Shown here one piece after another: positions 1-59,819 of a stretch of DNA of 59,819 nucleotides. The stretch lies in the IMG/VR virus record IMGVR_UViG_3300044580_000450, positions 1 to 59,819 of that record. One strand, 5' to 3'. Origin of the DNA: a virus (Duplodnaviria > Caudoviricetes). How positions within the stretch are numbered: position 1 is the stretch's first letter; each line of letters opens with the position of its first letter. The position numbers were made by a program, and so were the translations under genes. A model generated the notes under the pieces. The model worked only from the letters and a program-made list of their open reading frames with translations. It did no database searches and was not told the DNA's origin.

Positions 1-333
1 GATTTAGAAAAAGAAAAATCTGCATTTACAAAATTGGGTCTATCCAGTGGAGAAAAATTTATTTTTGTTCATGACGATACGAATCGTAAAATAACCAAAA
101 AACTCCCGAACATAAAAATAGTAAGACCATCGGATCGAGATATTTCTATATTCGATTTTCTTTATACTATTGAGCAAGCAGAAGAGATTCATTGTATAAA
201 TAGCTCTTTTTTCTGTCTTATTGATTGTATTGGAATCAAAAAAGAAAATATGTATTTACATGAATATGTTAGAAAAGATTTAAATGATGATGCAACCCCA
301 ATTCTAGGAAGTAACTGGATAATATTGAAATAA
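1..333 (+). CDS. Partial hypothetical protein, probably glycosyltransferase-related; frame is open from base 1
   Basis: No stop in frame 1 from base 1; stop overlaps the gmd start; sugar-metabolism context. Confidence 0.5.
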
Positions 334-1364
334 TGAGAGTAGCTTTAATTAGTGGAATAACTGGTCAAGATGGCTCATATCTTGCAGAATTTTTATTAAA
401 AAAAAATTATAAAGTTCATGGAATTATAAGAAGATCCTCTTCTTTTAATACTCAAAGATTAGACAATATTTATAAGGATCCTCATATTCCTGATAATAAT
501 CTTCATCTTCATTATGGAGATATTACAGATACCCTCTCCATAGATCAAATAATGCAGGAAGTAAAACCTGATGAAATTTATCATTTAGGGGCTCAATCTC
601 ATGTAAGAGTTTCTTTTGATGTCCCAGGATATACTTGTCAAACGGATGCTTTTGGAACCCTTAATATGTTAGAGGCAATGAGAAAACATGCCCCAAAAGC
701 AAAATTCTATAATGCAGCAACCTCTGAGCTTTTTGGAAAAGTTCTCGAAACTCCCCAGAAAGAAACAACTCCATTTAATCCTCGTTCACCTTATGGAGTA
801 GCGAAACTTTATGCTTATCATATTGTAAAAAATTATCGAGAATCCTATAATCTTTTTGCTGTAAATGGAATACTCTTTAATCATGAATCTGAAAGGAGAG
901 GATCCACATTTGTAACTAAAAAAATTACAGAAGGCCTCATAAAATATCTGAAAACGGGGCAGCCTTTTTATCTTGGAAATGTTTATGCCAAAAGAGACTG
1001 GGGATATGCTCCTGATTTTATTGAAGGTATGTATTTGATGCTTCAACAGGAAAGTCCAGAGGATTTTGTTTTGGCAACGGGGGAAACACATACTATAAAG
1101 GAATTTGTAGATGAGTGCTTGAAACATATAGATGAAAAAGGAACGAGATTTAAATGGAAAAAAGATGAACAATATAGAGAAATTTTATGGGATGTGCTAA
1201 TGGATTCTCTAGTGATTGGTATCGATGAAAAATATTATCGTCCTGCGGAAGTAGATTTATTATTAGGAGATGCTTCAAAGGCCAAACAAATACTTAAATG
1301 GGAACCTAGAGTTACTTTTAAAGAACTCGTAAAAAGAATGATGGAAAATGAAAAAAATAATTAG
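333..1364 (+). CDS. gmd: GDP-mannose 4,6-dehydratase
   Basis: [38 protein letters not shown] and RDWG motifs. Confidence 0.97.
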
Positions 1365-2019
1365 CTTTTCTGTTTGGGGGGCAAATCCTAAATATGTTGA
1401 AGCAGCTTATCAGAATCTTTTACTTCAACCAGAAATTTATCCTGATTGGATATGTCGCTTTTATATGGACGAGACGGTCCCTAGCAGCTTGCGTACTAAG
1501 CTAGAAGAGGGCGGGGCAGAGATTGTTATGATGCCCCCCTCCGATGGTAATTATGGGCTTTTCTGGAGATTTGAACCGTTAAAAGATACTACAATCGAAA
1601 GATTTATCGTTAGGGATTCCGACTCTCGATTAAATATCCGGGAAGCTGCGGCAGTTAAAGAATGGGAAGAATCTGGTAAAGAATTTCATATTATGAGAGA
1701 TCACCCTCAGCATGGGGCTAAAATTTGTGGAGGAATGTGGGGGGCAACTTCAGAATTCATAAACAAAATAGAAAAGGATTATGACAATCTCTTAAAAAAT
1801 TTTCTATCTACTTTGACTTTCAATAGAATATTTACCCCAAGAGGAAAATATTTTAATTGTGATCAGCCTTTTCTCTGGGCTGTTGTTTGGCCTAGAATAA
1901 TGAATTCTCATATTGCTCATATTAAGGATCTTCCTAATTTAAGATTTATGGGAAATGAGCGTTTATTCCCTATTGAAAACCCTGACAGCATGTTTGTTGG
2001 ACAGCCAATAGAATTATAA
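1348..2019 (+). CDS. Putative glycosyltransferase-like protein
   Basis: [31 protein letters not shown] and DQ motifs; adjacent to gmd. Confidence 0.55.
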
Positions 2020-2024
2020 TTCAT

Positions 2025-2054
2025 AAAAAAAGAGGATCTTTCGATCCTCTTTTT
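2025..2054. terminator. Bidirectional intrinsic terminator between convergent genes
   Basis: AAAAAAAGAGGATC-TTTC-GATCCTCTTTTT hairpin flanked by A and T tracts. Confidence 0.9.
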
Positions 2055-2073
2055 GTTTATAGCGGGCTATTAA

Positions 2074-3825
2074 TTAAATAACCTGACCTGCGTTAGTTTT
2101 GAAAACTAATGTGAGGTACTGGGTCTCTGGGTGCCATCCAGCATCTACAAGAGCGTATCTTGTTTTGATGATAACCTTAGGAGCACCGGTACCTTCGGTG
2201 ATGAGCTTAACGGATTCAGCCATGAGATATGGGCAGAATACTACGCCTGGTTCATCAGAAGCACCTTTACGTCCTACAAGTACTCTGGTGTCATCATAGA
2301 TCATGTTAGGATCTACGTAGAGAGTCATACCAGCGATTGTACCGAGTGGGTAAAGAGAACCGTTGTTCTGGTTGAAGGTGTTAGCGATTGGGCTGAAGCT
2401 GTACTGAGCGTTTGTCTGTAGAGCGGTAGCCATTTTGAGGTTAGTAACGATGAAGTTAGCAGGACCCCTTCTACCTCTCTGCATGATAACGTTACCAGCA
2501 GCGAGAATGTTAGCCATTACTCTCTTGATCATGGTATCCTGGTTTTCGAAAGTAGCTCCAACGACTGAAGCGTAAGATGCGAAACCTGGGATAGTCATAG
2601 ATTCATTAGTGAAAGTAGATTCGCCATTAGGATAAGCATAAGCAGTTGATGCAAGTGAACCTGTAGAAGTACAGTTCAAGTTAAGGTTGATACCTTCTAC
2701 TGCAGCAGCTCTGATGTGGTTTTTCCATCCGAGACCGAAGAGTCTTGAAAGGATGTGCTTGTTAATGCTCTGGCTGATTTCGTTGATACCAGCGTTTTCT
2801 ACCATTGCTATAACATCGATACCCCACTGTTTGTTAAGGTCCTGGATCTGCTCCTGAGTTACAGAAACTGATACCTGATATGTTCCAACCTGAACGAATT
2901 TAGTGAAGAGCTGTAGACCAAGTGCTCTTGGGTACTGCATTTCACCAACACCTCTTTCCATTGGTTCATAAAGGGTAGTTCCACTTACGAAAGTAGCTTC
3001 CCAGTTGTCATTGTCAGTCTGACCAGCACCAGTATAACCCTGAATATGATCTTCAAGAGTTGAAACAAGTGAAGGATAAGTCTTAACAACACCAGCTACT
3101 GAAGAGTCGCTAATGATAAGAGTTGAACCATCAAATACACCTGCAAGGTTAGTAGCTCCGGTGAAAGTTCCGGTTTTGAAAATTGCGAAACCATCAATTC
3201 TGGATTTTCCAACATAAGTAGCAGTAAGCTGAGTTGCTGCATCTTCATTTTGGAATTTAACAACGTCACCAACTGCGGTTGCTGCAATAACTGCAGAAGC
3301 GTCAGTAGAGGTTAGCTGAAGTTTGAATGAATTAGGAGCTTCATACTTAGTGTAAGCAGCGGATCCCTGGAAATTAGCTGGGTTAGCAGTTCCCTGATTG
3401 TAAGCAGGAGGAGCGCCATAAGGCTGTTTTCCACCAGCATAAACATAGTCAAGATAAGAAACCACGCCGGTTGGACCTGGCATAGGAACTACGTTAACGA
3501 TGTCGAAACCAACGGTTCTTGCAGCAACCTGAAGTGCCATTGGAAGAAGAGCAGGCCATTTGTCGCCTGAACCTTTAGTACCTGCCTGATAGAACTGGTT
3601 ACCAGTTGTTGCAGCTTGCTGAGCTGGAACTGCTGTACCTACTCCAGGAACGTTATAAAGGGTAGCATAAGGAGCAGAAACTCCTCCCATTTCAGCCTCG
3701 TTTAGGGCGTGAAAATGAGCGTATTTAGAAATCCAATTCAATCTTGACTCGTCTTTGAGACCAGTAGTCTTCTGAATCATCGGACTCCATTTTTCTACGA
3801 TTTGTTGTTCATTAAGTTGTTTCAT
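2074..3825 (-). CDS. Major capsid protein, T4 gp23-like
   Basis: N-terminal EKWSP, VVPMPGPTG, GVVFCPY and KTRYAL motifs; strongly biased codon use; follows prohead protease. Confidence 0.92.
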   Translation of the reverse strand: MKQLNEQQIVEKWSPMIQKTTGLKDESRLNWISKYAHFHALNEAEMGGVSAPYATLYNVPGVGTAVPAQQAATTGNQFYQAGTKGSGDKWPALLPMALQVAARTVGFDIVNVVPMPGPTGVVSYLDYVYAGGKQPYGAPPAYNQGTANPANFQGSAAYTKYEAPNSFKLQLTSTDASAVIAATAVGDVVKFQNEDAATQLTATYVGKSRIDGFAIFKTGTFTGATNLAGVFDGSTLIISDSSVAGVVKTYPSLVSTLEDHIQGYTGAGQTDNDNWEATFVSGTTLYEPMERGVGEMQYPRALGLQLFTKFVQVGTYQVSVSVTQEQIQDLNKQWGIDVIAMVENAGINEISQSINKHILSRLFGLGWKNHIRAAAVEGINLNLNCTSTGSLASTAYAYPNGESTFTNESMTIPGFASYASVVGATFENQDTMIKRVMANILAAGNVIMQRGRRGPANFIVTNLKMATALQTNAQYSFSPIANTFNQNNGSLYPLGTIAGMTLYVDPNMIYDDTRVLVGRKGASDEPGVVFCPYLMAESVKLITEGTGAPKVIIKTRYALVDAGWHPETQYLTLVFKTNAGQVI

Positions 3826-3914
3826 TTTGAAAACTTATTTTTAAATTTATTTGATTTATTTATTTTTTAACGTTTTTCTGAAAACCCAACATAGCGTCAA
3901 GATTTTATCAAAAA

Positions 3915-6260
3915 TTATCTGCTATATCTCTTCATCATTTCCCCTACTGAAGCAATAAATGGATCAATATCGGGTTCTTTTTCATCCTTAGCACCAGTAG
4001 GTGTAAAGATTTCATTTAGAGATACGACTGGTTTCTGAGCTATCTTTGAGGTTTCCCAGAAGTTGTTGATCTGGTACTGAGTTTCAAGTGCATAGAACTC
4101 GGAACGTGCTTTAATGCTTTCTTTAACTACTTCAGGAGCTTTATCATAAGCTTCTTTGTACTGTTTTGGAGCAAGTTTGAGCCATAGTGGTTCCCCAACT
4201 ACAGCTGGTTTTAGTGCACTTTCCCAAAGTCCTTTAATTACTTTAGAATCAGTGGTCGGATGTTTTGCTACTTCTGCGGCTACCTTGTTTTTGTCGGATT
4301 CTGATAATGCAGCAAATTCCTTTCTATCACTTTCACTCAAAAGAGAAATGAAAGGGTGTTGAGCTCTTGTATCTTCAACTAATTTCTTTTCTTTTTCGAT
4401 ATTAGTGATGATAGTGCTGAGTTTCTCATCAAGTTTGGAAGCTCTTGTTTTGATTTCAGGTTTTGGAAGAGGTTTTTCTTCTGATTCCTTGAGCTTACCT
4501 TCTGGTTTGGTATCAAGTTTCATATTCTGATCCTTGGATTTAGGACCATCACCAGTAATTTTTACAGCTGGTTTAGCCTGTCCTTTAACTACGTCAAGAA
4601 CGAGGATACCTTTAACTTTAGTTCCGGTTGAAACTTTTCCTGGTTCATCTTTGCTATCTTCGATAGTTTTGAGTCCTTTAGGTTTAGCTTCTTTATTAAC
4701 TTTTGCAGTTTTTAATTTAGCTACGATGGTTTTTCCATCAAAGTGAACTGCAGTATCTTTACCGGCTTCGGTATCAACTTTTTCATTACCTGTTTTATTA
4801 ACGTCGGTAATAACTCCAAGGCCTTTAACGCCTTTAATTCCTGTAATCATAGTTTCTGATAAAGGTTTAGCTGTGATTCCATGAGTTGAAAGAGTCTCAT
4901 CGAGTTTTTTCTTCAATTCTGGATCTTGTTTTGATTCGGAAACTAATTCTATGTACTGAATAAGTTTCTTTGCGTCTTCTTTGCTCATTGCTCTTCCGAA
5001 CATATCTTCAGACCAATTAGCCATTTCATTGACGTTTTTAGCAATAGAGGAGGTCCAATCATGGATTCCATTAATCGCTCTGGCTTTTTCACCACCCCAT
5101 TCGTGGAGTGCATTAACGGCTCTTGAAATTTGGCCGTTCCATTCGTTGATACCATTAAGCATTTCAGCATTATGGTCAACTGTTTCAGCAATTGCATTAG
5201 TAACTTTTGCATTGTTGCCAACCCAATCTTGGGTAGCGTTAAGAGTTTTAGCATTGTGATCCACTGTTTCAACGATACGTTTCGTTAGTGAATAATGCTG
5301 GTTATTCTTTTCTGCTAGACTGTCGGCATAAGAGGCAACTTTGTTAAGAGCCTTCGCAATATCACCTTGCCAATCAAGGGATTTTTCCTGAATAGCCTTA
5401 AGGTTCTTAACATATCTCTTAAGCACCTCTATTTCTTCATTAATCGCCCCTTGTTTTTCTATGGCATCTAATCTTTCGGTAATCTTGCTTAGCTCTTTCT
5501 TAAAAAATACTGTCCACTGCTGAATAGCTTCTTCGTTTACATTTTGATTTTCCATTTTATTAGATTCGCTTTTATTTTTTGCATTTGGATTTTGAAGAGC
5601 TAGCGCTTCTTCACGTAGTTTAACTGATGGAAATTTGTCAGTCAAATCTACAATAGTAATGTTCTCATTGACAATACCAAATTCGTTAGAGATGTTGTCA
5701 GTTGTAGCTCTACTATAAGATTCATTTAGCATGCTAATCTGAGCCTTAATTCTAGCTCTGGCTCCTTCATTCACCGTTGTTAACTGAGCAGCTTCAAACC
5801 CTGGCTTAGCAACTAAGTCATAAGTATAAATCTGTTGAATTGAAACGGTTTTGTCTTCATTAACTGTACCAGCGGCACGTGAAGAAATTGAAAGGGGAAC
5901 GCCAGCTTCGAGGAGGGATTTTGCAATCTGGCCTTTTGGGGTATTAAGAATTTCTATTCTTCCTTTTACCTGTCTTGAGGCTTGATCATACCAAAGTTCG
6001 GAAATTCTATGGGAAACACTTCCAAGGGCAACTTCAAATCTTTCAGGGTGGTCTAGCTCACCTAAAAGGTTACCATTAGAAATATCTTTCTTTAGATATT
6101 CCAAGTGAGGTAAATATTCCTTTTCCTCGTAAATACGTCCATTTCTGTTCTCTATTCCGAATTCAGCAAAGACACCTTCAAGAGTAACTTTTCCTTCCTT
6201 GTTAATCTTTTGAAGGTTTTGGCTCGATCTTTCAAGGATCAATACGTTTCTTTGATTCAT
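3915..6260 (-). CDS. Prohead protease (T4 gp21-like) fused to a long scaffold-like domain
   Basis: LEGVF, NRNGRIY, GELDHP, VSH, ISSRAAG and YDLVAKPGF motifs, then helical repeats. Confidence 0.9.
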   Translation of the reverse strand: MNQRNVLILERSSQNLQKINKEGKVTLEGVFAEFGIENRNGRIYEEKEYLPHLEYLKKDISNGNLLGELDHPERFEVALGSVSHRISELWYDQASRQVKGRIEILNTPKGQIAKSLLEAGVPLSISSRAAGTVNEDKTVSIQQIYTYDLVAKPGFEAAQLTTVNEGARARIKAQISMLNESYSRATTDNISNEFGIVNENITIVDLTDKFPSVKLREEALALQNPNAKNKSESNKMENQNVNEEAIQQWTVFFKKELSKITERLDAIEKQGAINEEIEVLKRYVKNLKAIQEKSLDWQGDIAKALNKVASYADSLAEKNNQHYSLTKRIVETVDHNAKTLNATQDWVGNNAKVTNAIAETVDHNAEMLNGINEWNGQISRAVNALHEWGGEKARAINGIHDWTSSIAKNVNEMANWSEDMFGRAMSKEDAKKLIQYIELVSESKQDPELKKKLDETLSTHGITAKPLSETMITGIKGVKGLGVITDVNKTGNEKVDTEAGKDTAVHFDGKTIVAKLKTAKVNKEAKPKGLKTIEDSKDEPGKVSTGTKVKGILVLDVVKGQAKPAVKITGDGPKSKDQNMKLDTKPEGKLKESEEKPLPKPEIKTRASKLDEKLSTIITNIEKEKKLVEDTRAQHPFISLLSESDRKEFAALSESDKNKVAAEVAKHPTTDSKVIKGLWESALKPAVVGEPLWLKLAPKQYKEAYDKAPEVVKESIKARSEFYALETQYQINNFWETSKIAQKPVVSLNEIFTPTGAKDEKEPDIDPFIASVGEMMKRYSR

Positions 6261-6487
6261 TAGAATACTATTTTTTTATTATATTTTACTATATATTTTA
6301 ACGAAATTTTTATCCATTTCGGGGCATAGCGCAAGGCCCGTTAATTTTTTTACAAATTTTTAGGGAATGATGTTAATAACCGCATATAAATAAACCATTT
6401 GAAGAAGTTTGGGATGTTAATTCCATGTTAAAGAAAATCTTACCTTATTCAGCTTTTAAAAAGATATATAAAATAAAGATCTAAATC

Positions 6488-7159
6488 ATGATAATTTACA
6501 AGACAACTAATCTTATAAATGGAAAAATTTATATTGGTAAGGATAGTAAAAATGATCCGAATTATTTTGGGTCCGGATTACTGTTAAGACAATCTATAAA
6601 AAAATACGGAAAGAAAAATTTTAAAAAAGAAATTATTGATTTTGCTGATTCCGTTAAGGGATTAAACGAAAAAGAAATTTATTGGATAGCTTTTTATAAT
6701 TCCACAAATAAAGAAATAGGATATAATTTAACCCCGGGCGGATTCGGCGGGGATACGACAACATTTAATCCAAATAGAGAAAAAATTATTAAGAATAGAA
6801 CTACTATTTTGAGAAATACTGTTTACAAAATTCCAGAATTTAGTAATGCAATAAGAAATAATAAATCCGGAAAATATACAGTAAGCGAAAAATGCCACCA
6901 ATCAAAAAAAGAATCCCATAGAAAAAATTTATCTTTATCGGTTCGAGAATATTGGAAAGACAACAGAGAAGAAATGTTAAAAAATGTTCAAAGAGGGGGA
7001 ATTACTAAAAGAAAATATGAAAGAATTGAGAAAAAATGTGTATATTGCGATAATATTTTTATAACTATAAAACACCCAACAAAGGAGCATTTATATTGTA
7101 GTAAAAAATGCAGTGTTATTCACCATCATATATTAAAGGGGCATAAGTTAAAAACATAA
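6488..7159 (+). CDS. GIY-YIG (Seg-like) homing endonuclease
   Basis: IIYKTTNLINGKIYIG, YFGSG and GYNLTPGG; C-terminal Cys motif. Confidence 0.9.
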   Translation: MIIYKTTNLINGKIYIGKDSKNDPNYFGSGLLLRQSIKKYGKKNFKKEIIDFADSVKGLNEKEIYWIAFYNSTNKEIGYNLTPGGFGGDTTTFNPNREKIIKNRTTILRNTVYKIPEFSNAIRNNKSGKYTVSEKCHQSKKESHRKNLSLSVREYWKDNREEMLKNVQRGGITKRKYERIEKKCVYCDNIFITIKHPTKEHLYCSKKCSVIHHHILKGHKLKT

Positions 7160-7162
7160 AAG

Positions 7163-7699
7163 ATGATGACCTTTCTCCCGTATCCGGATTTCCGAAAAAG
7201 TGCTCAGACACTAGATAAGAGACGTTGTTTTGCTCAAGTAAGAGAAGCAAAACAAATTCTTAATGTTCTTGAGGGAAAATCAAAAGGATACAAAAATCAT
7301 CCAGCAGTTTTGATGTGGAAAGGATTTGAAAAAGAATTAAAACATTACTATAATATTTTTCTTAATGAATGTTTGGAGATTCATAAGATAAAAACAAATT
7401 ATTGGTACGAGGATTGTTATTATTCCTATGGAGTAAGAACGGAAGCAGTCATAGTTAATAATAATCATGATGTTATTCATGAACCTCTTAATTATTTTGT
7501 AGATAACGAAATCCCTTCCTGGGAACGAAATAAACCTTTTTGGCTTGGGCAGGAACCCTTCCACCGTGCAATGAGAGCACGTCTCATTGAAAAAGATCCT
7601 GAATTTTATGGACCTAAATTTTTAGATCGGGATCGCGGATATAATGGGGGAAAATATTGGTGGCCAGTAATGGAAGATCAAACTTTCCGAATTATCTAA
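7163..7699 (+). CDS. Pyrimidine-dimer DNA glycosylase-like protein (MSMEG_6728-like)
   Basis: MTFLPYPDF..SA..LD.RR..Q..EAKQIL, NHPAVLMWKG, L..KDPEFY and WP motifs. Confidence 0.75.
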   Translation: MMTFLPYPDFRKSAQTLDKRRCFAQVREAKQILNVLEGKSKGYKNHPAVLMWKGFEKELKHYYNIFLNECLEIHKIKTNYWYEDCYYSYGVRTEAVIVNNNHDVIHEPLNYFVDNEIPSWERNKPFWLGQEPFHRAMRARLIEKDPEFYGPKFLDRDRGYNGGKYWWPVMEDQTFRII

Positions 7700-7740
7700 T
7701 TTTTCTTAAAACTTAGATAAATAATCTAAGTATAAAAAAT

Positions 7741-8487
7741 ATGAAGGAATTTAAGAAAAAAGTCCTCTTTATAGGGGATGTACACGGTTTGACCGAATGG
7801 GATAATATTGCCATGGGCGGTCTAAAAAACTTTTATGAAATAGTTTTTCTAGGAGATTATGTGGACAGCTTCTTTGTTAGTGCTGCTCAACAAATTGCTA
7901 ACTTAAGGGATTTAATAACATTCTTAAGAAAGCACCAGGATGTTGCTACAGCATTGTTAGGTAACCATGATTATGCTTATATTTATGGTTATTCTGGAAT
8001 TAGCGGTCATCAGCATTATCATATTCAGGAATATAGAAAAATATTCCAAGATAATATAGATCTTTTCAAAATTGCTTGGGGATTTACTGGCAAGGATGGA
8101 AAGTATACTCTTGCAACTCATGCAGGATTAACTTCGGAATTTTGGAATAAGTTTGTAGTTCCGGAGTTTAATGAAGGAAAATGGCTTCATACAATAACAG
8201 ACGGAAAAAAACCCGATGAAATTCCTATGCATGAAACATTGAATTATTTGAAAGATAAAGGGGATGTTTTATGGAAAGTTGGTAGAGCAAGAATGGGTGC
8301 AGGAACTCCTGGCCCTTTGTGGGCAGATTATACAGAAGTTCTAGATGATCCATATCCAGGGATAAATCAGGTCTTTGGACATACTCCAAGGGCATCTGTT
8401 ACCGTAGATCATATTGATAATAATTTCTTAGCTTGCGTTGATAGCTGGGGAAATAAAAGAATAGTTAGCTTGCTGCTTCCACTTTAG
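7741..8487 (+). CDS. Calcineurin-like metallophosphoesterase
   Basis: GDVHG, GDYVD, GNHD, THAG and GHT motifs. Confidence 0.9.
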   Translation: MKEFKKKVLFIGDVHGLTEWDNIAMGGLKNFYEIVFLGDYVDSFFVSAAQQIANLRDLITFLRKHQDVATALLGNHDYAYIYGYSGISGHQHYHIQEYRKIFQDNIDLFKIAWGFTGKDGKYTLATHAGLTSEFWNKFVVPEFNEGKWLHTITDGKKPDEIPMHETLNYLKDKGDVLWKVGRARMGAGTPGPLWADYTEVLDDPYPGINQVFGHTPRASVTVDHIDNNFLACVDSWGNKRIVSLLLPL

Positions 8488-9379
8488 CTAATAGCTTTTT
8501 AGTATTTTCCCATTGACTTGCCCAATTTTTAATATCTTGCGAAATTTTAGCACCATTTTTTAAAAGAAATTTCGCAAGATTTAAATTTTTGGTTTTTAGC
8601 GCCCATTTTAAATATTTAGGACTCTTGAAAGATACTCCCTCCTTTGCAAGATTTTTTAAGATTTTCATTCTCTTATCATCATCCACTTGAGAGGTAAATA
8701 GATTTTTTATTATTTCAGAGTTATCAAAAAGAAAAGAGATTTCTTTGGATAAATCTATAAGTATTCTTGAGTAATGAACTGGATAATCTGCTCTGGAATA
8801 TTTTTTTAGTAAATTCTGAACTTCTTCTTTATTTTCGGGCAACGAAATATATCCAGAGTTTACTAATTTATCCCATAAAAATCTATATCCCTCTTCTCTT
8901 AAATCTCTTTGCCCCTGATTATGAATGGAAAAAGCTATTTCACCCATTCTAAAAAGAATTTCGAATATACTGCTAACCATAAAAACATGCTCGTGTTTAT
9001 TCTTTAAATATTCTGGGCGATTTTTTTCAATCCAATTCCACAAAGTATAAAAATTATCCATTTGTTTTTTTGGATTTTCCTTTGAAAACCCTATTGAACT
9101 AGATAAATTTCCTAAGGCTTCCATTAAATCAGGGATTTTTATTTGAGAACCTTTTATTTCTAAAAAATCTCTAAAAAGTGTAGGGTCCTGAAGGCCTCCT
9201 CTGGAGAAAGCAGTAGTTAAAAAAAGAAATCTTGTAGGGTATTCAAGATAATTCTCATACTCCGAATCATTATTTAATTCTTTTCGAATTCTTTCATCAA
9301 GGCCCCACGATTTAATCGTTGTTTTTGGGTCTTCATGACGATTAAATTCCAAAGCTTCTCTTATAAACATTGCTCTCAT
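8465..9379 (-). CDS. Hypothetical protein with shared N-terminal tag and ankyrin-like C-terminus
   Basis: MRAMFIREALEFNRHEDPK start; LKWA..NLNLAKFLLKNGA end. Confidence 0.6.
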   Translation of the reverse strand: MRAMFIREALEFNRHEDPKTTIKSWGLDERIRKELNNDSEYENYLEYPTRFLFLTTAFSRGGLQDPTLFRDFLEIKGSQIKIPDLMEALGNLSSSIGFSKENPKKQMDNFYTLWNWIEKNRPEYLKNKHEHVFMVSSIFEILFRMGEIAFSIHNQGQRDLREEGYRFLWDKLVNSGYISLPENKEEVQNLLKKYSRADYPVHYSRILIDLSKEISFLFDNSEIIKNLFTSQVDDDKRMKILKNLAKEGVSFKSPKYLKWALKTKNLNLAKFLLKNGAKISQDIKNWASQWENTKKLLAKVEAAS

Positions 9380-9419
9380 AAGTTATATATTTCTATAAAT
9401 AAATAGAGAAAAACTATAG

Positions 9420-10448
9420 GTGAAGATTATCATATCTTTGGATGCAGCTGGGGTCAGAGGACTTATGACCTTAACTGTCCTAAATTATCTAGAGAGAAGA
9501 ATCCAAGACATTCAAGGCGATTCCAGAATAAGATTAGCTAATCTTGTTGATTTTGCTGCAGGAACAGCTACAGGTTCAACATTCTTATCTTTAATGTTTC
9601 TCCCATCTGAAAATAAAAGTCCCTGGGCAAAATTAGATCTTAAAGATATTTCTGATATTGCTATGGAAATTTATGATGTTTTCTTTTATAATGATTTTAA
9701 ACATAAATTAAAAACATGGTGGGGATTGAAGGGTCCTCTTTATCCGATGACTAAAATTGATGAAGTCTTTCTTCGCCATTTTAATCATTATAAAATGTCT
9801 CAATTAATAAAACCTCTAGTTATTACTGGATATGATATAAGCAAGAGGGAAGTGCTTCTTTATTCTAACTTAAAAGATTCCGTTTATAGAAATTATTATG
9901 TAAAAGATATTGCTAAGGTGGCTTTATCCACTCCAGGATCTATGGAGCCGGGATATTTTAAGGAAGGGTTAGATGAAAATGTTGTTATACAAGGCGGTTT
10001 ATTTGCTGGTAATCCTTCCATGATAGCATTAACTGAAGCTCACAAGGAAGGGATTATTGACGAGGGGAATCTAAAGGACGTATTCTTTATTTCATTTGGA
10101 GGTGGCAAAAATCATCAGTTGAAAAAGAAATTCCCATACGAGGAGGCTAAAAAATGGGGTCCAATACAATGGTTATTTCCCATCTTAGATATAGTTCAAT
10201 CAGCATCTCAAGAAACTTCGGAAAAACAAATAAGATCTCTTTTTGAATCTCAAAAATGTTTAGAAAACTACCATAGAATAGATCCTGAAGTAATTCTTGG
10301 GAATGGATATTCAATGTCCCCGGATAAAGATAATGTTGTAAACGTTATTAAAGATGGAATAAAATATATTGAAGATAATAAGGTTTATCTTGAACAGCTA
10401 GCTAATAAAATCTGTAGATTGAAATACTTGATTAGAGTAGATGACTAA
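9420..10448 (+). CDS. Patatin-like protein with degenerate catalytic motifs
   Basis: LDAAGVRG, GTATG and QGG in place of DGGGxRG, GTSTG and DGG. Confidence 0.85.
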   Translation: MKIIISLDAAGVRGLMTLTVLNYLERRIQDIQGDSRIRLANLVDFAAGTATGSTFLSLMFLPSENKSPWAKLDLKDISDIAMEIYDVFFYNDFKHKLKTWWGLKGPLYPMTKIDEVFLRHFNHYKMSQLIKPLVITGYDISKREVLLYSNLKDSVYRNYYVKDIAKVALSTPGSMEPGYFKEGLDENVVIQGGLFAGNPSMIALTEAHKEGIIDEGNLKDVFFISFGGGKNHQLKKKFPYEEAKKWGPIQWLFPILDIVQSASQETSEKQIRSLFESQKCLENYHRIDPEVILGNGYSMSPDKDNVVNVIKDGIKYIEDNKVYLEQLANKICRLKYLIRVDD

Positions 10449-11065
10449 AAAATATAATTCTTAGTTCCCTTACGGCACTTAACCTGTGTTTTGATATTAT
10501 TATTTTCGGAAAATCCATTTTCAAGTTTCCCGTCTTTTCTTTTAAGAACTAATCCTTCAAAAATTTGAAATTTGGTTATTTCATCATAAAAATCTTTGAA
10601 ACCAAAATCCCTTGAAACAATCCTATAACAATTTTCAGAGATTTGTCTAGTCCAATGTACATAAATATCCGAGGGATATAGTTTTGCTAAGAGAAAAAGT
10701 CTTTCTTCAAAGGTGGATCCAATAAGATGGTTTCCATCATACATGATAATATCCCAAATGACATATTTAATGTTCCAAGGTTTTCCGTTCTCGTCTTTCT
10801 GATTTTTATTAAGGTATTCTCCGCAAAGTATCATTTCCCCTTTTCCCCTGTAGAGCTTCCTAAGTTCCTCTTTATCAATTTTGCATTCTATAGGTTTCTT
10901 ATGACGGTTCATAGTTTTTATCTCCTTACCACCATCACTAAAATAGATTTGCATGGAACTCCCATTGAGTTTTGGTTCTGCGAGAAATTTGCCCATCTCT
11001 TCGAAGACGGGCAAACTTTCGGGAGCTATTTTGTTCTCTGCTCGGGGAGGATAAATGTACTTCAT
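10445..11065 (-). CDS. ATP-dependent ligase-type nucleotidyltransferase domain protein (start moved to MKYIYPP)
   Basis: EPKLNG motif I, CGE, WDI and EGLVLK; adenylation domain only. Confidence 0.75.
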   Translation of the reverse strand: MKYIYPPRAENKIAPESLPVFEEMGKFLAEPKLNGSSMQIYFSDGGKEIKTMNRHKKPIECKIDKEELRKLYRGKGEMILCGEYLNKNQKDENGKPWNIKYVIWDIIMYDGNHLIGSTFEERLFLLAKLYPSDIYVHWTRQISENCYRIVSRDFGFKDFYDEITKFQIFEGLVLKRKDGKLENGFSENNNIKTQVKCRKGTKNYIF

Positions 11066-11066
11066 T

Positions 11067-11240
11067 TTAGAAAATTGAAGGGTCTGGTCCGAGGAAAGCC
11101 GGCATATCACTTTCCATAATTGCCTGTTTTTTGGCTTCAAATTCAGCGATCAAAATCTGATCCTGCTGATCTTCGGTAAATTCTTTGTTCGCTTCTTCGT
11201 TTGAGAAATATAATGCCGGGTAATGATAACACTGTGTCAT
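11067..11240 (-). CDS. Small acidic hypothetical protein, 57 aa (MTQCYHYPALYFSNEEA...)
   Basis: Hand-translated; fills the gap and abuts the next start codon. Confidence 0.6.
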   Translation of the reverse strand: MTQCYHYPALYFSNEEANKEFTEDQQDQILIAEFEAKKQAIMESDMPAFLGPDPSIF

Positions 11241-11276
11241 GGTTTAATTTTTTAAGGGGGATTTCTCCCGGGGTTA

Positions 11277-11879
11277 TTACTTCTCAGTCATTTTTACATT
11301 GAAGATCGGTCTGATTTCTTCGACCATTCTTTTGACATCAGCCTTGAATTTTTTTCCGAGTGTAGCGAGTTCGTTGATGAGGCCTTTCTTAATTGTATAA
11401 GTGGTTTCGCTTTCGATAAGCTTAGCCTTGTCAGCATCAGCAATTTTCTTTGATTTGAGAATCATATCGGAAATAACTTCCTGGTATTTTTCGAGGATAG
11501 CGTTATTGAAGAAGTATTTGGTTTTTTCTTCAACAACTTCCGGGCCGAACATTTCTACAAGTTCTTCGTAACGTTCCTTGTCCACCTTGAGATACTTATC
11601 TGAGGTGATGAAAAGGAAACTTTTCTCGCCGGCAACGATTTTAAGGGTGCCTGGGAATGAACCTTTTTTCTCATAAAGACTGATCATGGTTTCCTTACCA
11701 GCTTCGCGGATCTCTGAATCTATAAGATCCCTGGTTGCCTGAAGTTCTGCCATCTGAGCATCAATGTTTGCCAGTTTTTCCAACTGTTTGGTGAACTGAG
11801 GCATTTCAATAACTTCGTGCTTTTCAACCTTAGTTTTTGAGGTTCCGTTTTCTTTTGCTTTGTCGAATAAGTTTGCCAT
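11277..11879 (-). CDS. Hypothetical protein (start moved to MANLFDK)
   Basis: The track's longer start runs through a promoter box. Confidence 0.7.
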   Translation of the reverse strand: MANLFDKAKENGTSKTKVEKHEVIEMPQFTKQLEKLANIDAQMAELQATRDLIDSEIREAGKETMISLYEKKGSFPGTLKIVAGEKSFLFITSDKYLKVDKERYEELVEMFGPEVVEEKTKYFFNNAILEKYQEVISDMILKSKKIADADKAKLIESETTYTIKKGLINELATLGKKFKADVKRMVEEIRPIFNVKMTEK

Positions 11880-11910
11880 TTCTCTTAATTTTAATGTTTG
11901 ATTGATGAAA

Positions 11911-11945
11911 CAAATATACAACAAACTTCCCAAGTACGAAAATAT
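11911..11945 (-). promoter_or_regulatory. Bacteroidota-type sigma promoter, one of about 12 copies
   Basis: TATATTTG -7 box upstream of the gene start. Confidence 0.7.
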
Positions 11946-11986
11946 TTTCGAACTATTTTATCAAATTCCGTTAAATTTAACGATTT

Positions 11987-13060
11987 TTAACGAAGAGAAA
12001 TTTCACCTAGAGGGATTTGTTCTTTTCCTATTCTTCTCTCGACAAATATAGATTTTTCAAATAATTGTTCCATTTGATCAATTGTAGAGCTATAAAGAAG
12101 GAAACCATGATTGCGAAGATTAATAGCCCCCATTACATAATTATCGTATGTTTTTGCTATAATTTCAGCGATTTCATTATATTCCCTTAAATCCCCGCAA
12201 GGATAAAAACTTTTTGTAAATGGAGCTCCATAAATATAATAATGACCATGAATCATATAATTAATTTCGGGAGCATTTTGATAGATTTTTATTTGTACAG
12301 GCGTATCAATGCTTGGCTTTCTATCTCCATAATATCTAACGACAGATGAATTACTTTCAACAAGAATCATATCATGAGGAAAAATACCGCTTTTATCTAA
12401 ATTCCGGGGGCTAACCAATATTTGACCATTTACTCGGGTAGACGGAAAAAGATTATTACATCTTGTAGAACAATTTCCAAAATATCTTCCCCCCATTGAT
12501 TCAGCTTTAGATGCAACTTTCCTATTTAATTCCATAAAGCGATCTAGATCTTCATAATATGGTTGAGGAATATTTTCACTATTTTCAATCTTTTCGGATC
12601 TTATTCTTTTAGATAATCCATATACTTTCCAAATCCAATTGCAATAATGAATAATTGTTTCCGGATTTGTTGTTTCCCACCAAAAATTGCCCAAGGCATC
12701 GATAGTCTTAAAGACAAATTCATCTTTACTTTTATCAATAGTAATTACGGCATTAGCATTCATTTTGAAGATCCTTGAAATAGCATCTTTCTCGGAATTT
12801 TCATTTCTTAAAACCTTTGATATAATAAGAACAGAACCAATGGGTTTTTTAGGATAGAATTTTTTTTCTTCATTGGATATATTAGGCATCCAAAGAATAA
12901 GATTATAAGAGGAAAGATCAATATTTTTGAGATCCTCCATAGTTCCGCCATTTATACAATCTATATAAGACCTATAAGGGTTCCATATTTCATCAATAAT
13001 ACGAGATTGTCTTGGAATTTCTCCAAAATCCCCGCCTACCACAATTGTTTTAGGATTCAT
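11987..13060 (-). CDS. Class II aldolase/adducin domain protein
   Basis: GNCSTR, KPSIDTPVQ, IHGH and LRNHG in the C-terminal half. Confidence 0.75.
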   Translation of the reverse strand: MNPKTIVVGGDFGEIPRQSRIIDEIWNPYRSYIDCINGGTMEDLKNIDLSSYNLILWMPNISNEEKKFYPKKPIGSVLIISKVLRNENSEKDAISRIFKMNANAVITIDKSKDEFVFKTIDALGNFWWETTNPETIIHYCNWIWKVYGLSKRIRSEKIENSENIPQPYYEDLDRFMELNRKVASKAESMGGRYFGNCSTRCNNLFPSTRVNGQILVSPRNLDKSGIFPHDMILVESNSSVVRYYGDRKPSIDTPVQIKIYQNAPEINYMIHGHYYIYGAPFTKSFYPCGDLREYNEIAEIIAKTYDNYVMGAINLRNHGFLLYSSTIDQMEQLFEKSIFVERRIGKEQIPLGEISLR

Positions 13061-13674
13061 ATATCTTTTCGATTTAAGATTTCTTTGCACATTAAATTCA
13101 TAGGATACCCGGCTGGAACAAAATCAAAAAGAAGACCATTCTCATAAAAAGGACCATCGCCGACAAGTCTATCCCAGACATCTCTTCTTTCGTTCCAATC
13201 ATCAGTAAGTTCTTTTTGTCTTTCTGGAGACATTTCATTCCATTTTTCCTGTTCCCAATCATAATTGGATTGATCCACCTGATTTTGATAATGATAGTCC
13301 TCAAGAAAATCCGAACCCCTGATTAGCCCCATTTCATTTCGAGAAAGCCCAAAAAATACTACATAAATATTGTCTTTCTCAAAATATACTACTGCAGAGG
13401 CATCTATATTAAGGGGTTCGTTCATCGATCGACTACAGATTTTTTTTATGATGTCTTCCAGTATAAATTCCCCCATAAAATTTTCAGAGAGGGATTCTAA
13501 AGTTTCATCCTTTTCGATAATTCCCTTAAAATCCTTTTCTAAAAAGGTTCTGCCAAACATTTTATAAGTGGCAATAGATTGAGAAACATGCATTTCCCTT
13601 AATTTCTTGAGAAGATCCATTAATTGATTAATGGATCCTTTTACCCTATAAGCATTATAAATCTTTGTGCTCAT
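13057..13674 (-). CDS. Hypothetical phage protein
   Basis: Long ORF coupled to both neighbours. Confidence 0.65.
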   Translation of the reverse strand: MSTKIYNAYRVKGSINQLMDLLKKLREMHVSQSIATYKMFGRTFLEKDFKGIIEKDETLESLSENFMGEFILEDIIKKICSRSMNEPLNIDASAVVYFEKDNIYVVFFGLSRNEMGLIRGSDFLEDYHYQNQVDQSNYDWEQEKWNEMSPERQKELTDDWNERRDVWDRLVGDGPFYENGLLFDFVPAGYPMNLMCKEILNRKDI

Positions 13675-15146
13675 TAGTATCTTCTAAATTTAGAGTTAAA
13701 AGTACGACCGTAATATCCGCTTCGAGCGTTATAGTCCTTTCCTTCTTCGTTAAATTCATTATTGAAAGTCCAGAAATTTATACCTATAGAAATACCCAAT
13801 GCCAAAATATAAAGAAGAATAACTACCCAAGTTTTAGGAACAACTTTAAGATATGAGAATTCTTCAAAATTTCTTCTCTGAAATCTCTTGAGATTTTCAT
13901 TTAGATAATTATAATATCTTTCCCAAGTTTCCTCAGTTAAGACAGGAGTTTTGCTTTTTGTAACCGTAGTAATATCACTCTTTTTTATATTGAGAGGAAG
14001 CACGGGGGGAAGTAAGGTTGTATCAATTCCTGTCCCTTTATTGATTATCTCTTTAAGTTTTGTATTCATTGGGACAGCTATCGGGACATTTTGTCCTGAT
14101 TTTGTCTCAATGGAATAAGTATAAAGATCCAAAACCTTTTGCGTAACTTCTGCAGTTAAATCCCCAGAGAGGGCCCAGGAGAAAGAATGTGCCCAAGTTA
14201 TTTCTTTTCCTTTGGTTCCTATACAAATGACAAGTTCATTCTGGTTACCCCTTACCCAATAATTTTCCTGATATGCAGCGATTGTTGCTGGTTTATTATC
14301 GAATACAAGTACCCAAAGTCTTAATTCATTTTTTGGTCCGAATTTAGCATTAAGTTTTCTGAAATTTTCCTGAGTTTGTTTTGAAATGTTTGGTCCCAGT
14401 ATAGTCGGATAGTTTACATTATTTCCTGCTATTCCAAATAGATTTCCAGCTTTGCCATCTATGTCGGGATAATCATAAAGTCCCAAACTGTCCGCTTCTT
14501 CTTTTGATACAACTGAAATATTAAAAAGAGAAAGATCAGAAGCTTTGATTCGATTTTCGTATTGATGCTTAGTAAAATATCCTTTTCTTGTAGGATCTGT
14601 ACCAGGCCAATCTGTTTGCCAAACATAAGAAACCTGACCTACCTGTTTTCCTTCAAATTTTGTTCCTTTGCTTCCTACGCACCGATCTCTCGGAGCATAG
14701 TTATCGTGAGACTTAATAACCCTTCTACTTGTCTGCCAAAGTATTCTTATACTATCATATTGCTGTTCGGTAATGTAATATTCCTTCCCAAGATCAGTTT
14801 TACACCACCATGAAGGACCAACATCATCCTGATGAGAGCAATCATAATATTCCGTACAATATTCTGTATTTCCATCTTTGTCTGTTCCACAGGGAACAGA
14901 TCTAGAACATGTTTCAACATGCCAATAGTTATAAGGTTCTTCCTCATAAACTGAAACCATGGTTTCCCCCCAATATTCAGTAAACTGAACGGAGGAATGT
15001 TCTACAAGGGCTTTCATACCAAATATTATGAGAAGAGTTACTGCAACAGGAATAAAGAATTCCCACCACAGATAGCGATTTCGGTCTATGAAATAGAATA
15101 CACCTGTGACCGCGAGGCAAACTAAAAGTGCGCCAAACATTATCAT
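13674..15146 (-). CDS. Membrane protein with N- and C-terminal TM helices and a Cys-rich loop
   Basis: Hydrophobic segments; CSRSVPC..YCTEYYDC. Confidence 0.7.
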   Translation of the reverse strand: MIMFGALLVCLAVTGVFYFIDRNRYLWWEFFIPVAVTLLIIFGMKALVEHSSVQFTEYWGETMVSVYEEEPYNYWHVETCSRSVPCGTDKDGNTEYCTEYYDCSHQDDVGPSWWCKTDLGKEYYITEQQYDSIRILWQTSRRVIKSHDNYAPRDRCVGSKGTKFEGKQVGQVSYVWQTDWPGTDPTRKGYFTKHQYENRIKASDLSLFNISVVSKEEADSLGLYDYPDIDGKAGNLFGIAGNNVNYPTILGPNISKQTQENFRKLNAKFGPKNELRLWVLVFDNKPATIAAYQENYWVRGNQNELVICIGTKGKEITWAHSFSWALSGDLTAEVTQKVLDLYTYSIETKSGQNVPIAVPMNTKLKEIINKGTGIDTTLLPPVLPLNIKKSDITTVTKSKTPVLTEETWERYYNYLNENLKRFQRRNFEEFSYLKVVPKTWVVILLYILALGISIGINFWTFNNEFNEEGKDYNARSGYYGRTFNSKFRRY

Positions 15147-15147
15147 A

Positions 15148-15432
15148 TTAGCAATCTTTTGATTTTATACCAAATTGTCTTAAAGAATATCTTAGTGTTC
15201 TTCTGTTAAAGGGATCGTCCCAGCTAGAACCGCCGTCATAGCCTTGGATCCAAATCTCATCATCATCATTTTGATAATAGAAAGAAATCGTTCCCTTACG
15301 AGTTTTGCAGTAGGGACAAGATAATTCAAAAGTTCCAAGATTAACGATTCCTTTTTGTGGTTTTACTTCTATTTCAGTAAATCCGAGATAAAGAAGTTTT
15401 TCTTTAGCTTGTTCAAAAGTGAATTTTTTCAT
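15148..15432 (-). CDS. Hypothetical CxxC protein
   Basis: Tightly packed ORF; CPYC. Confidence 0.6.
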   Translation of the reverse strand: MKKFTFEQAKEKLLYLGFTEIEVKPQKGIVNLGTFELSCPYCKTRKGTISFYYQNDDDEIWIQGYDGGSSWDDPFNRRTLRYSLRQFGIKSKDC

Positions 15433-15434
15433 AG

Positions 15435-15722
15435 TTATAGTTTTTCGGATCCATCAGGGTTTAACCAATGATTTCGATCATATCCTAAAAATTTAACAAA
15501 GTAATAATAATGACCATCTGTCTCTTCGGTATCCCTGCAATGAAAATAATATTTTGTAAAACATTTAGGACATTGTACAACAAGAACAAGACCCATAGGA
15601 GAATCGGCTACACCTATTCCATATCGAGCTGTACTAACTTCTTCCCCGCATTCTGGACAATAATTTATCCCAGGGTGATATTCTCCTGCTAGACTTATTT
15701 TATGATTGGGATCTATTCTCAT
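15435..15722 (-). CDS. Zinc-ribbon hypothetical protein
   Basis: CPEC and CPKC. Confidence 0.6.
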   Translation of the reverse strand: MRIDPNHKISLAGEYHPGINYCPECGEEVSTARYGIGVADSPMGLVLVVQCPKCFTKYYFHCRDTEETDGHYYYFVKFLGYDRNHWLNPDGSEKL

Positions 15723-15979
15723 GATTTAGAAAAAAATCCCTTAATGGTAAATCCTAAAAATACCGTGAGCGTGAAAATAGTAAGGATAAGGGAATAAGTT
15801 CCCATTTCCATTTTATCGAATAAGTTATATTTTCCAATAACTTCTATCCTTTCAAACATATTTGAACAGGATGATAGCTTTGAAGCAATAAAGAACATAT
15901 AAGCATTACTTCCGATGGTTGCACTTAAAAGCATGCTTAAAAATACTCGAAGAATTTTTTTCGTTTTCATAATTACCAT
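15719..15979 (-). CDS. Small membrane protein
   Basis: Two hydrophobic helices. Confidence 0.55.
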   Translation of the reverse strand: MVIMKTKKILRVFLSMLLSATIGSNAYMFFIASKLSSCSNMFERIEVIGKYNLFDKMEMGTYSLILTIFTLTVFLGFTIKGFFSKS

Positions 15980-16557
15980 CTATAATAACGTTTATTTTCT
16001 CTTTCCTGACGTTCGCACTGATACCTGCACCAGCTTTCCTGATATTTTGCCCTGCGTCCATATTTCCTATGAAGCTTTTTCATTTCGGAAAGATTATCAG
16101 CACAGATATTATCCCAAATGTCATGCCATACAGCATCATAAACTTTTCCTTTTGGCGGTTCCCATGCAAAGGCATCTCCATGAATAATTGTAAGGCGAGG
16201 ATCTGTATATGAGGGAGCTACCAATTTAATAACATCCTCAGAATTTTCAATAACTGTAATATCTGTAACCTCTGGCTTGTTAAGAAGAGCTTTCAAAGTT
16301 ACTCCGAGGCCAAGGCCATTGATAAGAATACTTCCTTTTGCATTATGAAGAAAATTCATAAAATCCCTTATTTCATCTGGCGTGTTGCTCATTACAACTG
16401 TACCATTTCTCATAAGTCTTTTATAAGTTCCTCCTGGAACTCCTCGGCCTGATTTCCACATAGAAATTCTCTGGGAAAAATCATCTTCTTCAACGGTAAA
16501 AGTGCTTACGCTCCAATCACCAGAAACCCCATCCGGAACATTTATTTCTATTTTCAT
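15973..16557 (-). CDS. Class I SAM-dependent methyltransferase (spermidine synthase-like fold)
   Basis: ILINGLGLG, VIE, GDAF and WHDIW. Confidence 0.8.
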   Translation of the reverse strand: MKIEINVPDGVSGDWSVSTFTVEEDDFSQRISMWKSGRGVPGGTYKRLMRNGTVVMSNTPDEIRDFMNFLHNAKGSILINGLGLGVTLKALLNKPEVTDITVIENSEDVIKLVAPSYTDPRLTIIHGDAFAWEPPKGKVYDAVWHDIWDNICADNLSEMKKLHRKYGRRAKYQESWCRYQCERQERENKRYYRW

Positions 16558-16717
16558 CGAGCATAAATTTTTTTGATTTCTTCTTCAGGCATACCTAATT
16601 TCTTGGCGCACTTCTTGCAAATCCGATAATTTACCGGTTTTTCATAATGGTTCGGTTTTGAATAATCTATCTGATGTACTGGGCAAATTTTTGTCATCTC
16701 TCATTAATTTTACTTAG

Positions 16718-16757
16718 CAAATATACAAAAAAAAGCCGAGACTAAAAAATCTCGGCT
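16718..16757 (-). promoter_or_regulatory. Overlapping terminator and promoter
   Basis: AGCCGAGA/TCTCGGCT hairpin and T-tract running directly into TATATTTG. Confidence 0.7.
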
Positions 16758-16777
16758 CAACTTTTTTTACAAAAAGT

Positions 16778-17314
16778 TTAGTTACCTTTTCCAAACAAAT
16801 CCGGACTGGAATCGGTTCCTGTTTCATAGGCCTTCTGGGTAGCAACGTTTTTAAGAATAATAACTGTAATAGGTTCACGTTTACCCAGAACCATTTTTTT
16901 AGGGAAGGTCTTTAGCATAGTTTCATGGACAACTGCCATATCTCGCAGTTTTTTCTGCTCCACGAAAAACCCTTCTCTCTGGCCCTCGATTGCATTCATA
17001 ACATCCTTATAAAGAGAGGCATCAAATTCCGGATTGGCTTCTTGTATCCATTTCATCATTTCACCTCCGGTTGAGTAACGTCCTTCCATAATGGCTGTCT
17101 GAATTTCTTTGAATTTTTCTGCATATTCTTCGGCAACACCGGCTTTTGTCTTGAGAACTTCCCAAAGCTTTGTGTAATAAGCCTCGGTCATCTCCTGCTG
17201 GCCGGAAATTCGAGCACGAAGTTTAATTTCTGAGTTCGATACTCCGATGGCCCACAGTACTATAGTGCCAACGATTGCAAGGGTAACACCCAATGTAATA
17301 AGTAATCCTTTCAT
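16778..17314 (-). CDS. Membrane-anchored LemA-like protein (start moved to MKGLL)
   Basis: N-terminal TM helix, helical body, TFP near the C-terminus. Confidence 0.6.
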   Translation of the reverse strand: MKGLLITLGVTLAIVGTIVLWAIGVSNSEIKLRARISGQQEMTEAYYTKLWEVLKTKAGVAEEYAEKFKEIQTAIMEGRYSTGGEMMKWIQEANPEFDASLYKDVMNAIEGQREGFFVEQKKLRDMAVVHETMLKTFPKKMVLGKREPITVIILKNVATQKAYETGTDSSPDLFGKGN

Positions 17315-17431
17315 TTTGTATTTGATTTTAATTAATTTGTAACAATACAATATTTTTAGACGAGGCAAATGTACAAATAAATTCCGAAATAAAAAAATAT
17401 TTTTTGATTTTTATTAGAGATTATTAGAGAT

Positions 17432-17665
17432 TTAATTAGAGATCTCTAATTTTATTCTTCTAATTTCATCTCGAAGGGCTTTCATAATTTGGGAAACGGA
17501 TTCAATTTTATCTGCAATAATATTTAATTTAACACAATTTCCTGTTTCCGTTTCTATTAAATAATCCCAAGTTTCCTGACAATCGTCAAGAATATCCTGA
17601 CCGTCTTTATAAATTTTTTCTAATCTTTTAATTCTTGAGATATATGTAAAATCGGAAAGCTCCAT
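17432..17665 (-). CDS. Hypothetical coiled-coil protein
   Basis: ORF coupled to def. Confidence 0.55.
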   Translation of the reverse strand: MELSDFTYISRIKRLEKIYKDGQDILDDCQETWDYLIETETGNCVKLNIIADKIESVSQIMKALRDEIRRIKLEISN

Positions 17666-18198
17666 TATCTTATTAAATATGGAATCTCTATAGCTCTATC
17701 TTCAATTAATTCTAATGTTGGATCGATCATATCTCTCCACATCTTATCCAATTTATCCACATAAATTTCTCCTTCAAGATGATCATATTCATGCTGGATA
17801 ATTCGAGCAGCAAATCCTTCAAATATTTCTTTATGATATTCCCAATTTTCGTCATACCATTCCATTTCAATACTGGAAGGTCTTTCGACTAAAGCTGCAA
17901 TACCCGGAACTGATAGACATCCTTCAGGGTGTTTTGTTAAATCCCCAAATTCCCTAAGTATTTTTGGATTAATAAAAACTCCCCGAAAATGAAAATTTTC
18001 TTTTTCTATATGAGCTTCTATTACAAAAATTCTAAGGGGAACAGCTATTTGAACTGCAGAAAGCCCTACACCATTAGCCTTGAACATGGTTTCGAACATA
18101 TCCCTTATCAATAGCTGAATCCCAGGGGTTTCTTTTTTAACCTCTGTGCTCTTAAGCTCTAATATAGGATCCCCATATATAACTATCGGTTTGACCAT
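17665..18198 (-). CDS. def: Peptide deformylase
   Basis: GVGLSAVQ, EGCLS and QHEYDHL motifs. Confidence 0.96.
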   Translation of the reverse strand: MVKPIVIYGDPILELKSTEVKKETPGIQLLIRDMFETMFKANGVGLSAVQIAVPLRIFVIEAHIEKENFHFRGVFINPKILREFGDLTKHPEGCLSVPGIAALVERPSSIEMEWYDENWEYHKEIFEGFAARIIQHEYDHLEGEIYVDKLDKMWRDMIDPTLELIEDRAIEIPYLIR

Positions 18199-18371
18199 TG
18201 GCTCTTTTTTGGTTTTTTAGTTTTTATCTTTTCTTTCCTCGGAGTATATTCTTCTTGTTCGTCATCCCCTCCTGCATAAAAAACTTCTCCACAGTTTCCG
18301 CAATACTCCATCAGTTTTCCACTCGGCGGAATTACTTCTCCGCAAACCGGACAAATTACCTTACGTGCCAT
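18183..18371 (-). CDS. Small zinc-ribbon protein
   Basis: CPVC and CGNC. Confidence 0.55.
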   Translation of the reverse strand: MARKVICPVCGEVIPPSGKLMEYCGNCGEVFYAGGDDEQEEYTPRKEKIKTKKPKKSQWSNR

Positions 18372-18374
18372 AAT

Positions 18375-18857
18375 TTAAAAGTTTGGATTAGTAATCATTA
18401 AATCGTAATCCGTGAAATTTTTAAATTTTTTATTATCTTCTTTTATTCTCTTATTTATTTGTTCTTCGGACCATCCCCTTTCGGTCATTCTTTCCTTGCG
18501 GATCTTAACTGGGGGATTAAGATAAATGACAAAAGTATTTTTTCTGCTTTTAGGATCAATATGTTTTATTCCATCAGTTTCCATAATAAAACAATCTGAT
18601 GATTGCCATTCTTTCATTCCAGTTCCATACCCAAATCCATTATGAATAACATGCTCATAAAAAGATCCTATCTGTGTCATGAAAGCAAATACATCATTCT
18701 TAATGAATTTATAATCGACACCTTCTTGTTCCCCAGGACGCATTGGACGAGTAGTATAGGAAACATCAAATTTAAATCCCCTTTCCTCTAATCTAGTTCT
18801 AAGGAAATTTTTCCCAGCTGCTGCCGGACCACAAATGACAATTCTTTTATGACTCAT
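18375..18857 (-). CDS. gmk: Guanylate kinase-like protein
   Basis: GPAAAGK, SYTTRPMRPGE.EGVDY.F and YGT. Confidence 0.88.
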   Translation of the reverse strand: MSHKRIVICGPAAAGKNFLRTRLEERGFKFDVSYTTRPMRPGEQEGVDYKFIKNDVFAFMTQIGSFYEHVIHNGFGYGTGMKEWQSSDCFIMETDGIKHIDPKSRKNTFVIYLNPPVKIRKERMTERGWSEEQINKRIKEDNKKFKNFTDYDLMITNPNF

Positions 18858-19349
18858 TATATAAAAAGTGTAGATTTCGTTTTTTCCGGAACAAATGGTT
18901 TGCCTTTAGGATAAAAATCCTTGAGCTCATTGAATGTTTTAATTTCTTCCATCAGAGTATTAAAAACTCCTATCCAATTAACATTTAGGCATGCACATTT
19001 TTCATCAGTTGTTTTAGCCTCTTTTATACATTTATACAATTCAACCGGACTAAAGTTTTCATCTAATGAATTTTGAATGATAGCCAAAGAAAAGAATATA
19101 AAAAAAACTTTCTTTATCTGTTCCACATTTTTCGGGATTTTCAAGTAAATATTGAACCACAGCAAATGCTTTACATTGTTCTAATATTTGAGAGGAAAGA
19201 TCCCGGCTTTCCCCATATTTTTCCCTAGCATTTTTTTCAATTTTCTCATAAGTTAAAGGAAATTTTTCCTTCATTAATTGTATAACTTTTTCATCTGGAG
19301 ATTGACACATTGATAGAAAAAGTAAAAAAACAAACAATAAGTATTTCAT
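18857..19349 (-). CDS. Probable single exported protein gene split by a frameshift at a T8 run
   Basis: Two overlapping ORFs cross at A8 on the plus strand (19100-19107). Confidence 0.45.
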
Positions 19350-19502
19350 TTTTCGGGTGGTTTTTTATCGGGAATAAAAAGAGAAATAATACCAATAATT
19401 AGGATTCCTCCAAAGACAATCATAATTAAAATAGAAAAGCCAAATATTAACAATCCTATAAAGATGAAGAAGAGGGCAAGCCAAAAAAGATCTTTTAAAA
19501 AA

Positions 19503-20069
19503 CTAAGCATAATTACTTTTAATATATGATTTTCTCCAATCCAATAATCCTTTTATAGCAAGAATAAGTAAAACTGCATAAAGACCAGCAGACAAATAAA
19601 GTTCCTTAAATATAAAAAGACCAATATAGATAATATCTACTAAGATCCAAATATTCCAGGTTTCAATTTTTCTCTTAGCAAGAAGCCAATTAGCAATAAG
19701 ACTGAATACAGCTACAAAGGAATCTATCCAAGGAGCTGAAGCATCCGTATAAAAATACATTATGAAAGCTATAACTAAATAAGCCCACATTCCTGTCATC
19801 CCCCAGAATATTCTTTGGATAGGAGTCATATATTCAATCTTTGTATGAACTTTATCCTCTCTATATTTTAACCAGTGAAGCATACCAAAAATTCCTTGTC
19901 CAAAGAAAATAAACTGAAGGCCAAAATCTGAATATAACTTGGAATTCCAAAAAACAATAGCATATAAGATTACTCCTATTAAGCCAATAGGCCAAGATAA
20001 AATATGACGTTTAGTGGTTAACCAAACACACAAAAGAGTAAAAAATACCGCTAAAGCTTCTATTATCAT
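19503..20069 (-). CDS. pnuC: PnuC nicotinamide-riboside/vitamin transporter
   Basis: Multi-TM protein; WPIG, LYSD..LQ, DS, ANWLLAKRKIETW..WI.VD. Confidence 0.9.
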   Translation of the reverse strand: MIIEALAVFFTLLCVWLTTKRHILSWPIGLIGVILYAIVFWNSKLYSDFGLQFIFFGQGIFGMLHWLKYREDKVHTKIEYMTPIQRIFWGMTGMWAYLVIAFIMYFYTDASAPWIDSFVAVFSLIANWLLAKRKIETWNIWILVDIIYIGLFIFKELYLSAGLYAVLLILAIKGLLDWRKSYIKSNYA

Positions 20070-20722
20070 AGTTTTACTTTTCCAAGATTTATAAACCTAA
20101 CATTATCTTCATTAAGACTCCATTTTAGATCATTAAGTCTTTTATTGTTTTTATGACAATCTTCACAACATACAGCAATCCATCCCTGAGTTCTTCCAAC
20201 GTTTATAGTTGTTCCGCAATATTCGCATATCTTATAGGAAAGAGATTCAGCCATACGAACCATTCCAGAGATTTCATCATCACCACCACTGTAATAAAAA
20301 CGAAGTCCCCCAAATTTTTCCTTTATCTGGTCGATTCTAATAAAAATATGAGGTTTTCCCTTTGGAGCTTTCTCATAAATCCATTCAGCTAATTTTTCTT
20401 TCCAGCTTCCTTTCTTTCTGGACTTAAATCGAAGCCATCTCTGAAGATCCCAAAGAAATTGGATCTTAAATTCCCGGTCTAAGCTTTCGTTTTTATATTT
20501 GATATATTGCTGGATTTCCCCCATAAGTTGATCCAGAAGCATATACCATCCATCCCCGCATTCAAATCCGAATTGAATGGGTATAACCATTTCTTCTTGC
20601 TTAAGAAGTTTTACTGTATTTTCTAAAACTTCCTTTGTCGAATCTCCTGTATAAATAGGCAATTCAGATTGAAAAAATTCAGGATATTTTTTCAATAATT
20701 GTTCTTGTAATTCTTTTTTCAT
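20066..20722 (-). CDS. Conserved phage hypothetical protein
   Basis: GFECGDGW, QIKEKFGGLRFY and CEYCG. Confidence 0.7.
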   Translation of the reverse strand: MKKELQEQLLKKYPEFFQSELPIYTGDSTKEVLENTVKLLKQEEMVIPIQFGFECGDGWYMLLDQLMGEIQQYIKYKNESLDREFKIQFLWDLQRWLRFKSRKKGSWKEKLAEWIYEKAPKGKPHIFIRIDQIKEKFGGLRFYYSGGDDEISGMVRMAESLSYKICEYCGTTINVGRTQGWIAVCCEDCHKNNKRLNDLKWSLNEDNVRFINLGKVKL

Positions 20723-20930
20723 CTTTTATAATTTCAAATAAATCTTCATCCTCATATCCGTCGAGAAGATCCAAATTTACTCCAAATGGAGTTTCCCAAA
20801 GGTTCTCGTCCTCAGGCTGGATATAATTTTTATATCCGTATGTCCTCCAAATAGTTCCAGCTGGAGTTTTTAACCAGGGAACAGATCTTTTTTGCTTAAA
20901 TCTTTTTATAGTTTCCTTATATTCGATCAC
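20679..20930 (-). CDS. Hypothetical protein
   Basis: Packed ORF. Confidence 0.5.
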   Translation of the reverse strand: MIEYKETIKRFKQKRSVPWLKTPAGTIWRTYGYKNYIQPEDENLWETPFGVNLDLLDGYEDEDLFEIIKDEKRITRTIIEKIS

Positions 20931-21445
20931 GATACATCTTTTAAATGAACTAATTTTCTAATGTAATGAGGATCTTCCGCATACCTAATGCAATTTAAAA
21001 AAACGAGATAAGCATCCGAATCAAATTCCTCTATTTTATATCCTTTAGACAAATACCATTTTTGCCATATAGCATAATCAATAACTGAATCCCACCAATT
21101 ATTATATCTAGCATGTCCCTGATATTCTCCAATAGATACTGTAGCTCTAAATTTAGGATACTTCATTCCAAAGCAATTATGTCCATTAAGAAAAATATCC
21201 GAAGTGAAAAATCCAGTTTCCAAATATGCTTGTAGGAGAACTATTTCAGGATTTTGTATTCTCTCATAAAAAATAGCTTGCTTTAAAAGTTCTTCGCTAA
21301 ATTCTTTTTTATTTATATCTAAATAAAATATCCATCTATTAACTAGAAATTCCATTTCAATAGGATCCCTTTTAACTATTCCATCCTTAATTGATATGAA
21401 AATAGAAAAGAAAAGAAAAAAGAATATTAGTTTTTTCCACAACAT
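20927..21445 (-). CDS. GH73 glucosaminidase-like peptidoglycan hydrolase with N-terminal anchor
   Basis: QAYLETG, NCFGMK, W.DSV.DY and YAEDPHY. Confidence 0.85.
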
Positions 21446-21855
21446 TTTTTATATTTTTTTCCAGATCCGCAGGGGCAAGGTTCATTCCTTTGGATTTTTG
21501 GTTCAGTTCTTATAGGCTGAATATCTGCTTCCCTTTCTTTGCGAGTAAGGTGAGCATATTTAAGATCCTCTAAATTCCTAATCATAGGAGATGGCTCAAT
21601 TTTTTTTATCATTTCTTTTGGCTCTGTAGCAAAATCTTTGAGACGATGAGCTAAAGCAACATCCTCGGATATAATAATAACCTCAGGATTTTCCGAAAGG
21701 AATTTTTCTTTTGCTTTAATAACAACTGGATCATCTGCGGGGCCAGCAATAACTACTCTTCGTTTATTTGGATCATAGGTTTCACCGCAAACACTGCAAA
21801 CCATCTCTTCATGAGATGTATAGTCTAAGCATTTTGTACAATAAAGATCTTTCAT
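21427..21855 (-). CDS. SEC-C motif protein
   Basis: [17 protein letters not shown]. Confidence 0.85.
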
Positions 21856-21861
21856 AAATTT

Positions 21862-22068
21862 TTAACCTAAAGGATCTTTTGAATTATGCTCGATAATGGT
21901 ATCTATCATATTAACATTATCCTGAATCTTTGATCGAACATTTTTTACAAAATGAACAAGATCCTGAAAATCCATATCTTCCGGATCATCATAATCATCT
22001 GGCAAATCAGTACAATTTTGTAAATTTCTCGAAATTGTTTCCAGCATTTTTAATTCAATCTTTTCCAT
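21862..22068 (-). CDS. Hypothetical protein
   Basis: ORF. Confidence 0.5.
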   Translation of the reverse strand: MEKIELKMLETISRNLQNCTDLPDDYDDPEDMDFQDLVHFVKNVRSKIQDNVNMIDTIIEHNSKDPLG

Positions 22069-22082
22069 ATTTTATATTTTAA

Positions 22083-22282
22083 AATAACCTGAGCGTAGCC
22101 GCGATTCTGTTTTATTCCATCATTTATCTATGCGCCAACCCGATCATCATAGAGCTGCTTTCCCTCTAGATCTGTTTGGTTTGCACCCTCCGCGGTAGTA
22201 ACGGCTTTCGCCTCCCGCGTCTAGCAGTGGTGTCGCGAACTTCCTCCAGCATTTCTGCCAGCGATGGATCCTCTTAGTTATT
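22083..22282 (-). ncRNA. rnpB: Minimal RNase P RNA (catalytic domain; specificity domain and P18 largely missing)
   Basis: GAGGAAGUUCGCGA and ACAGAAUCGCGGCUA (P4 halves), P1 AAUAAC/GUUAUU, P2 UCCAUC/GAUGGA, UAGAUAAAUG, GGUGCAA and an L15-like GGGUUGG. Confidence 0.85.
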
Positions 22283-22289
22283 AAAGAAT

Positions 22290-22535
22290 TCATACCCAGA
22301 CAGTAGAAGCATCCATCTGTAAAGATCTCCATGCTTCTTTTTCCAAGTCAAAATATTTCAAATTCGTTCCAGTATTTCTGGAGGAATCTTTAGGTTTAAA
22401 TTTATCAGGAATAAGATCTGGGTTCAATGTTCCTACTGCTTCACGAATTGCTCCGTCTGCTTTTTTATAGGAAAAATGAAGAGGCTGATCCCCATATAAA
22501 AATTCCCTAAGCCTATTAATATCAACTATTTCCAT
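22290..22535 (-). CDS. SH3-fold/WYL-like phage protein (DUF2693-like)
   Basis: F.Y.KADG.IREA.GTL and YFDLEK.AWRS. Confidence 0.75.
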   Translation of the reverse strand: MEIVDINRLREFLYGDQPLHFSYKKADGAIREAVGTLNPDLIPDKFKPKDSSRNTGTNLKYFDLEKEAWRSLQMDASTVWV

Positions 22536-22571
22536 AATACTTTTACTTCGTAAATATACAAAAGTTTTCTT

Positions 22572-23312
22572 TTACTCGTACTTATATTTCGGAATAAATG
22601 AAGATAATTTTTCTCTTTCTTTCAAAAAATCCGGAGTTATCAGTTTCCATTTTTCAATTTCAAGTTCCCCAGCTAAAGGATGGTTAAGAATTCCGATCTC
22701 TTTAACAAAAGTTCTTCCTCTCTTAAACCCCTCTGGTAGATCATTCCAATTCTGACCCTTCTGAAAGATCATTTCTTGCTGCTGACTCTGAGATTTACCA
22801 TTAAGTTCCTTATGAGAATAAAGGGACTGAGCTGTCATCGCAATAGAATTTCTGACTGCATCTTTCTGTCTCCAGATAAAATAATTTTCTACTTCAACAG
22901 GATCCGGAATTGTAAATACTCTTGCATCAAAGAAAGCAAGATCTGAATGATTGAAAACATTTATATTATTGAAAAAAGCTGCAGCCATAGCAGCTGAAAC
23001 AGAAACTATTTTTTGAACTTGGCCATCAAACCAAGCATCCGAGGTAATTTTATCAAAATCCGTAAGGAGAATAGAAATTTCGTCGGATTGAACATATCCA
23101 AGTTTTGCTCCCTGAATTTCTTCGCAAAGAAATTGGGTAGTGTCATCCATCATCGTGATAAAGTCCTCATCAAATGGTCTTTTCATTCCTTTTGTAAAAG
23201 TGTGAAAGGCTTTGCCATCAAGACGAATGATAGTATATGTTCTCCGCGGGAGAAACAGTTTTGTTCTTCCCTCGTAGTTTTCTTTCATCCTGTTTCCTAA
23301 ATCATCTTTCAT
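22572..23312 (-). CDS. thg1: tRNA(His) guanylyltransferase, Thg1/TLP family
   Basis: RLDGKAFHTFT, YVQSDEIS, FDAR and WRQ.DA.RNS. Confidence 0.95.
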   Translation of the reverse strand: MKDDLGNRMKENYEGRTKLFLPRRTYTIIRLDGKAFHTFTKGMKRPFDEDFITMMDDTTQFLCEEIQGAKLGYVQSDEISILLTDFDKITSDAWFDGQVQKIVSVSAAMAAAFFNNINVFNHSDLAFFDARVFTIPDPVEVENYFIWRQKDAVRNSIAMTAQSLYSHKELNGKSQSQQQEMIFQKGQNWNDLPEGFKRGRTFVKEIGILNHPLAGELEIEKWKLITPDFLKEREKLSSFIPKYKYE

Positions 23313-23338
23313 AACGTCAATTACTTTTTACAATTTTG

Positions 23339-23605
23339 TTATTTTTGACAAATATATTTGTCGTTATAAGTTTTTCTATAATACTCAAAAGCTTCTGCCG
23401 ATTCTTTTATTATACATCCCCTGCCAAACCAAATATTATCAATCAATTTCTGCATCGGATAATTAGGATCCAGGATCAGTTTGCAAGAATATTTTCCATC
23501 TTTTTCTTCAATTAGATAAATGCAATCCCCGTTAGCATCTTCTTTGCCAATGGAACAAACCCCTATTTTACAACAGGTCCCGCATCTATCACACTTCTTC
23601 ATTGA
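23339..23605 (-). CDS. Cys-rich Fe-S/Zn cluster protein (YkgJ-like)
   Basis: CDRCGTCC, CIYL and YSC. Confidence 0.6.
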   Translation of the reverse strand, partial: SMKKCDRCGTCCKIGVCSIGKEDANGDCIYLIEEKDGKYSCKLILDPNYPMQKLIDNIWFGRGCIIKESAEAFEYYRKTYNDKYICQK

Positions 23606-23969
23606 ATTTATCTTGAGCATATTTATCGATGTCAAAATAATTGATGGTTATTTCTTCTCCCTCCTCAATGTCACAAATAGCATAAACCTTTCCCTCATTT
23701 CCTATAGGCCTTGTATTTGGTTCATCCCTATGATTTGTGAACCTATCATTATCCGCTGGCAGAATCCATTTATCCAACTGCTTATCCCAATAAGCATATT
23801 TGTAAATGAATTCATATTGAATTTTGGAAAGATATCCGAATTGGTCAAGGACTATATCTATGCCTGGGGTAAATTCCCATATAAGGGCTCCCTTGTCAAT
23901 TTTTTGATCCGCAAAAACGCCAATCCCCTCTATAGAGCTCTTGGCAAGAACTGTTTTTACCTTTAACAT
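23589..23969 (-). CDS. SET-domain protein
   Basis: S.IEGIGVFA, RFTNH..EPN, DIEEGEEITINY. Confidence 0.9.
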   Translation of the reverse strand: MLKVKTVLAKSSIEGIGVFADQKIDKGALIWEFTPGIDIVLDQFGYLSKIQYEFIYKYAYWDKQLDKWILPADNDRFTNHRDEPNTRPIGNEGKVYAICDIEEGEEITINYFDIDKYAQDKFNEEV

Positions 23970-24220
23970 TATATTTCCATTTCAATTTTTATCATAGCCA
24001 TCCCCGCAAATGAATCCATCAAAGGAAAATCTTCTTTGAAATTCTTTTCAAAATTCAAAAGAAACTCTTCATTTAATTCATCAGCAGAAAAAATATCCTT
24101 GACATAGATTTTTTCAAGGTCTACAAATTTTTGAGTAGTTCTGGAATAATAAAATTTTACCCCTCTGTAAATTGCTACTGGTAAAATCCCTTTAAGGATT
24201 ACCTGCGATTTTTTGCTCAT
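23969..24220 (-). CDS. Hypothetical protein
   Basis: Coupled ORF. Confidence 0.5.
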   Translation of the reverse strand: MSKKSQVILKGILPVAIYRGVKFYYSRTTQKFVDLEKIYVKDIFSADELNEEFLLNFEKNFKEDFPLMDSFAGMAMIKIEMEI

Positions 24221-24232
24221 ATTTTTGATTTT

Positions 24233-24412
24233 TTATTTATTAGGAACTACAATCCATAAAATAATATAAGCCAGGATACTTGAAGCTCCAGCAAACGCAC
24301 CAATAACAAATAAAAGACGAACTAAGGTAGGATCCATATTAAAATATTCTCCTAACCCTTCGCAAACACCGCCAATCTGGCCGTTCCATTCATTACGATA
24401 TAATTTTTTCAT
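24233..24412 (-). CDS. pspC: PspC-domain membrane protein, 59 aa (not in the ORF track)
   Basis: Hand-translated MKKLYR..IGGVCEGLGEYFNMDPTLVRLLFV..AYIILWIVVP. Confidence 0.85.
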   Translation of the reverse strand: MKKLYRNEWNGQIGGVCEGLGEYFNMDPTLVRLLFVIGAFAGASSILAYIILWIVVPNK

Positions 24413-26339
24413 TTATCTGTTATCATTATTGGAAATACCATCATTCCTTTGATATTAACTTTTTCTTTTATGCTATCAAATCCATCACCACCAATTTTTA
24501 GAGGTTCCGGATCATACTCATAAAGACTTTTCAGAGCTCTTACGACTTTGAAAGTTACACCTTTTTCGCTGAATTTTTCAGCAATCCCGATTGTAACATA
24601 ACTCAATCCGCTATCATTTCGAGACCAGCCATAAGTTTTTCCAATTATGATAGGATCTCCGAGAGCATCGTAATGAGCTGACTTTTTTGTATTGCTAAAT
24701 TCTTTCATATTTTTTGGTTTTGTAAACTCCAGGCTACTATCTTTTGATGAACAAATTTTCCTTTAGATTTATCCTCAACGACTTGTCCTTTTTCGTTTAT
24801 ATCAAGCCAGGGTTCCCAGATCTCTTCTCCTGATTCTTCCCAGTTTTCCTTTGTTATTATCCAAGCGATTTTTCCCTTGGAATAGATGACCTTTACATTT
24901 TTTCCAGGTCCAGGAAACTGCGACATATCAAAGGACCAATTTTCTGTAGCATCAAGAATGGAAGTTAAGATATAAATTTTTACCTTGGTTTTATCAAGAA
25001 ACCATTCCTGACGATATTCACTCCAGCTCCGAAGTTCCTCTGCTTCTTTTCCATAAACATGAAACTCAACGTCTTCCGGGGAATAAATGACTAAATGAGC
25101 GGGTTTATCTTTTTTCTTAATAAGTTGGCCTGCTCTCCAGACTTCATTGAAAAGATGAATCAGATTTACTCCTCTTCGACGAATATTATTATCCTCGTAT
25201 TTTCTCATTTAATTCTTTCCTTAATCTGGGTTTCCTGACTATAAAAAAGATTCTTTGTAGCTTCAAAAGAAGCAGCAGGTTCAACTCCATTGGTCACACA
25301 AAGAGCATAAAACGGAAAATATAATTCCCGAATTTTTTCCTTTTCCTCATTATTAAGGGGAAGCTGCTGTTCAAAAAGCATACAAAATTCCTCTTTACCA
25401 ATAGGCTGGGTAATGTCGATTTGTTCAATTGTTCTCATAATTAATCAAATAAAAGGTCAAAAACGTAATCTGGTTCGAATCCATTTTCAAAAAGAACCTC
25501 TTCCGGGTCGGCTCCTTCTTTTACTCTTTCTTTCATCTCCATGATAGCTTCATCTGCATCTTCTTTAGAGCATTCAAGTTTATTCATGATTGCTAAATGT
25601 AATTCTGTCAATTTCATATCAGAAAGTTTTGCCGTTGAAAAACCAATAAGCAATTCCGATCATGGATACAAATCCGAGAAGCCAAAACCATCGAGGAAAC
25701 ATAGCAGATTTTGGGGCTGATTTTACCATATAAATAAACCAATCCATGAAGGTAAACCCCCCAAAAAATACCATCAAAATAACGAATAAAAGACTCCAGT
25801 TCATATATTATTTTTTAATCGGTTACGTCTTTAAAAAGTAAAGTATCCCCAATAGTAGTTAAAACTACGCAACGTTCAACACCATCAACATCACAAATAA
25901 TATGATTCCCTTCAATTGAATCTACAAGCATTCTTTCACTTCCAGACCCGGTATTGACCGAAATCATTTGTCCTGCTTTTAAACCACTAAGCCCCAGTTT
26001 TCCATTTTCTTTAAGTTTAATGGGATAACCTGTGGCATTGTAAAGTTCTTTTCCGTCTTTATCGAGAATAGTATCCTTCATAATAAAATATTTACAGGGG
26101 CTAATGTACAAAAAAATTCCCAAACTAAAAAATAATTTGGGAATTTATTTTATCGGACAAGTGCACCTGAATTTTAATTTATTACAATGGGGACAATATA
26201 ATAGAAACTCGGCTTCTTTTTTCTGATTCTCCTGATTTATTTTTCCGGAGCATTTACTGCAGAATCCTAAAGTTCCGGTGTCATAAGGATTAGTAATAGG
26301 ATTTCCGCATTTTGGGCAAACGTGGCCGTACATCGACAT
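24409..26339 (-). CDS. Run of small hypothetical ORFs (24409-24708, 24705-25208, 25205-25438, 25441-25617, 25619-25804, 25815-26081, 26145-26339)
   Basis: Tightly packed, same-strand ORFs. Confidence 0.55.
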
Positions 26340-26341
26340 AA

Positions 26342-26599
26342 TTATTGCTTTTTTTGAAATTTAGATTGTAAAACTGAAATTAGGTATTTAATAGGTTTTT
26401 TACCTGATAGCCAAAAATAAACACCAAAGAGGGAGGCTGAGACAAGGTAAAAAATACCAGTTGTAAGCCAATAGGATTTTGTCAAATCCAAGGTCATCTT
26501 GAATAAGACGTCGAAACCCAGCGGGTTGAAGAATGTTGCGAGCATGAGAATTGGAACTGCTAAGTTCTTTTTTCTCGTTTCGTTTAGGACCCTCATCAC
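26342..26599 (-). CDS. Small two-TM membrane protein
   Basis: LATFFNPLGFD and SYWLTTGIFY; hydrophobic. Confidence 0.6.
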   Translation of the reverse strand: MMRVLNETRKKNLAVPILMLATFFNPLGFDVLFKMTLDLTKSYWLTTGIFYLVSASLFGVYFWLSGKKPIKYLISVLQSKFQKKQ

Positions 26600-26619
26600 T
26601 TTCCATAGTCATCGTCATT

Positions 26620-27042
26620 TTACTCTCCTTTACCTAATCTCTTAAACTCTTCTTTTAAGTGATCTAACTCTTCCATGTCCGTTTTCATGATGTGGTTAGT
26701 TACCCAGGTATAGAGATATTCGCTAATTTCTTTAGCTAAAACTTTATCTTTTGTATTTATATATTTTTCCTTAAATTTTTGAACTTGATTCTTAAAATGC
26801 AAATGTTCTGCTTCATGGGTTTCGGTGAAAACATTATATTTTTTTAATATGCTTTCCTCCGCTTTCATGTGATAATCACCATATCGAACAATTTCATCAA
26901 TGATATATTTAATAATCATAGAAGATTTACCTTGATCGATCGAATCATCTAAAACTTTAAAAATATTAAAGAGATTTCTATGTTGAATATCAATCTCAAT
27001 AATACCAGTTTCTAGAGATTCATCCCGCAAAAGTTTTGTCAT
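26620..27042 (-). CDS. Bacteriohemerythrin-like protein
   Basis: TGI.EID.QH, H...EE, H..EH..F and W..NHI..TD. Confidence 0.88.
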   Translation of the reverse strand: MTKLLRDESLETGIIEIDIQHRNLFNIFKVLDDSIDQGKSSMIIKYIIDEIVRYGDYHMKAEESILKKYNVFTETHEAEHLHFKNQVQKFKEKYINTKDKVLAKEISEYLYTWVTNHIMKTDMEELDHLKEEFKRLGKGE

Positions 27043-27072
27043 TTTAACGGATTTTTACTATTTATCCGTTTT

Positions 27073-27849
27073 TTATCTTTCAGAAAGCCACTTAAAGTCA
27101 GGAAGGGTTATTTCTCCTTTTTCCTCTTTGTCCTTTAAGAAAAGATAATATGCTTTTGCTTCAACAACACCATTTACCCAGGCAAGATTACAAAATTCTT
27201 CGGGGGTATTACAAGCGGCCATATATCCTATTCCAAGACAATAAAGGGTTCTTTTTACTCCATAATAGCCATCGTGAAATTCCTTTCGGGTCTGCCTCCA
27301 ATCTCTCCCCCATTCAAGATCCTTCCTCATTTCTTCAACAAACGGGGCAAGCATTTTTATAATAACATCTTCCTGTCTTTTGGTATCTTCTCCAAAGTCT
27401 CTTACTCGAGCTTTAATTTTTATAGGATTTGCTATTTGTCCTCTTTCATAACCCTGATGCTGATGAGGGTTAAAATCTGTTGTCATTTTATCAAACCACG
27501 GATAATAATGACGAATCATCCACATAACTTGATTCTCATCATTTACTTCTGCAACAGCATAGTCCCAATATTTCTTTTTCTCTTCTGGAGTATCTCCTTT
27601 CACCATCACCCCCTTGCCATCCATCCAGTCCCAGAGATCTTCTACAGAACACCAGCATGAATTAAAAGAAAACTGATTATTAGGATTTATCCAAACTTTA
27701 ATATTAGGATCTCTTTTATCCACTCCACTATTTGATCCATCGAAAAGATCATTCATTGGTTTACAAACAGGATGCTCGGCAAGATAATCAAATACGGTTT
27801 TACCTATATTCATCTGTCTTTTTGCATCGACTCCTCTTTGAAAATTCAT
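27073..27849 (-). CDS. Hypothetical protein with N-terminal FxRGxDxK tag
   Basis: MNFQRGVDAKRQMNIG. Confidence 0.65.
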   Translation of the reverse strand: MNFQRGVDAKRQMNIGKTVFDYLAEHPVCKPMNDLFDGSNSGVDKRDPNIKVWINPNNQFSFNSCWCSVEDLWDWMDGKGVMVKGDTPEEKKKYWDYAVAEVNDENQVMWMIRHYYPWFDKMTTDFNPHQHQGYERGQIANPIKIKARVRDFGEDTKRQEDVIIKMLAPFVEEMRKDLEWGRDWRQTRKEFHDGYYGVKRTLYCLGIGYMAACNTPEEFCNLAWVNGVVEAKAYYLFLKDKEEKGEITLPDFKWLSER

Positions 27850-28052
27850 AGCTTTAGAAGTTTATTTCTATCGCTAATATACGAAAAAAGATCGAGATAA
27901 AAAAATATTTTTTAAACTTCTTGAGTTCCGATTGGGCAAGAAAGATTACCATCAGCATAATCAGCCGGACCGGGAGACGTTGTTCCTAATTTTTCACAAG
28001 TAATCCAATCTAAAGCCCCCAAATTCCATGATAGAGATTTTCTCTATATATT

Positions 28053-28131
28053 TGTCGGCGAAGAGGGAATCGAACCCACATGCAACCAATTAACCTTTCG
28101 ACCGGGTATCAGCCGGAGGGTATATTCGCCG
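28053..28131 (-). ncRNA. Rearranged tRNA-like RNA with a GAT anticodon hairpin and no D-arm in the normal position
   Basis: Acceptor CGGCGAA/TTCGCCG and T-loop TTCGATT present; CCGG-CTGATAC-CCGG lies close behind the acceptor. Confidence 0.65.
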
Positions 28132-28136
28132 AAATT

Positions 28137-28210
28137 GTGGGCATACCGGGATTTGAACCCAGATTACGAGGTTATCAGCCGCGCGTCCTAACCAATTAGA
28201 CGATACGCCC
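28137..28210 (-). tRNA. tRNA-Ile(GAT)
   Basis: Cloverleaf; loop CTGATAA. Confidence 0.88.
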
Positions 28211-28214
28211 ATTT

Positions 28215-28288
28215 TGTCGGCATACCAGGACTCGAACCTGAATTACGGGGGTATAAGCCGCGCGTTCTCACCATTGAACTATATGCCG
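28215..28288 (-). tRNA. tRNA-Ile(TAT)
   Basis: Cloverleaf; loop CTTATAC; body similar to the adjacent Ile(GAT). Confidence 0.85.
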
Positions 28289-28291
28289 ATA

Positions 28292-28378
28292 TGCGGAGAG
28301 TGCGGGTAACGATCCCACCCGGGTTTTACCCCGACTCTAGTTTTCCAAACTAGTACCTTACCTCTCGGTCAACTCTCC
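28292..28378 (-). tRNA. tRNA-Ser(GGA)
   Basis: Loop TTGGAAA, long variable arm, atypical T-loop. Confidence 0.8.
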
Positions 28379-28996
28379 AATAATTTTTTCTTTCATGTTT
28401 TGATTATCATCCCAAGGAATTCGTATAATTTTCCATCCCTGCTCTAAAAGAAATTTATCTTTTTGAAAATCTTTTTCCTTTCTTTCTTTATAATTATGTT
28501 GCTTACCATCTATTTCCAAAGCTATTTTATTTGATAAAGCAAAATCGATAAAGTATTTTCCTACCTTAAATTCCTGTTCAAATAATATTCCTTCTTTTTC
28601 TAAAATATCTTTAGTTATTTTTTCAGGTCGTGACATCTTGTTTCGGGATTGCCAACCAATTGTTGTATCTCCTTTTTTATATCTTCTTTTAGCACTATCC
28701 GAAAAAAGTTTAGAAAGTTGTTTTTTACCTATTTCAGAGGATGCTCTTAATTGAGCTGAACATTTTTTACTACAGGTTTTTTGCTTTATTTTCTTCTTTT
28801 TAACCAAAAACTCCTTTCCACACTTTTCGCATTTTTTAGAAATCAAAGGATATTTTTCTTTAATAATCTTTTTTAATGTTTCTGAAATCAAAGAACGTTT
28901 ATTTTTTGTACTAAATCCTTTAGCACATTTATCCGAACAAAATCTGCCAGAACCATAAGTTCCATCATGTTCTTTTTCACAATATTCACATTTCAT
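28358..28996 (-). CDS. DUF559/Vsr-like endonuclease with Cys repeats, inserted in the tRNA cluster
   Basis: GSGRFCS, CSKKC, YFIDF, LEIDGKQH, KD.FL..QGWKIIRI. Confidence 0.85.
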   Translation of the reverse strand: MKCEYCEKEHDGTYGSGRFCSDKCAKGFSTKNKRSLISETLKKIIKEKYPLISKKCEKCGKEFLVKKKKIKQKTCSKKCSAQLRASSEIGKKQLSKLFSDSAKRRYKKGDTTIGWQSRNKMSRPEKITKDILEKEGILFEQEFKVGKYFIDFALSNKIALEIDGKQHNYKERKEKDFQKDKFLLEQGWKIIRIPWDDNQNMKEKIIGELTER

Positions 28997-29050
28997 ATCT
29001 ATTATACTAAATAGACTTTGAAAGTTTCGAATAGAGGACTTTGTCCTTAA

Positions 29051-29123
29051 GAGCTTCTACGCAGCCTCGAACTGCGGACTCCGGTATACCACACCGGTAT
29101 TTTACCGACTGAACTATAGAAGC
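29051..29123 (-). tRNA. tRNA-Thr(GGT)
   Basis: CCGGT-GTGGTAT-ACCGG. Confidence 0.85.
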
Positions 29124-29126
29124 AAT

Positions 29127-29202
29127 TGAGCCTACAATCGGGATCGAACCGACTTCTGCGCATTACGAGTGCGCTATCCTCTGCCTTCTAGACGATGCAG
29201 GC
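29127..29202 (-). tRNA. tRNA-Thr(CGT)
   Basis: GCGCA-CTCGTAA-TGCGC. Confidence 0.85.
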
Positions 29203-29210
29203 TTTTGTGC

Positions 29211-29294
29211 TGGGTGGAAGACGGGATTCGAACCCGCGTGCCCTAAGGCCCTGATCCACAGTCAGGTCGGAAACCACTACCGGTTACAACCACC
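29211..29294 (-). tRNA. tRNA-His(GTG) with encoded G-1 and an extended variable arm
   Basis: CCTGA-CTGTGGA-TCAGG; C73 discriminator. Confidence 0.8.
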
Positions 29295-29297
29295 ATT

Positions 29298-29386
29298 TGC
29301 GGAGGGTGAGGGATTCGAACCCCCGGGGCATTTACACGCCCTTCAGTTTTCAAGACTGACCTGATAGACCACTCTAGCAACCCTCC
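29298..29386 (-). tRNA. tRNA-Ser(TGA)
   Basis: TCAGT-CTTGAAA-ACTGA; long variable arm. Confidence 0.9.
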
Positions 29387-29390
29387 AAGG

Positions 29391-29478
29391 TGCGGAGAGC
29401 AGAGTATTCGAAACTCAAGCATTGTTAACGCTCCCTTCGCTTAGCAGGCGAGGACACCACCTCGGTGCGTTACTCTCC
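29391..29478 (-). tRNA. tRNA-Ser(GCT)
   Basis: Loop CTGCTAA; long variable arm. Confidence 0.8.
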
Positions 29479-29484
29479 AATGGT

Positions 29485-29576
29485 TGCGGAGGCGAAGAGA
29501 TTCGAACTCTTATGGCATTAAAACGCCACTCTCGGTTTTCGAGACCGGGCCATTGCTCTGTTGATGGTACACCTCC
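29485..29576 (-). tRNA. tRNA-Ser(CGA)
   Basis: Loop CTCGAAA; long variable arm. Confidence 0.8.
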
Positions 29577-29587
29577 AAAAATATGTC

Positions 29588-29622
29588 AAAGAAAAAGGGA
29601 AGGCTTTTTAAGGACCTTCCCT
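29588..29622 (-). terminator. Attenuator terminator upstream of the Ser/Thr/Ile/His tRNA operon
   Basis: AGGGAAGGT..GCCTTCCCT hairpin followed by TTTTCTTT. Confidence 0.8.
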
Positions 29623-29653
29623 GAGAATAAAATTGAAATTAAAATTAAGAGAT

Positions 29654-29734
29654 TCAATTTTGAGTCACAAGAAGGCCCGCCTGATCCGAGGATGAGGTAC
29701 TAATACTAATCGTATGTATAGAATGCCTTCTCAT
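29654..29734 (-). CDS. Leader peptide MRRHSIHTISISTSSSDQAGLLVTQN
   Basis: Hand-translated; codons 4-16 are only His, Ser, Ile and Thr. Confidence 0.8.
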   Translation of the reverse strand: MRRHSIHTISISTSSSDQAGLLVTQN

Positions 29735-29791
29735 TTTTTGGTTTTTTATATATATCAACTTATATGCAAGAAAAATACTAAGGTTTTGCAA

Positions 29792-30214
29792 TTATTTGTT
29801 ATTTATTAATTCTTCCCTAACTTCTTCCAGAGAAGACATATCATTTTCCGCCATCTCCTTGAAAAAGTTTCTTCCAGCTATCAAAGAATTTAATCTTCTC
29901 TGAAGACCCTTTGTTCTAAAGAAAGAAAATAAAGAAATGCCAACACATGCGAATCCAAACCACTGCGGAGCTCCGTAAAATATTCCAACGAAAGCCGGAA
30001 CAAAAGCCACCCAAGTCATAAATCTCATTAAAAGCATCCATGAAAAGCTAATATGGATTTTTTCAACGTACATCTGGTCATTCAGCCGGATGAATTTCAA
30101 GGGGCTTTCTATAAGAGCTTCATTAAAAAACTTATCCATTTCTTGACGATTTGAGAAACGGAAATCAGTTGCTTTAAACTTAAGTCCTTCGAATTCCATT
30201 GTTATTGTTGCCAT
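29792..30214 (-). CDS. Membrane protein
   Basis: Two TM helices; promoter box upstream. Confidence 0.6.
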   Translation of the reverse strand: MATITMEFEGLKFKATDFRFSNRQEMDKFFNEALIESPLKFIRLNDQMYVEKIHISFSWMLLMRFMTWVAFVPAFVGIFYGAPQWFGFACVGISLFSFFRTKGLQRRLNSLIAGRNFFKEMAENDMSSLEEVREELINNK

Positions 30215-30294
30215 CTCTTTTAATTTTAATTTCATTGTAAATGTACAAATAATTTCCTTAATACGAAAATATTTATCAGATAAAATCGTTAAAA

Positions 30295-30885
30295 TTAATA
30301 ATTTTTTTCAATATAATCCATTAATTTCTTGATATTTTCGTCTGCTTTAGGACCCATTATACCAAGACAGGACTTAAGAAATGCCAGCCTTCCTTTTTTA
30401 TAACTTGATAATGAAAGATGATTGAATTCCAATCTTATTTTCTTTTCAGTCTCAAAGAATTTTTCATACGATCCAACAAATCCAGCATTGTCCGCATCCC
30501 AAAAAATTTTTAAAAGAGGATCAGCAGGTTTTTTCCTATATTTTGTGCATTCAATCATTTCCCCAATTTTCTTAGCCATAAATGGATCTTCTCCTTTAAA
30601 TGTCTGCATAAACATTTGGAGAGATTTATCCTCGTTATCTCTAAATCCAGGGATATAAACAGCATCATGAAAGAATGCAGCTAGAATAAGAGCTTCTCGA
30701 TGAATAGGTAAAACAAAATTCCTTTTCTTTTCAATATCATATAAAATTTGATGAAGATGGTCTATATTATGATACTTCCTCCTCGGTTCGTTCCATGCTT
30801 CTTCAAGTAAACGAATAGTAAAATTGGATAAGTATTTTTCCAAAATCCCTCTATATTGAATAAAAGGGTTCATTCTATTTTCCAT
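30295..30885 (-). CDS. HD-domain phosphohydrolase
   Basis: R.YHN..H, FHDAVY, NE.KS and DAD. Confidence 0.85.
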   Translation of the reverse strand: MENRMNPFIQYRGILEKYLSNFTIRLLEEAWNEPRRKYHNIDHLHQILYDIEKKRNFVLPIHREALILAAFFHDAVYIPGFRDNEDKSLQMFMQTFKGEDPFMAKKIGEMIECTKYRKKPADPLLKIFWDADNAGFVGSYEKFFETEKKIRLEFNHLSLSSYKKGRLAFLKSCLGIMGPKADENIKKLMDYIEKNY

Positions 30886-31103
30886 TGGTGCTTTCTGTTA
30901 TGCTTCCAAGTTTTGTACATTCTTATTTGATGGCCCCAAATCAACCTTGATTTTCTCCATCCCCTGCGTCCTCTTTTACGCTTCTGATAATAACCATATT
31001 CCTCTGGATATGGATCTTGATCAATGCATCTTAATATATGATACTCTCTACTATTTGTAGTAAAATTGAGTATCTGTGATTGTTTTGGCTTATGTTTTCT
31101 CAT
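30870..31103 (-). CDS. Small basic protein ending WK..RK.QW
   Basis: ORF; paralogue of the upstream ORF. Confidence 0.65.
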   Translation of the reverse strand: MRKHKPKQSQILNFTTNSREYHILRCIDQDPYPEEYGYYQKRKRGRRGWRKSRLIWGHQIRMYKTWKHNRKHQWKIE

Positions 31104-31279
31104 GGCATCCACTGTTTACGTTTTTTACTCTGGTATTTCCAGCAACGTGGTGCATGCCAACCTAATCTATTGCAACCTTTATGGGGGCTGCAAATTGGAC
31201 AATGTAAAAGTCTAAGTTTATCAAGACGAGTATATTTGAATACCCGACGATGAGTAGTGTACTTGTAATTGTTTCTCAT
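31100..31279 (-). CDS. Small basic Cys/His protein, 59 aa (not in the ORF track)
   Basis: Hand-translated: CPICSPHKGCNR..WKYQSKKRKQW; ATGA overlap with the next gene. Confidence 0.7.
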   Translation of the reverse strand: MRNNYKYTTHRRVFKYTRLDKLRLLHCPICSPHKGCNRLGWHAPRCWKYQSKKRKQWMP

Positions 31280-31347
31280 AATGGTCTTTATTTAAGGAAC
31301 TATTTTCCTCAAAGACCATCTAATATTAATTTTTTATTTTTCATATT

Positions 31348-31848
31348 TTAGAATACAACTTTTATTCCTAATACAATAGCCATGGCAATAAAAGCTAAAA
31401 TTTCTATCCACCAAGTTCTATTTTTACATATCGTTTTTCCTTTTATCTTTATAAATCTGGTTAAAACTAATGGTAAAGCAATTGCTGCAAAACCAACTGC
31501 TATTGGCCATAGATCAAAATCCAAAATAGTAGATAATTGACTAAATAAAATCCCAGATAATGCACCAATTATATGAACGGTTTCTGTCATCTTTTCTCGA
31601 TATGCAGCTGCGGCACCGACAAAAGCTATTCCGGCGCCGGCAAAAAACATCAAAGGGGTTGATCCAACTATCATTGCTGGAATTGCATATCCCCAGCACC
31701 ATAGTGTAAATAGAAATTTTTTATTATCCGGTAAAGAATAATAACTATGGGATATGGAAGGCAATACTCCATATTTAGCCCAAATAGCTCCAACATAAGT
31801 AAAAAATACTAGGAGCATTAAAATATAAAATGTCAAAACGTATGTCAT
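31348..31848 (-). CDS. Multi-TM membrane protein
   Basis: Hydrophobic; PSIS.SYY. Confidence 0.7.
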   Translation of the reverse strand: MTYVLTFYILMLLVFFTYVGAIWAKYGVLPSISHSYYSLPDNKKFLFTLWCWGYAIPAMIVGSTPLMFFAGAGIAFVGAAAAYREKMTETVHIIGALSGILFSQLSTILDFDLWPIAVGFAAIALPLVLTRFIKIKGKTICKNRTWWIEILAFIAMAIVLGIKVVF

Positions 31849-31865
31849 AAATGTTTCAGTTATTT

Positions 31866-32375
31866 TTATTCTTCATCTTCAGGTTCATATTCATCTTCAA
31901 ATTCTTCATCATAAGGATCTTCTTCCTCCGATGGAGATGTGTCTACCATTATATCTCCAATAAAGTTCCCATTTCCATCTGCTTCAACTCCACCAGTAAA
32001 TCCATTAATTCGAGGATAAAAATCATTATTAACATCAAATTCGGGATTAAGCTTTTGAACATCAGCAACTGTAATAATAGCTACCATTCCTGCATCCACC
32101 CCGGTACTTCCTTTATGAACACTGTTTCCAGAATGGTTAATTACATCATATTCCCCATCGCCAAATGCTGTGGCAGTATAAAGAATTTTAATGGTTGAAT
32201 CAATATAGATTGTTCCGGCATTAGCTGTTTCAGAACCCTGGTTTCCATTAGGATACCAAAATTTATTAATAATTTCTTGCCATATATCATCTGGGATAAA
32301 ATAGCATGGATCCGTGACAATAATGTCTCCTGAAAAACCTTGATAAGTTTCAGTTGTTACTTCAATCTTTCTCAT
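31866..32375 (-). CDS. Hypothetical protein with acidic tail
   Basis: DPCY, TAFGDGEY and GVDAG motifs. Confidence 0.65.
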   Translation of the reverse strand: MRKIEVTTETYQGFSGDIIVTDPCYFIPDDIWQEIINKFWYPNGNQGSETANAGTIYIDSTIKILYTATAFGDGEYDVINHSGNSVHKGSTGVDAGMVAIITVADVQKLNPEFDVNNDFYPRINGFTGGVEADGNGNFIGDIMVDTSPSEEEDPYDEEFEDEYEPEDEE

Positions 32376-32391
32376 AATAAATCGTTTATTT

Positions 32392-32604
32392 TTATTCTTT
32401 GCCAAAGAAATCATCTTGGCATTTTTGACAGAGGCCAGAGATTCTGGACTCCTTTCTGGAAAGTTCATCGCGAAAATCTTCATCGTTTACAGGCATGCTG
32501 CAGAAAGGGCAAAGACGAAATTCTGCCCGTGAAACTTCTTTTTCAAACCCTAATTGTCTTAGGAGATCTTTTTTCCGGGGATTGTCATAAATTGGTTCTG
32601 ACAT
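32392..32604 (-). CDS. Small zinc-finger phage protein
   Basis: CPFC, FRDELSRKE..ISGLCQKCQD.FF. Confidence 0.7.
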   Translation of the reverse strand: MSEPIYDNPRKKDLLRQLGFEKEVSRAEFRLCPFCSMPVNDEDFRDELSRKESRISGLCQKCQDDFFGKE

Positions 32605-32637
32605 GCTAGCGATGTTTATTTATATATTCGAAAAAAG

Positions 32638-32713
32638 TGCGCCCCCAGAAGGATTCGAACCCTCAACCATCTGATCCGAAGTCAGATGCTCTGTCCAATT
32701 GAGCTATGGAGGC
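32638..32713 (-). tRNA. tRNA-Arg(TCG)
   Basis: TCTGA-CTTCGGA-TCAGA. Confidence 0.92.
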
Positions 32714-32734
32714 ATACCCCTGCCTTACTTAAGG

Positions 32735-32937
32735 GCTTCGGAACCCGGGGATCAGGCTACTGTTAATTCGCATTTACATGTGGTGAAATGTCGCTTGCAA
32801 ACCCCTCGATTAATACGTAATCGAACGGAAAGTTTCGATATGGTCCAAACCTACAACAAACCTCTGCGATTACAAAGTGCAGTGCCGGTTATTCATCCTG
32901 ATAACTCAGATCCCTGATAACGGAGGGAAACCCGAAG
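32735..32937 (-). ncRNA. Unidentified ~200-nt structured RNA between tRNAs
   Basis: End-to-end pairing CTTCGG/CCGAAG and GGGATC/GATCCC; GC-richer than flanks; no credible ORF. Confidence 0.45.
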
Positions 32938-33012
32938 TGAGCGGGAGACGGGGCTCGAACCCGCAACCCTCAGCGTGGAAGGCTGATGCTCTACCAATTG
33001 AGCTACTCCCGC
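32938..33012 (-). tRNA. tRNA-Gly(TCC)
   Basis: TCAGC-CTTCCAC-GCTGA. Confidence 0.92.
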
Positions 33013-33362
33013 TTTTTAATTCTTATATACTTTAACCATGAATAAGTTTTTCTAGTTTTAAGATATTCTAAATTATCATCATTGTCATAAGCCTCTCTTT
33101 CGAAGGATAAAGATCGATACGCTTCAGATCCATTTACAAATATACGAATAATCCACTCAATTAAATACCACAAATAGAAAAAAATTATCAACATTTCTAA
33201 CTGCTGTTTCCAATGAATTTTTTCATGGTTTACAGTTCTTAAGTTAGAAATATATTTATCCTTAATATAAATTCCAAACGGGGCTAAAGTAATTCCAGCT
33301 ATTCCTCCTCCAGTAATAAAATTAAGAAATCCTTTTAATTTACGAACTTTTGGTTTACACAT
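33003..33362 (-). CDS. Hypothetical HExxH protein
   Basis: GITLAPFG, NHEKIH..QQ and FEREAY. Confidence 0.7.
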   Translation of the reverse strand: MCKPKVRKLKGFLNFITGGGIAGITLAPFGIYIKDKYISNLRTVNHEKIHWKQQLEMLIIFFYLWYLIEWIIRIFVNGSEAYRSLSFEREAYDNDDNLEYLKTRKTYSWLKYIRIKKRE

Positions 33363-33525
33363 AACGTTTTTATCTATTTATACAAAATAGATTAAAACAT
33401 TAAGTATTTTATCCGGATTATTAATTTTTTATACCAGGGAAGATCTTCCCATTCTTTTAGAAGCTTTTCGACCTCTTCAGCTTCAATAAGAATATATTTT
33501 TCTTCTTGTTCCATAATGAAAAATT

Positions 33526-33600
33526 TGAGCGGAAAACGGGGTTCGAACCCGCGACCTAAAGCTTGGGAAGCTTTCACTCTACCAACTGAGCTACTTCCGC
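33526..33600 (-). tRNA. tRNA-Gly(CCC)
   Basis: AAAGC-TTCCCAA-GCTTT. Confidence 0.92.
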
Positions 33601-33605
33601 TTATA

Positions 33606-33680
33606 GTGACTCCGTAGGGATTCGAACCCTAAACCTCCTGATCCGTAGTCAGGTGCTCTATCCAATTGAGCTACGGAGCC
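33606..33680 (-). tRNA. tRNA-Arg(ACG)
   Basis: CCTGA-CTACGGA-TCAGG. Confidence 0.93.
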
Positions 33681-33868
33681 TATTCTATTTCTTTTTCTAT
33701 TTCCTTTGCAATCGTTTGTTTTTCACTTCTTTTAAGGGATCTAAACGATCTTTTTATATCTTGCTTAAAACTTTTGCGATGCCGAGAATCCTCAAATCCT
33801 TGTTCCATAACCTCTTTTTTTAATTTTTTGAGGTCCTTTCTTTTCTGATCGTAGTTCTTAGCTTTCAT
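33680..33868 (-). CDS. Small basic protein
   Basis: ORF. Confidence 0.5.
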   Translation of the reverse strand: MKAKNYDQKRKDLKKLKKEVMEQGFEDSRHRKSFKQDIKRSFRSLKRSEKQTIAKEIEKEIE

Positions 33869-33877
33869 TGATTGACA

Positions 33878-34510
33878 TTATTCTATATTATTATTTTCGC
33901 CGTAAAGAGCTCTTACTTTTTGTATCCATTCATTAGTTTTAAGTTTTGTCATAAATACTTTATTATCTATAACTCCCTTAAAAACTAAACCTTCCTCTAA
34001 ACCAAAAGCATTTCTTTTAACAAGATCTATAATGTCCTCAGTTAATATCCCTTTATATATTACTCTGGGAATCCCTAAGTGACCAAACAAATCGATGAAA
34101 TCCCCAGGTTTTAAGAAATCTTTTTTATAGAGAAACATATCAAAAATTACTAAATCATGAGGTTCTTTCCAATCATGTTGTCCTGCAAAAGAATGTTCTC
34201 CAAAAAATTCTCCATAAACAGTTATGGTATCAATACCTCTGAAAATCTTTTCTTCATTGAAAATTTTATCAAGCTTTTCAGCATATTTGTTTTCAAAGAT
34301 CCCAATTGCTTCTTCAAAAGGATTATTAGCATTTTTAATCATCTGAGTTCTTGTCCCAAATTTGCCAAATCCATTAGTAAATCTAGATTTTTTTGAAAGC
34401 TTTTTATTCCACTCAGCACAAAAATTAGATCCATCAAATTTTCTAAATCCATAGACATGCTGTCCGATGTAATCCTCGACATTTTTTTCTATAGAATGAT
34501 AATGCTTCAT
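33878..34510 (-). CDS. RNA ligase-like nucleotidyltransferase (Rnl2-type)
   Basis: KFDGSN, FGTR, YGEFFG, FD, EGLVFK and KLKT. Confidence 0.8.
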   Translation of the reverse strand: MKHYHSIEKNVEDYIGQHVYGFRKFDGSNFCAEWNKKLSKKSRFTNGFGKFGTRTQMIKNANNPFEEAIGIFENKYAEKLDKIFNEEKIFRGIDTITVYGEFFGEHSFAGQHDWKEPHDLVIFDMFLYKKDFLKPGDFIDLFGHLGIPRVIYKGILTEDIIDLVKRNAFGLEEGLVFKGVIDNKVFMTKLKTNEWIQKVRALYGENNNIE

Positions 34511-34857
34511 TTATAATTTATAACTGCTAATGGTTTTCCTTTATCTTTTGCTAAATTTATGGAATGCTGAGTTCCTTTTGATTGACCATCCCAGAATGCA
34601 ATAACTGCGTCAGCTGATTCAATTATCTGAATATTTCTTTTATATCCGGCAGATTTACCAAACTGCTCCCAATCTGGGAGAAAAACAAGAAGCTCAATCC
34701 TATTTTCTCTCGCCCATCTTTCGGCTAAAGAATCCGCTCCGTAAGCTCCCCCAGATATAATAACAGATATTGGTCTCCTGCTATGAATAGTATCCAGTTT
34801 TAGTTTCAATAAATCATAATCATCGAAACCCCTTGAACCAACTACTGCTAATTTCAT
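34507..34857 (-). CDS. DUF2493/YspA-like SLOG protein
   Basis: VVGSR, ISGGA.GADSLA, AG..RN and FWDG.SKGT. Confidence 0.88.
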   Translation of the reverse strand: MKLAVVGSRGFDDYDLLKLKLDTIHSRRPISVIISGGAYGADSLAERWARENRIELLVFLPDWEQFGKSAGYKRNIQIIESADAVIAFWDGQSKGTQHSINLAKDKGKPLAVINYK

Positions 34858-35581
34858 TTGTTTTCTCTATTACGTCCAATATGATAACCATCACAATAAA
34901 TGCACTTATAAACACTGAAATGAACCTTTCGTTTTTTCTCCATTGCTTCAGCAGATTTTAGAGCAGTTTCTTTAGTGTTATACATCACCTTTGGATCCCC
35001 GCTATCCTGCCTGAAATGCGAATTCTTATGAAATAAACCCCATGCATTACCAGTAATGAAGAAATTTCTAAAAGCCCTTTTGAAAGGACCCTGATCCATT
35101 ATTCCTAATATGAGGTTTTTAAGTTTCATTTTATTTGTATAAAGGTTCCGTCTTCCATTCCCTTTCTAATCCATCTCATCAAAGTAATTGCTTTGAATTT
35201 TGGCCAAAGATAAGTTACATTCCACTCTTCATCCATTGAATTTATTTCCAGCTGATATGTCGAATCCTCCACGTCTATTGTATAATAGACTTTTCCTGCA
35301 CATACATACGACAATATAGCTTCTGTATTTGAAACTATTTTTTTAAGTGAATGTTTTATTTTCATCTTTCCAATCTCCAAATTAATATTCTTAACCAATC
35401 TACCTTTCTTAGAGTAATTAAATTATCAAGTTTTATATACCTTTGATATTTTTTAATTTGTTTCTCTGTAAAAGGCCTTTTCCTTTGTACATAAAATTCC
35501 TTAAATAGCTTCCGGTGAAAATAATTATAATGAATAAATCTCCACCAAGCTGTTTTTCTGTATAGAAATTTTATTTTCATT
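34854..35581 (-). CDS. Three small hypothetical ORFs (34854-35129, 35126-35365, 35362-35580)
   Basis: ATGA-overlapped ORFs. Confidence 0.55.
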
Positions 35582-35592
35582 GTATTTTGTTT

Positions 35593-35666
35593 TGTAGCCG
35601 GAACGGGAATCGAACCCATATCTAAGGTTTAGGAAACCCCAATTCTATCCATTGAACTATCTGGCC
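35593..35666 (-). tRNA. tRNA-Arg(CCT)
   Basis: Loop TTCCTAA. Confidence 0.88.
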
Positions 35667-35690
35667 AATTAAAGTGGCCAATCTGGCCAC

Positions 35691-35912
35691 TTACCAAGAT
35701 GTTATTTCATATTCATGATGCTGACCACATTCGGGGCAGGTATAATCGAATCCAATATGTCCATGAGACCCGCAAAGATCGCAAGGAGAATCGGAATGAG
35801 AAAAATTATGCTTGCCGATTTCAATCATAACCTCTTTACCTGTAACAGGGCAGATAACTTTTGCGTAAATGCCTTCTACTTTGTGTTCTACTTTTGCAAC
35901 TTTTTTTGCCAT
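35691..35912 (-). CDS. Small zinc-ribbon protein
   Basis: CPVT, CDLC and CPEC. Confidence 0.6.
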   Translation of the reverse strand: MAKKVAKVEHKVEGIYAKVICPVTGKEVMIEIGKHNFSHSDSPCDLCGSHGHIGFDYTCPECGQHHEYEITSW

Positions 35913-35923
35913 GATATTTTGTT

Positions 35924-36448
35924 TTATGCTACTTTACGGCTTTTTAATTGAAACCAATTCGGATCTGATGGGCGTTCTTTTTTCTTTTTTTCCTTTTTTC
36001 CAGAAAATTCTACCCAAGTCATTCCTTTCATAAAAAGATCGTAAGGGATTGATTTTTTCTTGCAATTACAATCATAACAACTTACTAAATAATTGGAAGT
36101 GTCCAATATATCAATTCCTTCGGATCTGGGAATTTTATGATCAACAGTAACGCAAGGATGTAAATTCTGAGTTTTCTTATTTCTTTCAGGCATTTTGTGA
36201 ATATGTTTTCCACAATAATGACAAACCCAAAATTTATCCCCATTAACCTCTATCCTGTTTTTTCTTAACCAAAGGCGTCGAACTATAAAATAATATCTCC
36301 AATCTGTTTGATATTCTTCAGGATCATCTAAATGTTTATAATAATCTTTTAAAAGAATAGCTGAAGCATAAGAAGGAGTAGAGGGATCTGAGAAAATTTT
36401 ATGAATTTCCTTGGTATTTCTGGATAACTGGAATTTTATTGTTTCCAT
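35924..36448 (-). CDS. HNH endonuclease
   Basis: CHYCG, TVDHKIP, N...SC..CN..K. Confidence 0.85.
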   Translation of the reverse strand: METIKFQLSRNTKEIHKIFSDPSTPSYASAILLKDYYKHLDDPEEYQTDWRYYFIVRRLWLRKNRIEVNGDKFWVCHYCGKHIHKMPERNKKTQNLHPCVTVDHKIPRSEGIDILDTSNYLVSCYDCNCKKKSIPYDLFMKGMTWVEFSGKKEKKKKERPSDPNWFQLKSRKVA

Positions 36449-36450
36449 GA

Positions 36451-36915
36451 TCAGATTTTTTGAGCCTGTAACAATCTATTCCTTAAATCCTGCAATTGTT
36501 TTTCCGTATATTTTTCTGGAATAATAAATTCCTCCGCTTTATGAGATAAGATGGTAACCCCATCTTTTTTAAGAGACCAGGTTAAATACCAATTATGATA
36601 AATGGATTTCTTTTTATCTTTTTTCTTCAAAATAGGAACTAGAAATGTTTCCCCCTTTTCGTCTTTTTGAATTTCCACCCCCGTTATAAAGCATTGGGCT
36701 TCTTGTTTAACAGCAAAACAAGATATTCGGTCATCCCTATATTCTTCAATGCAAAGAGTAACTTCATCTCCAATAGAAAGACCTAATTCTTTTTCAAGAA
36801 TTTGGGATTTTAAGGATTGATAATGATATTCCAGATTTTCTTTATCCCTTTTGAATTTTTCTTCTAAAGATTTGATTTCTTCAGAAATAGATTTAATTTT
36901 ATTCAGAATTTCCAT
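36451..36915 (-). CDS. Hypothetical protein (start moved to MEILNK)
   Basis: Promoter box at 36938-36945 lies inside the track's longer start. Confidence 0.6.
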   Translation of the reverse strand: MEILNKIKSISEEIKSLEEKFKRDKENLEYHYQSLKSQILEKELGLSIGDEVTLCIEEYRDDRISCFAVKQEAQCFITGVEIQKDEKGETFLVPILKKKDKKKSIYHNWYLTWSLKKDGVTILSHKAEEFIIPEKYTEKQLQDLRNRLLQAQKI

Positions 36916-37031
36916 TTCTCTCTTTTTAATTACAGAGTAAATGTACAAATAATTTCCCAAATAAAAAAATTTCCGGAGTTAAAACTTAACCGTTTGAATG
37001 ATTTTCCTTCATTATAAACTTGATTATAATT

Positions 37032-37106
37032 TGTAGCCCCACCGGGAATCGAACCCAGATCTAAGGTTTAGAAGACCTTTGTTACTATCCATTGAACTAT
37101 GAGGCC
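37032..37106 (-). tRNA. tRNA-Arg(TCT)
   Basis: AAGGT-CTTCTAA-ACCTT. Confidence 0.9.
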
Positions 37107-37113
37107 ATGGATT

Positions 37114-37191
37114 TGTGGGAGATGGGGGAGTCGAACCCTCGACCTCTTGCTTGTAAGGCAAGCGCTACTGAACCAACTGAGCTAATCTCCC
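37114..37191 (-). tRNA. tRNA-Val(TAC)
   Basis: CTTGC-CTTACAA-GCAAG. Confidence 0.92.
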
Positions 37192-37322
37192 AATCACGAG
37201 GCCAGGTTTTATTTTCACCTGGAATCTTCTTCTTCAGCTGGGGCATCCGAAGTCGACCGTCATAAACCGGAAAAATTAATTGCCCCAGCAACCAATTCTA
37301 CCTTTTATGATCCACTCTCAAT

Positions 37323-37397
37323 TGAGCGGAAGACGGGGCTCGAACCCGCGGCCTCGACCTTGGCAAGGTCGCGCTCTACCAACTGAGCTACTTCCGC
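37323..37397 (-). tRNA. tRNA-Gly(GCC)
   Basis: CGACC-TTGCCAA-GGTCG. Confidence 0.94.
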
Positions 37398-37400
37398 ATT

Positions 37401-37475
37401 TGTGACCCCGGTGAGACTCGAACTCACGACTCCAACATTAAAAGTGTTGTACTCTACCAACTGAGTTACGAGGTC
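37401..37475 (-). tRNA. tRNA-Lys(TTT)
   Basis: CAACA-CTTTTAA-TGTTG. Confidence 0.92.
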
Positions 37476-37476
37476 T

Positions 37477-37607
37477 TGGTGGCGAGAGCAGGAGTTGAAC
37501 CTACGATCTTCAAGTTATGAGCTTGACGTTTTATCCGATGTATCTCTTCATGTTACTACACCTAAATGAGAAAATTTAAAGAGCATTTTTTTCTAAACTT
37601 TCTCGCC
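37477..37607 (-). tRNA. tRNA-Met(CAT) with a ~55-nt D-loop insertion carrying the repeated RNA module; CCA encoded
   Basis: Acceptor GGCGAGA/TCTCGCC-ACCA; TCAAG-CTCATAA-CTTGA; T-arm intact. Confidence 0.75.
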
Positions 37608-37610
37608 ATT

Positions 37611-37684
37611 TGTAGCGGGAGAGGGATTCGAACCCCCGACCTAAAGGTTATGAGCCTTTCGAGCTGCCTCTGCTCCACCCCGCA
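37611..37684 (-). tRNA. tRNA-Met(CAT), initiator-like 1:72 mismatch
   Basis: TGCGGGGTGGAGCAG start; loop CTCATAA. Confidence 0.85.
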
Positions 37685-37695
37685 ATATTATTATA

Positions 37696-37780
37696 TGTAC
37701 CGTCGGCAGGATTCGAACCTGCGAGACATAAATGCCAAGGGATATGAGCCCTCTCCGATTGTCCACTCTGGCACGACGGT
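37696..37780 (-). tRNA. tRNA with CAT anticodon on a class II (Leu-like) body
   Basis: GAGGG-CTCATAT-CCCTT; long variable arm; A73. Confidence 0.75.
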
Positions 37781-37784
37781 ATTA

Positions 37785-37906
37785 GTAGCGGAAATGGGAG
37801 TCGAACCCAATATCAATAGGTTATGAGCCTATTATGATTCGGTAAACCCGGACAGAAGCATCTATATCTTCCACCCATTGTTACCGCTCCGTTTCACTCT
37901 TCCGCG
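37785..37906 (-). tRNA. tRNA-Met(CAT), initiator-like, with a ~45-nt hairpin in the D-loop
   Basis: ATAGG-CTCATAA-CCTAT; insert CGGTAA..TTACCG. Confidence 0.7.
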
Positions 37907-37910
37907 ATTT

Positions 37911-37986
37911 GTTGCGATAGATGGACTCGAACCATCGACCTCTCCCTTTCGGCGAGAGCGCTCTTTTGCCTCTGAGCTATATCGCA
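37911..37986 (-). tRNA. tRNA-like RNA with an aberrant anticodon loop (GCCGAAAGG), Phe-like or decoy
   Basis: Normal acceptor, D and T arms; no U33. Confidence 0.65.
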
Positions 37987-38045
37987 AACACCATTTTTAT
38001 GTTCGAACTTTATTATGGTGTTAGATCACACCTTCCAGTGTAATT

Positions 38046-38122
38046 TGTGGAAGCGAAGGAAATCGAATCCTCCTCACGTGGATTGCAAGTCGACGTCGCC
38101 AAGCCTTGGTACATGCGCCCCC
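38046..38122 (-). tRNA. tRNA-Ala(TGC), divergent
   Basis: Loop CTTGCAA; G3-U70. Confidence 0.75.
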
Positions 38123-38177
38123 ATTTGAAGTTCGGCTTTTTACAGAGACCGGGATTTCGCCACAAACTGATAAATTA

Positions 38178-38314
38178 AATTGAGAAAATTAACTTGAGTG
38201 TTTTTTCTGTGCAACCGTTACACTTACCCCCTAAGGAAATTTGGCAGGGGGTCCAGGAATTGAACCTGGTCTAGTCGAATGGAAGTCGAAGTAACTCGCT
38301 GTTTCACTACAATT
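38178..38314 (-). ncRNA. Module RNA a: clamp enclosing a circularly permuted Trp-like tRNA domain
   Basis: T-arm and ACCCCCTGCCA come before GGGGGT and the D-arm. Confidence 0.75.
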
Positions 38315-38391
38315 TGTGCCCTCTGTAGAATTCGAATCTACGACCTCTTCCATGTCACGGAAGCGCTCTCGGCCATCTGAGCTAAAAGGGC
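38315..38391 (-). tRNA. tRNA-Val(GAC)
   Basis: CTTCC-GTGACAT-GGAAG. Confidence 0.88.
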
Positions 38392-38481
38392 AAATGGGTA
38401 AGTGGACAAACCTTAGGAATCTGCAGAGGTAGCAGGGTCATATATGTCCTTTAGACTCGAAAAGGAAACTTACCCAGGAAG

Positions 38482-38556
38482 TGCGGGGAGTGAGGGGATC
38501 GAACCCACGACCTGCGGATTAACAGTCCGTCGCTCTACCTACTGAGCTAACTCCCC
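38482..38556 (-). tRNA. tRNA-Asn(GTT)
   Basis: Loop CTGTTAA. Confidence 0.9.
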
Positions 38557-38685
38557 ATTAAAATACTAAATTTCCTATCTGCCAGAATAAACGTGTACTC
38601 ATTTTATTCTGGTCTTACACCACACCTCATAATCACGTTTAGTACAGTAAGCCCGATTATAAGAGGCTCGGTTAATTTAGTATTT

Positions 38686-38773
38686 TGCGTTCCGGGTAGG
38701 ATTCGAACCCACGGTGGCATTTCTGCGTCTGGTTAACGGCCAGGACCTTTCGACCATCTAAGGCAACCGGAAC
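38686..38773 (-). tRNA. tRNA-Asn(GTT) with long variable arm and C33
   Basis: Loop CCGTTAA; variable hairpin GCA-GAAA-TGC. Confidence 0.72.
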
Positions 38774-38775
38774 AT

Positions 38776-38879
38776 AATCTGAGAAAGGATGAAAAGAGTT
38801 TAATCAAAAGCGACTTTTGGAGCTCTCGACAGGAATCGAACCTGCATTAACCGAAGTAGCTCTTTTCTTACTACAGATT
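38776..38879 (-). ncRNA. Module RNA b: clamp enclosing a T-arm and acceptor remnant
   Basis: GTAGTAAG..GAGCTACTTCG, GCAGGTTCGATTCCTGT, CTCTTTTC..TTTCTC. Confidence 0.7.
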
Positions 38880-38953
38880 GCGGTGTGTACGGGAATCGAA
38901 CCCGTGAGCTCCTGAGTGACAGTCAGGAATGATAACCACTTCACTAACACACC
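38879..38953 (-). tRNA. tRNA-Asp(GTC)
   Basis: CCTGA-CTGTCAC-TCAGG. Confidence 0.9.
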
Positions 38954-39048
38954 AAATTTAATCTATCCCCGTTACTGGCATAACGGCTTCCCAGTGCCAG
39001 CTGAGAGAAACGGTCCTGGCATATCCGCCGGTGTCCGCTCTTGGATTA

Positions 39049-39123
39049 GTTCCCCCCACGGGACTCGAACCCGTAACCCCCTGATTAAGAGTCAGGTACT
39101 CTGCACAATTGAGCTACGGAGGA
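39049..39123 (-). tRNA. tRNA-Lys(CTT)
   Basis: CCTGA-CTCTTAA-TCAGG. Confidence 0.9.
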
Positions 39124-39168
39124 ATAAAAGATGATTTTTTGGTTAACGGAGGAAATCAACAAAACCAC

Positions 39169-39245
39169 TGGTGGACCGTAAGGGAGTCGAACCCTTGGCC
39201 TCCTGCTTGCAAGGCAGGCGCTCTAGCCATCTGAGCTAACAGCCC
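39169..39245 (-). tRNA. tRNA-Ala(TGC), CCA encoded
   Basis: CCTGC-CTTGCAA-GCAGG; G3-U70. Confidence 0.94.
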
Positions 39246-39310
39246 ATATACTTGACTCCATGCCATTTCATGGGTATTAAAACCGCCAAATTTGGGGGTA
39301 TGTCAAGCAT

Positions 39311-39385
39311 TGCAGGGGCACCAGGACTCGAACCCGGAGTCAGCGGTTTTGGAGACCGTTATGTTACCAATTACACCATACCCCT
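39311..39385 (-). tRNA. tRNA-Trp(CCA)
   Basis: Loop CTCCAAA. Confidence 0.9.
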
Positions 39386-39388
39386 ATT

Positions 39389-46892: not shown

Positions 46893-47392
46893 AGAGTATA
46901 TTGTTTTGCCCCTTCTTTTAGAACTGCTAAAGCATGAAGATGAAGACTAAGTTTTAGCATATTGTCCAGATTCTTTACAATCCAGACATTTGGATAATCT
47001 AATTTTTTAAGATGAGCCATAACAAGAGCTCGGGCTCGAATACTTTCTGTTATTTGAGTCTGATATTCCATGCTGGCTTTAGCCATTTCTTCAATATTAA
47101 CATCGGGATCGATCATGACAATTATTTCTCTTCTCTGATTCAGTTTAATAGCCTGAAGAATTGAAAACCCGGTTTCTGCTAAACTCCCAAAAGCAAAAGT
47201 TTCGTCGGTAACGGGAAACAAAAGTATTTCATCATTAGCAAGATGCTCTGCTTCAATTGTTGCATCTTCAGGCTTCCAGTCGTCTTTCAGGGGATTAAAA
47301 TAAAGAATCCCTTGTTTATCATACTCCTTCATAAATGGTTCACGCCATTTAGATTTCCCGCAAGTTCCAAAAAGTCCAATTGTTATACTCAT
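46889..47392 (-). CDS. Nucleoside 2-deoxyribosyltransferase-like protein
   Basis: LFGTCG.SKWR, YFNP..DDW and GSLAE. Confidence 0.75.
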   Translation of the reverse strand: MSITIGLFGTCGKSKWREPFMKEYDKQGILYFNPLKDDWKPEDATIEAEHLANDEILLFPVTDETFAFGSLAETGFSILQAIKLNQRREIIVMIDPDVNIEEMAKASMEYQTQITESIRARALVMAHLKKLDYPNVWIVKNLDNMLKLSLHLHALAVLKEGAKQYTL

Positions 47393-47393
47393 A

Positions 47394-49364
47394 TTAAAAT
47401 TTATAAGTTAATGATAATGATCCATTTATACCCGCCATTACAAAATAAGCTGGCGAATCCCCTGATATAACTGCATTTGTTAAAATCAGGTCATTTAGAA
47501 GATTATTTACAGCTCCTTTTAGTTCAAAACCTTTCCATTTAAGGCCCCCATAAATACTCAGCAGGGCATAAGAAGGTAATGTGTGCTCATTCGAAAAGTC
47601 AATGTAAGATTTACCATTGAACTTAGCATTGAGTCCCGTATACGCGAAGCTACCCATATTATACACGGCATCATAACTCATTATTAATGAAGGTGTTAGC
47701 ACAGGTTGAAATCTTTCTTCATCTTGCTGTATACGGTTGAAAGAGAATGAGTTAGAAGCAACAAATTCCCAGTGTTTTGTAGCTTTCCAATTGGCTTCAA
47801 TCTCTAATCCACTTCGAAAAGATTTAGCAGCATTCTGATGCAATACAAGGGAATTAGGACCAACCTTTCCATTAAGAACTATTTCATTCCTAAATGCCAT
47901 ATAATAAATATTGGCATTGAAAGAAATATTATTTTTCTTATATTTCCATCCTAGCTCATTATTCAAAGCTTCTTCTGGAAGCATAGGATTAAATAAAGCT
48001 GTATCCAAATCATCCATGCCAGCAAATAAGTCATTTCGAGTAGGTTCCCTGAAAGTTTTTCCTAATCCATAGTAGATATAGGAATTGTCCTTTACTTTAA
48101 CAGATAATCCAGTACTCCAATTTAAGAAATCCCATTTTTGGGTTTCCATCGGCAATCCTCCTTTATAAGAAAAAGTTGTATGCCTGTATTGAATATCTCC
48201 GTAAAAAGAAAATGTTTTTAATTTTAATTCTCCCTTTGCATAAGGAGCTAATTCATTCCGGGTTCCCTCATTAAAATAGTTATAATACCAAGGTTCTTCT
48301 TCACTTATTTTATTATAAGTTCCTGTATGCCCTCTTGAATAAGTATAAGCATTAGTCCCCAAATTCAAATAAAAAATATTCTTTGCGGGTAAATTATAAT
48401 TGACATTCGTTCCGAACCAATTAGATCTTAATGCTAACTTCCATATAAGATCTCCCATAGGATGGGAAGGATCAAAATGACCCATATCTGTTGTATACCA
48501 ACCATCTAGGAAAGTATGATAAATGGTAGTTTTGAAATGGCCATATTGCCACGAAGCTTGATTATGGATATAAAGAAAATTGTCTATTTCATCCTTTGTA
48601 TTAGAATTGTATCTTGGATTTTTATAGATACTATCTAATGATTCTCCAAACCAAGCCATTCCATTTTTTTGGTGACCGACAAATCCATAAAGTTTAAAAG
48701 TATGTTTTTTATCCGAAAAATTTGCACCATAAAAAGAGGACCAGGAATCATTGAATGAGTTGTCTCGATAACCATCGGTGGAAGATTTGGATCCCATTAT
48801 AAAGAAATGCGGGGTATTAATTCCTGCACTCATCTGCCAAGTATTAAAGGATCCGTGAAGGAGGTTTACATTGCCGGAAAATTTATTAGCAAATTCCAGG
48901 GATGAAAAATTAATGCTCCCGCCATAGGAGGAAACCCCTGGTTTAGAAAGGCCGGCACCTCGGATAAGCTGAATGTTTGAAATTGCATTCAGAAAGCCAC
49001 CGTAGTTGTTATAATAGATACCCTGGTCCTCAGGCTCGTTTAGGGGGATTCCATTAAGAGTTGAATTAATACGAGTTTGGTCGATCCCTCTTAAACGATA
49101 GTACATATATCCCAGCCCCGTTCCATTATCTGAATAGAAATTTATTGAAGGAGTATATGATAAAAGAACTGCTGGTTCGGTTCCCATAGATCTTACAGAA
49201 ATTTCTTTTGGCGTAAGATTTTGAAAAGTGAAAGGAGTTTGTTTTGCTGCAGAATAAGATCCTGTAACAGTTACTTCACAAATATTGATAGTATCTGTTA
49301 AAGCCTGGGAAAAAGAGGATAATGAGATTCCCAGAAAAAATATTACAAGAGATTTTTTTATCAT
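47394..49364 (-). CDS. TonB-dependent outer-membrane receptor
   Basis: Signal peptide, EVTVTG, plug motif RLRG.DQTRIN.TLNGIPLN.PED, beta-barrel ending YKF. Confidence 0.92.
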   Translation of the reverse strand: MIKKSLVIFFLGISLSSFSQALTDTINICEVTVTGSYSAAKQTPFTFQNLTPKEISVRSMGTEPAVLLSYTPSINFYSDNGTGLGYMYYRLRGIDQTRINSTLNGIPLNEPEDQGIYYNNYGGFLNAISNIQLIRGAGLSKPGVSSYGGSINFSSLEFANKFSGNVNLLHGSFNTWQMSAGINTPHFFIMGSKSSTDGYRDNSFNDSWSSFYGANFSDKKHTFKLYGFVGHQKNGMAWFGESLDSIYKNPRYNSNTKDEIDNFLYIHNQASWQYGHFKTTIYHTFLDGWYTTDMGHFDPSHPMGDLIWKLALRSNWFGTNVNYNLPAKNIFYLNLGTNAYTYSRGHTGTYNKISEEEPWYYNYFNEGTRNELAPYAKGELKLKTFSFYGDIQYRHTTFSYKGGLPMETQKWDFLNWSTGLSVKVKDNSYIYYGLGKTFREPTRNDLFAGMDDLDTALFNPMLPEEALNNELGWKYKKNNISFNANIYYMAFRNEIVLNGKVGPNSLVLHQNAAKSFRSGLEIEANWKATKHWEFVASNSFSFNRIQQDEERFQPVLTPSLIMSYDAVYNMGSFAYTGLNAKFNGKSYIDFSNEHTLPSYALLSIYGGLKWKGFELKGAVNNLLNDLILTNAVISGDSPAYFVMAGINGSLSLTYKF

Positions 49365-49375
49365 TTTCTTGCGTA

Positions 49376-49798
49376 TTATAACAAATTAAATTTACTAGTT
49401 ATTGGATCTATTTTTTCTGGAAGATCCGGGCCGATTGCTACAGCAGTTATAGTAACTTTTCCTCCAAATTCTGTTAAACCAGCATCTTCAATCAATGAAC
49501 AAATAATTCCTTGTTTTTTTGCTTCATTGTAAGCCTCCACCATTTCATTTAGATTTTCTGCGCCAACGACAATTTTTTTGAAAATACCATTTACCCAGAG
49601 ATCAAGAGGGGAATCTGGTTTTACACAAAGACATTTAATGGTGTTTTCTGTCCACCAATGATTTTGATTCCACATGAGATCAAAAATAGCTTTCATTGAA
49701 GCATGAGCTCCCTGGGCAATCATTTTTCCTTTCCTCATATTGAGGTCTTTGCGAATTATGATAACTTGTTTAGGTGCATCCTCTTTATACATCCTCAT
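49376..49798 (-). CDS. pth2: Peptidyl-tRNA hydrolase Pth2
   Basis: KQVI.IRKDL.M.KGK..AQ.AHAS, KKIV, DAG.TEF and AIGP. Confidence 0.93.
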   Translation of the reverse strand: MRMYKEDAPKQVIIIRKDLNMRKGKMIAQGAHASMKAIFDLMWNQNHWWTENTIKCLCVKPDSPLDLWVNGIFKKIVVGAENLNEMVEAYNEAKKQGIICSLIEDAGLTEFGGKVTITAVAIGPDLPEKIDPITSKFNLL

Positions 49799-50389
49799 TT
49801 AATTTTTTAAGAGCATCTTTTGGCAATTCAAAAAAGGGGCTTTCCGAATCTTTTTCGGAACAGATAATTCCTTTGTTGTTCATGTAACTAGAAATATAAA
49901 GAGGGTATTCAAAAACAATTTCACCTTCTTTAAAGTTCCGGTGTAACCATTCGCATTCATTCACCGAAACATCTCTTGTCAATCGAAATCTCGGAGTTTC
50001 CATAATTTTTATATTTAGTGCCAATCGGCATTTTCATCATTGAATTCCGGTCTGTCATCAGGATCTGGATGAGCAATCTCATCTCCAAACATTTTCTTAA
50101 GCTCTTCCTGTCTTTCAAGTAAAGGCCTCCAGTTATATAAGGTTCCAGGTCTTTCAACTATCCCAACAGACATATAGTTATAATGATCCGGAGGAAGAGT
50201 TTTGGATTTTTCAATTTTATTGATAGTAGCTATACCCCCGGCAAAATCATCCGCACCTCTGTAAACATACAATGAGGTAGGAACATAAATCTTTTGTCCT
50301 ATAACAGGTTCCGGGACGGGTGGCTGATTTTCAAGGGATTTTCTCCTTTCTTCCAGCCTTTTTTCAATTTCCTTATCTTTCTTTGTCAT
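49785..50389 (-). CDS. Two hypothetical ORFs (49785-50003, 50015-50389)
   Basis: ORFs behind the promoter at 50406-50413. Confidence 0.55.
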
Positions 50390-50447
50390 TACTTTGATGT
50401 TTGTACAAATATACGAATAATTTCCCAGATAAAAAACTTTTACTAAA

Positions 50448-51683
50448 TTACTTTAAATTTAAAAGGTATTTACAAACTTCAATCATTTTTGGATCTCCAG
50501 TATGCTTTCCGTCAGCATCTGAAAGTTTAATAGTAGGAATCCATTCGTCTTCTGGAGTTGGTTTTGCTGCACTCATTTTAATAACCATATTGAGGGGGGT
50601 TATCCCGACGTCATTGGATAAATTTGTTCCAATTCCAAAGGAGCATTTAATTTTTCCGATGCAGTAATTTTGAATATCCTTAGCAGTATCCGAATCCAAG
50701 GAATCAGAAAATACGATGGTTTTGGATAAAGGATCGATCCCTAATTTTTTATAATGTGCAATGAATTTATCCGCAAATTCAAATGGATCCCCGCTATCCT
50801 GGCGAACACCATCATACAACTTAGCGTATTTCATATTGAAGGCCTTAAGAAATGCTTCTGTTGAGAAAGTATCTGCAAGCGCAGTTCCGAGACTTCCATT
50901 ATAAACATCTGCCCAATGTTTAAGACCGAGTTCATTTGCCATCTGAAATCCATATTTTGCAGCATGGAACATAAACCATTCATGAGCTTCAGTTCCTATA
51001 GGAGTTAAATTATAAAGATGTGCCAAATGAACGTTTGAAGTACCCACGAATAAGCCTTTTGCCATTCGGTTGCTTAGGTCCTCTACCATTTCTTTTTGTA
51101 CATCATAAGAAAATCTCCTTCTAGTTCCAAAATCCGCTACTTTGATATTTGCATAATTAAAAATAGCAGCTTTTTTCTGATTATTTTCGTGACGTTCCCC
51201 CTCCGATTTAATTTTGAATATTTCTTCTATCACATTAATATCATTTGGAGCTTGTTTATATTTTTCTGCTCTATCGGAATACATTTTGAAATAGAGCTCA
51301 GAAATAAGAGCCAAAATTGGAACTTCCCAAAGTATTGTTCGATACCAATAACCTTCGATATTAATTTGTAGTTCTTCTCCTTGCTGGATAATCCCCACCT
51401 CTGAAGGATCATATTTATATCCCTCAAGAAAATCAAAGTAGGAAGGATCAATATACTTGCACTTCTCAGCAAAGAATTTCTTTTCCTCTGAAGTTACTTG
51501 AAGACTAGACATCTCTTGAATTTGCTCTCTTAATTCCTTTGCAAATCCTTCGGGAAAATCCACTTTGGATCGAAGAATAAAAGTATAGCGAACTTTAGCA
51601 GTCGGGAAAAGTTTCAAGACAGCATTCATCATTGAAAACTTATATAAATCATTATCTAATAGGCTTTTAATAATTGCTTCCAT
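50448..51683 (-). CDS. pncB: Nicotinate phosphoribosyltransferase
   Basis: LLDNDLYKFSM, DFGTRRRFS, GTSNV, GTEAHEW, RQDSGDP, FSDSL and FGIGT. Confidence 0.96.
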   Translation of the reverse strand: MEAIIKSLLDNDLYKFSMMNAVLKLFPTAKVRYTFILRSKVDFPEGFAKELREQIQEMSSLQVTSEEKKFFAEKCKYIDPSYFDFLEGYKYDPSEVGIIQQGEELQINIEGYWYRTILWEVPILALISELYFKMYSDRAEKYKQAPNDINVIEEIFKIKSEGERHENNQKKAAIFNYANIKVADFGTRRRFSYDVQKEMVEDLSNRMAKGLFVGTSNVHLAHLYNLTPIGTEAHEWFMFHAAKYGFQMANELGLKHWADVYNGSLGTALADTFSTEAFLKAFNMKYAKLYDGVRQDSGDPFEFADKFIAHYKKLGIDPLSKTIVFSDSLDSDTAKDIQNYCIGKIKCSFGIGTNLSNDVGITPLNMVIKMSAAKPTPEDEWIPTIKLSDADGKHTGDPKMIEVCKYLLNLK

Positions 51684-52052
51684 CTATTTTTTGTCATATA
51701 ATTTATGAAGAATTTTCTTCTGTTTTGTTCGAAGATCTGACAATTTTTTATCAGTCTCCATAATTTCCGGATCAAGGGATAAGGCTTCTTTAAGAGCTTT
51801 TAGCTGTTCGTCGGAGATCCTTTTGACCATCATATCTCCGCAAGAATGAAGATAGTGCATTTTTATTCGGGTTCCCGTTTTTGCAGAAGACAATCTCTTT
51901 TTAAGAGAATCGCTTATACCTGTTTTAAGCAATTCGTCTAAAGAATGATAGCATCTGGGCTCTATTATTTTTCGATCCTCATAAAAAAATGGACCTACTA
52001 TTGGCCAGTCTCTATGAGCGCTGTCATACCACATGAAATATTTTTGTTCCAT
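51684..52052 (-). CDS. Hypothetical protein
   Basis: ORF. Confidence 0.55.
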   Translation of the reverse strand: MEQKYFMWYDSAHRDWPIVGPFFYEDRKIIEPRCYHSLDELLKTGISDSLKKRLSSAKTGTRIKMHYLHSCGDMMVKRISDEQLKALKEALSLDPEIMETDKKLSDLRTKQKKILHKLYDKK

Positions 52053-52055
52053 ATC

Positions 52056-52982
52056 TTAAAATATTAAAGATCCTTCGTCATCCCACTGAGCATAGAGTTT
52101 TCCATTTTCTCTAAGGATAACATATTTTAATGATTCATTATTTTCTTTTGACATACAATCATCATCAATAACGGTGCTCATTCCTTCGATTGAATAAACA
52201 AAGGCTCCAAAAGGAAGTTTATAAAGGAGTTTTCCCCTCCCAGGCTTAAATCCACCTTCCTTTTCAAACAATCTCCCCTGAATATAACACTTGATATTAT
52301 AGAGTGTTTCTTCTGTACATGAATGTTTTTGAACGTATTTTGTCTGCTCTGAATCGTCATTTCCGTGATATAATTTTCGGAAAGTAACTTGGTCGGCTCC
52401 AAGGGATTTACAGGCTTCTATAATTTGTGAAGGATGATAATTATCATATTCTTCGTACATATTGAGAGAAAGCCGTAGATTAAAACCTGAATTTTTAATA
52501 AGTCTGCATCTTTCAGAAAGGAGGAATCTCATTTTCTCAGGCATTACAATAAGATCTGCATTTCTAGCTGAATCAAAAACATTTGAAACAGAAAGAGAAA
52601 TTGTACTAACCCCCAGTTCTTTAAGAAGTGCTAAATTATGATATTTGTTTTCGATGTTACCCGTTTTTCCATTAATAGCTTCATCGCATTCATCAAGCAT
52701 GACACCGGTTGTTTGAAATTCAATATTCGGAAACGGGTGATTCATTTTACGGAAAATATCTGCAAGACGGCCAAGGAAATGGAAATTCTGAAAAGCCTCC
52801 CCTGTTCCTGTTATGATACAGGTGTTTATTCCATTCATAACGGCCCATTTTATTCTCTGGGTAATCCTGAATTCGTCGAATGAATTTTCATAATTATTTT
52901 CATGCATCCGAGAAACACAAATGGGACATTTATTAACGCATCCCCTTGTTGGAACTACGATTGAAATTGTTTGTATGTTCAT
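52056..52982 (-). CDS. Radical SAM protein
   Basis: CVNKCPIC and TGTGE. Confidence 0.85.
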   Translation of the reverse strand: MNIQTISIVVPTRGCVNKCPICVSRMHENNYENSFDEFRITQRIKWAVMNGINTCIITGTGEAFQNFHFLGRLADIFRKMNHPFPNIEFQTTGVMLDECDEAINGKTGNIENKYHNLALLKELGVSTISLSVSNVFDSARNADLIVMPEKMRFLLSERCRLIKNSGFNLRLSLNMYEEYDNYHPSQIIEACKSLGADQVTFRKLYHGNDDSEQTKYVQKHSCTEETLYNIKCYIQGRLFEKEGGFKPGRGKLLYKLPFGAFVYSIEGMSTVIDDDCMSKENNESLKYVILRENGKLYAQWDDEGSLIF

Positions 52983-53242
52983 TTCGTTTCTTTAATTGAA
53001 AATTTAGGATATTTTTTTCTTAATTGGAGTTCTTTATTAAAATGCCTCCTATAAAATCCCCCGATATGGAATTGAGTATCAAGGATGGCTTGAATATGTT
53101 CGTCACTCATATTTTTGAGAATTACCCATTTTAGAGGCTGATTCCCATTTTTTCCATAAGTCCCCCAGGTCATCCAATCCCGAACTTTTTTCCCCTTTAA
53201 CCAAAGAAGAAATTGAATTCTTAAGTAATGTAAATTTTTCAT
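52979..53242 (-). CDS. Hypothetical phage protein
   Basis: WGTYGK.G.QPLKW and MS..HI.AI..TQ. Confidence 0.6.
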   Translation of the reverse strand: MKNLHYLRIQFLLWLKGKKVRDWMTWGTYGKNGNQPLKWVILKNMSDEHIQAILDTQFHIGGFYRRHFNKELQLRKKYPKFSIKETK

Positions 53243-53859
53243 TTGTCTTTTTTATTTCTATCCCTTATAAAATCAAAGAGAACATTTTCTTCTAAAACTT
53301 TAAGATCGGCTTTTTCCATAGGGCGATTTAGCCAATCCTCCTTAGTTTTAATTCCATCGCAATTAAAAAATTTTTTATAATTAAGATTTTGAACAAGATA
53401 CCTATTATGAGTAATTATTAAAAATCCCCTATTTGGATGCTTTGCTAATTCTTCATTTAGATAATCGCAAAGGCTCATAATGAGTTCTTCCCCCATTCCA
53501 ATTTCAGGTTCATCAATAATAACAAAAGGATAATTTTTATCAAGAAGACCTTTTATAAGATCAAAAGTATTTAGGGAAGTGGGGATCCATTCGGTATCCC
53601 TCATTGCTCCAGATAAAGCTCCCCATTCTGCATTAGAGGAAGTCCGGAGTTGCATAGAAACAGATCCAAGCTGACCTTTCATATCTTTTACATCCTTCTT
53701 TTTTCTTCTAGCCAAATAAAAGATAAATTGAGTTCGGATAAGAGATTTTCCTGAACCATTGCTGCCAGTAAGAATAGAAACCCCTTTTATTGGGATTTTT
53801 TCCATGATCTTAACTAAACGGTCAATATGGCCTTCTAGGTCTTTTGAAAAGTGTTCCAT
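53239..53859 (-). CDS. ABC-type P-loop ATPase
   Basis: GSNGSGKS, IIDEPE and ITH. Confidence 0.85.
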   Translation of the reverse strand: MEHFSKDLEGHIDRLVKIMEKIPIKGVSILTGSNGSGKSLIRTQFIFYLARRKKKDVKDMKGQLGSVSMQLRTSSNAEWGALSGAMRDTEWIPTSLNTFDLIKGLLDKNYPFVIIDEPEIGMGEELIMSLCDYLNEELAKHPNRGFLIITHNRYLVQNLNYKKFFNCDGIKTKEDWLNRPMEKADLKVLEENVLFDFIRDRNKKDK

Positions 53860-53913
53860 AGGGCAAAAATACAAAAAATCCCCTAAATAAAAAAATCTTT
53901 AGGGGATTATTTT

Positions 53914-54321
53914 TTAATTTTTATTGGATTCTCCTCGAATTTCCTCCAATTTTTTTCTTAATGCTTCAGCTTTGAAATAATCTTCCTCTTCAACAGCTTT
54001 TTTTATTTCATCTTCTAAAGCTTTTTCATCAGTTAACTCAATAGGATTATCTAAAAAATCAGGTTCGACATAAACAGCCCATCCGCTTTCGCAAAGAGCC
54101 AAAGGAATTTTAAGTTGATCTGTATCTTGCCCCAAAAAGATTTTCATTAAGGGGTTTGCCTTTCTTACTAAATAAGCACACGCATTAGCAATTCCCACAA
54201 AAGTTAACTTGGCACCGACTAAAGAGAAGTCCTTATATCCATCTTCGTCTACCATTGGTTCAAGGCGGGTGATTATATCTCCTTTCTTGAAATCATAAAT
54301 TGATTTGGATTGTTGTTTCAT
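53914..54321 (-). CDS. Protein with C-terminal UVR domain
   Basis: LE..IKKAVEEEDYFKA..LR. Confidence 0.7.
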   Translation of the reverse strand: MKQQSKSIYDFKKGDIITRLEPMVDEDGYKDFSLVGAKLTFVGIANACAYLVRKANPLMKIFLGQDTDQLKIPLALCESGWAVYVEPDFLDNPIELTDEKALEDEIKKAVEEEDYFKAEALRKKLEEIRGESNKN

Positions 54322-54926
54322 ATTTGTTCTATTTCAAAGCTTTCGATAAAAGAAATCCCTGCTTTGTTAAATTCCCGCAGGGTGGGATTAATATCTGGAT
54401 CTATTGAAGCACAAGCATCTTCAATAACATAAGTATCAAATCCAGCTTCAACTGCATCCAAAGCTGTATCCTTAACACAATAATCAAGAGCTAAACCCGT
54501 TATAAAAACTTGGTTAATTCCTCGATTTTCCAAAAAATCTTGTAATTCTGTATCCCCAAATCCGCTATAAGGATGATAATCTTTTTTAGTTCCTTTCTTA
54601 AAAATATAAAAATCTTTGGGAATAGCTCCAAAATCAATATCTTTATGGAGATCAGCTCCGGGGGTATTTGCAACACAATGATCAGGCCATAATGTATCTT
54701 CTTGCCCATCCGAATTCGTATACTTCTCAAAAGGTTTCTTGCCAGTATGCTGAGAGGCAAATGCTTCCATTTCTGGATTGTGCCAATCTTTTGTAAAAAT
54801 AACTAAATCAAAGTTCGGAAAAAGCTTATTGATAACAGGAATTACCTTATCTCCTTCAGGAACAGCTAATGACCCTCCCGGGCAAAAGTCATTCTGAACA
54901 TCTACAACTATTAAAGCTTTTTTCAT
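54318..54926 (-). CDS. pncA: Nicotinamidase
   Basis: VDVQNDFCPGGSLAV, DWH, WPDHC, KG, YSGF and GLALDYCV. Confidence 0.96.
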   Translation of the reverse strand: MKKALIVVDVQNDFCPGGSLAVPEGDKVIPVINKLFPNFDLVIFTKDWHNPEMEAFASQHTGKKPFEKYTNSDGQEDTLWPDHCVANTPGADLHKDIDFGAIPKDFYIFKKGTKKDYHPYSGFGDTELQDFLENRGINQVFITGLALDYCVKDTALDAVEAGFDTYVIEDACASIDPDINPTLREFNKAGISFIESFEIEQI

Positions 54927-54945
54927 ATATCTAAAATTTTAAAAA

Positions 54946-55299
54946 TTATTCTTCTTCTTCATATTCTCCCTCAGGGTTCCAATATTGATCAAACCAGGTA
55001 ATTTCCCAAGTGGTATTTAAGATTTCTTCTCCTTCCTCTAAATCATCCCATTCCTTATTTCCAATATTTTCAATAGTGTATCCCATTTTTTCCAAATACC
55101 AAACCTGGGTTTGATCTAATCCGCATTCAATTTCAGCAGTTCCATTTCCTTCTGAAGCAGCTTTACTTATTTTTTCAAATACGTCCGATAAAGATGCTTC
55201 AATAGATTCTCTAGTTAATTTAAACATATCGCCTGCGGATACGGGTCCTTTATAAGGCTCAATTTTTTGAGACCTAAAATCATTTAAGAAGCCGTCCAT
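54946..55299 (-). CDS. Acidic hypothetical protein
   Basis: ORF. Confidence 0.55.
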   Translation of the reverse strand: MDGFLNDFRSQKIEPYKGPVSAGDMFKLTRESIEASLSDVFEKISKAASEGNGTAEIECGLDQTQVWYLEKMGYTIENIGNKEWDDLEEGEEILNTTWEITWFDQYWNPEGEYEEEE

Positions 55300-56159
55300 A
55301 TTAAGTTCCTATTTATGTTTTGAGGGTTTTCTCTTTTAAAATCCGAATTTAAATGCCTTTGAATTACCGGATGTTTTTCATAAGCTAAGGTAAGGATTGT
55401 TTTCTGAGTAGATTCGAGAGTATGCATAGAAGTCCAAACCTGAAGGACCCTATCAACCTCTTTATATCCTTCTCTTGATGTTCCACGCCAGTCAGAAAGA
55501 ATCTGGCCTAAATCTCCTAAATTAGTTACCCCCAGACCATCTGTTGCCATAGCTTGGATTGTTGTCCGAATAGCATTAATAGCTTTTGGGCTTGAAGATG
55601 GATTAGGATAATTATCTGCAATCCATTCAGCCATGTTATACACTTCTGTTTTCCAAAGACTTTGTATCATTCCAAAATCACCAACATCGCCATGCAATGT
55701 CCAAAAACCCAGAAGATATTCAGTATAATTATCAGTCGAAAGAACCATTCCATTATTCATAGAAGCAAGATTATATAAGTAAGTCATACGTAATCTCGCT
55801 TTCATATTGCCATTACGGATCTTCCATTTTTGCATTTCCTGGTTATCTATCTGGGGGTTTAATTCTGAAGACATTCTATCATAATAAAGCTCAAGAATTC
55901 TATCCTCTTTAAAATTAGTGCAAAAAGCTTCTCCGGTTTCCCTTGCCCTAAAGAGTTCATCTTCTTCATTTGTTTTAATAGGAAGGCTTCTGCCTATTAA
56001 AGCTATTCCCAATTCATCGCAAACAGGGCGAGCTAAGGCTGCGCAGAGACAGCTATCTATACCTCCAGATATTCCAATAACAAGAGATTTAAGATTTGTT
56101 TTCTGGAGATATTTTTTTAATTCCCCACGAATGTTATTTACTGCAAGTTCGTAATTCAT
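55284..56159 (-). CDS. nadE: NH3-dependent NAD+ synthetase
   Basis: GISGGIDS, GN.KARLRM, TDN.TE..LGFWT.HGD and KTEVY. Confidence 0.94.
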   Translation of the reverse strand: MNYELAVNNIRGELKKYLQKTNLKSLVIGISGGIDSCLCAALARPVCDELGIALIGRSLPIKTNEEDELFRARETGEAFCTNFKEDRILELYYDRMSSELNPQIDNQEMQKWKIRNGNMKARLRMTYLYNLASMNNGMVLSTDNYTEYLLGFWTLHGDVGDFGMIQSLWKTEVYNMAEWIADNYPNPSSSPKAINAIRTTIQAMATDGLGVTNLGDLGQILSDWRGTSREGYKEVDRVLQVWTSMHTLESTQKTILTLAYEKHPVIQRHLNSDFKRENPQNINRNLIWTAS

Positions 56160-56160
56160 A

Positions 56161-57616
56161 TTATCCTATAATTTGATGTAATGTCCAAATTGATGCATTG
56201 AAAGCCCAGATCCAAGGTAGCCACCCTTTGGATTTTCCTTTTGCGTAAGAGATTAAAAATAAAGTAAATGTTATCCATGATAAGATAGCTGGAATTATTT
56301 GAGTATTCCAAAAGACAAGCATACAAATAACAGCTACAATAGCACCTAGATTAGGATATTGCGGTTCAGATAAAATATCCAATATTTTTCTTTTTGGAGT
56401 ATGCTTCTTTTCTATTTTTATCGGATCCCCTGGAGTGACCTTGGCCCCGATCGGAAATTTTCTTTCCTTATTTTTTTGATAATCCTGATAATTCATGATA
56501 AAAATTCGGTTTTTTCGTTAACTTGTGCATTATCTGTAATTACTACCACAGATCCAGGTTTTGGTTTTATCCTTATTTCTTCAAATTTATCTACAAGCAT
56601 AAATGAGGCCTTTGAATTTAAGGATATAAGATATGATCCATCCCAGATCCAATTTCCTTTATGAATATCTGTAAATTGGCCAACATTAGGATTTAATGTT
56701 TCAAGAATAGCTTTTCTGCCAATATATGAATATTCTTCAAGAATTTTTCTTACCCTTGATCTAAAAAATTTATTTTCCTGTTCTTCGCCATTTTTTCGTC
56801 CCAGATCAAGAGCTCTTTTAATCTCTAGCTTTTCAACTTCCTTTAATAAATCAGGGCATTTTTCCTGAAGATGCTTAACAAATTTTGGGATTGATTTTTC
56901 CTGATAATCCTTTATTTCCCCTCCCATCATTGCTTGAGGTCTAAAATCAATCAGTTGAAGAACTGTCTGAGGGGTAAATAATTCTTTCTTTAAGAAAGCA
57001 CATCCTTTACCAAAGAAGCCGGTGTTTTTTTGTATCCATCCCACATCAGCCATATCCATGTGAGCATAAGGAAGAAATACATAATCCCCAATGAAAGCTA
57101 AAACATCTGAATGACTATTTAGATATGGTGTTCCCTTGTATTTTTCTTCTTCCTTTCTTATCCATTCTGAATAAGCTCTTGCTTTAGGTGTAAATCCTTC
57201 ATATTTTCTATAGGTTCCATAAGGACAAGCATGCCATCCAAAAGAGGAAGTAAAAGAACATTGGCCTCTTTTAAAAAGATCGCATTCATCAGATCTAGAA
57301 CACATTACTAATTGAACCTGTGCCTTATCTTTCTTCGAACTCTTAAAGATACTGCTATGAGGTTTAAAAAGGTGAAAATGTACGGGTTTTAAAGGTCTTC
57401 CTGTATCTTCCATGATAATTATTTTGAAACTCCGCGAACTTTATATCCCTTTATATTTGGATCATTTTCCCTTGATTCTTTCCAGAATTTATAAGGAGAT
57501 TTTACCTTTGAATAAATTCTTGAAGGCCCCGTTGTAAAAAATATTTCAACGTCAAATCCCCCTGGTCTGTGAGAAAGAGGATTAGTTCTGTATTCATCTT
57601 TAACAAAAAATCCCAT
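56161..57616 (-). CDS. Three hypothetical ORFs (56161-56496 membrane protein, 56493-57413, 57419-57616)
   Basis: Packed ORFs. Confidence 0.55.
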
Positions 57617-57617
57617 C

Positions 57618-59819: not shown

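Follow-up and report, generated by a model that had tools for sequence, protein, structure and literature searches.

Comparative evidence for a miniature, phage-encoded RNase P RNA without a specificity domain

Introduction

The comparisons presented here support the identification of an RNase P RNA that is encoded by a phage, measures about 200 nt and retains the catalytic domain, the specificity domain (S-domain) and helix P18 being absent. Its gene lies in a phage genome fragment of 59,819 nucleotides (the whole stretch of DNA that was analysed, hereafter the window), which represents a 15%-complete phage genome that includes a capsid gene of the T4 type. Relatives of the RNA were identified in at least 80 other phage sequences, nearly always inside arrays of tRNA genes. 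Judging from its conserved elements and genomic surroundings, we consider it likely that this is a working, trans-acting ribozyme descended from the bacterial type A RNA, which matures the tRNAs of the phage without reading their elbow and usually in association with the RnpA protein of the host.

RNase P RNA trims the precursors of tRNAs and is one of only two ribozymes that are universal, and to our knowledge its gene has so far been treated as strictly cellular (and organellar). Likewise, we know of no approach to the purpose of the S-domain other than engineered deletions and the archaeal type T RNAs. Searches of the openly accessible main texts of the literature, among them PMC6582537, PMC11143913, 10.64898/2026.09.22.753630, PMC5349666 and PMC7162821, gave no account of an RNase P RNA that is encoded by a phage.

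The gene and its match to the bacterial RNase P model

The gene is located on the minus strand at positions 22,084–22,281 and measures 198 nt from P1 to P1'. It sits in an ORF-free gap (22,069–22,289; 221 nt between ORFs), and the G+C content is 49% exactly over the RNA, as compared to 25–37% in the flanks. The Rfam model for bacterial class A RNase P RNA (RF00010) matches positions 22,080–22,281 on the same strand over model positions 1–367 and is the best-scoring model of the RNase P clan, with 34.7 bits and an E-value of 2.9e-9 that was obtained from a 601-base scan and corresponds to about 3e-7 when rescaled to the whole window. In this alignment, 10, 10 and 17 nt stand in for three segments of the model that comprise 15, 15 and 110 positions, such that the S-domain (P7–P14 with CR-II and CR-III; 140 model positions) is reduced to 37 nt, and the 24 positions of P18 with its GNRA loop correspond to 0 nt, in agreement with the absence of P18 described in an earlier note on this DNA.

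Because the S-domain and P18 are missing, the score falls far below the curated gathering cut-off of 100 bits, as do those of the homologs in Stenotrophomonas phage DLP_6 (54.7 bits, E 1.6e-14) and in family member L014 (52.2 bits). An Rfam scan at the gathering threshold did not report the window RNA, a profile search of the window's own record with RF00010 gave no match at E ≤ 10, and a scan at E ≤ 0.01 did not report RF00010 in family members L002 and L003. Detection of the miniature RNAs by Rfam is indeed erratic, since a narrower rescan of L001 (positions 2900–3260) came back empty although a wider scan had matched RF00010 there. The minimum free energy fold of the single sequence is not below those of shuffled sequences (z = -1.19; 23 of 200 shuffles fold as well), which is uninformative because pseudoknots are outside the folding model. 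The support for the structure is provided by the homologs rather than by thermodynamics.

The low score, together with a 61-aa ORF (22,147–22,332, minus strand) that overlaps the RNA region, could be taken to suggest that the match arose by chance or that the region codes for a protein. The E-value, the rise in G+C content over precisely the RNA and a covariation of the type expected for RNA, including pairs located hundreds of alignment columns apart, all contradict this reading, which the covariation has already refuted.

Anatomy of the RNA

All of the named elements that the earlier note had listed on the minus strand are present, namely the two P4 halves GAGGAAGUUCGCGA and ACAGAAUCGCGGCUA, the GAAA-capped P3, the CACC/GGUG pairing of P5, CGGGUU and UAGAUAAAUG. 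The universal core is recognized in the alignment to RF00010 by CR-I (GAGGAA-AGUC...) and CR-V (ACAGAA...GGCU), which flank P4 with its bulged U. The segment containing J3/4 and the 5' strand of P4, GAGGAAGUUCGCGA (CR-I, 22,233–22,246), includes the bulged U and aligns to GAGGAAAGUCCGG of RF00010, and the segment containing J2/4 and the 3' strand of P4, ACAGAAUCGCGGCU (CR-V, 22,097–22,110), was placed by the RF00010 alignment and by covariation. The helices of the type A catalytic domain, P1, P2, P3, P5, P15, P16 and P17, as well as the P6 pseudoknot, are likewise all supported by covariation in three alignments of homologs, which are referred to as A1 (18 sequences, plain MAFFT), A4 (27 distinct sequences) and A5 (41 distinct sequences).

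The 5' strand of P1 (22,271–22,281) consists of an outer AUAACU and an inner GAG and pairs with 22,084–22,093; the three inner pairs are formed in 84–92% of the cells and all three show compensatory changes (A4, A5), and the outer part is weakly aligned (56.5% paired in A1). The 5' strand of P2, UCCAUC (22,263–22,268), pairs with 22,116–22,121 in 98.1% and 98.3% of the cells, with changes on both sides at 5/6 and 6/6 pairs in A4 and A5, respectively. P3 is a hairpin with a GAAA loop (22,246–22,261) that is of variable length among the homologs, with 92–96% of the cells paired (A4, A5). The 5' strand of P5, CACC (22,229–22,232), pairs with GGUG at 22,184–22,187 in 99.1% and 100% of the cells, and covariation is seen at 3/4 and 4/4 pairs (A4, A5). 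Next to it, the 5' strand of the P6 pseudoknot, CUGC (22,224–22,227), pairs with GCAG in L17 (22,155–22,158).

Only about 41 nt are located between the two strands of P5, close to the 45 nt that had been suggested for the site of the S-domain. They include a remnant of 29 nt (22,191–22,219) with a P7-like CGCGG/CCGCG stem, a conserved and asymmetric internal loop (GA on the 5' side, GUUACUA on the 3' side; conserved pattern GA/GUUNNNA) and a GAAA-capped hairpin of 3 bp. The P7-like stem is 93.3% and the hairpin 97.5% paired, both with covariation (A4), and residues G82, G83, A84, A101 and C102 of the remnant are invariant or nearly so (A1). Some rows of A5 seemed to be without the P7 stem, which was dismissed as an artefact of hidden insert columns. 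A different insert is seen at the P7 site in one family member (L038).

The J5/15 linker, CAAA (22,180–22,183), aligns to the type A GCAA of RF00010, which according to the accessible part of PMC10465520 holds the residue that touches substrate position N-1; A115 and A116 of this linker are invariant (A1). It is followed by the P15-L15-P16-P17 arm (22,135–22,179), in which P15 (CCA/UGG) and an internal loop (AACA/GGGU) precede P16 and P17. The pairing levels are 88.9–100% for P15, 98.1–98.8% for P16 and 75.6–85.2% for P17, and all three covary (A4, A5). In type A RNAs, the GGU of L15 pairs with the 3' end of the tRNA (RCCA). This GGU is present here within CGGGUU, and G157, G158 and T159 do not vary among the sequences of A1, which were collected by a pattern that did not contain the L15 GGU motif.

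Finally, the joining region beside P2 (J15/2, corresponding to J18/2 in type A) contains UAGAUAAAUG (22,121–22,130), which aligns to CuAGAugAAUG of RF00010 and represents the CR-IV motif, AGNNNNAU; it is invariant in A1 save for one position, although the first of the search patterns had already fixed part of the motif. In the window copy, P18 is missing between P15 and CR-IV, whereas 10 of the 18 members of A1 have one or two hairpins at this site, in some relatives capped by a GNRA loop.

Covariation across homologs

The proposed pairs are formed in 89.2% of the cells in A1, as compared to 33–45% in slid controls, and compensatory changes were observed at 42 of the 57 pairs; none of 500 shuffles came up to the observed value. 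The corresponding levels are 94.6% in A4 and 92.7% in A5 (32–46% in slid controls), none of the sequences in A5 having been used in building our covariance model R1. The second search pattern fixed some of the motif columns, and alignments fitted to a covariance model lean towards the helices of the model. P4 and P6 were left unpaired in the structure of that model, and yet P4 is 100% and 99% paired with covariation at 3/8 pairs (A4, A5), and P6 is 93.5% paired with covariation at 4/4 pairs in A4 and 80.6% paired in A5. P4, P5, P7, the adjoining hairpin and P15–P17 were found independently by RNAalifold. The compensatory changes thus support P1–P7, P15–P17 and both pseudoknots, P4 and P6, as a structure that is maintained by selection. 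Covariance model support and covariation in homologs had been set beforehand as the test of the proposal, and both were obtained, with RF00010 aligning end to end and the helices covarying in 27 and 41 distinct homologs.

Distribution in phages

Pattern scans of IMG/VR yielded 24 and then 55 further stretches, in total 79 contigs. R1, which was derived from a trimmed alignment of 12 sequences out of the full set of 18, matches all of these (24/24 and 55/55) with 70–206 bits, the window copy scoring 206 bits at 22,090–22,274. Two members (L018 and L019) are matched as split copies and one (L016) is truncated at the edge of its stretch. The length of the RNA is 178–235 nt across the family. A BLAST search with three members against 50,697 GenBank phage records, which would overlook divergent copies, retrieved solely DLP_6, LR745206 and LR756501/LR756503, such that the GenBank members are Stenotrophomonas phage DLP_6 (KU682439; RNA of about 235 nt at about 105,780–106,015) and three records from huge phages. 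LR745206 and LR756501 are apparently genomes from the study by Al-Shayeb et al. (2020; PMC7162821), the main text of which, as distinct from its supplementary tables, does not contain the terms “RNase P,” “ribonuclease P,” “rnpA” or “ribozyme.”

Among eight pattern hits on genome contigs, four were matched by R1, all on contigs of metagenome-assembled genomes (MAGs). The other four (L030, L033, L034 and L035) gave no convincing match (≤15.2 bits) and were rejected; one of these, L035 from Prevotella veroralis, is the sole isolate genome among the pattern-only hits, and R1 reaches no more than 16.8 bits anywhere in the genome of P. veroralis. A divergent further copy (L096) was noted in the MAG of L031, with 37.9 bits for R1 and P4 halves that are complementary by eye; no Rfam match was obtained for this copy.

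The large deletions relative to type A could also indicate a functionless remnant of a host rnpB gene that was acquired along with the tRNA genes and is now decaying. In line with decay, an insertion of about 480 nt with an HNH ORF splits the gene in the lineage of L018 and L019, and no group I intron was identified there with Rfam at E ≤ 0.1. However, 92–95% of the pairs are maintained through compensatory substitutions among 27 and 41 distinct sequences, which come from many contigs, and the nucleotides of the universal core do not vary. Phages of 47 kb to 735 kb have the reduced architecture in common, and two pseudoknots would not survive neutral decay. We therefore strongly disfavor a decaying remnant.

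Contigs from metatranscriptomes cover the gene in all four libraries examined, which come from four studies; the contigs as such show neither transcription nor the ends of the RNA, and gaps in their coverage or differences in depth likewise say nothing on expression. Runs that shared just a small portion of sequence words were left out of the evidence. One contig of 166 nt is located wholly inside the gene (22,106–22,271) and is without differences. We consider this coverage as weakly in favor of a working RNA. Two contigs of high depth (127 in library X15 and 57 in X18) match just positions 22,170–22,216, with four differences, and the manner in which they continue is by eye suggestive of P16/P17 of a relative.

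tRNA arrays and neighboring genes

The RNA gene is tightly linked to tRNA genes in the family as a whole. At least one tRNA gene was found in the examined stretch at 74 of 87 loci, all but one of the 1023 tRNA genes at the 87 loci are on the same strand as the RNA, and the nearest tRNA gene is within 30 nt at 41 of the 74 loci (median 16.5 nt). In the window, 33 tRNA genes form an array on the minus strand (28,137–39,999; identified by ARAGORN, 29 also by Rfam), and their tRNAs are the presumed substrates. Here, the RNA gene lies 5.9 kb away from the array, between protein genes, and no promoter-like or terminator-like sites were found to flank it in a scan of positions 21,700–22,700.

This isolated position might suggest that the ribozyme mainly cuts targets other than tRNAs, such as polycistronic transcripts of the phage, precursors of tmRNA-like or other non-coding RNAs, or host RNAs. 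Permuted or partial tmRNA-like genes are located near some of the copies, and an enzyme without an S-domain should be less specific for tRNAs. This proposal is difficult to reconcile with the tRNA context that dominates the family and with the retention of C74 in the adjacent tRNA genes, and we regard it as quite unlikely as the main role, even though maturation of tRNAs and cleavage of other targets are not mutually exclusive.

C74 is encoded by 915 of 998 neighboring tRNA genes in the family and the complete CCA by 502. In the window, C74 is encoded by 31 of the 32 tRNA genes that were scored and CCA by only one. The retention of C74 fits with a putative contact of a G in L15 with C74 that would have been kept. 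Since 31 of the 32 genes lack CCA, full pairing of L15 with CCA would need the addition of CCA before 5' cleavage.

The earlier note had also proposed that the loss of the S-domain would suit phage tRNAs with insertions in the D loop, an idea for which we found no support. According to ARAGORN, three of the four over-long tRNAs in the window that do not belong to class II (Met, Asn and Asp) carry their extra bases in the variable arm, and only the tRNA-His has an enlarged D loop.

The gene for a Thg1-like tRNA-His guanylyltransferase (22,572–23,312, minus strand; PF04446, E 3.2e-28; phrog_4717, E 1.3e-83) lies upstream of the RNA, its end being separated from the RNA by 291 nt, similar to the distance of about 300 nt given previously, and the tRNA-His gene in the window has an A at position -1. 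Thg1 is adjacent to the RNA at 3 of the 87 loci. The gene immediately upstream codes for a WYL_2/Sm-like SH3-barrel protein of 81 aa (22,290–22,535, minus strand; PF10902, E 3.5e-17), with its stop codon 9 nt before P1. This protein was considered and rejected as a general cofactor, since it adjoins the RNA at just 5 of the 87 loci.

The protein partner

No gene for RnpA was seen in the window, as had been observed before, but the same does not hold for two related huge phages. Among the 75 records that carry the RNA, two code for RnpA (PF00825; about 50 bits, the cut-off being 22.3), namely LR745206 (635 kb) and an IMG/VR record of 476 kb with a completeness of 97%. Their RnpA proteins show 62% identity to each other, share a KKFKRAVDRNRIKRL stretch and are each encoded beside a ClpP gene. 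The gene is absent from the other 73 records, including 10 of the 11 IMG/VR records that are at least 90% complete, as well as DLP_6 and LR756501. The protein partner is therefore assumed to be that of the host, and we infer that most carriers make use of host RnpA.

Since rnpA is missing from 73 of the 75 carriers, host RnpA is also the obvious ligand for an RNA that does little catalysis itself and instead titrates RnpA or competes with the RNase P of the host, thereby redirecting or throttling the maturation of host tRNAs in the course of infection. The conserved regions of the miniature RNA presumably overlap with the regions that bind RnpA in type A. The S-domain that has been lost is furthermore a contributor to efficient catalysis, according to the accessible part of PMC5839562. 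A decoy would not, however, be expected to retain the elements for substrate positioning and chemistry, including the bulged U, the invariant pairs of P4, the AA of J5/15, the GGU of L15 and P6. The addition of a phage RnpA in two genomes argues for the building of an enzyme rather than the sequestering of a host protein, and a place within tRNA arrays, in the same orientation as the tRNA genes, is expected for a processing factor that is made together with its substrates. We consequently find a role as decoy or regulator unlikely, and continue to favor a ribozyme that matures the phage tRNAs.

Proposed mechanism and significance

The catalytic activity, the protein partner and the substrates of such a ribozyme are here deduced from comparative data, and we envision the following series of events. 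The RNA would be transcribed together with its neighboring genes and fold by means of the P4 and P6 pseudoknots, after which a conserved surface formed by P2, P3, P4 and J18/2 would bind RnpA, in most carriers that of the host and in at least one lineage of huge phages that of the phage. The complex may then cut the 5' leaders off the pre-tRNAs that the phage itself encodes, which would be positioned by the acceptor stem, N-1, contacts between the leader and the protein, and pairing of the L15 GGU with C74 (and with C75 where present). The distance to the elbow formed by the T and D loops would not be measured. In the source phage, tRNA-His with its A at -1 could be cut at the canonical +1 position before Thg1 adds G-1.

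On balance, we lean towards the broader scenario in which these RNAs are active ribozymes and would represent the first virus-encoded RNase P and a widespread family of the smallest bacterial-type RNAs. Reading of the elbow would then be dispensable in vivo, and the huge-phage lineage with its own RnpA would possess a complete viral holoenzyme. Furthermore, the tRNA arrays could mature independently of the supply of host RNase P, for example after host shut-off or under a defense directed against tRNAs, and coupling to Thg1 might provide tRNA-His with G-1 in a eukaryote-like manner.

If true, a ribozyme would join the translation-related functions that are carried by phages, and 5' maturation would be explained in phages with 20–40 tRNA genes, many of which are unusual. 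The family would also represent a natural experiment on the purpose of the S-domain, and it offers a compact and diverse set of RNAs with which the structure and mechanism of the catalytic core, and the way in which it contacts RnpA, could be studied. One carrier of the RNA, Stenotrophomonas phage DLP_6, is in culture, which makes the question directly testable at the bench.

Comparison with known RNase P RNAs

The miniature RNA is like type A RNA (RF00010) in having P1–P6 and P15–P17, the P4 and P6 pseudoknots, CR-I, CR-IV and CR-V, a J5/15 linker corresponding to GCAA, the GGU of L15 and a P2 of 6–8 bp. It differs in the absence of P8–P14, with which CR-II, CR-III and the T-loop motifs for elbow recognition are lost, and in the window copy also of P18. 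It is furthermore only 198 nt long, as compared to 367 consensus positions, and is encoded by phages, inside tRNA arrays. Mycoplasma and organellar RNase P RNAs are natural size reductions of the bacterial type; the bacterial examples among these keep a recognizable S-domain, and the organellar RNAs lose other elements and often the activity of the RNA alone.

Natural RNAs that lack most of the S-domain do exist among the type T RNAs, which as described in the accessible part of PMC3579882 have a P2 of 3 bp, a P15 that is shortened by 1 bp, a contracted P5/P15 linker of 2 nt and an archaeal host with its proteins. The earlier comparison with type T holds as far as function is concerned, but not for the architecture, which is archaeal in type T and bacterial type A in the phage RNA, with a P2 of 6–8 bp, P6, P15–P17 and the GGU of L15. 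This set of type T features was not found, given a P2 with six covarying pairs, a GCAA-like linker, a location in a phage genome and RF00010 as the best model of the clan. The two kinds of RNA thus look like the outcomes of independent, convergent reduction.

A biochemical precedent for the proposed mechanism is provided by the engineered catalytic domain of the E. coli RNase P RNA, which likewise lacks the S-domain and still cleaves pre-tRNA, less efficiently, according to the accessible part of PMC5839562. Unlike the engineered RNA, the phage RNAs are natural, under selection, and have a conserved P7-like stem-loop, the internal loop of which is invariant. Finally, the tRNA arrays and tmRNAs of large phages, as described in the main text of Al-Shayeb et al. 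(2020; PMC7162821), point to a shared trend in which phages carry parts of the machinery for translation and RNA maturation, and the miniature RNase P RNA would be in line with this trend.

The RNA gene in the window

The miniature RNase P RNA lies on the minus strand at 22084-22281, in an intergenic gap of 221 nt bounded by the end of an 81-aa ORF (22290..22535) and the beginning of one of 68 aa (21862..22068), and has a G+C content of 49%, against 25-37% in its surroundings. All of the elements that the earlier note had listed by eye were found there. Rfam at curated thresholds gave 29 matches over the whole window, tRNAs only, and RNase P RNA was not reported. The covariance-model check proposed in the earlier note, carried out as an E-value scan of 601 bases, did return the bacterial class A model RF00010 at 22080..22281 (-), with 34.7 bits (E 2.9e-9), about one third of the curated cut-off of 100 bits. 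The alignment runs from model position 1 to 367 and retains CR-I (GAGGAA-GUUCG), J5/15 (GCAA), the P15-P17 arm with CGGGU, CR-IV (UAGAUAAAUG) and CR-V (ACAGAAUCGCGGCUA). The suspected loss of the specificity domain (S-domain) and of P18 was borne out, with 140 model positions skipped and 37 nt in their place for the former, and all 24 positions skipped for the latter. An RF00010 profile search of the window's own genome record reported no match, and the single-sequence minimum-free-energy fold was not better than those of shuffles. Taken by themselves, these results would make for a suggestive case but would not settle it.

The window stretch was present in 14 DNA runs from 8 studies (share 0.91-0.93; one may be the source of the window), taken from wastewater, digester, biogas and fuel-cell samples, and partly present in 6 RNA runs from 4 studies. 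Contigs covered the RNA gene in four of four RNA libraries, each from a different study, and one contig of 166 nt falls entirely inside the gene with no differences. These are assembled contigs in which DNA carry-over is possible, and they give a weak hint of expression.

Homologues of the RNA

Searches of GenBank phages with blastn gave partial hits to two or three uncultured huge phages (the 735-kb LR756501 and LR756503, which share their match coordinates, and the 635-kb LR745206) and to the cultured Stenotrophomonas phage DLP_6, where the copy occupies an unannotated gap within a tRNA cluster and matches RF00010 with 54.7 bits (E 1.6e-14). Scanning IMG/VR with the CR-IV and CR-V motifs yielded 24 stretches, and a second pattern of CR-I, L15 and P15 motifs yielded 66, of which 55 were new. 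R1, a covariance model of the family built from 12 sequences, matched all 24 stretches of the first set. Two of these are split copies (L018 and L019, 54.7-79.9 bits), one (L016) is truncated at the stretch end, and the others score 110-206 bits. In the second set R1 matched 55 of 55 (70-174 bits). The first pattern also occurred in 8 stretches from 185,579 species genomes; R1 supported four, all short, tRNA-dense MAG contigs, and gave no support to the single isolate genome among the eight. The median match length is 206 nt (range 178-314).

The split copy at L019:8624-9307 (-), identical in sequence in L018, is divided within P16/P17 by an insert of about 480 nt carrying an HNH-type endonuclease ORF, with R1 scores of 79.9 bits for the 5' part and 54.7 bits for the 3' part. 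Rfam detected no group I intron in the interruption at E <= 0.1; the insert may be an intron or a loop insertion that the RNA tolerates, or the gene may be dead. A divergent 231-nt RNase P-like RNA was also observed at L096:1501-1731 (+), on a second contig of the Deltaproteobacteria MAG that also contains L031. It scores 37.9 bits with R1 and its P4 halves are complementary by eye, but it is missed by Rfam and has no tRNA within 3.2 kb. To go by this copy, the family probably reaches past the two search patterns.

Secondary structure and covariation

The structure derived from the window copy comprises P1, P2, P3, P5, a P7-like stem with an apical hairpin, P15, P16 and P17, together with two pseudoknots, P4 and P6. 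When 18 members were aligned with plain MAFFT, 89.2% of the cells were paired; sliding the partners by 1-3 columns lowered this to 33-45%. Both-sided changes occur in 42 of 57 pairs, and the observed values were reached by none of 500 shuffles, a test that is inflated by the relatedness of the sequences. RNAalifold independently recovered P4, P5, P7, the hairpin and P15-P17 from the same alignment. Model-guided alignments are 94.6% paired for 27 distinct sequences and 92.7% for 41 distinct sequences outside model building, figures that are biased to the modelled helices and include some motif columns fixed by the search patterns.

P4 and P6 are unpaired in R1, so that their columns were not fitted to any helix. 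P4 is nevertheless paired at 100% and 99% in the 27 and 41 sequences, with three covarying pairs and variants such as UCGCGA/UCGCGG, UCGGGA/UCCCGG, UCGCCA/UGGCGG and UCGUGA/UCACGG, and P6 at 93.5% and 80.6%, with covariation in each of its four pairs. The caveats about relatedness, alignment and search patterns are answered by the slid-partner controls, by the two pseudoknots left out of the model and by the held-out set, and we therefore conclude that the family is a genuine structured RNA under selection, with a type A catalytic-domain architecture. The covariation that the earlier note had named as a test is present in all three alignments, and it excludes the rival reading of the gene as a decaying remnant.

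The short spacer of about 45 nt that had been noticed at the place of the S-domain measures 41 nt between the P5 strands, and in the window copy consists of the 5' strand of P6, a 5-bp stem, an internal loop and a 3-bp hairpin. The loop is asymmetric, with GA (2 nt) on the 5' side opposite GUUACUA (7 nt) on the 3' side, and no known motif could be assigned to it. Little or no variation is seen in the loop GA, in the closing G-C pairs or in the AC preceding the 3' strand; the hairpin is highly variable in length and loop, and L005, L014, L026 and L028 carry inserts there that reach about 100 nt. At the position of P18, one or two hairpins are found in 10 of the 18 aligned members and none in the window copy.

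Association with tRNA genes

The 33 tRNA genes of the window are all on the strand of the RNA, with an array at 28137-39999 (-). tRNAs occur in the examined stretch at 74 of 87 loci, on the RNA's strand in 1022 of 1023 cases, and the nearest is at most 30 nt away at 41 of these 74; as a rule the RNA forms part of a tRNA array. Among neighbouring tRNA genes (window plus 73 loci), CCA is encoded in 502 of 998 and C74 kept in 915 of 998, and in the window CCA is found in 1 of 32 and C74 in 31 of 32, CAA being the commonest trailer. C74 is kept even in lineages without encoded CCA, which fits the conserved GGU of L15.

Several tRNAs are unusual by ARAGORN fold. The window tRNA-Met (37697-37780), tRNA-Asn (38687-38773) and tRNA-Asp (39390-39477), all on the minus strand and 84-88 nt long, have long class-II-like variable arms, the 85-nt tRNA-His has an enlarged D loop, and a tRNA whose anticodon has four bases (cgaa) lies at L026:6094-6167 (+), within an array of 28. 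An unannotated permuted tmRNA (RF04321, 136.8 bits; cut-off 47) opens the DLP_6 tRNA cluster at L001:28-249 (+), about 102,838-103,059 of KU682439. Weak tmRNA matches (RF00023, 28.9 bits, under the cut-off of 47) cover the 84 nt immediately 3' of the RNA at L014:2217-2300 (-) and L028:5602-5685 (-).

Neighbouring genes and the probable protein partner

The window comes from a large T4-like phage, of which CheckV estimates it to cover 15%, and has genes for a Gp23-type capsid protein, a prohead protease, a TonB-dependent receptor (47394-49364) and a minus-strand NAD-salvage set: a PnuC transporter (19503-20069), a NadR-like cytidylyltransferase/AAA_28 protein (45433-46458), nicotinate phosphoribosyltransferase (50448-51683) and NAD synthase (55284-56159). 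A DUF559/REase-like ORF (28358-28996) and an HNH ORF (35924-36448), both on the minus strand within the tRNA array, look like homing-endonuclease genes. The gene for Thg1, the tRNA-His guanylyltransferase, had been placed about 300 nt from the RNA and lies 291 nt upstream (22572-23312, -). The tRNA-His gene (29212-29296, -) has A at -1, so G-1 has to be added after cleavage, and the presence of a phage Thg1 together with this A implies that this occurs in the eukaryote-like way.

A WYL_2/Sm-like SH3-barrel protein (PF10902) of 81-86 aa, encoded at 22290-22535 (-) in the window and also in L006, L007, L009 and L032, has a gene that ends 4-19 nt before the RNA at 5 of 87 loci. Since the adjacency is limited to these loci, we rejected it as a general partner; it may reflect lineage synteny or a lineage-specific RNA-binding partner.

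RnpA (PF00825), which the earlier note had not seen, is absent from the 15%-complete window fragment and was not found in 73 of 75 carrier records; the RnpA-less carriers include DLP_6 and 10 of the 11 IMG/VR records with a completeness of 90% or more. The two exceptions, LR745206 and a 476-kb IMG/VR record (97% complete), have closely related miniature RNase P RNAs. Their RnpA homologues, at L036:1465-1812 (+; LR745206 76,4xx) and L037:1498-1797 (-), score about 50 bits (cut-off 22.3), are 62% identical to each other and each adjoin a ClpP gene.

The best-supported reading is that the window RNA is a functional RNase P RNA cut down to its catalytic domain. It would mature phage tRNAs with RnpA, usually that of the host, and would choose the cleavage site from the acceptor end and not the elbow. 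The rivals to this reading are that the RNA binds RnpA as a decoy, or that it is a ribozyme retargeted to other substrates.

Comparison with known RNase P RNAs

Rfam 15 holds no family capturing these phage RNAs. RNase P goes unmentioned in the DLP_6 paper and in the main text of the huge-phage paper (PMC7162821). A full-text search covering the main texts of openly accessible papers gave no account of a phage-encoded RNase P RNA, and an earlier description may exist elsewhere. Two precedents for a reduced RNA of this kind are catalytic-domain-only constructs of the E. coli RNA, reported to cleave with lower efficiency (PMC5839562), and the archaeal type T RNAs (PMC3579882). The phage RNA does not belong to type T, as its P2 length, P6, P16/P17 and L15 are all bacterial. 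Compared with RF00010, it lacks the S-domain and falls short of the curated score, both of them features that define the family. For this reason we class it as a new structural form within bacterial RNase P RNA and not as a plain member of the class.

What the first reader, a model, noticed from the sequence alone, without database searches (positions are those of the whole stretch)
28053..29760. Leader-peptide attenuator whose codons list the tRNAs of its own operon (Ser/Thr/Ile/His)
Seen: a 26-codon ORF (29734-29654, minus strand, too short for the ORF track) precedes the cluster. Codons 4-16 are CAT TCT ATA CAT ACG ATT AGT ATT AGT ACC TCA TCC TCG. The downstream anticodons are Ser CGA, GCT, TGA and GGA, His GTG, Thr CGT and GGT, and Ile TAT and GAT, so every tRNA has a cognate codon in the leader and no other amino acid appears in that stretch. 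GGGCCTTCTT in the leader (29669-29678) can pair with the 5' arm of the terminator (GGGAAGGTCC) in a long hairpin that includes the leader stop codon (AAAATTGAA/TTCAATTTT). It can alternatively pair with GAGAAGGC at the leader start. Established: this is the layout of trp/his/thr-type ribosome-mediated attenuation. Inference: stalling on depleted or nuclease-cleaved tRNAs favours the antiterminator and switches on the replacement tRNAs. I do not know of attenuation described for phage tRNA operons.
Basis: partly seen in the sequence, partly recalled or inferred. Interest (0 to 1): 0.97.

Follow-up and report, generated by a model that had tools for sequence, protein, structure and literature searches.

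The report
Leader-peptide attenuators controlling phage tRNA operons
Two tRNA gene clusters of this large phage are each preceded by a tiny coding frame, rich in the amino acids that the cluster's tRNAs carry, and a transcription stop signal, a layout that would let the phage make tRNAs only when decoding runs short.

Summary
The 26-codon frame (29734-29654, minus strand) has 13 consecutive codons that are all cognate to the 9 tRNAs downstream. This is the longest such run in all six frames of the window; the next longest is 7. A hairpin with a T-run follows it, 12 nt before the first tRNA.

In 170 loci from related large phages, upstream frames match their own tRNA sets far more often than other clusters' sets: 12 of 87 non-redundant clusters exceed the 99% control threshold, against 0.9 expected. 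At least six different amino-acid sets are involved (for example Gln/Asn/Pro and Phe/Ser/Cys).

In 13 of 15 leaders, a segment just after the codon run pairs with the terminator's 5' arm (p≤0.07). Folding with a ribosome footprint switches leader 1 from antiterminator to terminator at codons 12-15.

Best reading: trp/his-type ribosome-mediated attenuation giving feedback control of phage tRNA synthesis.

Caveats:
- No experiment has been done.
- The match is shown at the amino-acid level, not beyond it.
- Many clusters lack the signal.

Eight literature searches found no description of this.

The parts
29735..29791 (-). Intergenic stretch upstream of leader 1 that presumably holds the promoter. 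It is A-rich and has no Shine-Dalgarno sequence.
   Evidence: sequence; only 7 of 67 long ORFs of the window have an SD-like motif, against an 11% background, so the lack of one is normal here. The position of the promoter is inferred, not shown.
29654..29734 (-). Leader ORF 1: 26 codons plus TGA, peptide MRRHSIHTISISTSSSDQAGLLVTQN.
   Evidence: It is identical in L001 and L002, although the adjacent protein is only 94% identical.
29687..29725 (-). Regulatory codon run of leader 1 (codons 4-16: His, Ser, Ile and Thr only).
   Evidence: It is the longest cluster-cognate run in six frames (13 against 7). All 9 anticodons are covered.
29725..29734 (-). Segment 1 of leader 1 (ATGAGAAGGC). It includes the start codon and pairs with segment 2.
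   Evidence: prefix fold, 10 bp. (-13.1 kcal/mol, p=0.007). (86% of cells paired against 46-63% when slid; 2 compensatory pairs; 34 of 500 shuffles as high).
29667..29678 (-). Segment 2 of leader 1 (GGGCCTTCTTGT). It pairs either with segment 1 or with the terminator 5' arm, where it forms the antiterminator.
   Evidence: The nucleotide motif is conserved in homologous leaders but is read in another frame in L125 and L018.
29629..29661 (-). Apical hairpin of the antiterminator (AAAATTGAA ... TTCAATTTT). It contains the leader stop codon.
29588..29621 (-). Intrinsic terminator of leader 1: GGGAAGGT / GCCTTCCC hairpin (29621-29597), then TTTTTCTTT (29596-29588). It ends 12 nt before the first tRNA.
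   Evidence: (-11.6 kcal/mol). Not called by the simple scanner.
28137..29576 (-). tRNA cluster 1: Ser CGA, Ser GCT, Ser TGA, His GTG, Thr CGT, Thr GGT, then an endonuclease-like ORF (28996-28358), then Ser GGA, Ile TAT, Ile GAT.
   Evidence: The leader score is 9.6 with the first six tRNAs and 19.5 with all nine.
40078..40179 (-). Leader ORF 2: 33 codons plus TAA, peptide MKRRGNMDNFVNWFGFNRAADKDGGSCPLERVE. 23 of its first 25 codons are cognate to cluster 2, 24 if the downstream Arg ACG tRNA is counted.
   Evidence: Nearly invariant in L003-L008 (98.9-99.3% DNA identity), although the adjacent protein is 90% identical.
40093..40107 (-). Segment 2 of leader 2 (GGAAGTTGCCCGCTT). It pairs with the terminator 5' arm.
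   Evidence: (p=0.010).
40164..40179 (-). Segment 1 of leader 2 (ATGAAAAGGCGTGGAA), the start-codon region. It pairs with segment 2 in the nascent RNA and with the terminator 3' arm in the full-length fold.
   Evidence: The 1:2 duplex is not better than shuffles (p=0.41).
40016..40048 (-). Intrinsic terminator of leader 2: GCGGGAAC ... ATTCCCGC hairpin (40048-40023), then TTTTTTT (40022-40016). It ends 17 nt before tRNA-Phe.
   Evidence: (-13.0 kcal/mol). Not called by the simple scanner.
37033..39999 (-). tRNA cluster 2: 19 tRNAs (Phe, Leu, Gly, Asp, Trp, Ala, Lys, Asn, Val, Ser, Met x3, Arg). The same strand continues with Arg and Gly tRNAs down to 32639.

Best explanation
Both elements are ribosome-mediated transcription attenuators of the trp/his/thr type, placed in front of tRNA operons instead of amino-acid biosynthesis genes.

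Proposed mechanism:
1. Transcription starts upstream of a short leader ORF.
2. A ribosome translating the leader meets a run of codons for exactly the amino acids whose tRNAs are encoded downstream.
3. If charged tRNA for any of them is scarce, the ribosome stalls in the run. Scarcity could come from host tRNA decay, cleavage or high demand.
4. During a stall, segment 2, just past the run, stays free. It pairs with the 5' arm of the terminator, the terminator cannot form, and RNA polymerase reads into the tRNA genes.
5. If decoding is smooth, the ribosome runs over segment 2 to the stop codon. The terminator hairpin forms and transcription ends before the tRNAs.
6. Without translation, segment 1 (at the start codon) pairs with segment 2 and the terminator also forms.

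The result is demand-driven negative feedback on phage tRNA supply, set separately for each operon.

Shown here: the anatomy, its statistical significance, its recurrence with other amino-acid sets, and the alternative pairings.
Inferred: translation of the leader, stalling, the direction of the switch, and the physiological trigger.
For: Codon match in the window:
- Leader 1 has 13 of 13 consecutive cognate codons, the longest run in six frames of the window (next 7).
- Leader 2 has 23 of its first 25 codons cognate to its own cluster.
- Cross-control: leader 1 against cluster 2 gives 9 of 26, and leader 2 against cluster 1 gives 3 of 33.

Comparative test:
- 131 clusters in 171 sources were scanned.
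- Among 87 non-redundant clusters, 12 exceed the 99% threshold and 8 the 99.9% threshold of 6674 own-region/foreign-set scores, against 0.9 and 0.09 expected.
- 0 of 87 pass on the reverse complement. Mann-Whitney p=2e-7.

Different amino-acid sets:
- QNPNPNQQP before Asn, 3 Pro and 2 Gln tRNAs (L067). This leader also has an AGGAG 9 nt before its ATG.
- FSSFCF before Phe, Ser GCT and Cys (L058).
- EEGREGR before Glu, Gly, Arg and Met (L067).
- HKNFSKSHKWF before His, Phe, Trp, Lys, Arg and Ser in published genome LR745206.

Architecture:
- The run ends 89-129 nt before the first tRNA in the leaders that passed, with a stop codon and then a hairpin plus T-run in between.
- The segment that best pairs with the terminator 5' arm lies just after the run, 0-7 codons before the stop. 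It beats shuffles at p<=0.05 in 9 of 15 leaders and at p<=0.07 in 13 of 15, across five unrelated terminator sequences.

Footprint folds:
- Leader 1: P(terminator) 0.00-0.03 with the A site at codons 2-11, and 0.94-1.00 at codons 15-27.
- Leader 2 switches at codon 21 when the start region is also masked.

Evolution:
- The leaders are 99-100% identical in relatives whose flanking proteins are 90-94% identical.
- In diverged Ser/Thr/Ile/His leaders, 9 of 11 variant residues in the run stay within that set (my count).
- The segment-2 motif GGCCTTCTT is kept even where it is read in another frame.
- Segment 1:2 shows two compensatory changes.
Against: - There is no direct evidence that the leaders are translated or that read-through responds to stalling. 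Metatranscriptome contigs cover the region but cannot show RNA ends or rule out DNA.
- Codon choice is not better matched to the anticodons than the amino-acid identity alone predicts: 71 of 129 against 67.0 expected, z=0.79.
- Coverage of all anticodons is nominally significant for leader 1 only (P=0.027). The combined p over 15 leaders is 0.09.
- Only 12-20 of 87 non-redundant clusters show the signal. The regions fetched from Lak-A1 and Lak-B1 and from a Flavobacterium phage show none.
- For leader 2, a 30-nt footprint alone leaves the terminator favoured at most codons (P 0.67-0.98 at codons 6-34). The switch appears only if the start region is also made unavailable. Its 1:2 pairing is no better than shuffles (p=0.41).
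- For leader 1, the equilibrium fold without a ribosome predicts the antiterminator (P(terminator)=0.02). The default-off state therefore rests on a kinetic argument.
- In leader 1, segment 2 ends 4 codons before the stop, so a terminating ribosome would mask it only partly.
- The simple terminator scanner missed both hairpins.
Confidence: 0.75

Rival explanations
1. The leader is translated and controls the tRNA operon, but with different logic. It might act as a general translation-activity gate or infection timer, where any translating ribosome opens the 1:2 helix. It might sense amino-acid starvation rather than tRNA supply. Or it might control processing or stability of the precursor rather than termination.
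For: The match is demonstrable only at the amino-acid level. Segment 1 overlaps the start codon, unlike in the trp leader. The leader 1 equilibrium fold without a ribosome is already antiterminated. Leader 2 needs the start region masked for the switch.
Against: A general gate would not need a codon run that changes with the tRNA set in at least six different ways. Making more tRNA does not relieve amino-acid starvation (inference). Hairpin plus T-run elements sit at the right place in most leaders.
Confidence: 0.12
2. The short ORFs encode small functional peptides, for example Ser/Thr-rich ones. Their composition resembles the tRNA sets for another reason, and the hairpins are ordinary terminators or insulators.
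For: The ORFs have starts and stops and are conserved.
Against: Peptide sequence is not conserved where the tail is read in another frame, while the RNA motif is kept. Substitutions in the run stay within the tRNA set rather than keeping a sequence. Peptides of unrelated composition occupy the same position in other phages and always match the local tRNAs.
Confidence: 0.05
3. The leader RNA binds the tRNAs directly without a ribosome, in a T-box-like way, with the codon run acting as a row of specifiers.
For: Codons and anticodons are complementary by definition.
Against: No T-box or any other cis-regulatory family matched at E<=1 in 27800-40500; all the matches were tRNA-like. The runs are always in frame with an ATG and a stop placed a few codons past segment 2. 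One leader has an AGGAG before the ATG. No acceptor-end binding element was seen.
Confidence: 0.03
4. This is coincidence: a chance ORF next to the terminator of the upstream gene, with the tRNAs transcribed from their own promoter.
For: The terminator lies downstream of a protein gene (29792-30235). A TTGACA hexamer overlaps the end of the T-run of leader 1.
Against: The run of 13 against a next best of 7 in six frames. A second leader in the same window. 12 of 87 clusters above the 99% control threshold against 0.9 expected, and 0 of 87 on the opposite strand. Recurrent 2:3 complementarity.
Confidence: 0.03

Closest known systems
Leader-peptide attenuators of amino-acid biosynthesis operons in Enterobacteria (trpL, hisL, thrL, ilvL, leuL, pheL). 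Recalled from textbook knowledge. The trp mechanism is also summarised in passages of PMC4007540 that I read; PMC3082878 was seen only as a search listing.
   Same: A short leader ORF with a run of regulatory codons. Four segments with mutually exclusive 1:2 / 2:3 / 3:4 pairings. An intrinsic terminator directly before the regulated genes. Several amino acids in one leader, as in thrL (Thr and Ile) and ilvL (recalled).
   Different: - The regulated genes are tRNAs, not enzymes.
- The run holds up to 12 different amino acids and changes with the local tRNA gene set.
- Segment 1 overlaps the start codon rather than the regulatory codons.
- The element is in phages.
- There is no sequence or structure homology: no Rfam leader family matched.
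Leader-peptide attenuation of aminoacyl-tRNA synthetase genes: pheM-pheST in E. coli (recalled), and predicted leaders before cysS and other synthetase genes in Deinococcus deserti (PMC4007540, passages read).
   Same: A translation-apparatus gene for one amino acid is controlled by a leader rich in codons for that amino acid. This is a feedback loop on decoding capacity.
   Different: There the output is a protein that charges tRNA. Here the output is the tRNA itself, for several amino acids at once, and in a virus.
T-box riboswitches (recalled).
   Same: They sense the state of a specific tRNA and switch between a terminator and an antiterminator.
   Different: A T-box binds uncharged tRNA directly through one specifier codon and a conserved T-box sequence, with no ribosome. 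No such family matched here, and the element is an ORF.
Phage tRNA arrays and tRNA-repair genes of large phages (PMC7162821, passages read; Lak megaphages).
   Same: The same kind of genome. The major head protein is 48% identical to that of Prevotella Lak phages. There are many tRNAs, and an RNA ligase sits among them.
   Different: The main text of that paper has no occurrence of 'leader', 'attenuat' or 'terminator'. I found no description of how these arrays are regulated.

Membership tests
Ribosome-mediated (leader-peptide) transcription attenuators | A short ORF with start and stop codons lying between the promoter and the regulated genes. | tested here: met
Ribosome-mediated (leader-peptide) transcription attenuators | Enrichment of codons whose decoding reports on the regulated function. 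| tested here: met
   The match is to the amino acids of the downstream tRNAs. A match beyond the amino-acid level is not shown.
Ribosome-mediated (leader-peptide) transcription attenuators | An intrinsic terminator (hairpin plus U-run) between the leader and the regulated genes. | tested here: met
   (-11.6 and -13.0 kcal/mol, each followed by a T-run). The simple scanner did not call them.
Ribosome-mediated (leader-peptide) transcription attenuators | An antiterminator (2:3) exclusive with the terminator, with segment 2 placed so that a ribosome near the stop codon masks it. | tested here: met
   (9 of 15 at p<=0.05; 13 of 15 at p<=0.07). In leader 1 the masking by a ribosome at the stop codon would be partial.
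Ribosome-mediated (leader-peptide) transcription attenuators | A 1:2 helix that gives termination when the leader is not translated. | tested here: inconclusive
   Leader 1: yes. Leader 2: not better than shuffles. Overall, 6 of 15 leaders reach p<=0.05.
Ribosome-mediated (leader-peptide) transcription attenuators | The leader is translated, and stalling raises read-through. | not testable with these tools
   The RNA data available are assembled contigs only.
Rfam leader families (His, Thr, Trp, Leu leaders and the like) | A match to the family covariance model. | tested here: not met
   no cis-regulatory leader family at E<=1 in 27800-40500. The element works like them but is not a homologous member.
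T-box riboswitch | A match to the T-box model (stem I with specifier, T-box sequence). | tested here: not met
   no hit.

The most novel reading that the evidence does not exclude
Large phages carry a previously undescribed class of attenuators that measure, through a leader peptide, the cell's capacity to decode specific amino acids. They switch on the matching phage tRNA operon only when that capacity falls. The leaders co-evolve with the tRNA gene content of each operon. Placed next to an RNA ligase, the system would be a built-in sensor and response to host tRNA decay or anticodon-nuclease defence.
Probability: 0.6. Interest if true: 0.92.

Novelty: new variant of a known kind. Interest (0 to 1): 0.88.

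Why it matters
Why phages carry tRNAs, and how they control them, is a long-standing question. Here the genes seem to carry their own answer. A sensor made of the same amino-acid codons implies that the tRNAs are made on demand, when decoding of those codons slows.

As far as I could find, this would be the first case of tRNA genes under leader-peptide attenuation, and the first attenuator whose codon content tracks a variable gene set. That makes the hypothesis directly testable with reporter constructs.

It also gives:
- a comparative rule (leader composition predicts operon content) that can be used to annotate tRNA operons in uncultivated phages;
- a natural design for biosensors of tRNA availability.

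Tried and rejected
- DNA search of isolate phages gave no relative of the leader, only tRNA-sized matches.
- A script failed on a two-letter anticodon and was fixed.
- The simple consensus scan called neither terminator, and its sigma-70 promoter count was at chance (38 found against 39 expected). I did not establish a promoter. The Bacteroidota-type TAnnTTTG motif is recalled, and its hits were not evaluated statistically.
- Rfam gave no leader or riboswitch family.
- Metatranscriptome runs of two studies hold parts of the region. One contig in each of runs X1 and X2 (same study) spans 29122-30300, with 74 extra letters at 29481/29484. These are assembled contigs in RNA libraries. They show neither transcription nor RNA ends, so there is no verdict on expression. 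Parts without cover mean nothing.
- Tests for codon-level (isoacceptor) design beyond amino-acid identity were negative overall. I dropped the claim that the leaders list tRNAs codon by codon as a general rule.
- The 40-kb regions around the ligase of Lak-A1 and Lak-B1 gave no score above 6.6. LR756511 had no tRNA in its region. XacN1 gave two candidates: MNKPYYKRYYAKA before Lys, Lys and Tyr tRNAs (score 12.9), and a 46-codon ORF before Phe, Asp and Ile tRNAs (score 9.1). I saw no hairpin with a T-run in either, so I treat them as leads only.
- The Flavobacterium phage vB_FspM_immuto has no leader-like ORF before its Ser-Glu-Gln tRNAs.
- The footprint folds were run with wrong terminator coordinates, so the output is meaningless. 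They were redone by locating the arms by motif.
- A pattern scan of IMG/VR for more Ser/Thr/Ile/His leaders returned five contigs I already had and one chance hit (L181, no tRNAs). No larger alignment for covariation could be built.
- **2:3 and 3:4 pairs on A4.** I did not count them, because MAFFT put segments 3 and 4 out of register. Only 1:2 was counted.
- **Leader selection.** The 15 leaders were chosen by me from the top of the list (those with a terminator hit). One of them (L018) failed because my parser took an outer 2-bp helix as the terminator. It is counted as a miss.
- **Redundancy.** Loci from the two collections partly duplicate each other (for example L014 = L103 and L019 = L122). 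removes such redundancy by shared 10-mers, and 44 of 131 clusters were dropped that way. Five of the eight strongest non-redundant hits are homologous Ser/Thr/Ile/His leaders, so independent origins number about six, not twelve.
- **Literature.** Eight searches and passages of two papers gave nothing on attenuation of phage tRNA genes. Subscription journals and supplementary files were not seen.
Full report
**What is there.** The window is a 59.8-kb phage contig and is the whole assembly held.
- It has a major head protein 48% identical to that of the Prevotella Lak megaphages.
- It carries NAD-salvage genes.
- It carries 33 tRNA genes, all on the minus strand.
- Its long ORFs do not use Shine-Dalgarno sequences (7 of 67, background 11%) and have A-rich upstream regions. 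This fits a Bacteroidota-type host (inference).

**The observation.** On the minus strand, ATG 29734 opens a 26-codon frame, MRRHSIHTISISTSSSDQAGLLVTQN, that ends at TGA 29656-29654.
- Codons 4-16 are CAT TCT ATA CAT ACG ATT AGT ATT AGT ACC TCA TCC TCG.
- The nine tRNAs that follow (29576-28137) have anticodons Ser CGA, GCT, TGA and GGA; His GTG; Thr CGT and GGT; Ile TAT and GAT.
- All 13 codons are cognate, and all nine tRNAs have a codon.
- The 14 cognate codons make up 22% of all trinucleotides of the window. The run of 13 is the longest in any of the six frames; the next longest is 7.
- The leader also covers the three tRNAs beyond the endonuclease-like ORF (28996-28358; DUF559/REase domain). 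Its score is 9.6 with the first six tRNAs and 19.5 with all nine.

**A second leader.** Upstream of the other large cluster (39999-37033, 19 tRNAs) lies a 33-codon frame, 40179-40078: MKRRGNMDNFVNWFGFNRAADKDGGSCPLERVE.
- 23 of its first 25 codons are cognate to that cluster. One more (CGT) is cognate to Arg ACG further down the same strand.
- Each leader matches the other cluster poorly: 9 of 26 and 3 of 33.
- No other tRNA in the window has such a frame upstream.

**Shared anatomy.** Both leaders are followed by a hairpin and a T-run just before the first tRNA:
- Leader 1: GGGAAGGT...GCCTTCCC, then TTTTTCTTT (29621-29588; -11.6 kcal/mol).
- Leader 2: GCGGGAAC...ATTCCCGC, then T7 (40048-40016; -13.0 kcal/mol).

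The simple scanner missed both.

In both, a segment just after the codon run copies the terminator's 3' arm, so it can pair with the 5' arm:
- Leader 1: GGGCCTTCTT, 29678-29669.
- Leader 2: GGAAGTTGCCCGC within 40107-40093.

RNAfold puts this antiterminator in the minimum-energy structure of both full leaders (z = -3.3 and -4.2 against shuffles).

The start-codon region resembles the terminator's 5' arm (ATGAGAAGGC in leader 1, ATGAAAAGGCGTGG in leader 2). In the nascent RNA of leader 1 it pairs with segment 2 over 10 bp. This probably explains why both peptides begin M-(K)-R-R.

**Footprint folds.** These are equilibrium models, not kinetics.
- Leader 1, 30-nt mask around the A site: the terminator has probability 0.00-0.03 at codons 2-11, is intermediate at 12-14, and is 0.94-1.00 from codon 15 to the stop.
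- Leader 2, same mask: the terminator stays favoured at most codons. If the start region is also made unavailable (trailing ribosomes), the antiterminator dominates at codons 2-9 and 15-20, and the terminator (0.98) from codon 21.
- Without any ribosome, leader 1 at equilibrium is antiterminated. Termination by default must therefore rest on the order of folding.

**Relatives.**
- Close relatives: L001 and L002 keep leader 1 unchanged. The whole 240-nt leader region differs at one base, upstream of the ATG. L003-L008 keep leader 2 at 98.9-99.3% DNA identity. The adjacent proteins are 94% and 90% identical.
- Wider sampling: I anchored on the RNA ligase that lies among the tRNAs (33878-34510; PF09414 in its homologues). 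This fetched 80 IMG/VR and 80 metagenome loci. With the window, that made 171 sources and 1132 tRNA calls.
- Scoring: for each of 131 clusters of at least three tRNAs, I scored the best segment of cluster-cognate codons in the 300 nt upstream.
- Result after removing redundancy (87 clusters): 12 exceed the 99% quantile and 8 the 99.9% quantile of 6674 scores obtained with other clusters' codon sets. The expected numbers are 0.9 and 0.09. None of 87 passes on the reverse complement. Mann-Whitney p = 2e-7.

**The leader changes with the tRNA set**:

| Locus | Leader | tRNAs downstream |
|---|---|---|
| L067 | MFLFVQNPNPNQQPRNKSPLGFGRTL | Asn GTT; Pro TGG, CGG, GGG; Gln TTG, CTG |
| L058 | MFSSFCFNSKNELVEFA | Phe, Ser GCT, Cys |
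| L067 | ...EEGREGR... | Glu, Gly, Arg, Met |
| L118 | MNWAADNKGGRDR... | Lys, Gly, Met, Asp, Asn, Trp, Ala, Arg |
| L030 | ...NLYNMYLNNLEND... | Leu, Asp, Asn, Met, Glu, Tyr |
| LR745206 | ...HKNFSKSHKWF... | His, Phe, Trp, Lys, Arg, Ser |

- The L067 Gln/Asn/Pro leader has an AGGAG 9 nt before its ATG.
- The run ends 89-129 nt before the first tRNA in these cases.
- In 9 of 15 leaders examined, the segment that best pairs with the terminator's 5' arm beats 300 shuffles at p<=0.05, and in 13 of 15 at p<=0.07. It always lies 0-7 codons before the stop, although the terminators are of five unrelated sequences.
- In L058 the match is a perfect 9 bp: TTGGTGGAG with CTCCACCAA.

**Evolution within the Ser/Thr/Ile/His family** (alignment A4):
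- 9 of 11 variant residues in the run remain Ser, Thr, Ile or His (my count).
- The motif GGCCTTCTT is kept even in L125 and L018, where it is read in a different frame (G-L-L against P-S).
- The 1:2 helix has 86% of cells paired against 46-63% when slid, and two compensatory changes. Only 34 of 500 shuffles reach it, which is modest support.

**What is not supported.**
- Given the amino acids, synonymous codon choice is not closer to the anticodons than the phages' codon usage predicts: 71 of 129 informative codons against 67.0 expected, z = 0.79.
- Coverage of every anticodon is nominally unusual for leader 1 (9 of 9, P = 0.027) and for two others, but not overall (combined p = 0.09).
- The signal is absent from most clusters, from the Lak-A1 and Lak-B1 regions fetched and from a Flavobacterium phage.
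- Xanthomonas phage XacN1 has a candidate (MNKPYYKRYYAKA before Lys, Lys and Tyr tRNAs) without a clear terminator.
- RNA-library contigs cover the region but give no verdict.

**Interpretation.** The anatomy, its significance, its recurrence with changing amino-acid sets and the conserved alternative pairings make ribosome-mediated attenuation of tRNA operons the best explanation (about 0.75). A stall in the run gives the antiterminator and tRNA synthesis. Smooth decoding gives termination. This amounts to feedback control of phage tRNA supply.

More tRNA cannot cure amino-acid starvation, so the sensible input is tRNA availability (inference). The RNA ligase among the tRNAs fits a link to tRNA damage. 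So does the statement in PMC7162821 that some huge phages carry genes to ligate tRNAs cleaved by host defences (passage). The link itself is not shown.

**Comparison and novelty.** The element works like the trp, his and thr leaders. It is closest in spirit to leader-peptide control of aminoacyl-tRNA synthetase genes (PMC4007540, passages). It is not a homologous member of any Rfam family.

Eight literature searches and the main text of the huge-phage paper gave no description of attenuation of phage tRNA genes. Subscription journals and supplements were not seen.

I rate it a new variant of a known kind, of high interest.

Noticed in passing
window 28053-28136 (minus strand): This is a tRNA-like sequence directly after tRNA-Ile GAT. 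It has an acceptor-like stem, a CTGATAC loop (anticodon GAT), a long extra arm and a T-arm, but no clear D-arm. Neither ARAGORN nor Rfam at E<=1 called it. An 85%-identical stretch lies in uncultured huge phage LR756500.1 (hit H2).
   Followed up: partly
window 28358-28996 (minus strand): An endonuclease-like ORF (C-terminal DUF559 / MTES_1575 restriction-endonuclease-like domain) is inserted inside tRNA cluster 1. Leader 1 still carries codons for the tRNAs on both sides of it.
   Followed up: partly
window 33878-34857 and 35924-36448 (minus strand): An RNA ligase (PF09414 in homologues), a SLOG/YspA-family protein and an HNH endonuclease lie among the tRNA genes. This may be a tRNA repair or counter-defence module.
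   Followed up: partly
window 39703-39765 (minus strand): Rfam finds a further tRNA-like match (32.1 bits, E=0.0016) between tRNA-Leu and tRNA-Gly that ARAGORN did not call.
   Followed up: no
window 29212-29296, 37697-37780, 38687-38773, 39390-39477 (minus strand): Several tRNAs are unusually long for their type: His 85 nt, Met 84 nt, Asn 87 nt, Asp 88 nt. They have low or atypical Rfam scores. Insertions or long extra arms are possible.
   Followed up: no
window 40396-40884, 41213-41638, 27073-27849 (minus strand): Three ORFs share an N-terminal motif of the form F-E/Q-R-G-x-D/S-P/A-K-x-S/Q-M-x-I/V-G (seen by eye). Two have no Pfam family. They look like a paralogous phage protein family flanking the tRNA region.
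   Followed up: no
window 41663-42835, 45433-46458, 50448-51683 (minus strand): A radical SAM / lysine-2,3-aminomutase-like protein, a nicotinamide-nucleotide adenylyltransferase and a nicotinamide phosphoribosyltransferase-like protein. Together these suggest an NAD salvage module.
   Followed up: no
L175 (Xanthomonas phage XacN1) 30282-30390: By eye, a tRNA-like gene with a long insertion lies just upstream of the candidate Lys/Tyr leader. It is not annotated in the record and ARAGORN did not call it.
   Followed up: no
L001/L002 6437-6676 compared with window 29758: The only difference in the leader 1 region between the window and these relatives turns TTG into ATG, eight codons upstream and in frame with the leader ATG. 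In those phages the leader may therefore start earlier.
   Followed up: no

What the first reader, a model, noticed from the sequence alone, without database searches (positions are those of the whole stretch)
37477..37607. tRNA-Met with the clamp module inserted, strand-permuted, in its D-loop
Seen: an otherwise complete CCA-ending tRNA(CAT) carries GCTCTTTAAATTTTCTCA-TTTAGG-TGTAGTAACATGAAGAGATACATCG in the D-loop, the two clamp strands in reverse order joined by a short loop. Retention after permutation argues that the module works as a 3D RNA structure rather than a DNA site. It could alternatively be a non-canonical intron.
Basis: partly seen in the sequence, partly recalled or inferred. 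Interest (0 to 1): 0.75.

Follow-up and report, generated by a model that had tools for sequence, protein, structure and literature searches.

The report
Y-RNA handle inside a phage tRNA
A tRNA-shaped RNA gene in a giant phage carries, in its D-loop, a conserved hairpin that elsewhere in such phages forms the stem of small RNAs encoded next to a Ro60-type protein gene, so it is most likely a new, tRNA-bodied form of the known "Y RNA" partners of Ro60.

Summary
On the minus strand at 37607-37477 there is a cloverleaf with a perfect 7-bp acceptor stem, a CAU anticodon arm, a T arm and ACCA. A 54-nt hairpin sits between D-loop nucleotides 15 and 16.

The module is a two-stranded rod, not a clamp or pseudoknot. 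It has a conserved helix (GUAGUAA opposite UUUCUC, one bulged U, one Y.U mismatch), a covarying helix P1 and an internal loop (UUAC / A-run). In the six other window copies the rod is closed by the RNA's 5' and 3' ends and holds a variable cargo. Here it is capped at the far end and opens into the D-stem.

The rod family tracks TROVE/Ro60 genes:
- 5 of 5 near-complete rod-bearing phage genomes have one.
- 0 of 44 control contigs have one.
- In 80 Ro60 loci the motif occurs 113 times on the gene's strand and 0 times on the other.

A 95-96% identical contig places a Ro60 gene about 2 kb beyond the window end.

Best reading (0.6): a phage Y-RNA-type Ro60 handle grafted onto a tRNA body. No Rfam YrlA match and no binding data exist. 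An intron remains a rival. New variant of a known kind.

The parts
37477..37607 (-). Whole unit: tRNA-shaped RNA (CAU anticodon, ACCA end) with a 54-nt hairpin in the D-loop
   Evidence: Read; the 3' 73 nt are called by ARAGORN and Rfam tRNA at 33.2 bits; stems conserved with compensatory changes in 12 related loci
37601..37607 (-). Acceptor stem 5' strand (pairs 7/7 with 37481-37487)
   Evidence: the MFE keeps this stem; helix 1: 98.8% of cells paired, 4 pairs changed on both sides
37539..37592 (-). The insert (RNA nt 16-69): A-run, P1 strand, 3-nt bulge, UUUCUC, 8-nt cap, GUAGUAA, 2-nt linker, P1 strand, AUACA
   Evidence: allele comparison
37577..37583 (-). P1 strand b (7 nt), pairs with 37544-37550
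   Evidence: the MFE of the insert alone gives this helix; the second allele changes both strands; 12 different P1 sequences among capped forms, each matching its own partner
37568..37573 (-). UUUCUC, one strand of conserved helix H
   Evidence: helix 3, 100% of cells paired
37560..37567 (-). 8-nt cap loop. It replaces helix P0, which closes the rod in the other copies
37553..37559 (-). GUAGUAA, other strand of helix H (G1-C, U2 bulged, A3-U, G4-C, U5.U, A6-U, A7-U)
   Evidence: A3-U changes to G3-C in the copy at 40327 and in three copies of L252
37536..37550 (-). P1 strand a (37544-37550), AUACA, then UCG, which doubles as D-loop nt 16-18
37510..37526 (-). Anticodon arm: 5-bp stem and 7-nt loop with CAU
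37488..37504 (-). T arm
   Evidence: helix 4
38177..38315 (-). Open-form rod whose cargo is a complete circularly permuted tRNA (UCC anticodon arm, T arm, acceptor closed over CCA, D arm). The rod enters between nt 27 and 28
   Evidence: the Rfam tRNA model aligns the anticodon arm, T arm and acceptor 3' strand
38776..38879 (-). Open-form rod with a T-arm minihelix cargo
   Evidence: P1 8 bp, P0 6 bp
39481..39590 (-). Open-form rod with a tRNA-like cargo lacking an acceptor stem (D-like hairpin, GUU loop arm, T arm)
   Evidence: the ortholog in L008 has compensatory changes
40247..40337 (-). Cargo-less rod (31-nt loop) behind a TAnnTTTG-type promoter-like site; it carries the GUGGUAA/UUUCCC variant
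45036..45345 (-). Open-form rod around a 261-nt unassigned structured RNA
   Evidence: no Rfam match
44778..45023 (-). Open-form rod around a 200-nt unassigned RNA, followed by a terminator-like hairpin
   Evidence: no Rfam match

Best explanation
The locus encodes a Y-RNA-type non-coding RNA built on a tRNA frame.

Shown: the transcript strand folds as a cloverleaf. Its D-loop is interrupted, between nt 15 and 16, by a hairpin. That hairpin has the same conserved helix (GUAGUAA / UUUCUC with a bulged U and a Y.U mismatch), the same covarying helix P1 and the same UUAC / A-run internal loop as a family of rod-shaped stems. These stems occur 4-7 times per genome in certain large phages.

Shown: this rod family is encoded beside, and on the strand of, a phage TROVE/Ro60 gene. 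A near-identical relative of this phage has such a gene about 2 kb past the window end.

Inferred: the rod is the docking stem for the phage Ro60 protein, as the 5'/3' stem is in known Y RNAs. The tRNA body is the second, 'effector' module, as the tRNA-like domain is in YrlA.

Inferred: the RNA is cut out of the tRNA array by RNase P and 3' processing like its neighbours. It keeps the hairpin and tethers Ro60 to tRNA-binding or RNA-decay factors such as PNPase. It does not decode AUG.
For: 1. Anatomy. 7 of 7 motif copies in the window lie on the tRNA strand.

2. Rod filter. In a viral-contig scan, 51 of 148 motif instances also have a P1 partner of at least 5 bp, the UUCUC tail and a closing helix P0 of at least 4 bp. 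When downstream halves are swapped, a mean of 3.1 of 51 pass.

3. Helices. RNAalifold finds P0 and H on its own. P0+H has 83.4% of cells paired against 42-57% for slid partners, with 0 of 500 shuffles reaching the score.

4. The focal copy folds like the others. Allele 2 (L249, L250, L196) changes the D-stem and P1 on both strands. In 12 capped forms the tRNA stems stay 97.9% paired and H 100% paired.

5. Ro60 link.
- TROVE (PF05731) is present in 5 of 5 rod-bearing genomes that are 67-100% complete, next to the rods.
- It is present in 19 of 34 other rod-bearing contigs, most of them fragments under 20% complete.
- It is over the cut-off in 0 of 3 rod-less relatives.
- It is present in 0 of 44 contigs with chance-only motif hits; 6 further loci were not searchable.
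- Fisher p = 2e-11 for 24/39 against 0/47.

6. From the protein side. In 80 TROVE loci with 3 kb flanks the motif occurs 113 times on the gene's strand and 0 times on the other. 68 of 80 loci have at least one. 92 copies lie upstream, at a median of 630 nt.

7. A GenBank huge-phage record whose TROVE protein is only 33% identical also has a rod about 540 nt upstream.

8. This lineage. Contig G008 is 95-96% identical and collinear with the window end. It carries a 566-aa TROVE ORF, with a cargo-less rod about 600 nt upstream.

9. The ORF matches the solved Ro60 of Thermus phage phiLo (PDB 9L5Y/9KOP, E = 2e-18). That protein binds two phage Y-like RNAs encoded upstream of its gene and recruits host PNPase (PMC12135203, passages).

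10. YrlA RNAs are circularly permuted tRNA mimics with a stem that carries the Ro60 site and a conserved YUAY after it (PMC4201824 section 6; 10.1101/312249 passages). The rods have UUAC at the same place.
Against: 1. No binding was or could be tested here.

2. The YrlA signature GNCGAAN0-1G is absent; the conserved motif is different.

3. Rfam YrlA and Y_RNA models match none of the rods: window at gathering score; E up to 10 over 36900-40450 and 38160-38330; 16 TROVE loci.

4. The window itself has no TROVE gene.

5. By collinearity with G008 the gene would lie about 24 kb from the focal copy. This is outside the 4-kb criterion used for YrlA.

6. TROVE genes and rods both live in tRNA arrays, so part of the proximity could be shared address. 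The presence/absence tallies argue against this.

7. The insert alone is not unusually stable (z = +0.21; 110 of 200 shuffles fold as well). The MFE of the whole RNA pairs the 5' part of the insert differently.

8. Canonical D-loop residues flank the insert exactly, which is also what an excisable intron would look like.
Confidence: 0.6

Rival explanations
1. The insert is a protein-spliced or otherwise excised intron. The open-form rods are then the leader/trailer signal of permuted tRNA genes, by analogy with archaeal and algal BHB systems. Removal gives an ordinary tRNA(CAU).
For: Deleting nt 16-69 leaves a canonical 9-nt D-loop (A14 G15 U16 C17 G18 G19 A U A21; read). The same rule (cut before the A-run and after UUAC+N) turns the cargo at 38315-38177 into a complete tRNA with a 5-bp anticodon stem. 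Its 27-43 pair covaries: G-C here and in L012, C-G in L004. One motif then marks an interrupted tRNA, permuted tRNAs and rods at several tRNA positions, as the BHB does. The YrlA structure paper itself raises this possibility for YrlA (10.1101/312249, passages).
Against: No tRNA splicing endonuclease (0 of 5) or RtcB (0 of 5) was found in rod-bearing phage genomes. There is no BHB geometry. Many rods hold cargo that cannot become a tRNA: 12-40-nt loops, bodies without an acceptor stem, and 200-260-nt RNAs. Cargo-less rods have their own promoter-like and terminator-like sites beside the Ro60 gene. Orthologous capped forms do not keep the anticodon (CAU here, AAC in L472), and some have lost G18G19 and the T-loop (L463, L473). 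No insert-free allele was found in the 3 loci that share the 3' half.
Confidence: 0.12
2. The rod is retained and functional but is not the Ro60 site. It could be a stabilising end-closure, or a handle for another phage or host factor (nuclease, modification enzyme, packaging). On this view Ro60 binds elsewhere or binds other RNAs.
For: The conserved sequence differs from every described Ro60-binding motif. Rods also flank large unrelated RNAs. Several rod-bearing contigs show no TROVE gene, among them one of 172 kb that is 62% complete.
Against: The strand-specific clustering directly upstream of TROVE genes (113 against 0) and the presence/absence tallies would then be unexplained. No other gene was examined for co-occurrence, so this rival was not actively tested.
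Confidence: 0.15
3. A decaying duplicate tRNA gene was hit by duplication or recombination between neighbouring rod units and has no function of its own.
For: Three other CAU tRNA-like genes lie within 450 nt. Position 8 is A, not U. One related locus (L475) keeps only the 5' half plus the rod. CCA is present in one allele and not in another.
Against: All four helices and helix H are kept through compensatory changes across 12 diverged loci from different contigs, including a second tRNA family with a GUG loop.
Confidence: 0.08
4. The rod is a new small self-cleaving ribozyme that releases or circularises its cargo.
For: It has two conserved internal loops on a rod, it occurs in circularly permuted forms, and it sits in tRNA arrays. 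These traits are seen in some small ribozymes (recalled, not tested).
Against: No hammerhead, twister, pistol, hatchet, hairpin or HDV-like match at E up to 10. Cleavage inside a D-loop would destroy the conserved tRNA frame. The Ro60 association needs no catalysis.
Confidence: 0.03

Closest known systems
YrlA (Y RNA-like A; Rfam RF02553) of Salmonella, Mycobacterium smegmatis and 22 phages (Chen et al. 2014, PMC4201824)
   Same: It is a small RNA encoded next to, and on the strand of, a Ro60/TROVE gene, often several in a row. A stem carries the presumed Ro60 site and is followed by YUAY (here UUAC). The second module mimics a tRNA, in the order T arm, closed acceptor, D arm. The copy at 38315-38177 has exactly this order. 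M. smegmatis YrlA is cut by RNase P and receives CCA.
   Different: The conserved stem motif is GUAGUAA/UUUCUC, not GNCGAAN0-1G. No Rfam match was found. Cargo ranges from nothing to complete permuted tRNAs with anticodon arms and to 260-nt RNAs. In the focal locus the stem is not made by the RNA ends but is a capped hairpin inside the D-loop of a non-permuted tRNA with free acceptor ends.
Yrl1/Yrl2 and phiRo60 of Thermus phage phiLo (PMC12135203; PDB 9L5Y, 9KOP)
   Same: A phage-encoded Ro60 has Y-like RNAs just upstream of its gene. The TROVE ORFs beside the rods match this protein over their full length (E = 2e-18 to 2e-19).
   Different: Protein identity is about 25%. The phiLo RNAs were picked by a CGAA motif in a large internal bulge. 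They are not described as tRNA-bodied in the passages I read.
Circularly permuted and intron-bearing tRNA genes of Cyanidioschyzon merolae and Thermofilum (as cited in 10.1101/312249; the primary papers were not read)
   Same: The 3' half precedes the 5' half, the acceptor ends are joined by a linker, and the transcript ends pair in a helix. One motif marks interrupted and permuted genes.
   Different: Those are processed at a bulge-helix-bulge motif by a splicing endonuclease and a ligase. Neither the motif nor the enzymes were found here.
Deinococcus radiodurans Yrn1
   Same: It is a Y RNA whose T-like and D-like arms have a different order relative to the RNA ends than in YrlA (PMC4201824, passages). 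Topological variation among Y RNAs therefore has precedent.
   Different: It is not a complete tRNA, and it has no handle inside a D-loop.

Membership tests
Y RNA / YrlA | Encoded within about 4 kb of a Ro60/Rsr (TROVE) gene, on the same strand | tested here: met
   Met for the module family: 68 of 80 TROVE loci have at least one copy within 3 kb, with 113 copies on the gene's strand and 0 on the other. Not met for the focal copy itself: the window has no TROVE gene, and the gene lies about 24 kb upstream by collinearity with G008.
Y RNA / YrlA | Long stem formed by the 5' and 3' ends that carries the Ro60 site | tested here: met
   Open copies: P0, H and P1 are supported by covariation. In the focal copy the same stem is a capped hairpin, not an end-to-end stem.
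Y RNA / YrlA | GNCGAAN0-1G (or GGUCCGA / CGAA) motif in the 5' strand | tested here: not met
   The conserved 5' motif is GUAGUAA (22 of 22 rows have GU[AG]GUAA). The YrlA motif is taken from PMC4201824 section 6.
Y RNA / YrlA | Conserved YUAY after the stem strand | tested here: met
   UUAC follows P1 in 4 of 7 window copies, CUAC in 1 and AUAC in 2, including the focal copy.
Y RNA / YrlA | tRNA-like second module | tested here: met
   The focal copy is a whole cloverleaf. The copy at 38315-38177 has a T arm, closed acceptor and D arm.
Y RNA / YrlA | Match to Rfam RF02553 or RF00019 at the gathering score | tested here: not met
   The only YrlA hit (25.5 bits against 69) spans the junction of two ordinary tRNAs.
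Y RNA / YrlA | Bound by Ro60 | not testable with these tools
   No RNA-protein prediction or experiment was available.
Canonical decoding tRNA | Cloverleaf with 7-bp acceptor, 5-bp anticodon stem, 7-nt loop with U33, and T arm | tested here: met
Canonical decoding tRNA | D-loop of about 7-11 nt, and U8 | tested here: not met
   63 nt lie between the D-stem strands. Position 8 is A.
Canonical decoding tRNA | Anticodon kept among orthologs | tested here: not met
   It is CAU here and in L463, L473 and L479, but AAC in L472, which has the same acceptor stem.
Protein-spliced (BHB) tRNA intron | Bulge-helix-bulge motif at the exon-intron borders | tested here: not met
   The borders lie in an asymmetric internal loop (A-run opposite AUACA), read.
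Protein-spliced (BHB) tRNA intron | Splicing endonuclease and RtcB-type ligase available | tested here: inconclusive
   PF01974 in 0 of 5 and PF01139 in 0 of 5 rod-bearing phage genomes. The host is unknown.
Group I intron / small self-cleaving ribozymes | Match to a known catalytic core | tested here: not met
   No such family at E up to 10 in 36900-40450. At 54 nt the insert is far below group I size (the size limit is recalled).

The most novel reading that the evidence does not exclude
The rods define a phage-specific class of Y RNAs in which the Ro60 handle is grafted onto complete tRNAs that may be chargeable. The handle sits in the D-loop, the variable region or the anticodon stem, and on two-piece permuted tRNAs opened by RNase P. 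Ro60, with PNPase or repair enzymes, would then be delivered to tRNA-handling machinery or the ribosome. Alternatively, Ro60 plus the rod is the recognition platform of a bacterial-type system that excises the rod and rejoins interrupted and permuted phage tRNAs.
Probability: 0.12. Interest if true: 0.85.

Novelty: new variant of a known kind. Interest (0 to 1): 0.6.

Why it matters
Y RNAs are known to mimic tRNAs, but what the tRNA-like half does is still open. Here the presumed Ro60 handle is attached to tRNA bodies in several topologies. One of them is an otherwise complete, end-processed tRNA, with the handle placed at the one D-loop site that tolerates extra length. This gives a natural series of constructs for three questions: whether Ro60-bound RNAs can be charged, whether they meet the ribosome, and whether they recruit tRNA enzymes. 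It also adds a second handle sequence, absent from Rfam, with which phage Y RNAs can be found. Finally, it flags that 'odd' or uncalled tRNAs in giant-phage arrays may be Y RNAs rather than decoders. This affects tRNA counts and codon-usage arguments for such phages.

Tried and rejected
1. H-type pseudoknot (AGUAA pairing with UUACU around the P1 strand). Rejected: P1 often uses the whole intervening stretch (up to 9-10 bp), and U-to-C changes in GUAGCAA are not compensated.

2. Triple helix of the UUCUC tail on a purine-rich P1. Rejected: the tail does not change when P1 does.

3. Kissing hairpins / four-way junction. Left open; there is no covariation to test it.

4. Promoter, operator or transposon-end DNA site. 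Rejected on strand specificity and RNA-type covariation.

5. Known ribozymes and riboswitches. No Rfam hit.

6. Thermodynamic folding of the insert. Not informative.

7. Search for an insert-free allele. All 3 loci found carry the insert.

8. Cultured relatives.
- The capsid is closest to Lak megaphages at 48% identity.
- Lak-A1, LR756500 and PTm1 have neither rods nor a TROVE gene.
- blastn of one rod unit against the phage collection found nothing useful.
- Vibrio phage phiTY18 has a TROVE gene but no rod motif within 3.5 kb.

9. Cellular genomes. Only 1 of the first 120 pattern hits passes the rod filter, and it looks like chance.

10. Column-wise counting of P1 failed because MAFFT does not keep P1 in register. 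P1 therefore rests on my own script with a swap control. P1 plus tail alone discriminates poorly (83 of 148 real; 27.1 of 51 swapped), because many copies share AAGAG/CUCUU.

11. Literature. Searches found no paper on this motif, on permuted tRNAs in phages, or on a Ro60 handle inside a tRNA. Supplemental Tables S1/S2 of PMC4201824, which list the 22 phages with YrlA, were not opened and could bear on the novelty claim.

Full report
**Setting.** The window is one IMG/VR viral contig of 59,819 bases, estimated at 15% of a genome. It encodes a T4-type capsid protein, a prohead protease, gp30.3, Thg1, PTH2 and NAD-salvage genes. Its capsid protein is 48% identical to that of the Lak megaphages. 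ARAGORN finds 33 tRNA genes on the minus strand between 40,000 and 28,100. Rfam finds 29 tRNA matches and no other family at gathering score.

**The observation.** On the minus strand, 37607-37477 reads as a cloverleaf:
- a perfect 7-bp acceptor stem followed by A and CCA;
- a 4-bp D-stem;
- a 5-bp anticodon stem with a 7-nt loop carrying CAU;
- a 5-nt variable loop and a T arm.

Sixty-three nucleotides lie between the D-stem strands. Programs call only the last 70-73 nt, with a 5-of-7 acceptor and a marginal score (33.2 bits against a 29-bit cut-off). The joining loop is 8 nt. The insert is 54 nt and lies between D-loop positions 15 and 16. The encoded CCA is not conserved: the otherwise identical allele in L251/L488 has the CAAAU trailer that follows most tRNAs of this array.

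**The module.** A regular-expression scan finds GT[AG]GT[AG]A, then 5-18 nt, then TAC[AT]TCG, seven times in the window. All seven are on the minus strand, at 45341, 45020, 40327, 39585, 38874, 38310 and 37559.

They gave about fifty clear further copies. Comparing them shows one architecture, 5' to 3':
- a closing helix P0;
- GUAGUAA;
- a variable strand P1a;
- UUAC, then UCG;
- a cargo of 12 to 260 nt;
- an A-rich run;
- P1b;
- a 3-8-nt bulge;
- UUUCUC, whose last C begins the other strand of P0.

GUAGUAA pairs with UUUCUC as G1-C, U2 bulged, A3-U, G4-C, U5.U, A6-U, A7-U. RNAalifold found P0 and three of these pairs unaided on 22 short-cargo copies. On that alignment P0 plus this helix (H) is 83.4% paired against 42-57% with slid partners. 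Seven of 11 pairs change on both sides, and no shuffle of 500 reaches the covariation score. A3-U becomes G3-C in the copy at 40327 and in three copies of L252.

P1 differs in almost every copy and matches its own partner. 51 of 148 motif instances pass a joint P1 + tail + P0 filter, against a mean of 3.1 of 51 when downstream halves are swapped. P1 plus tail alone discriminates poorly (83 of 148 real; 27.1 of 51 swapped), because many copies share the same P1.

The module is therefore a rod-shaped RNA stem with two conserved irregular regions. I first modelled it as a pseudoknot and dropped that model: P1 often uses the whole stretch between the two conserved blocks, and GUAGCAA variants are uncompensated.

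**Why the order is reversed here.** In the six other window copies the rod is closed by the transcript's own flanks (P0) and opens toward the cargo. In the tRNA the same rod is capped by an 8-nt loop where P0 would be, and it opens into the D-stem. This is the only permutation a two-stranded stem allows. It could arise from a tandem duplicate of a unit whose cargo is a permuted tRNA.

The focal copy keeps H and a 7-bp P1. A second allele (L249, L250, L196) changes the D-stem and P1 on both strands. A dedicated scan returned 31 loci and 25 distinct sequences. By my reading:
- 17 are capped rods inside tRNA-like frames;
- 1 is an open rod behind a tRNA;
- 7 are chance hits.

The frames include a second family with a GUG loop and a long variable arm, and one case where the rod replaces the anticodon arm. 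In 12 of the frames, acceptor, D and T stems are 97.9% paired against 38-58% slid, with nine pairs changed on both sides, and H is 100% paired. Thermodynamics alone would not have shown this (z = +0.21 for the insert; the MFE of the whole RNA misfolds the 5' part).

**Cargo.**
- The unit at 38315-38177 holds a complete circularly permuted tRNA: an anticodon arm with UCC, a T arm, an acceptor closed over G-CCA, and a D arm. The Rfam tRNA model aligns its anticodon arm, T arm and acceptor 3' strand.
- In orthologs the anticodon is UUC, CCU or UGG. The pair between the nucleotide before the A-run and position 43 switches from G-C to C-G.
- Other units hold a T-arm minihelix (38879-38776), a tRNA-like body without an acceptor (39590-39481), nothing but a loop (40337-40247, behind a TAnnTTTG-type promoter-like site), or 200-260-nt RNAs with no Rfam match (45345-44778).
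- Elsewhere the rod sits at the variable-arm position of permuted tRNAs, or joins a 4-bp acceptor.
- Closely related strains keep the rods but differ strongly in cargo.

**The Ro60 link.** The order T arm, closed acceptor, D arm is that of YrlA Y RNAs, so I searched five rod-bearing phage genomes (67-100% complete; 4-7 rods each, all on one strand) for the TROVE domain.
- All five have a 525-572-aa TROVE ORF inside or next to the rod cluster.
- None has RtcB or a tRNA splicing endonuclease.
- Of 34 further rod-bearing contigs, mostly small fragments, 19 have a TROVE match, 13 of them over the cut-off.
- Three rod-less relatives have none over the cut-off.
- 0 of 44 contigs that hit the motif only by chance have one. 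Six loci were not held and 14 were not sent.
- Fisher p = 2e-11.

Starting from the protein instead, 80 viral loci with a TROVE homolog and 3 kb on each side hold 113 motif copies on the gene's strand and none on the other. 68 of 80 loci have at least one, and 92 copies lie upstream at a median of 630 nt. A GenBank huge-phage record whose protein is only 33% identical also has a rod about 540 nt upstream.

The window has no TROVE gene. Contig G008, 95-96% identical and collinear with the window's end, carries a 566-aa TROVE ORF on the same strand about 2 kb beyond position 59,819. A promoter-like site, a cargo-less rod and a terminator-like hairpin lie about 600 nt upstream of it. That ORF is 54% identical to the one beside four rods in L252. 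It matches the solved Ro60 of Thermus phage phiLo over most of its length.

**Comparison with what is known.** The sources and what I read of them:
- Chen et al. 2014 (PMC4201824; passages and section 6 in full). They define YrlA by its position within 4 kb of rsr on the same strand, a GNCGAAN0-1G motif near the 5' end, a conserved YUAY and a tRNA-like T / acceptor / D domain. They report it in 254 bacteria and 22 phages, and show that the M. smegmatis RNA is cut by RNase P and receives CCA.
- Wang et al. (10.1101/312249; passages). They call most YrlAs circularly permuted tRNAs with closed acceptors, and raise the idea of processing to real tRNAs.
- PMC12135203 (passages). It shows a phage Ro60 binding two phage Y-like RNAs encoded upstream of its gene and recruiting host PNPase.
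- Iyer et al. (PMC7824862; passages). They note TROVE proteins with a tRNA-like partner in some jumbo phages.

The rods share with these the genomic rule, the stem-plus-tRNA design and the UUAC. They do not share the GNCGAA motif or any Rfam match. I therefore file them as working like Y RNAs, not as members of RF02553.

Earlier notes of this scan on other genomes describe Y-RNA rows before rsr and handle-less YrlA-type mimics in phage tRNA arrays. They agree in kind but concern other DNA. I did not test them.

**Mechanism.**
- Shown: the sequence, the helices, the strand bias and the co-occurrence with TROVE genes.
- Inferred: Ro60 docks on helix H and its flanking irregularities. The RNA is released from the array like a tRNA. 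The hairpin leaves the elbow intact because it enters at the length-tolerant positions 15/16 and keeps A14, R15, G18, G19 and A21. The tRNA body serves as the tether for tRNA-binding or decay enzymes.

That the RNA decodes is unlikely. Position 8 is A, orthologs change the anticodon (AAC in L472), and some lose G18G19 and the T-loop.

The main rival is excision. Deleting nt 16-69 gives a textbook D-loop, and the same rule restores a 5-bp anticodon stem in the permuted cargo. Against it stand the stand-alone rods, the non-tRNA cargo and the lack of splicing enzymes in the phages.

**Verdict.** The finding is real and more than chance. It is a new variant of a known kind: a distinct handle sequence and several topologies, of which this D-loop form appears undescribed in the papers I could search. 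The supplements of PMC4201824 were not read.

Noticed in passing
window 37787-37906 (-): A second uncalled tRNA-like gene with a CAU loop. It has a 6-7-bp acceptor, an anticodon arm and a T arm, but a different ~45-nt hairpin in the D region, without the GUAGUAA motif. The MFE keeps the acceptor and the hairpin (z = -1.3).
   Followed up: partly
window 37697-37780 (-): An 84-nt tRNA with a CAU anticodon and a long variable arm (ARAGORN; Rfam 43.5 bits). Together with 37612-37684 and the two interrupted genes, this makes four CAU genes within 450 nt.
   Followed up: no
window 44798-45317 (-): Two structured-looking RNAs of 261 and 200 nt, each enclosed by a rod and ending in a terminator-like hairpin near 44760. 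No ORF of 80 aa or more and no Rfam match at E up to 10.
   Followed up: partly
L320:1489-1905 and L321:913-1328: GOLLD RNA (277 and 288 bits) lies between rod copies, directly upstream of the TROVE gene, in two viral contigs. Whether a rod encloses it was not checked.
   Followed up: no
window 40340-40360 and 40225-40240 (-); L257:1415-1432: TAnnTTTG-type promoter-like boxes (the Bacteroidota style, recalled) precede the cargo-less rods and a small ORF. This hints at a Bacteroidota host.
   Followed up: no
window 28100-40000 (-): Most tRNA genes of the array lack an encoded CCA and are followed by a conserved N-CAAAU spacer. Rod units with acceptor-bearing cargo often encode CCA.
   Followed up: no
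window 35927-36448 (-) and 28361-28996 (-): HNH and DUF559 endonuclease-like ORFs sit inside the tRNA array, and a SegE-like GIY-YIG ORF lies at 6488-7156. These may be homing endonucleases. Cargo between conserved rods differs sharply between near-identical strains.
   Followed up: no
window 47397-49364 (-), 22575-23312 (-), 49379-49798 (-), 17668-18198 (-): The phage encodes a TonB-dependent receptor-like protein, a Thg1-like tRNA 5'-end enzyme, PTH2 and peptide deformylase, and also an NAD-salvage set (NAPRTase, NAD synthase, NMN transporter).
   Followed up: no
window 39703-39765 (-) and 38245-38300 (-): Weak Rfam tRNA matches (32.1 and 22.3 bits) not called by ARAGORN. The second is the permuted cargo. 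The first is a further odd tRNA-like element.
   Followed up: partly
L475 (viral contig): A remnant: the 5' half of the GGCGAGA-type tRNA plus a capped rod, followed directly by an ORF instead of the tRNA's 3' half.
   Followed up: no
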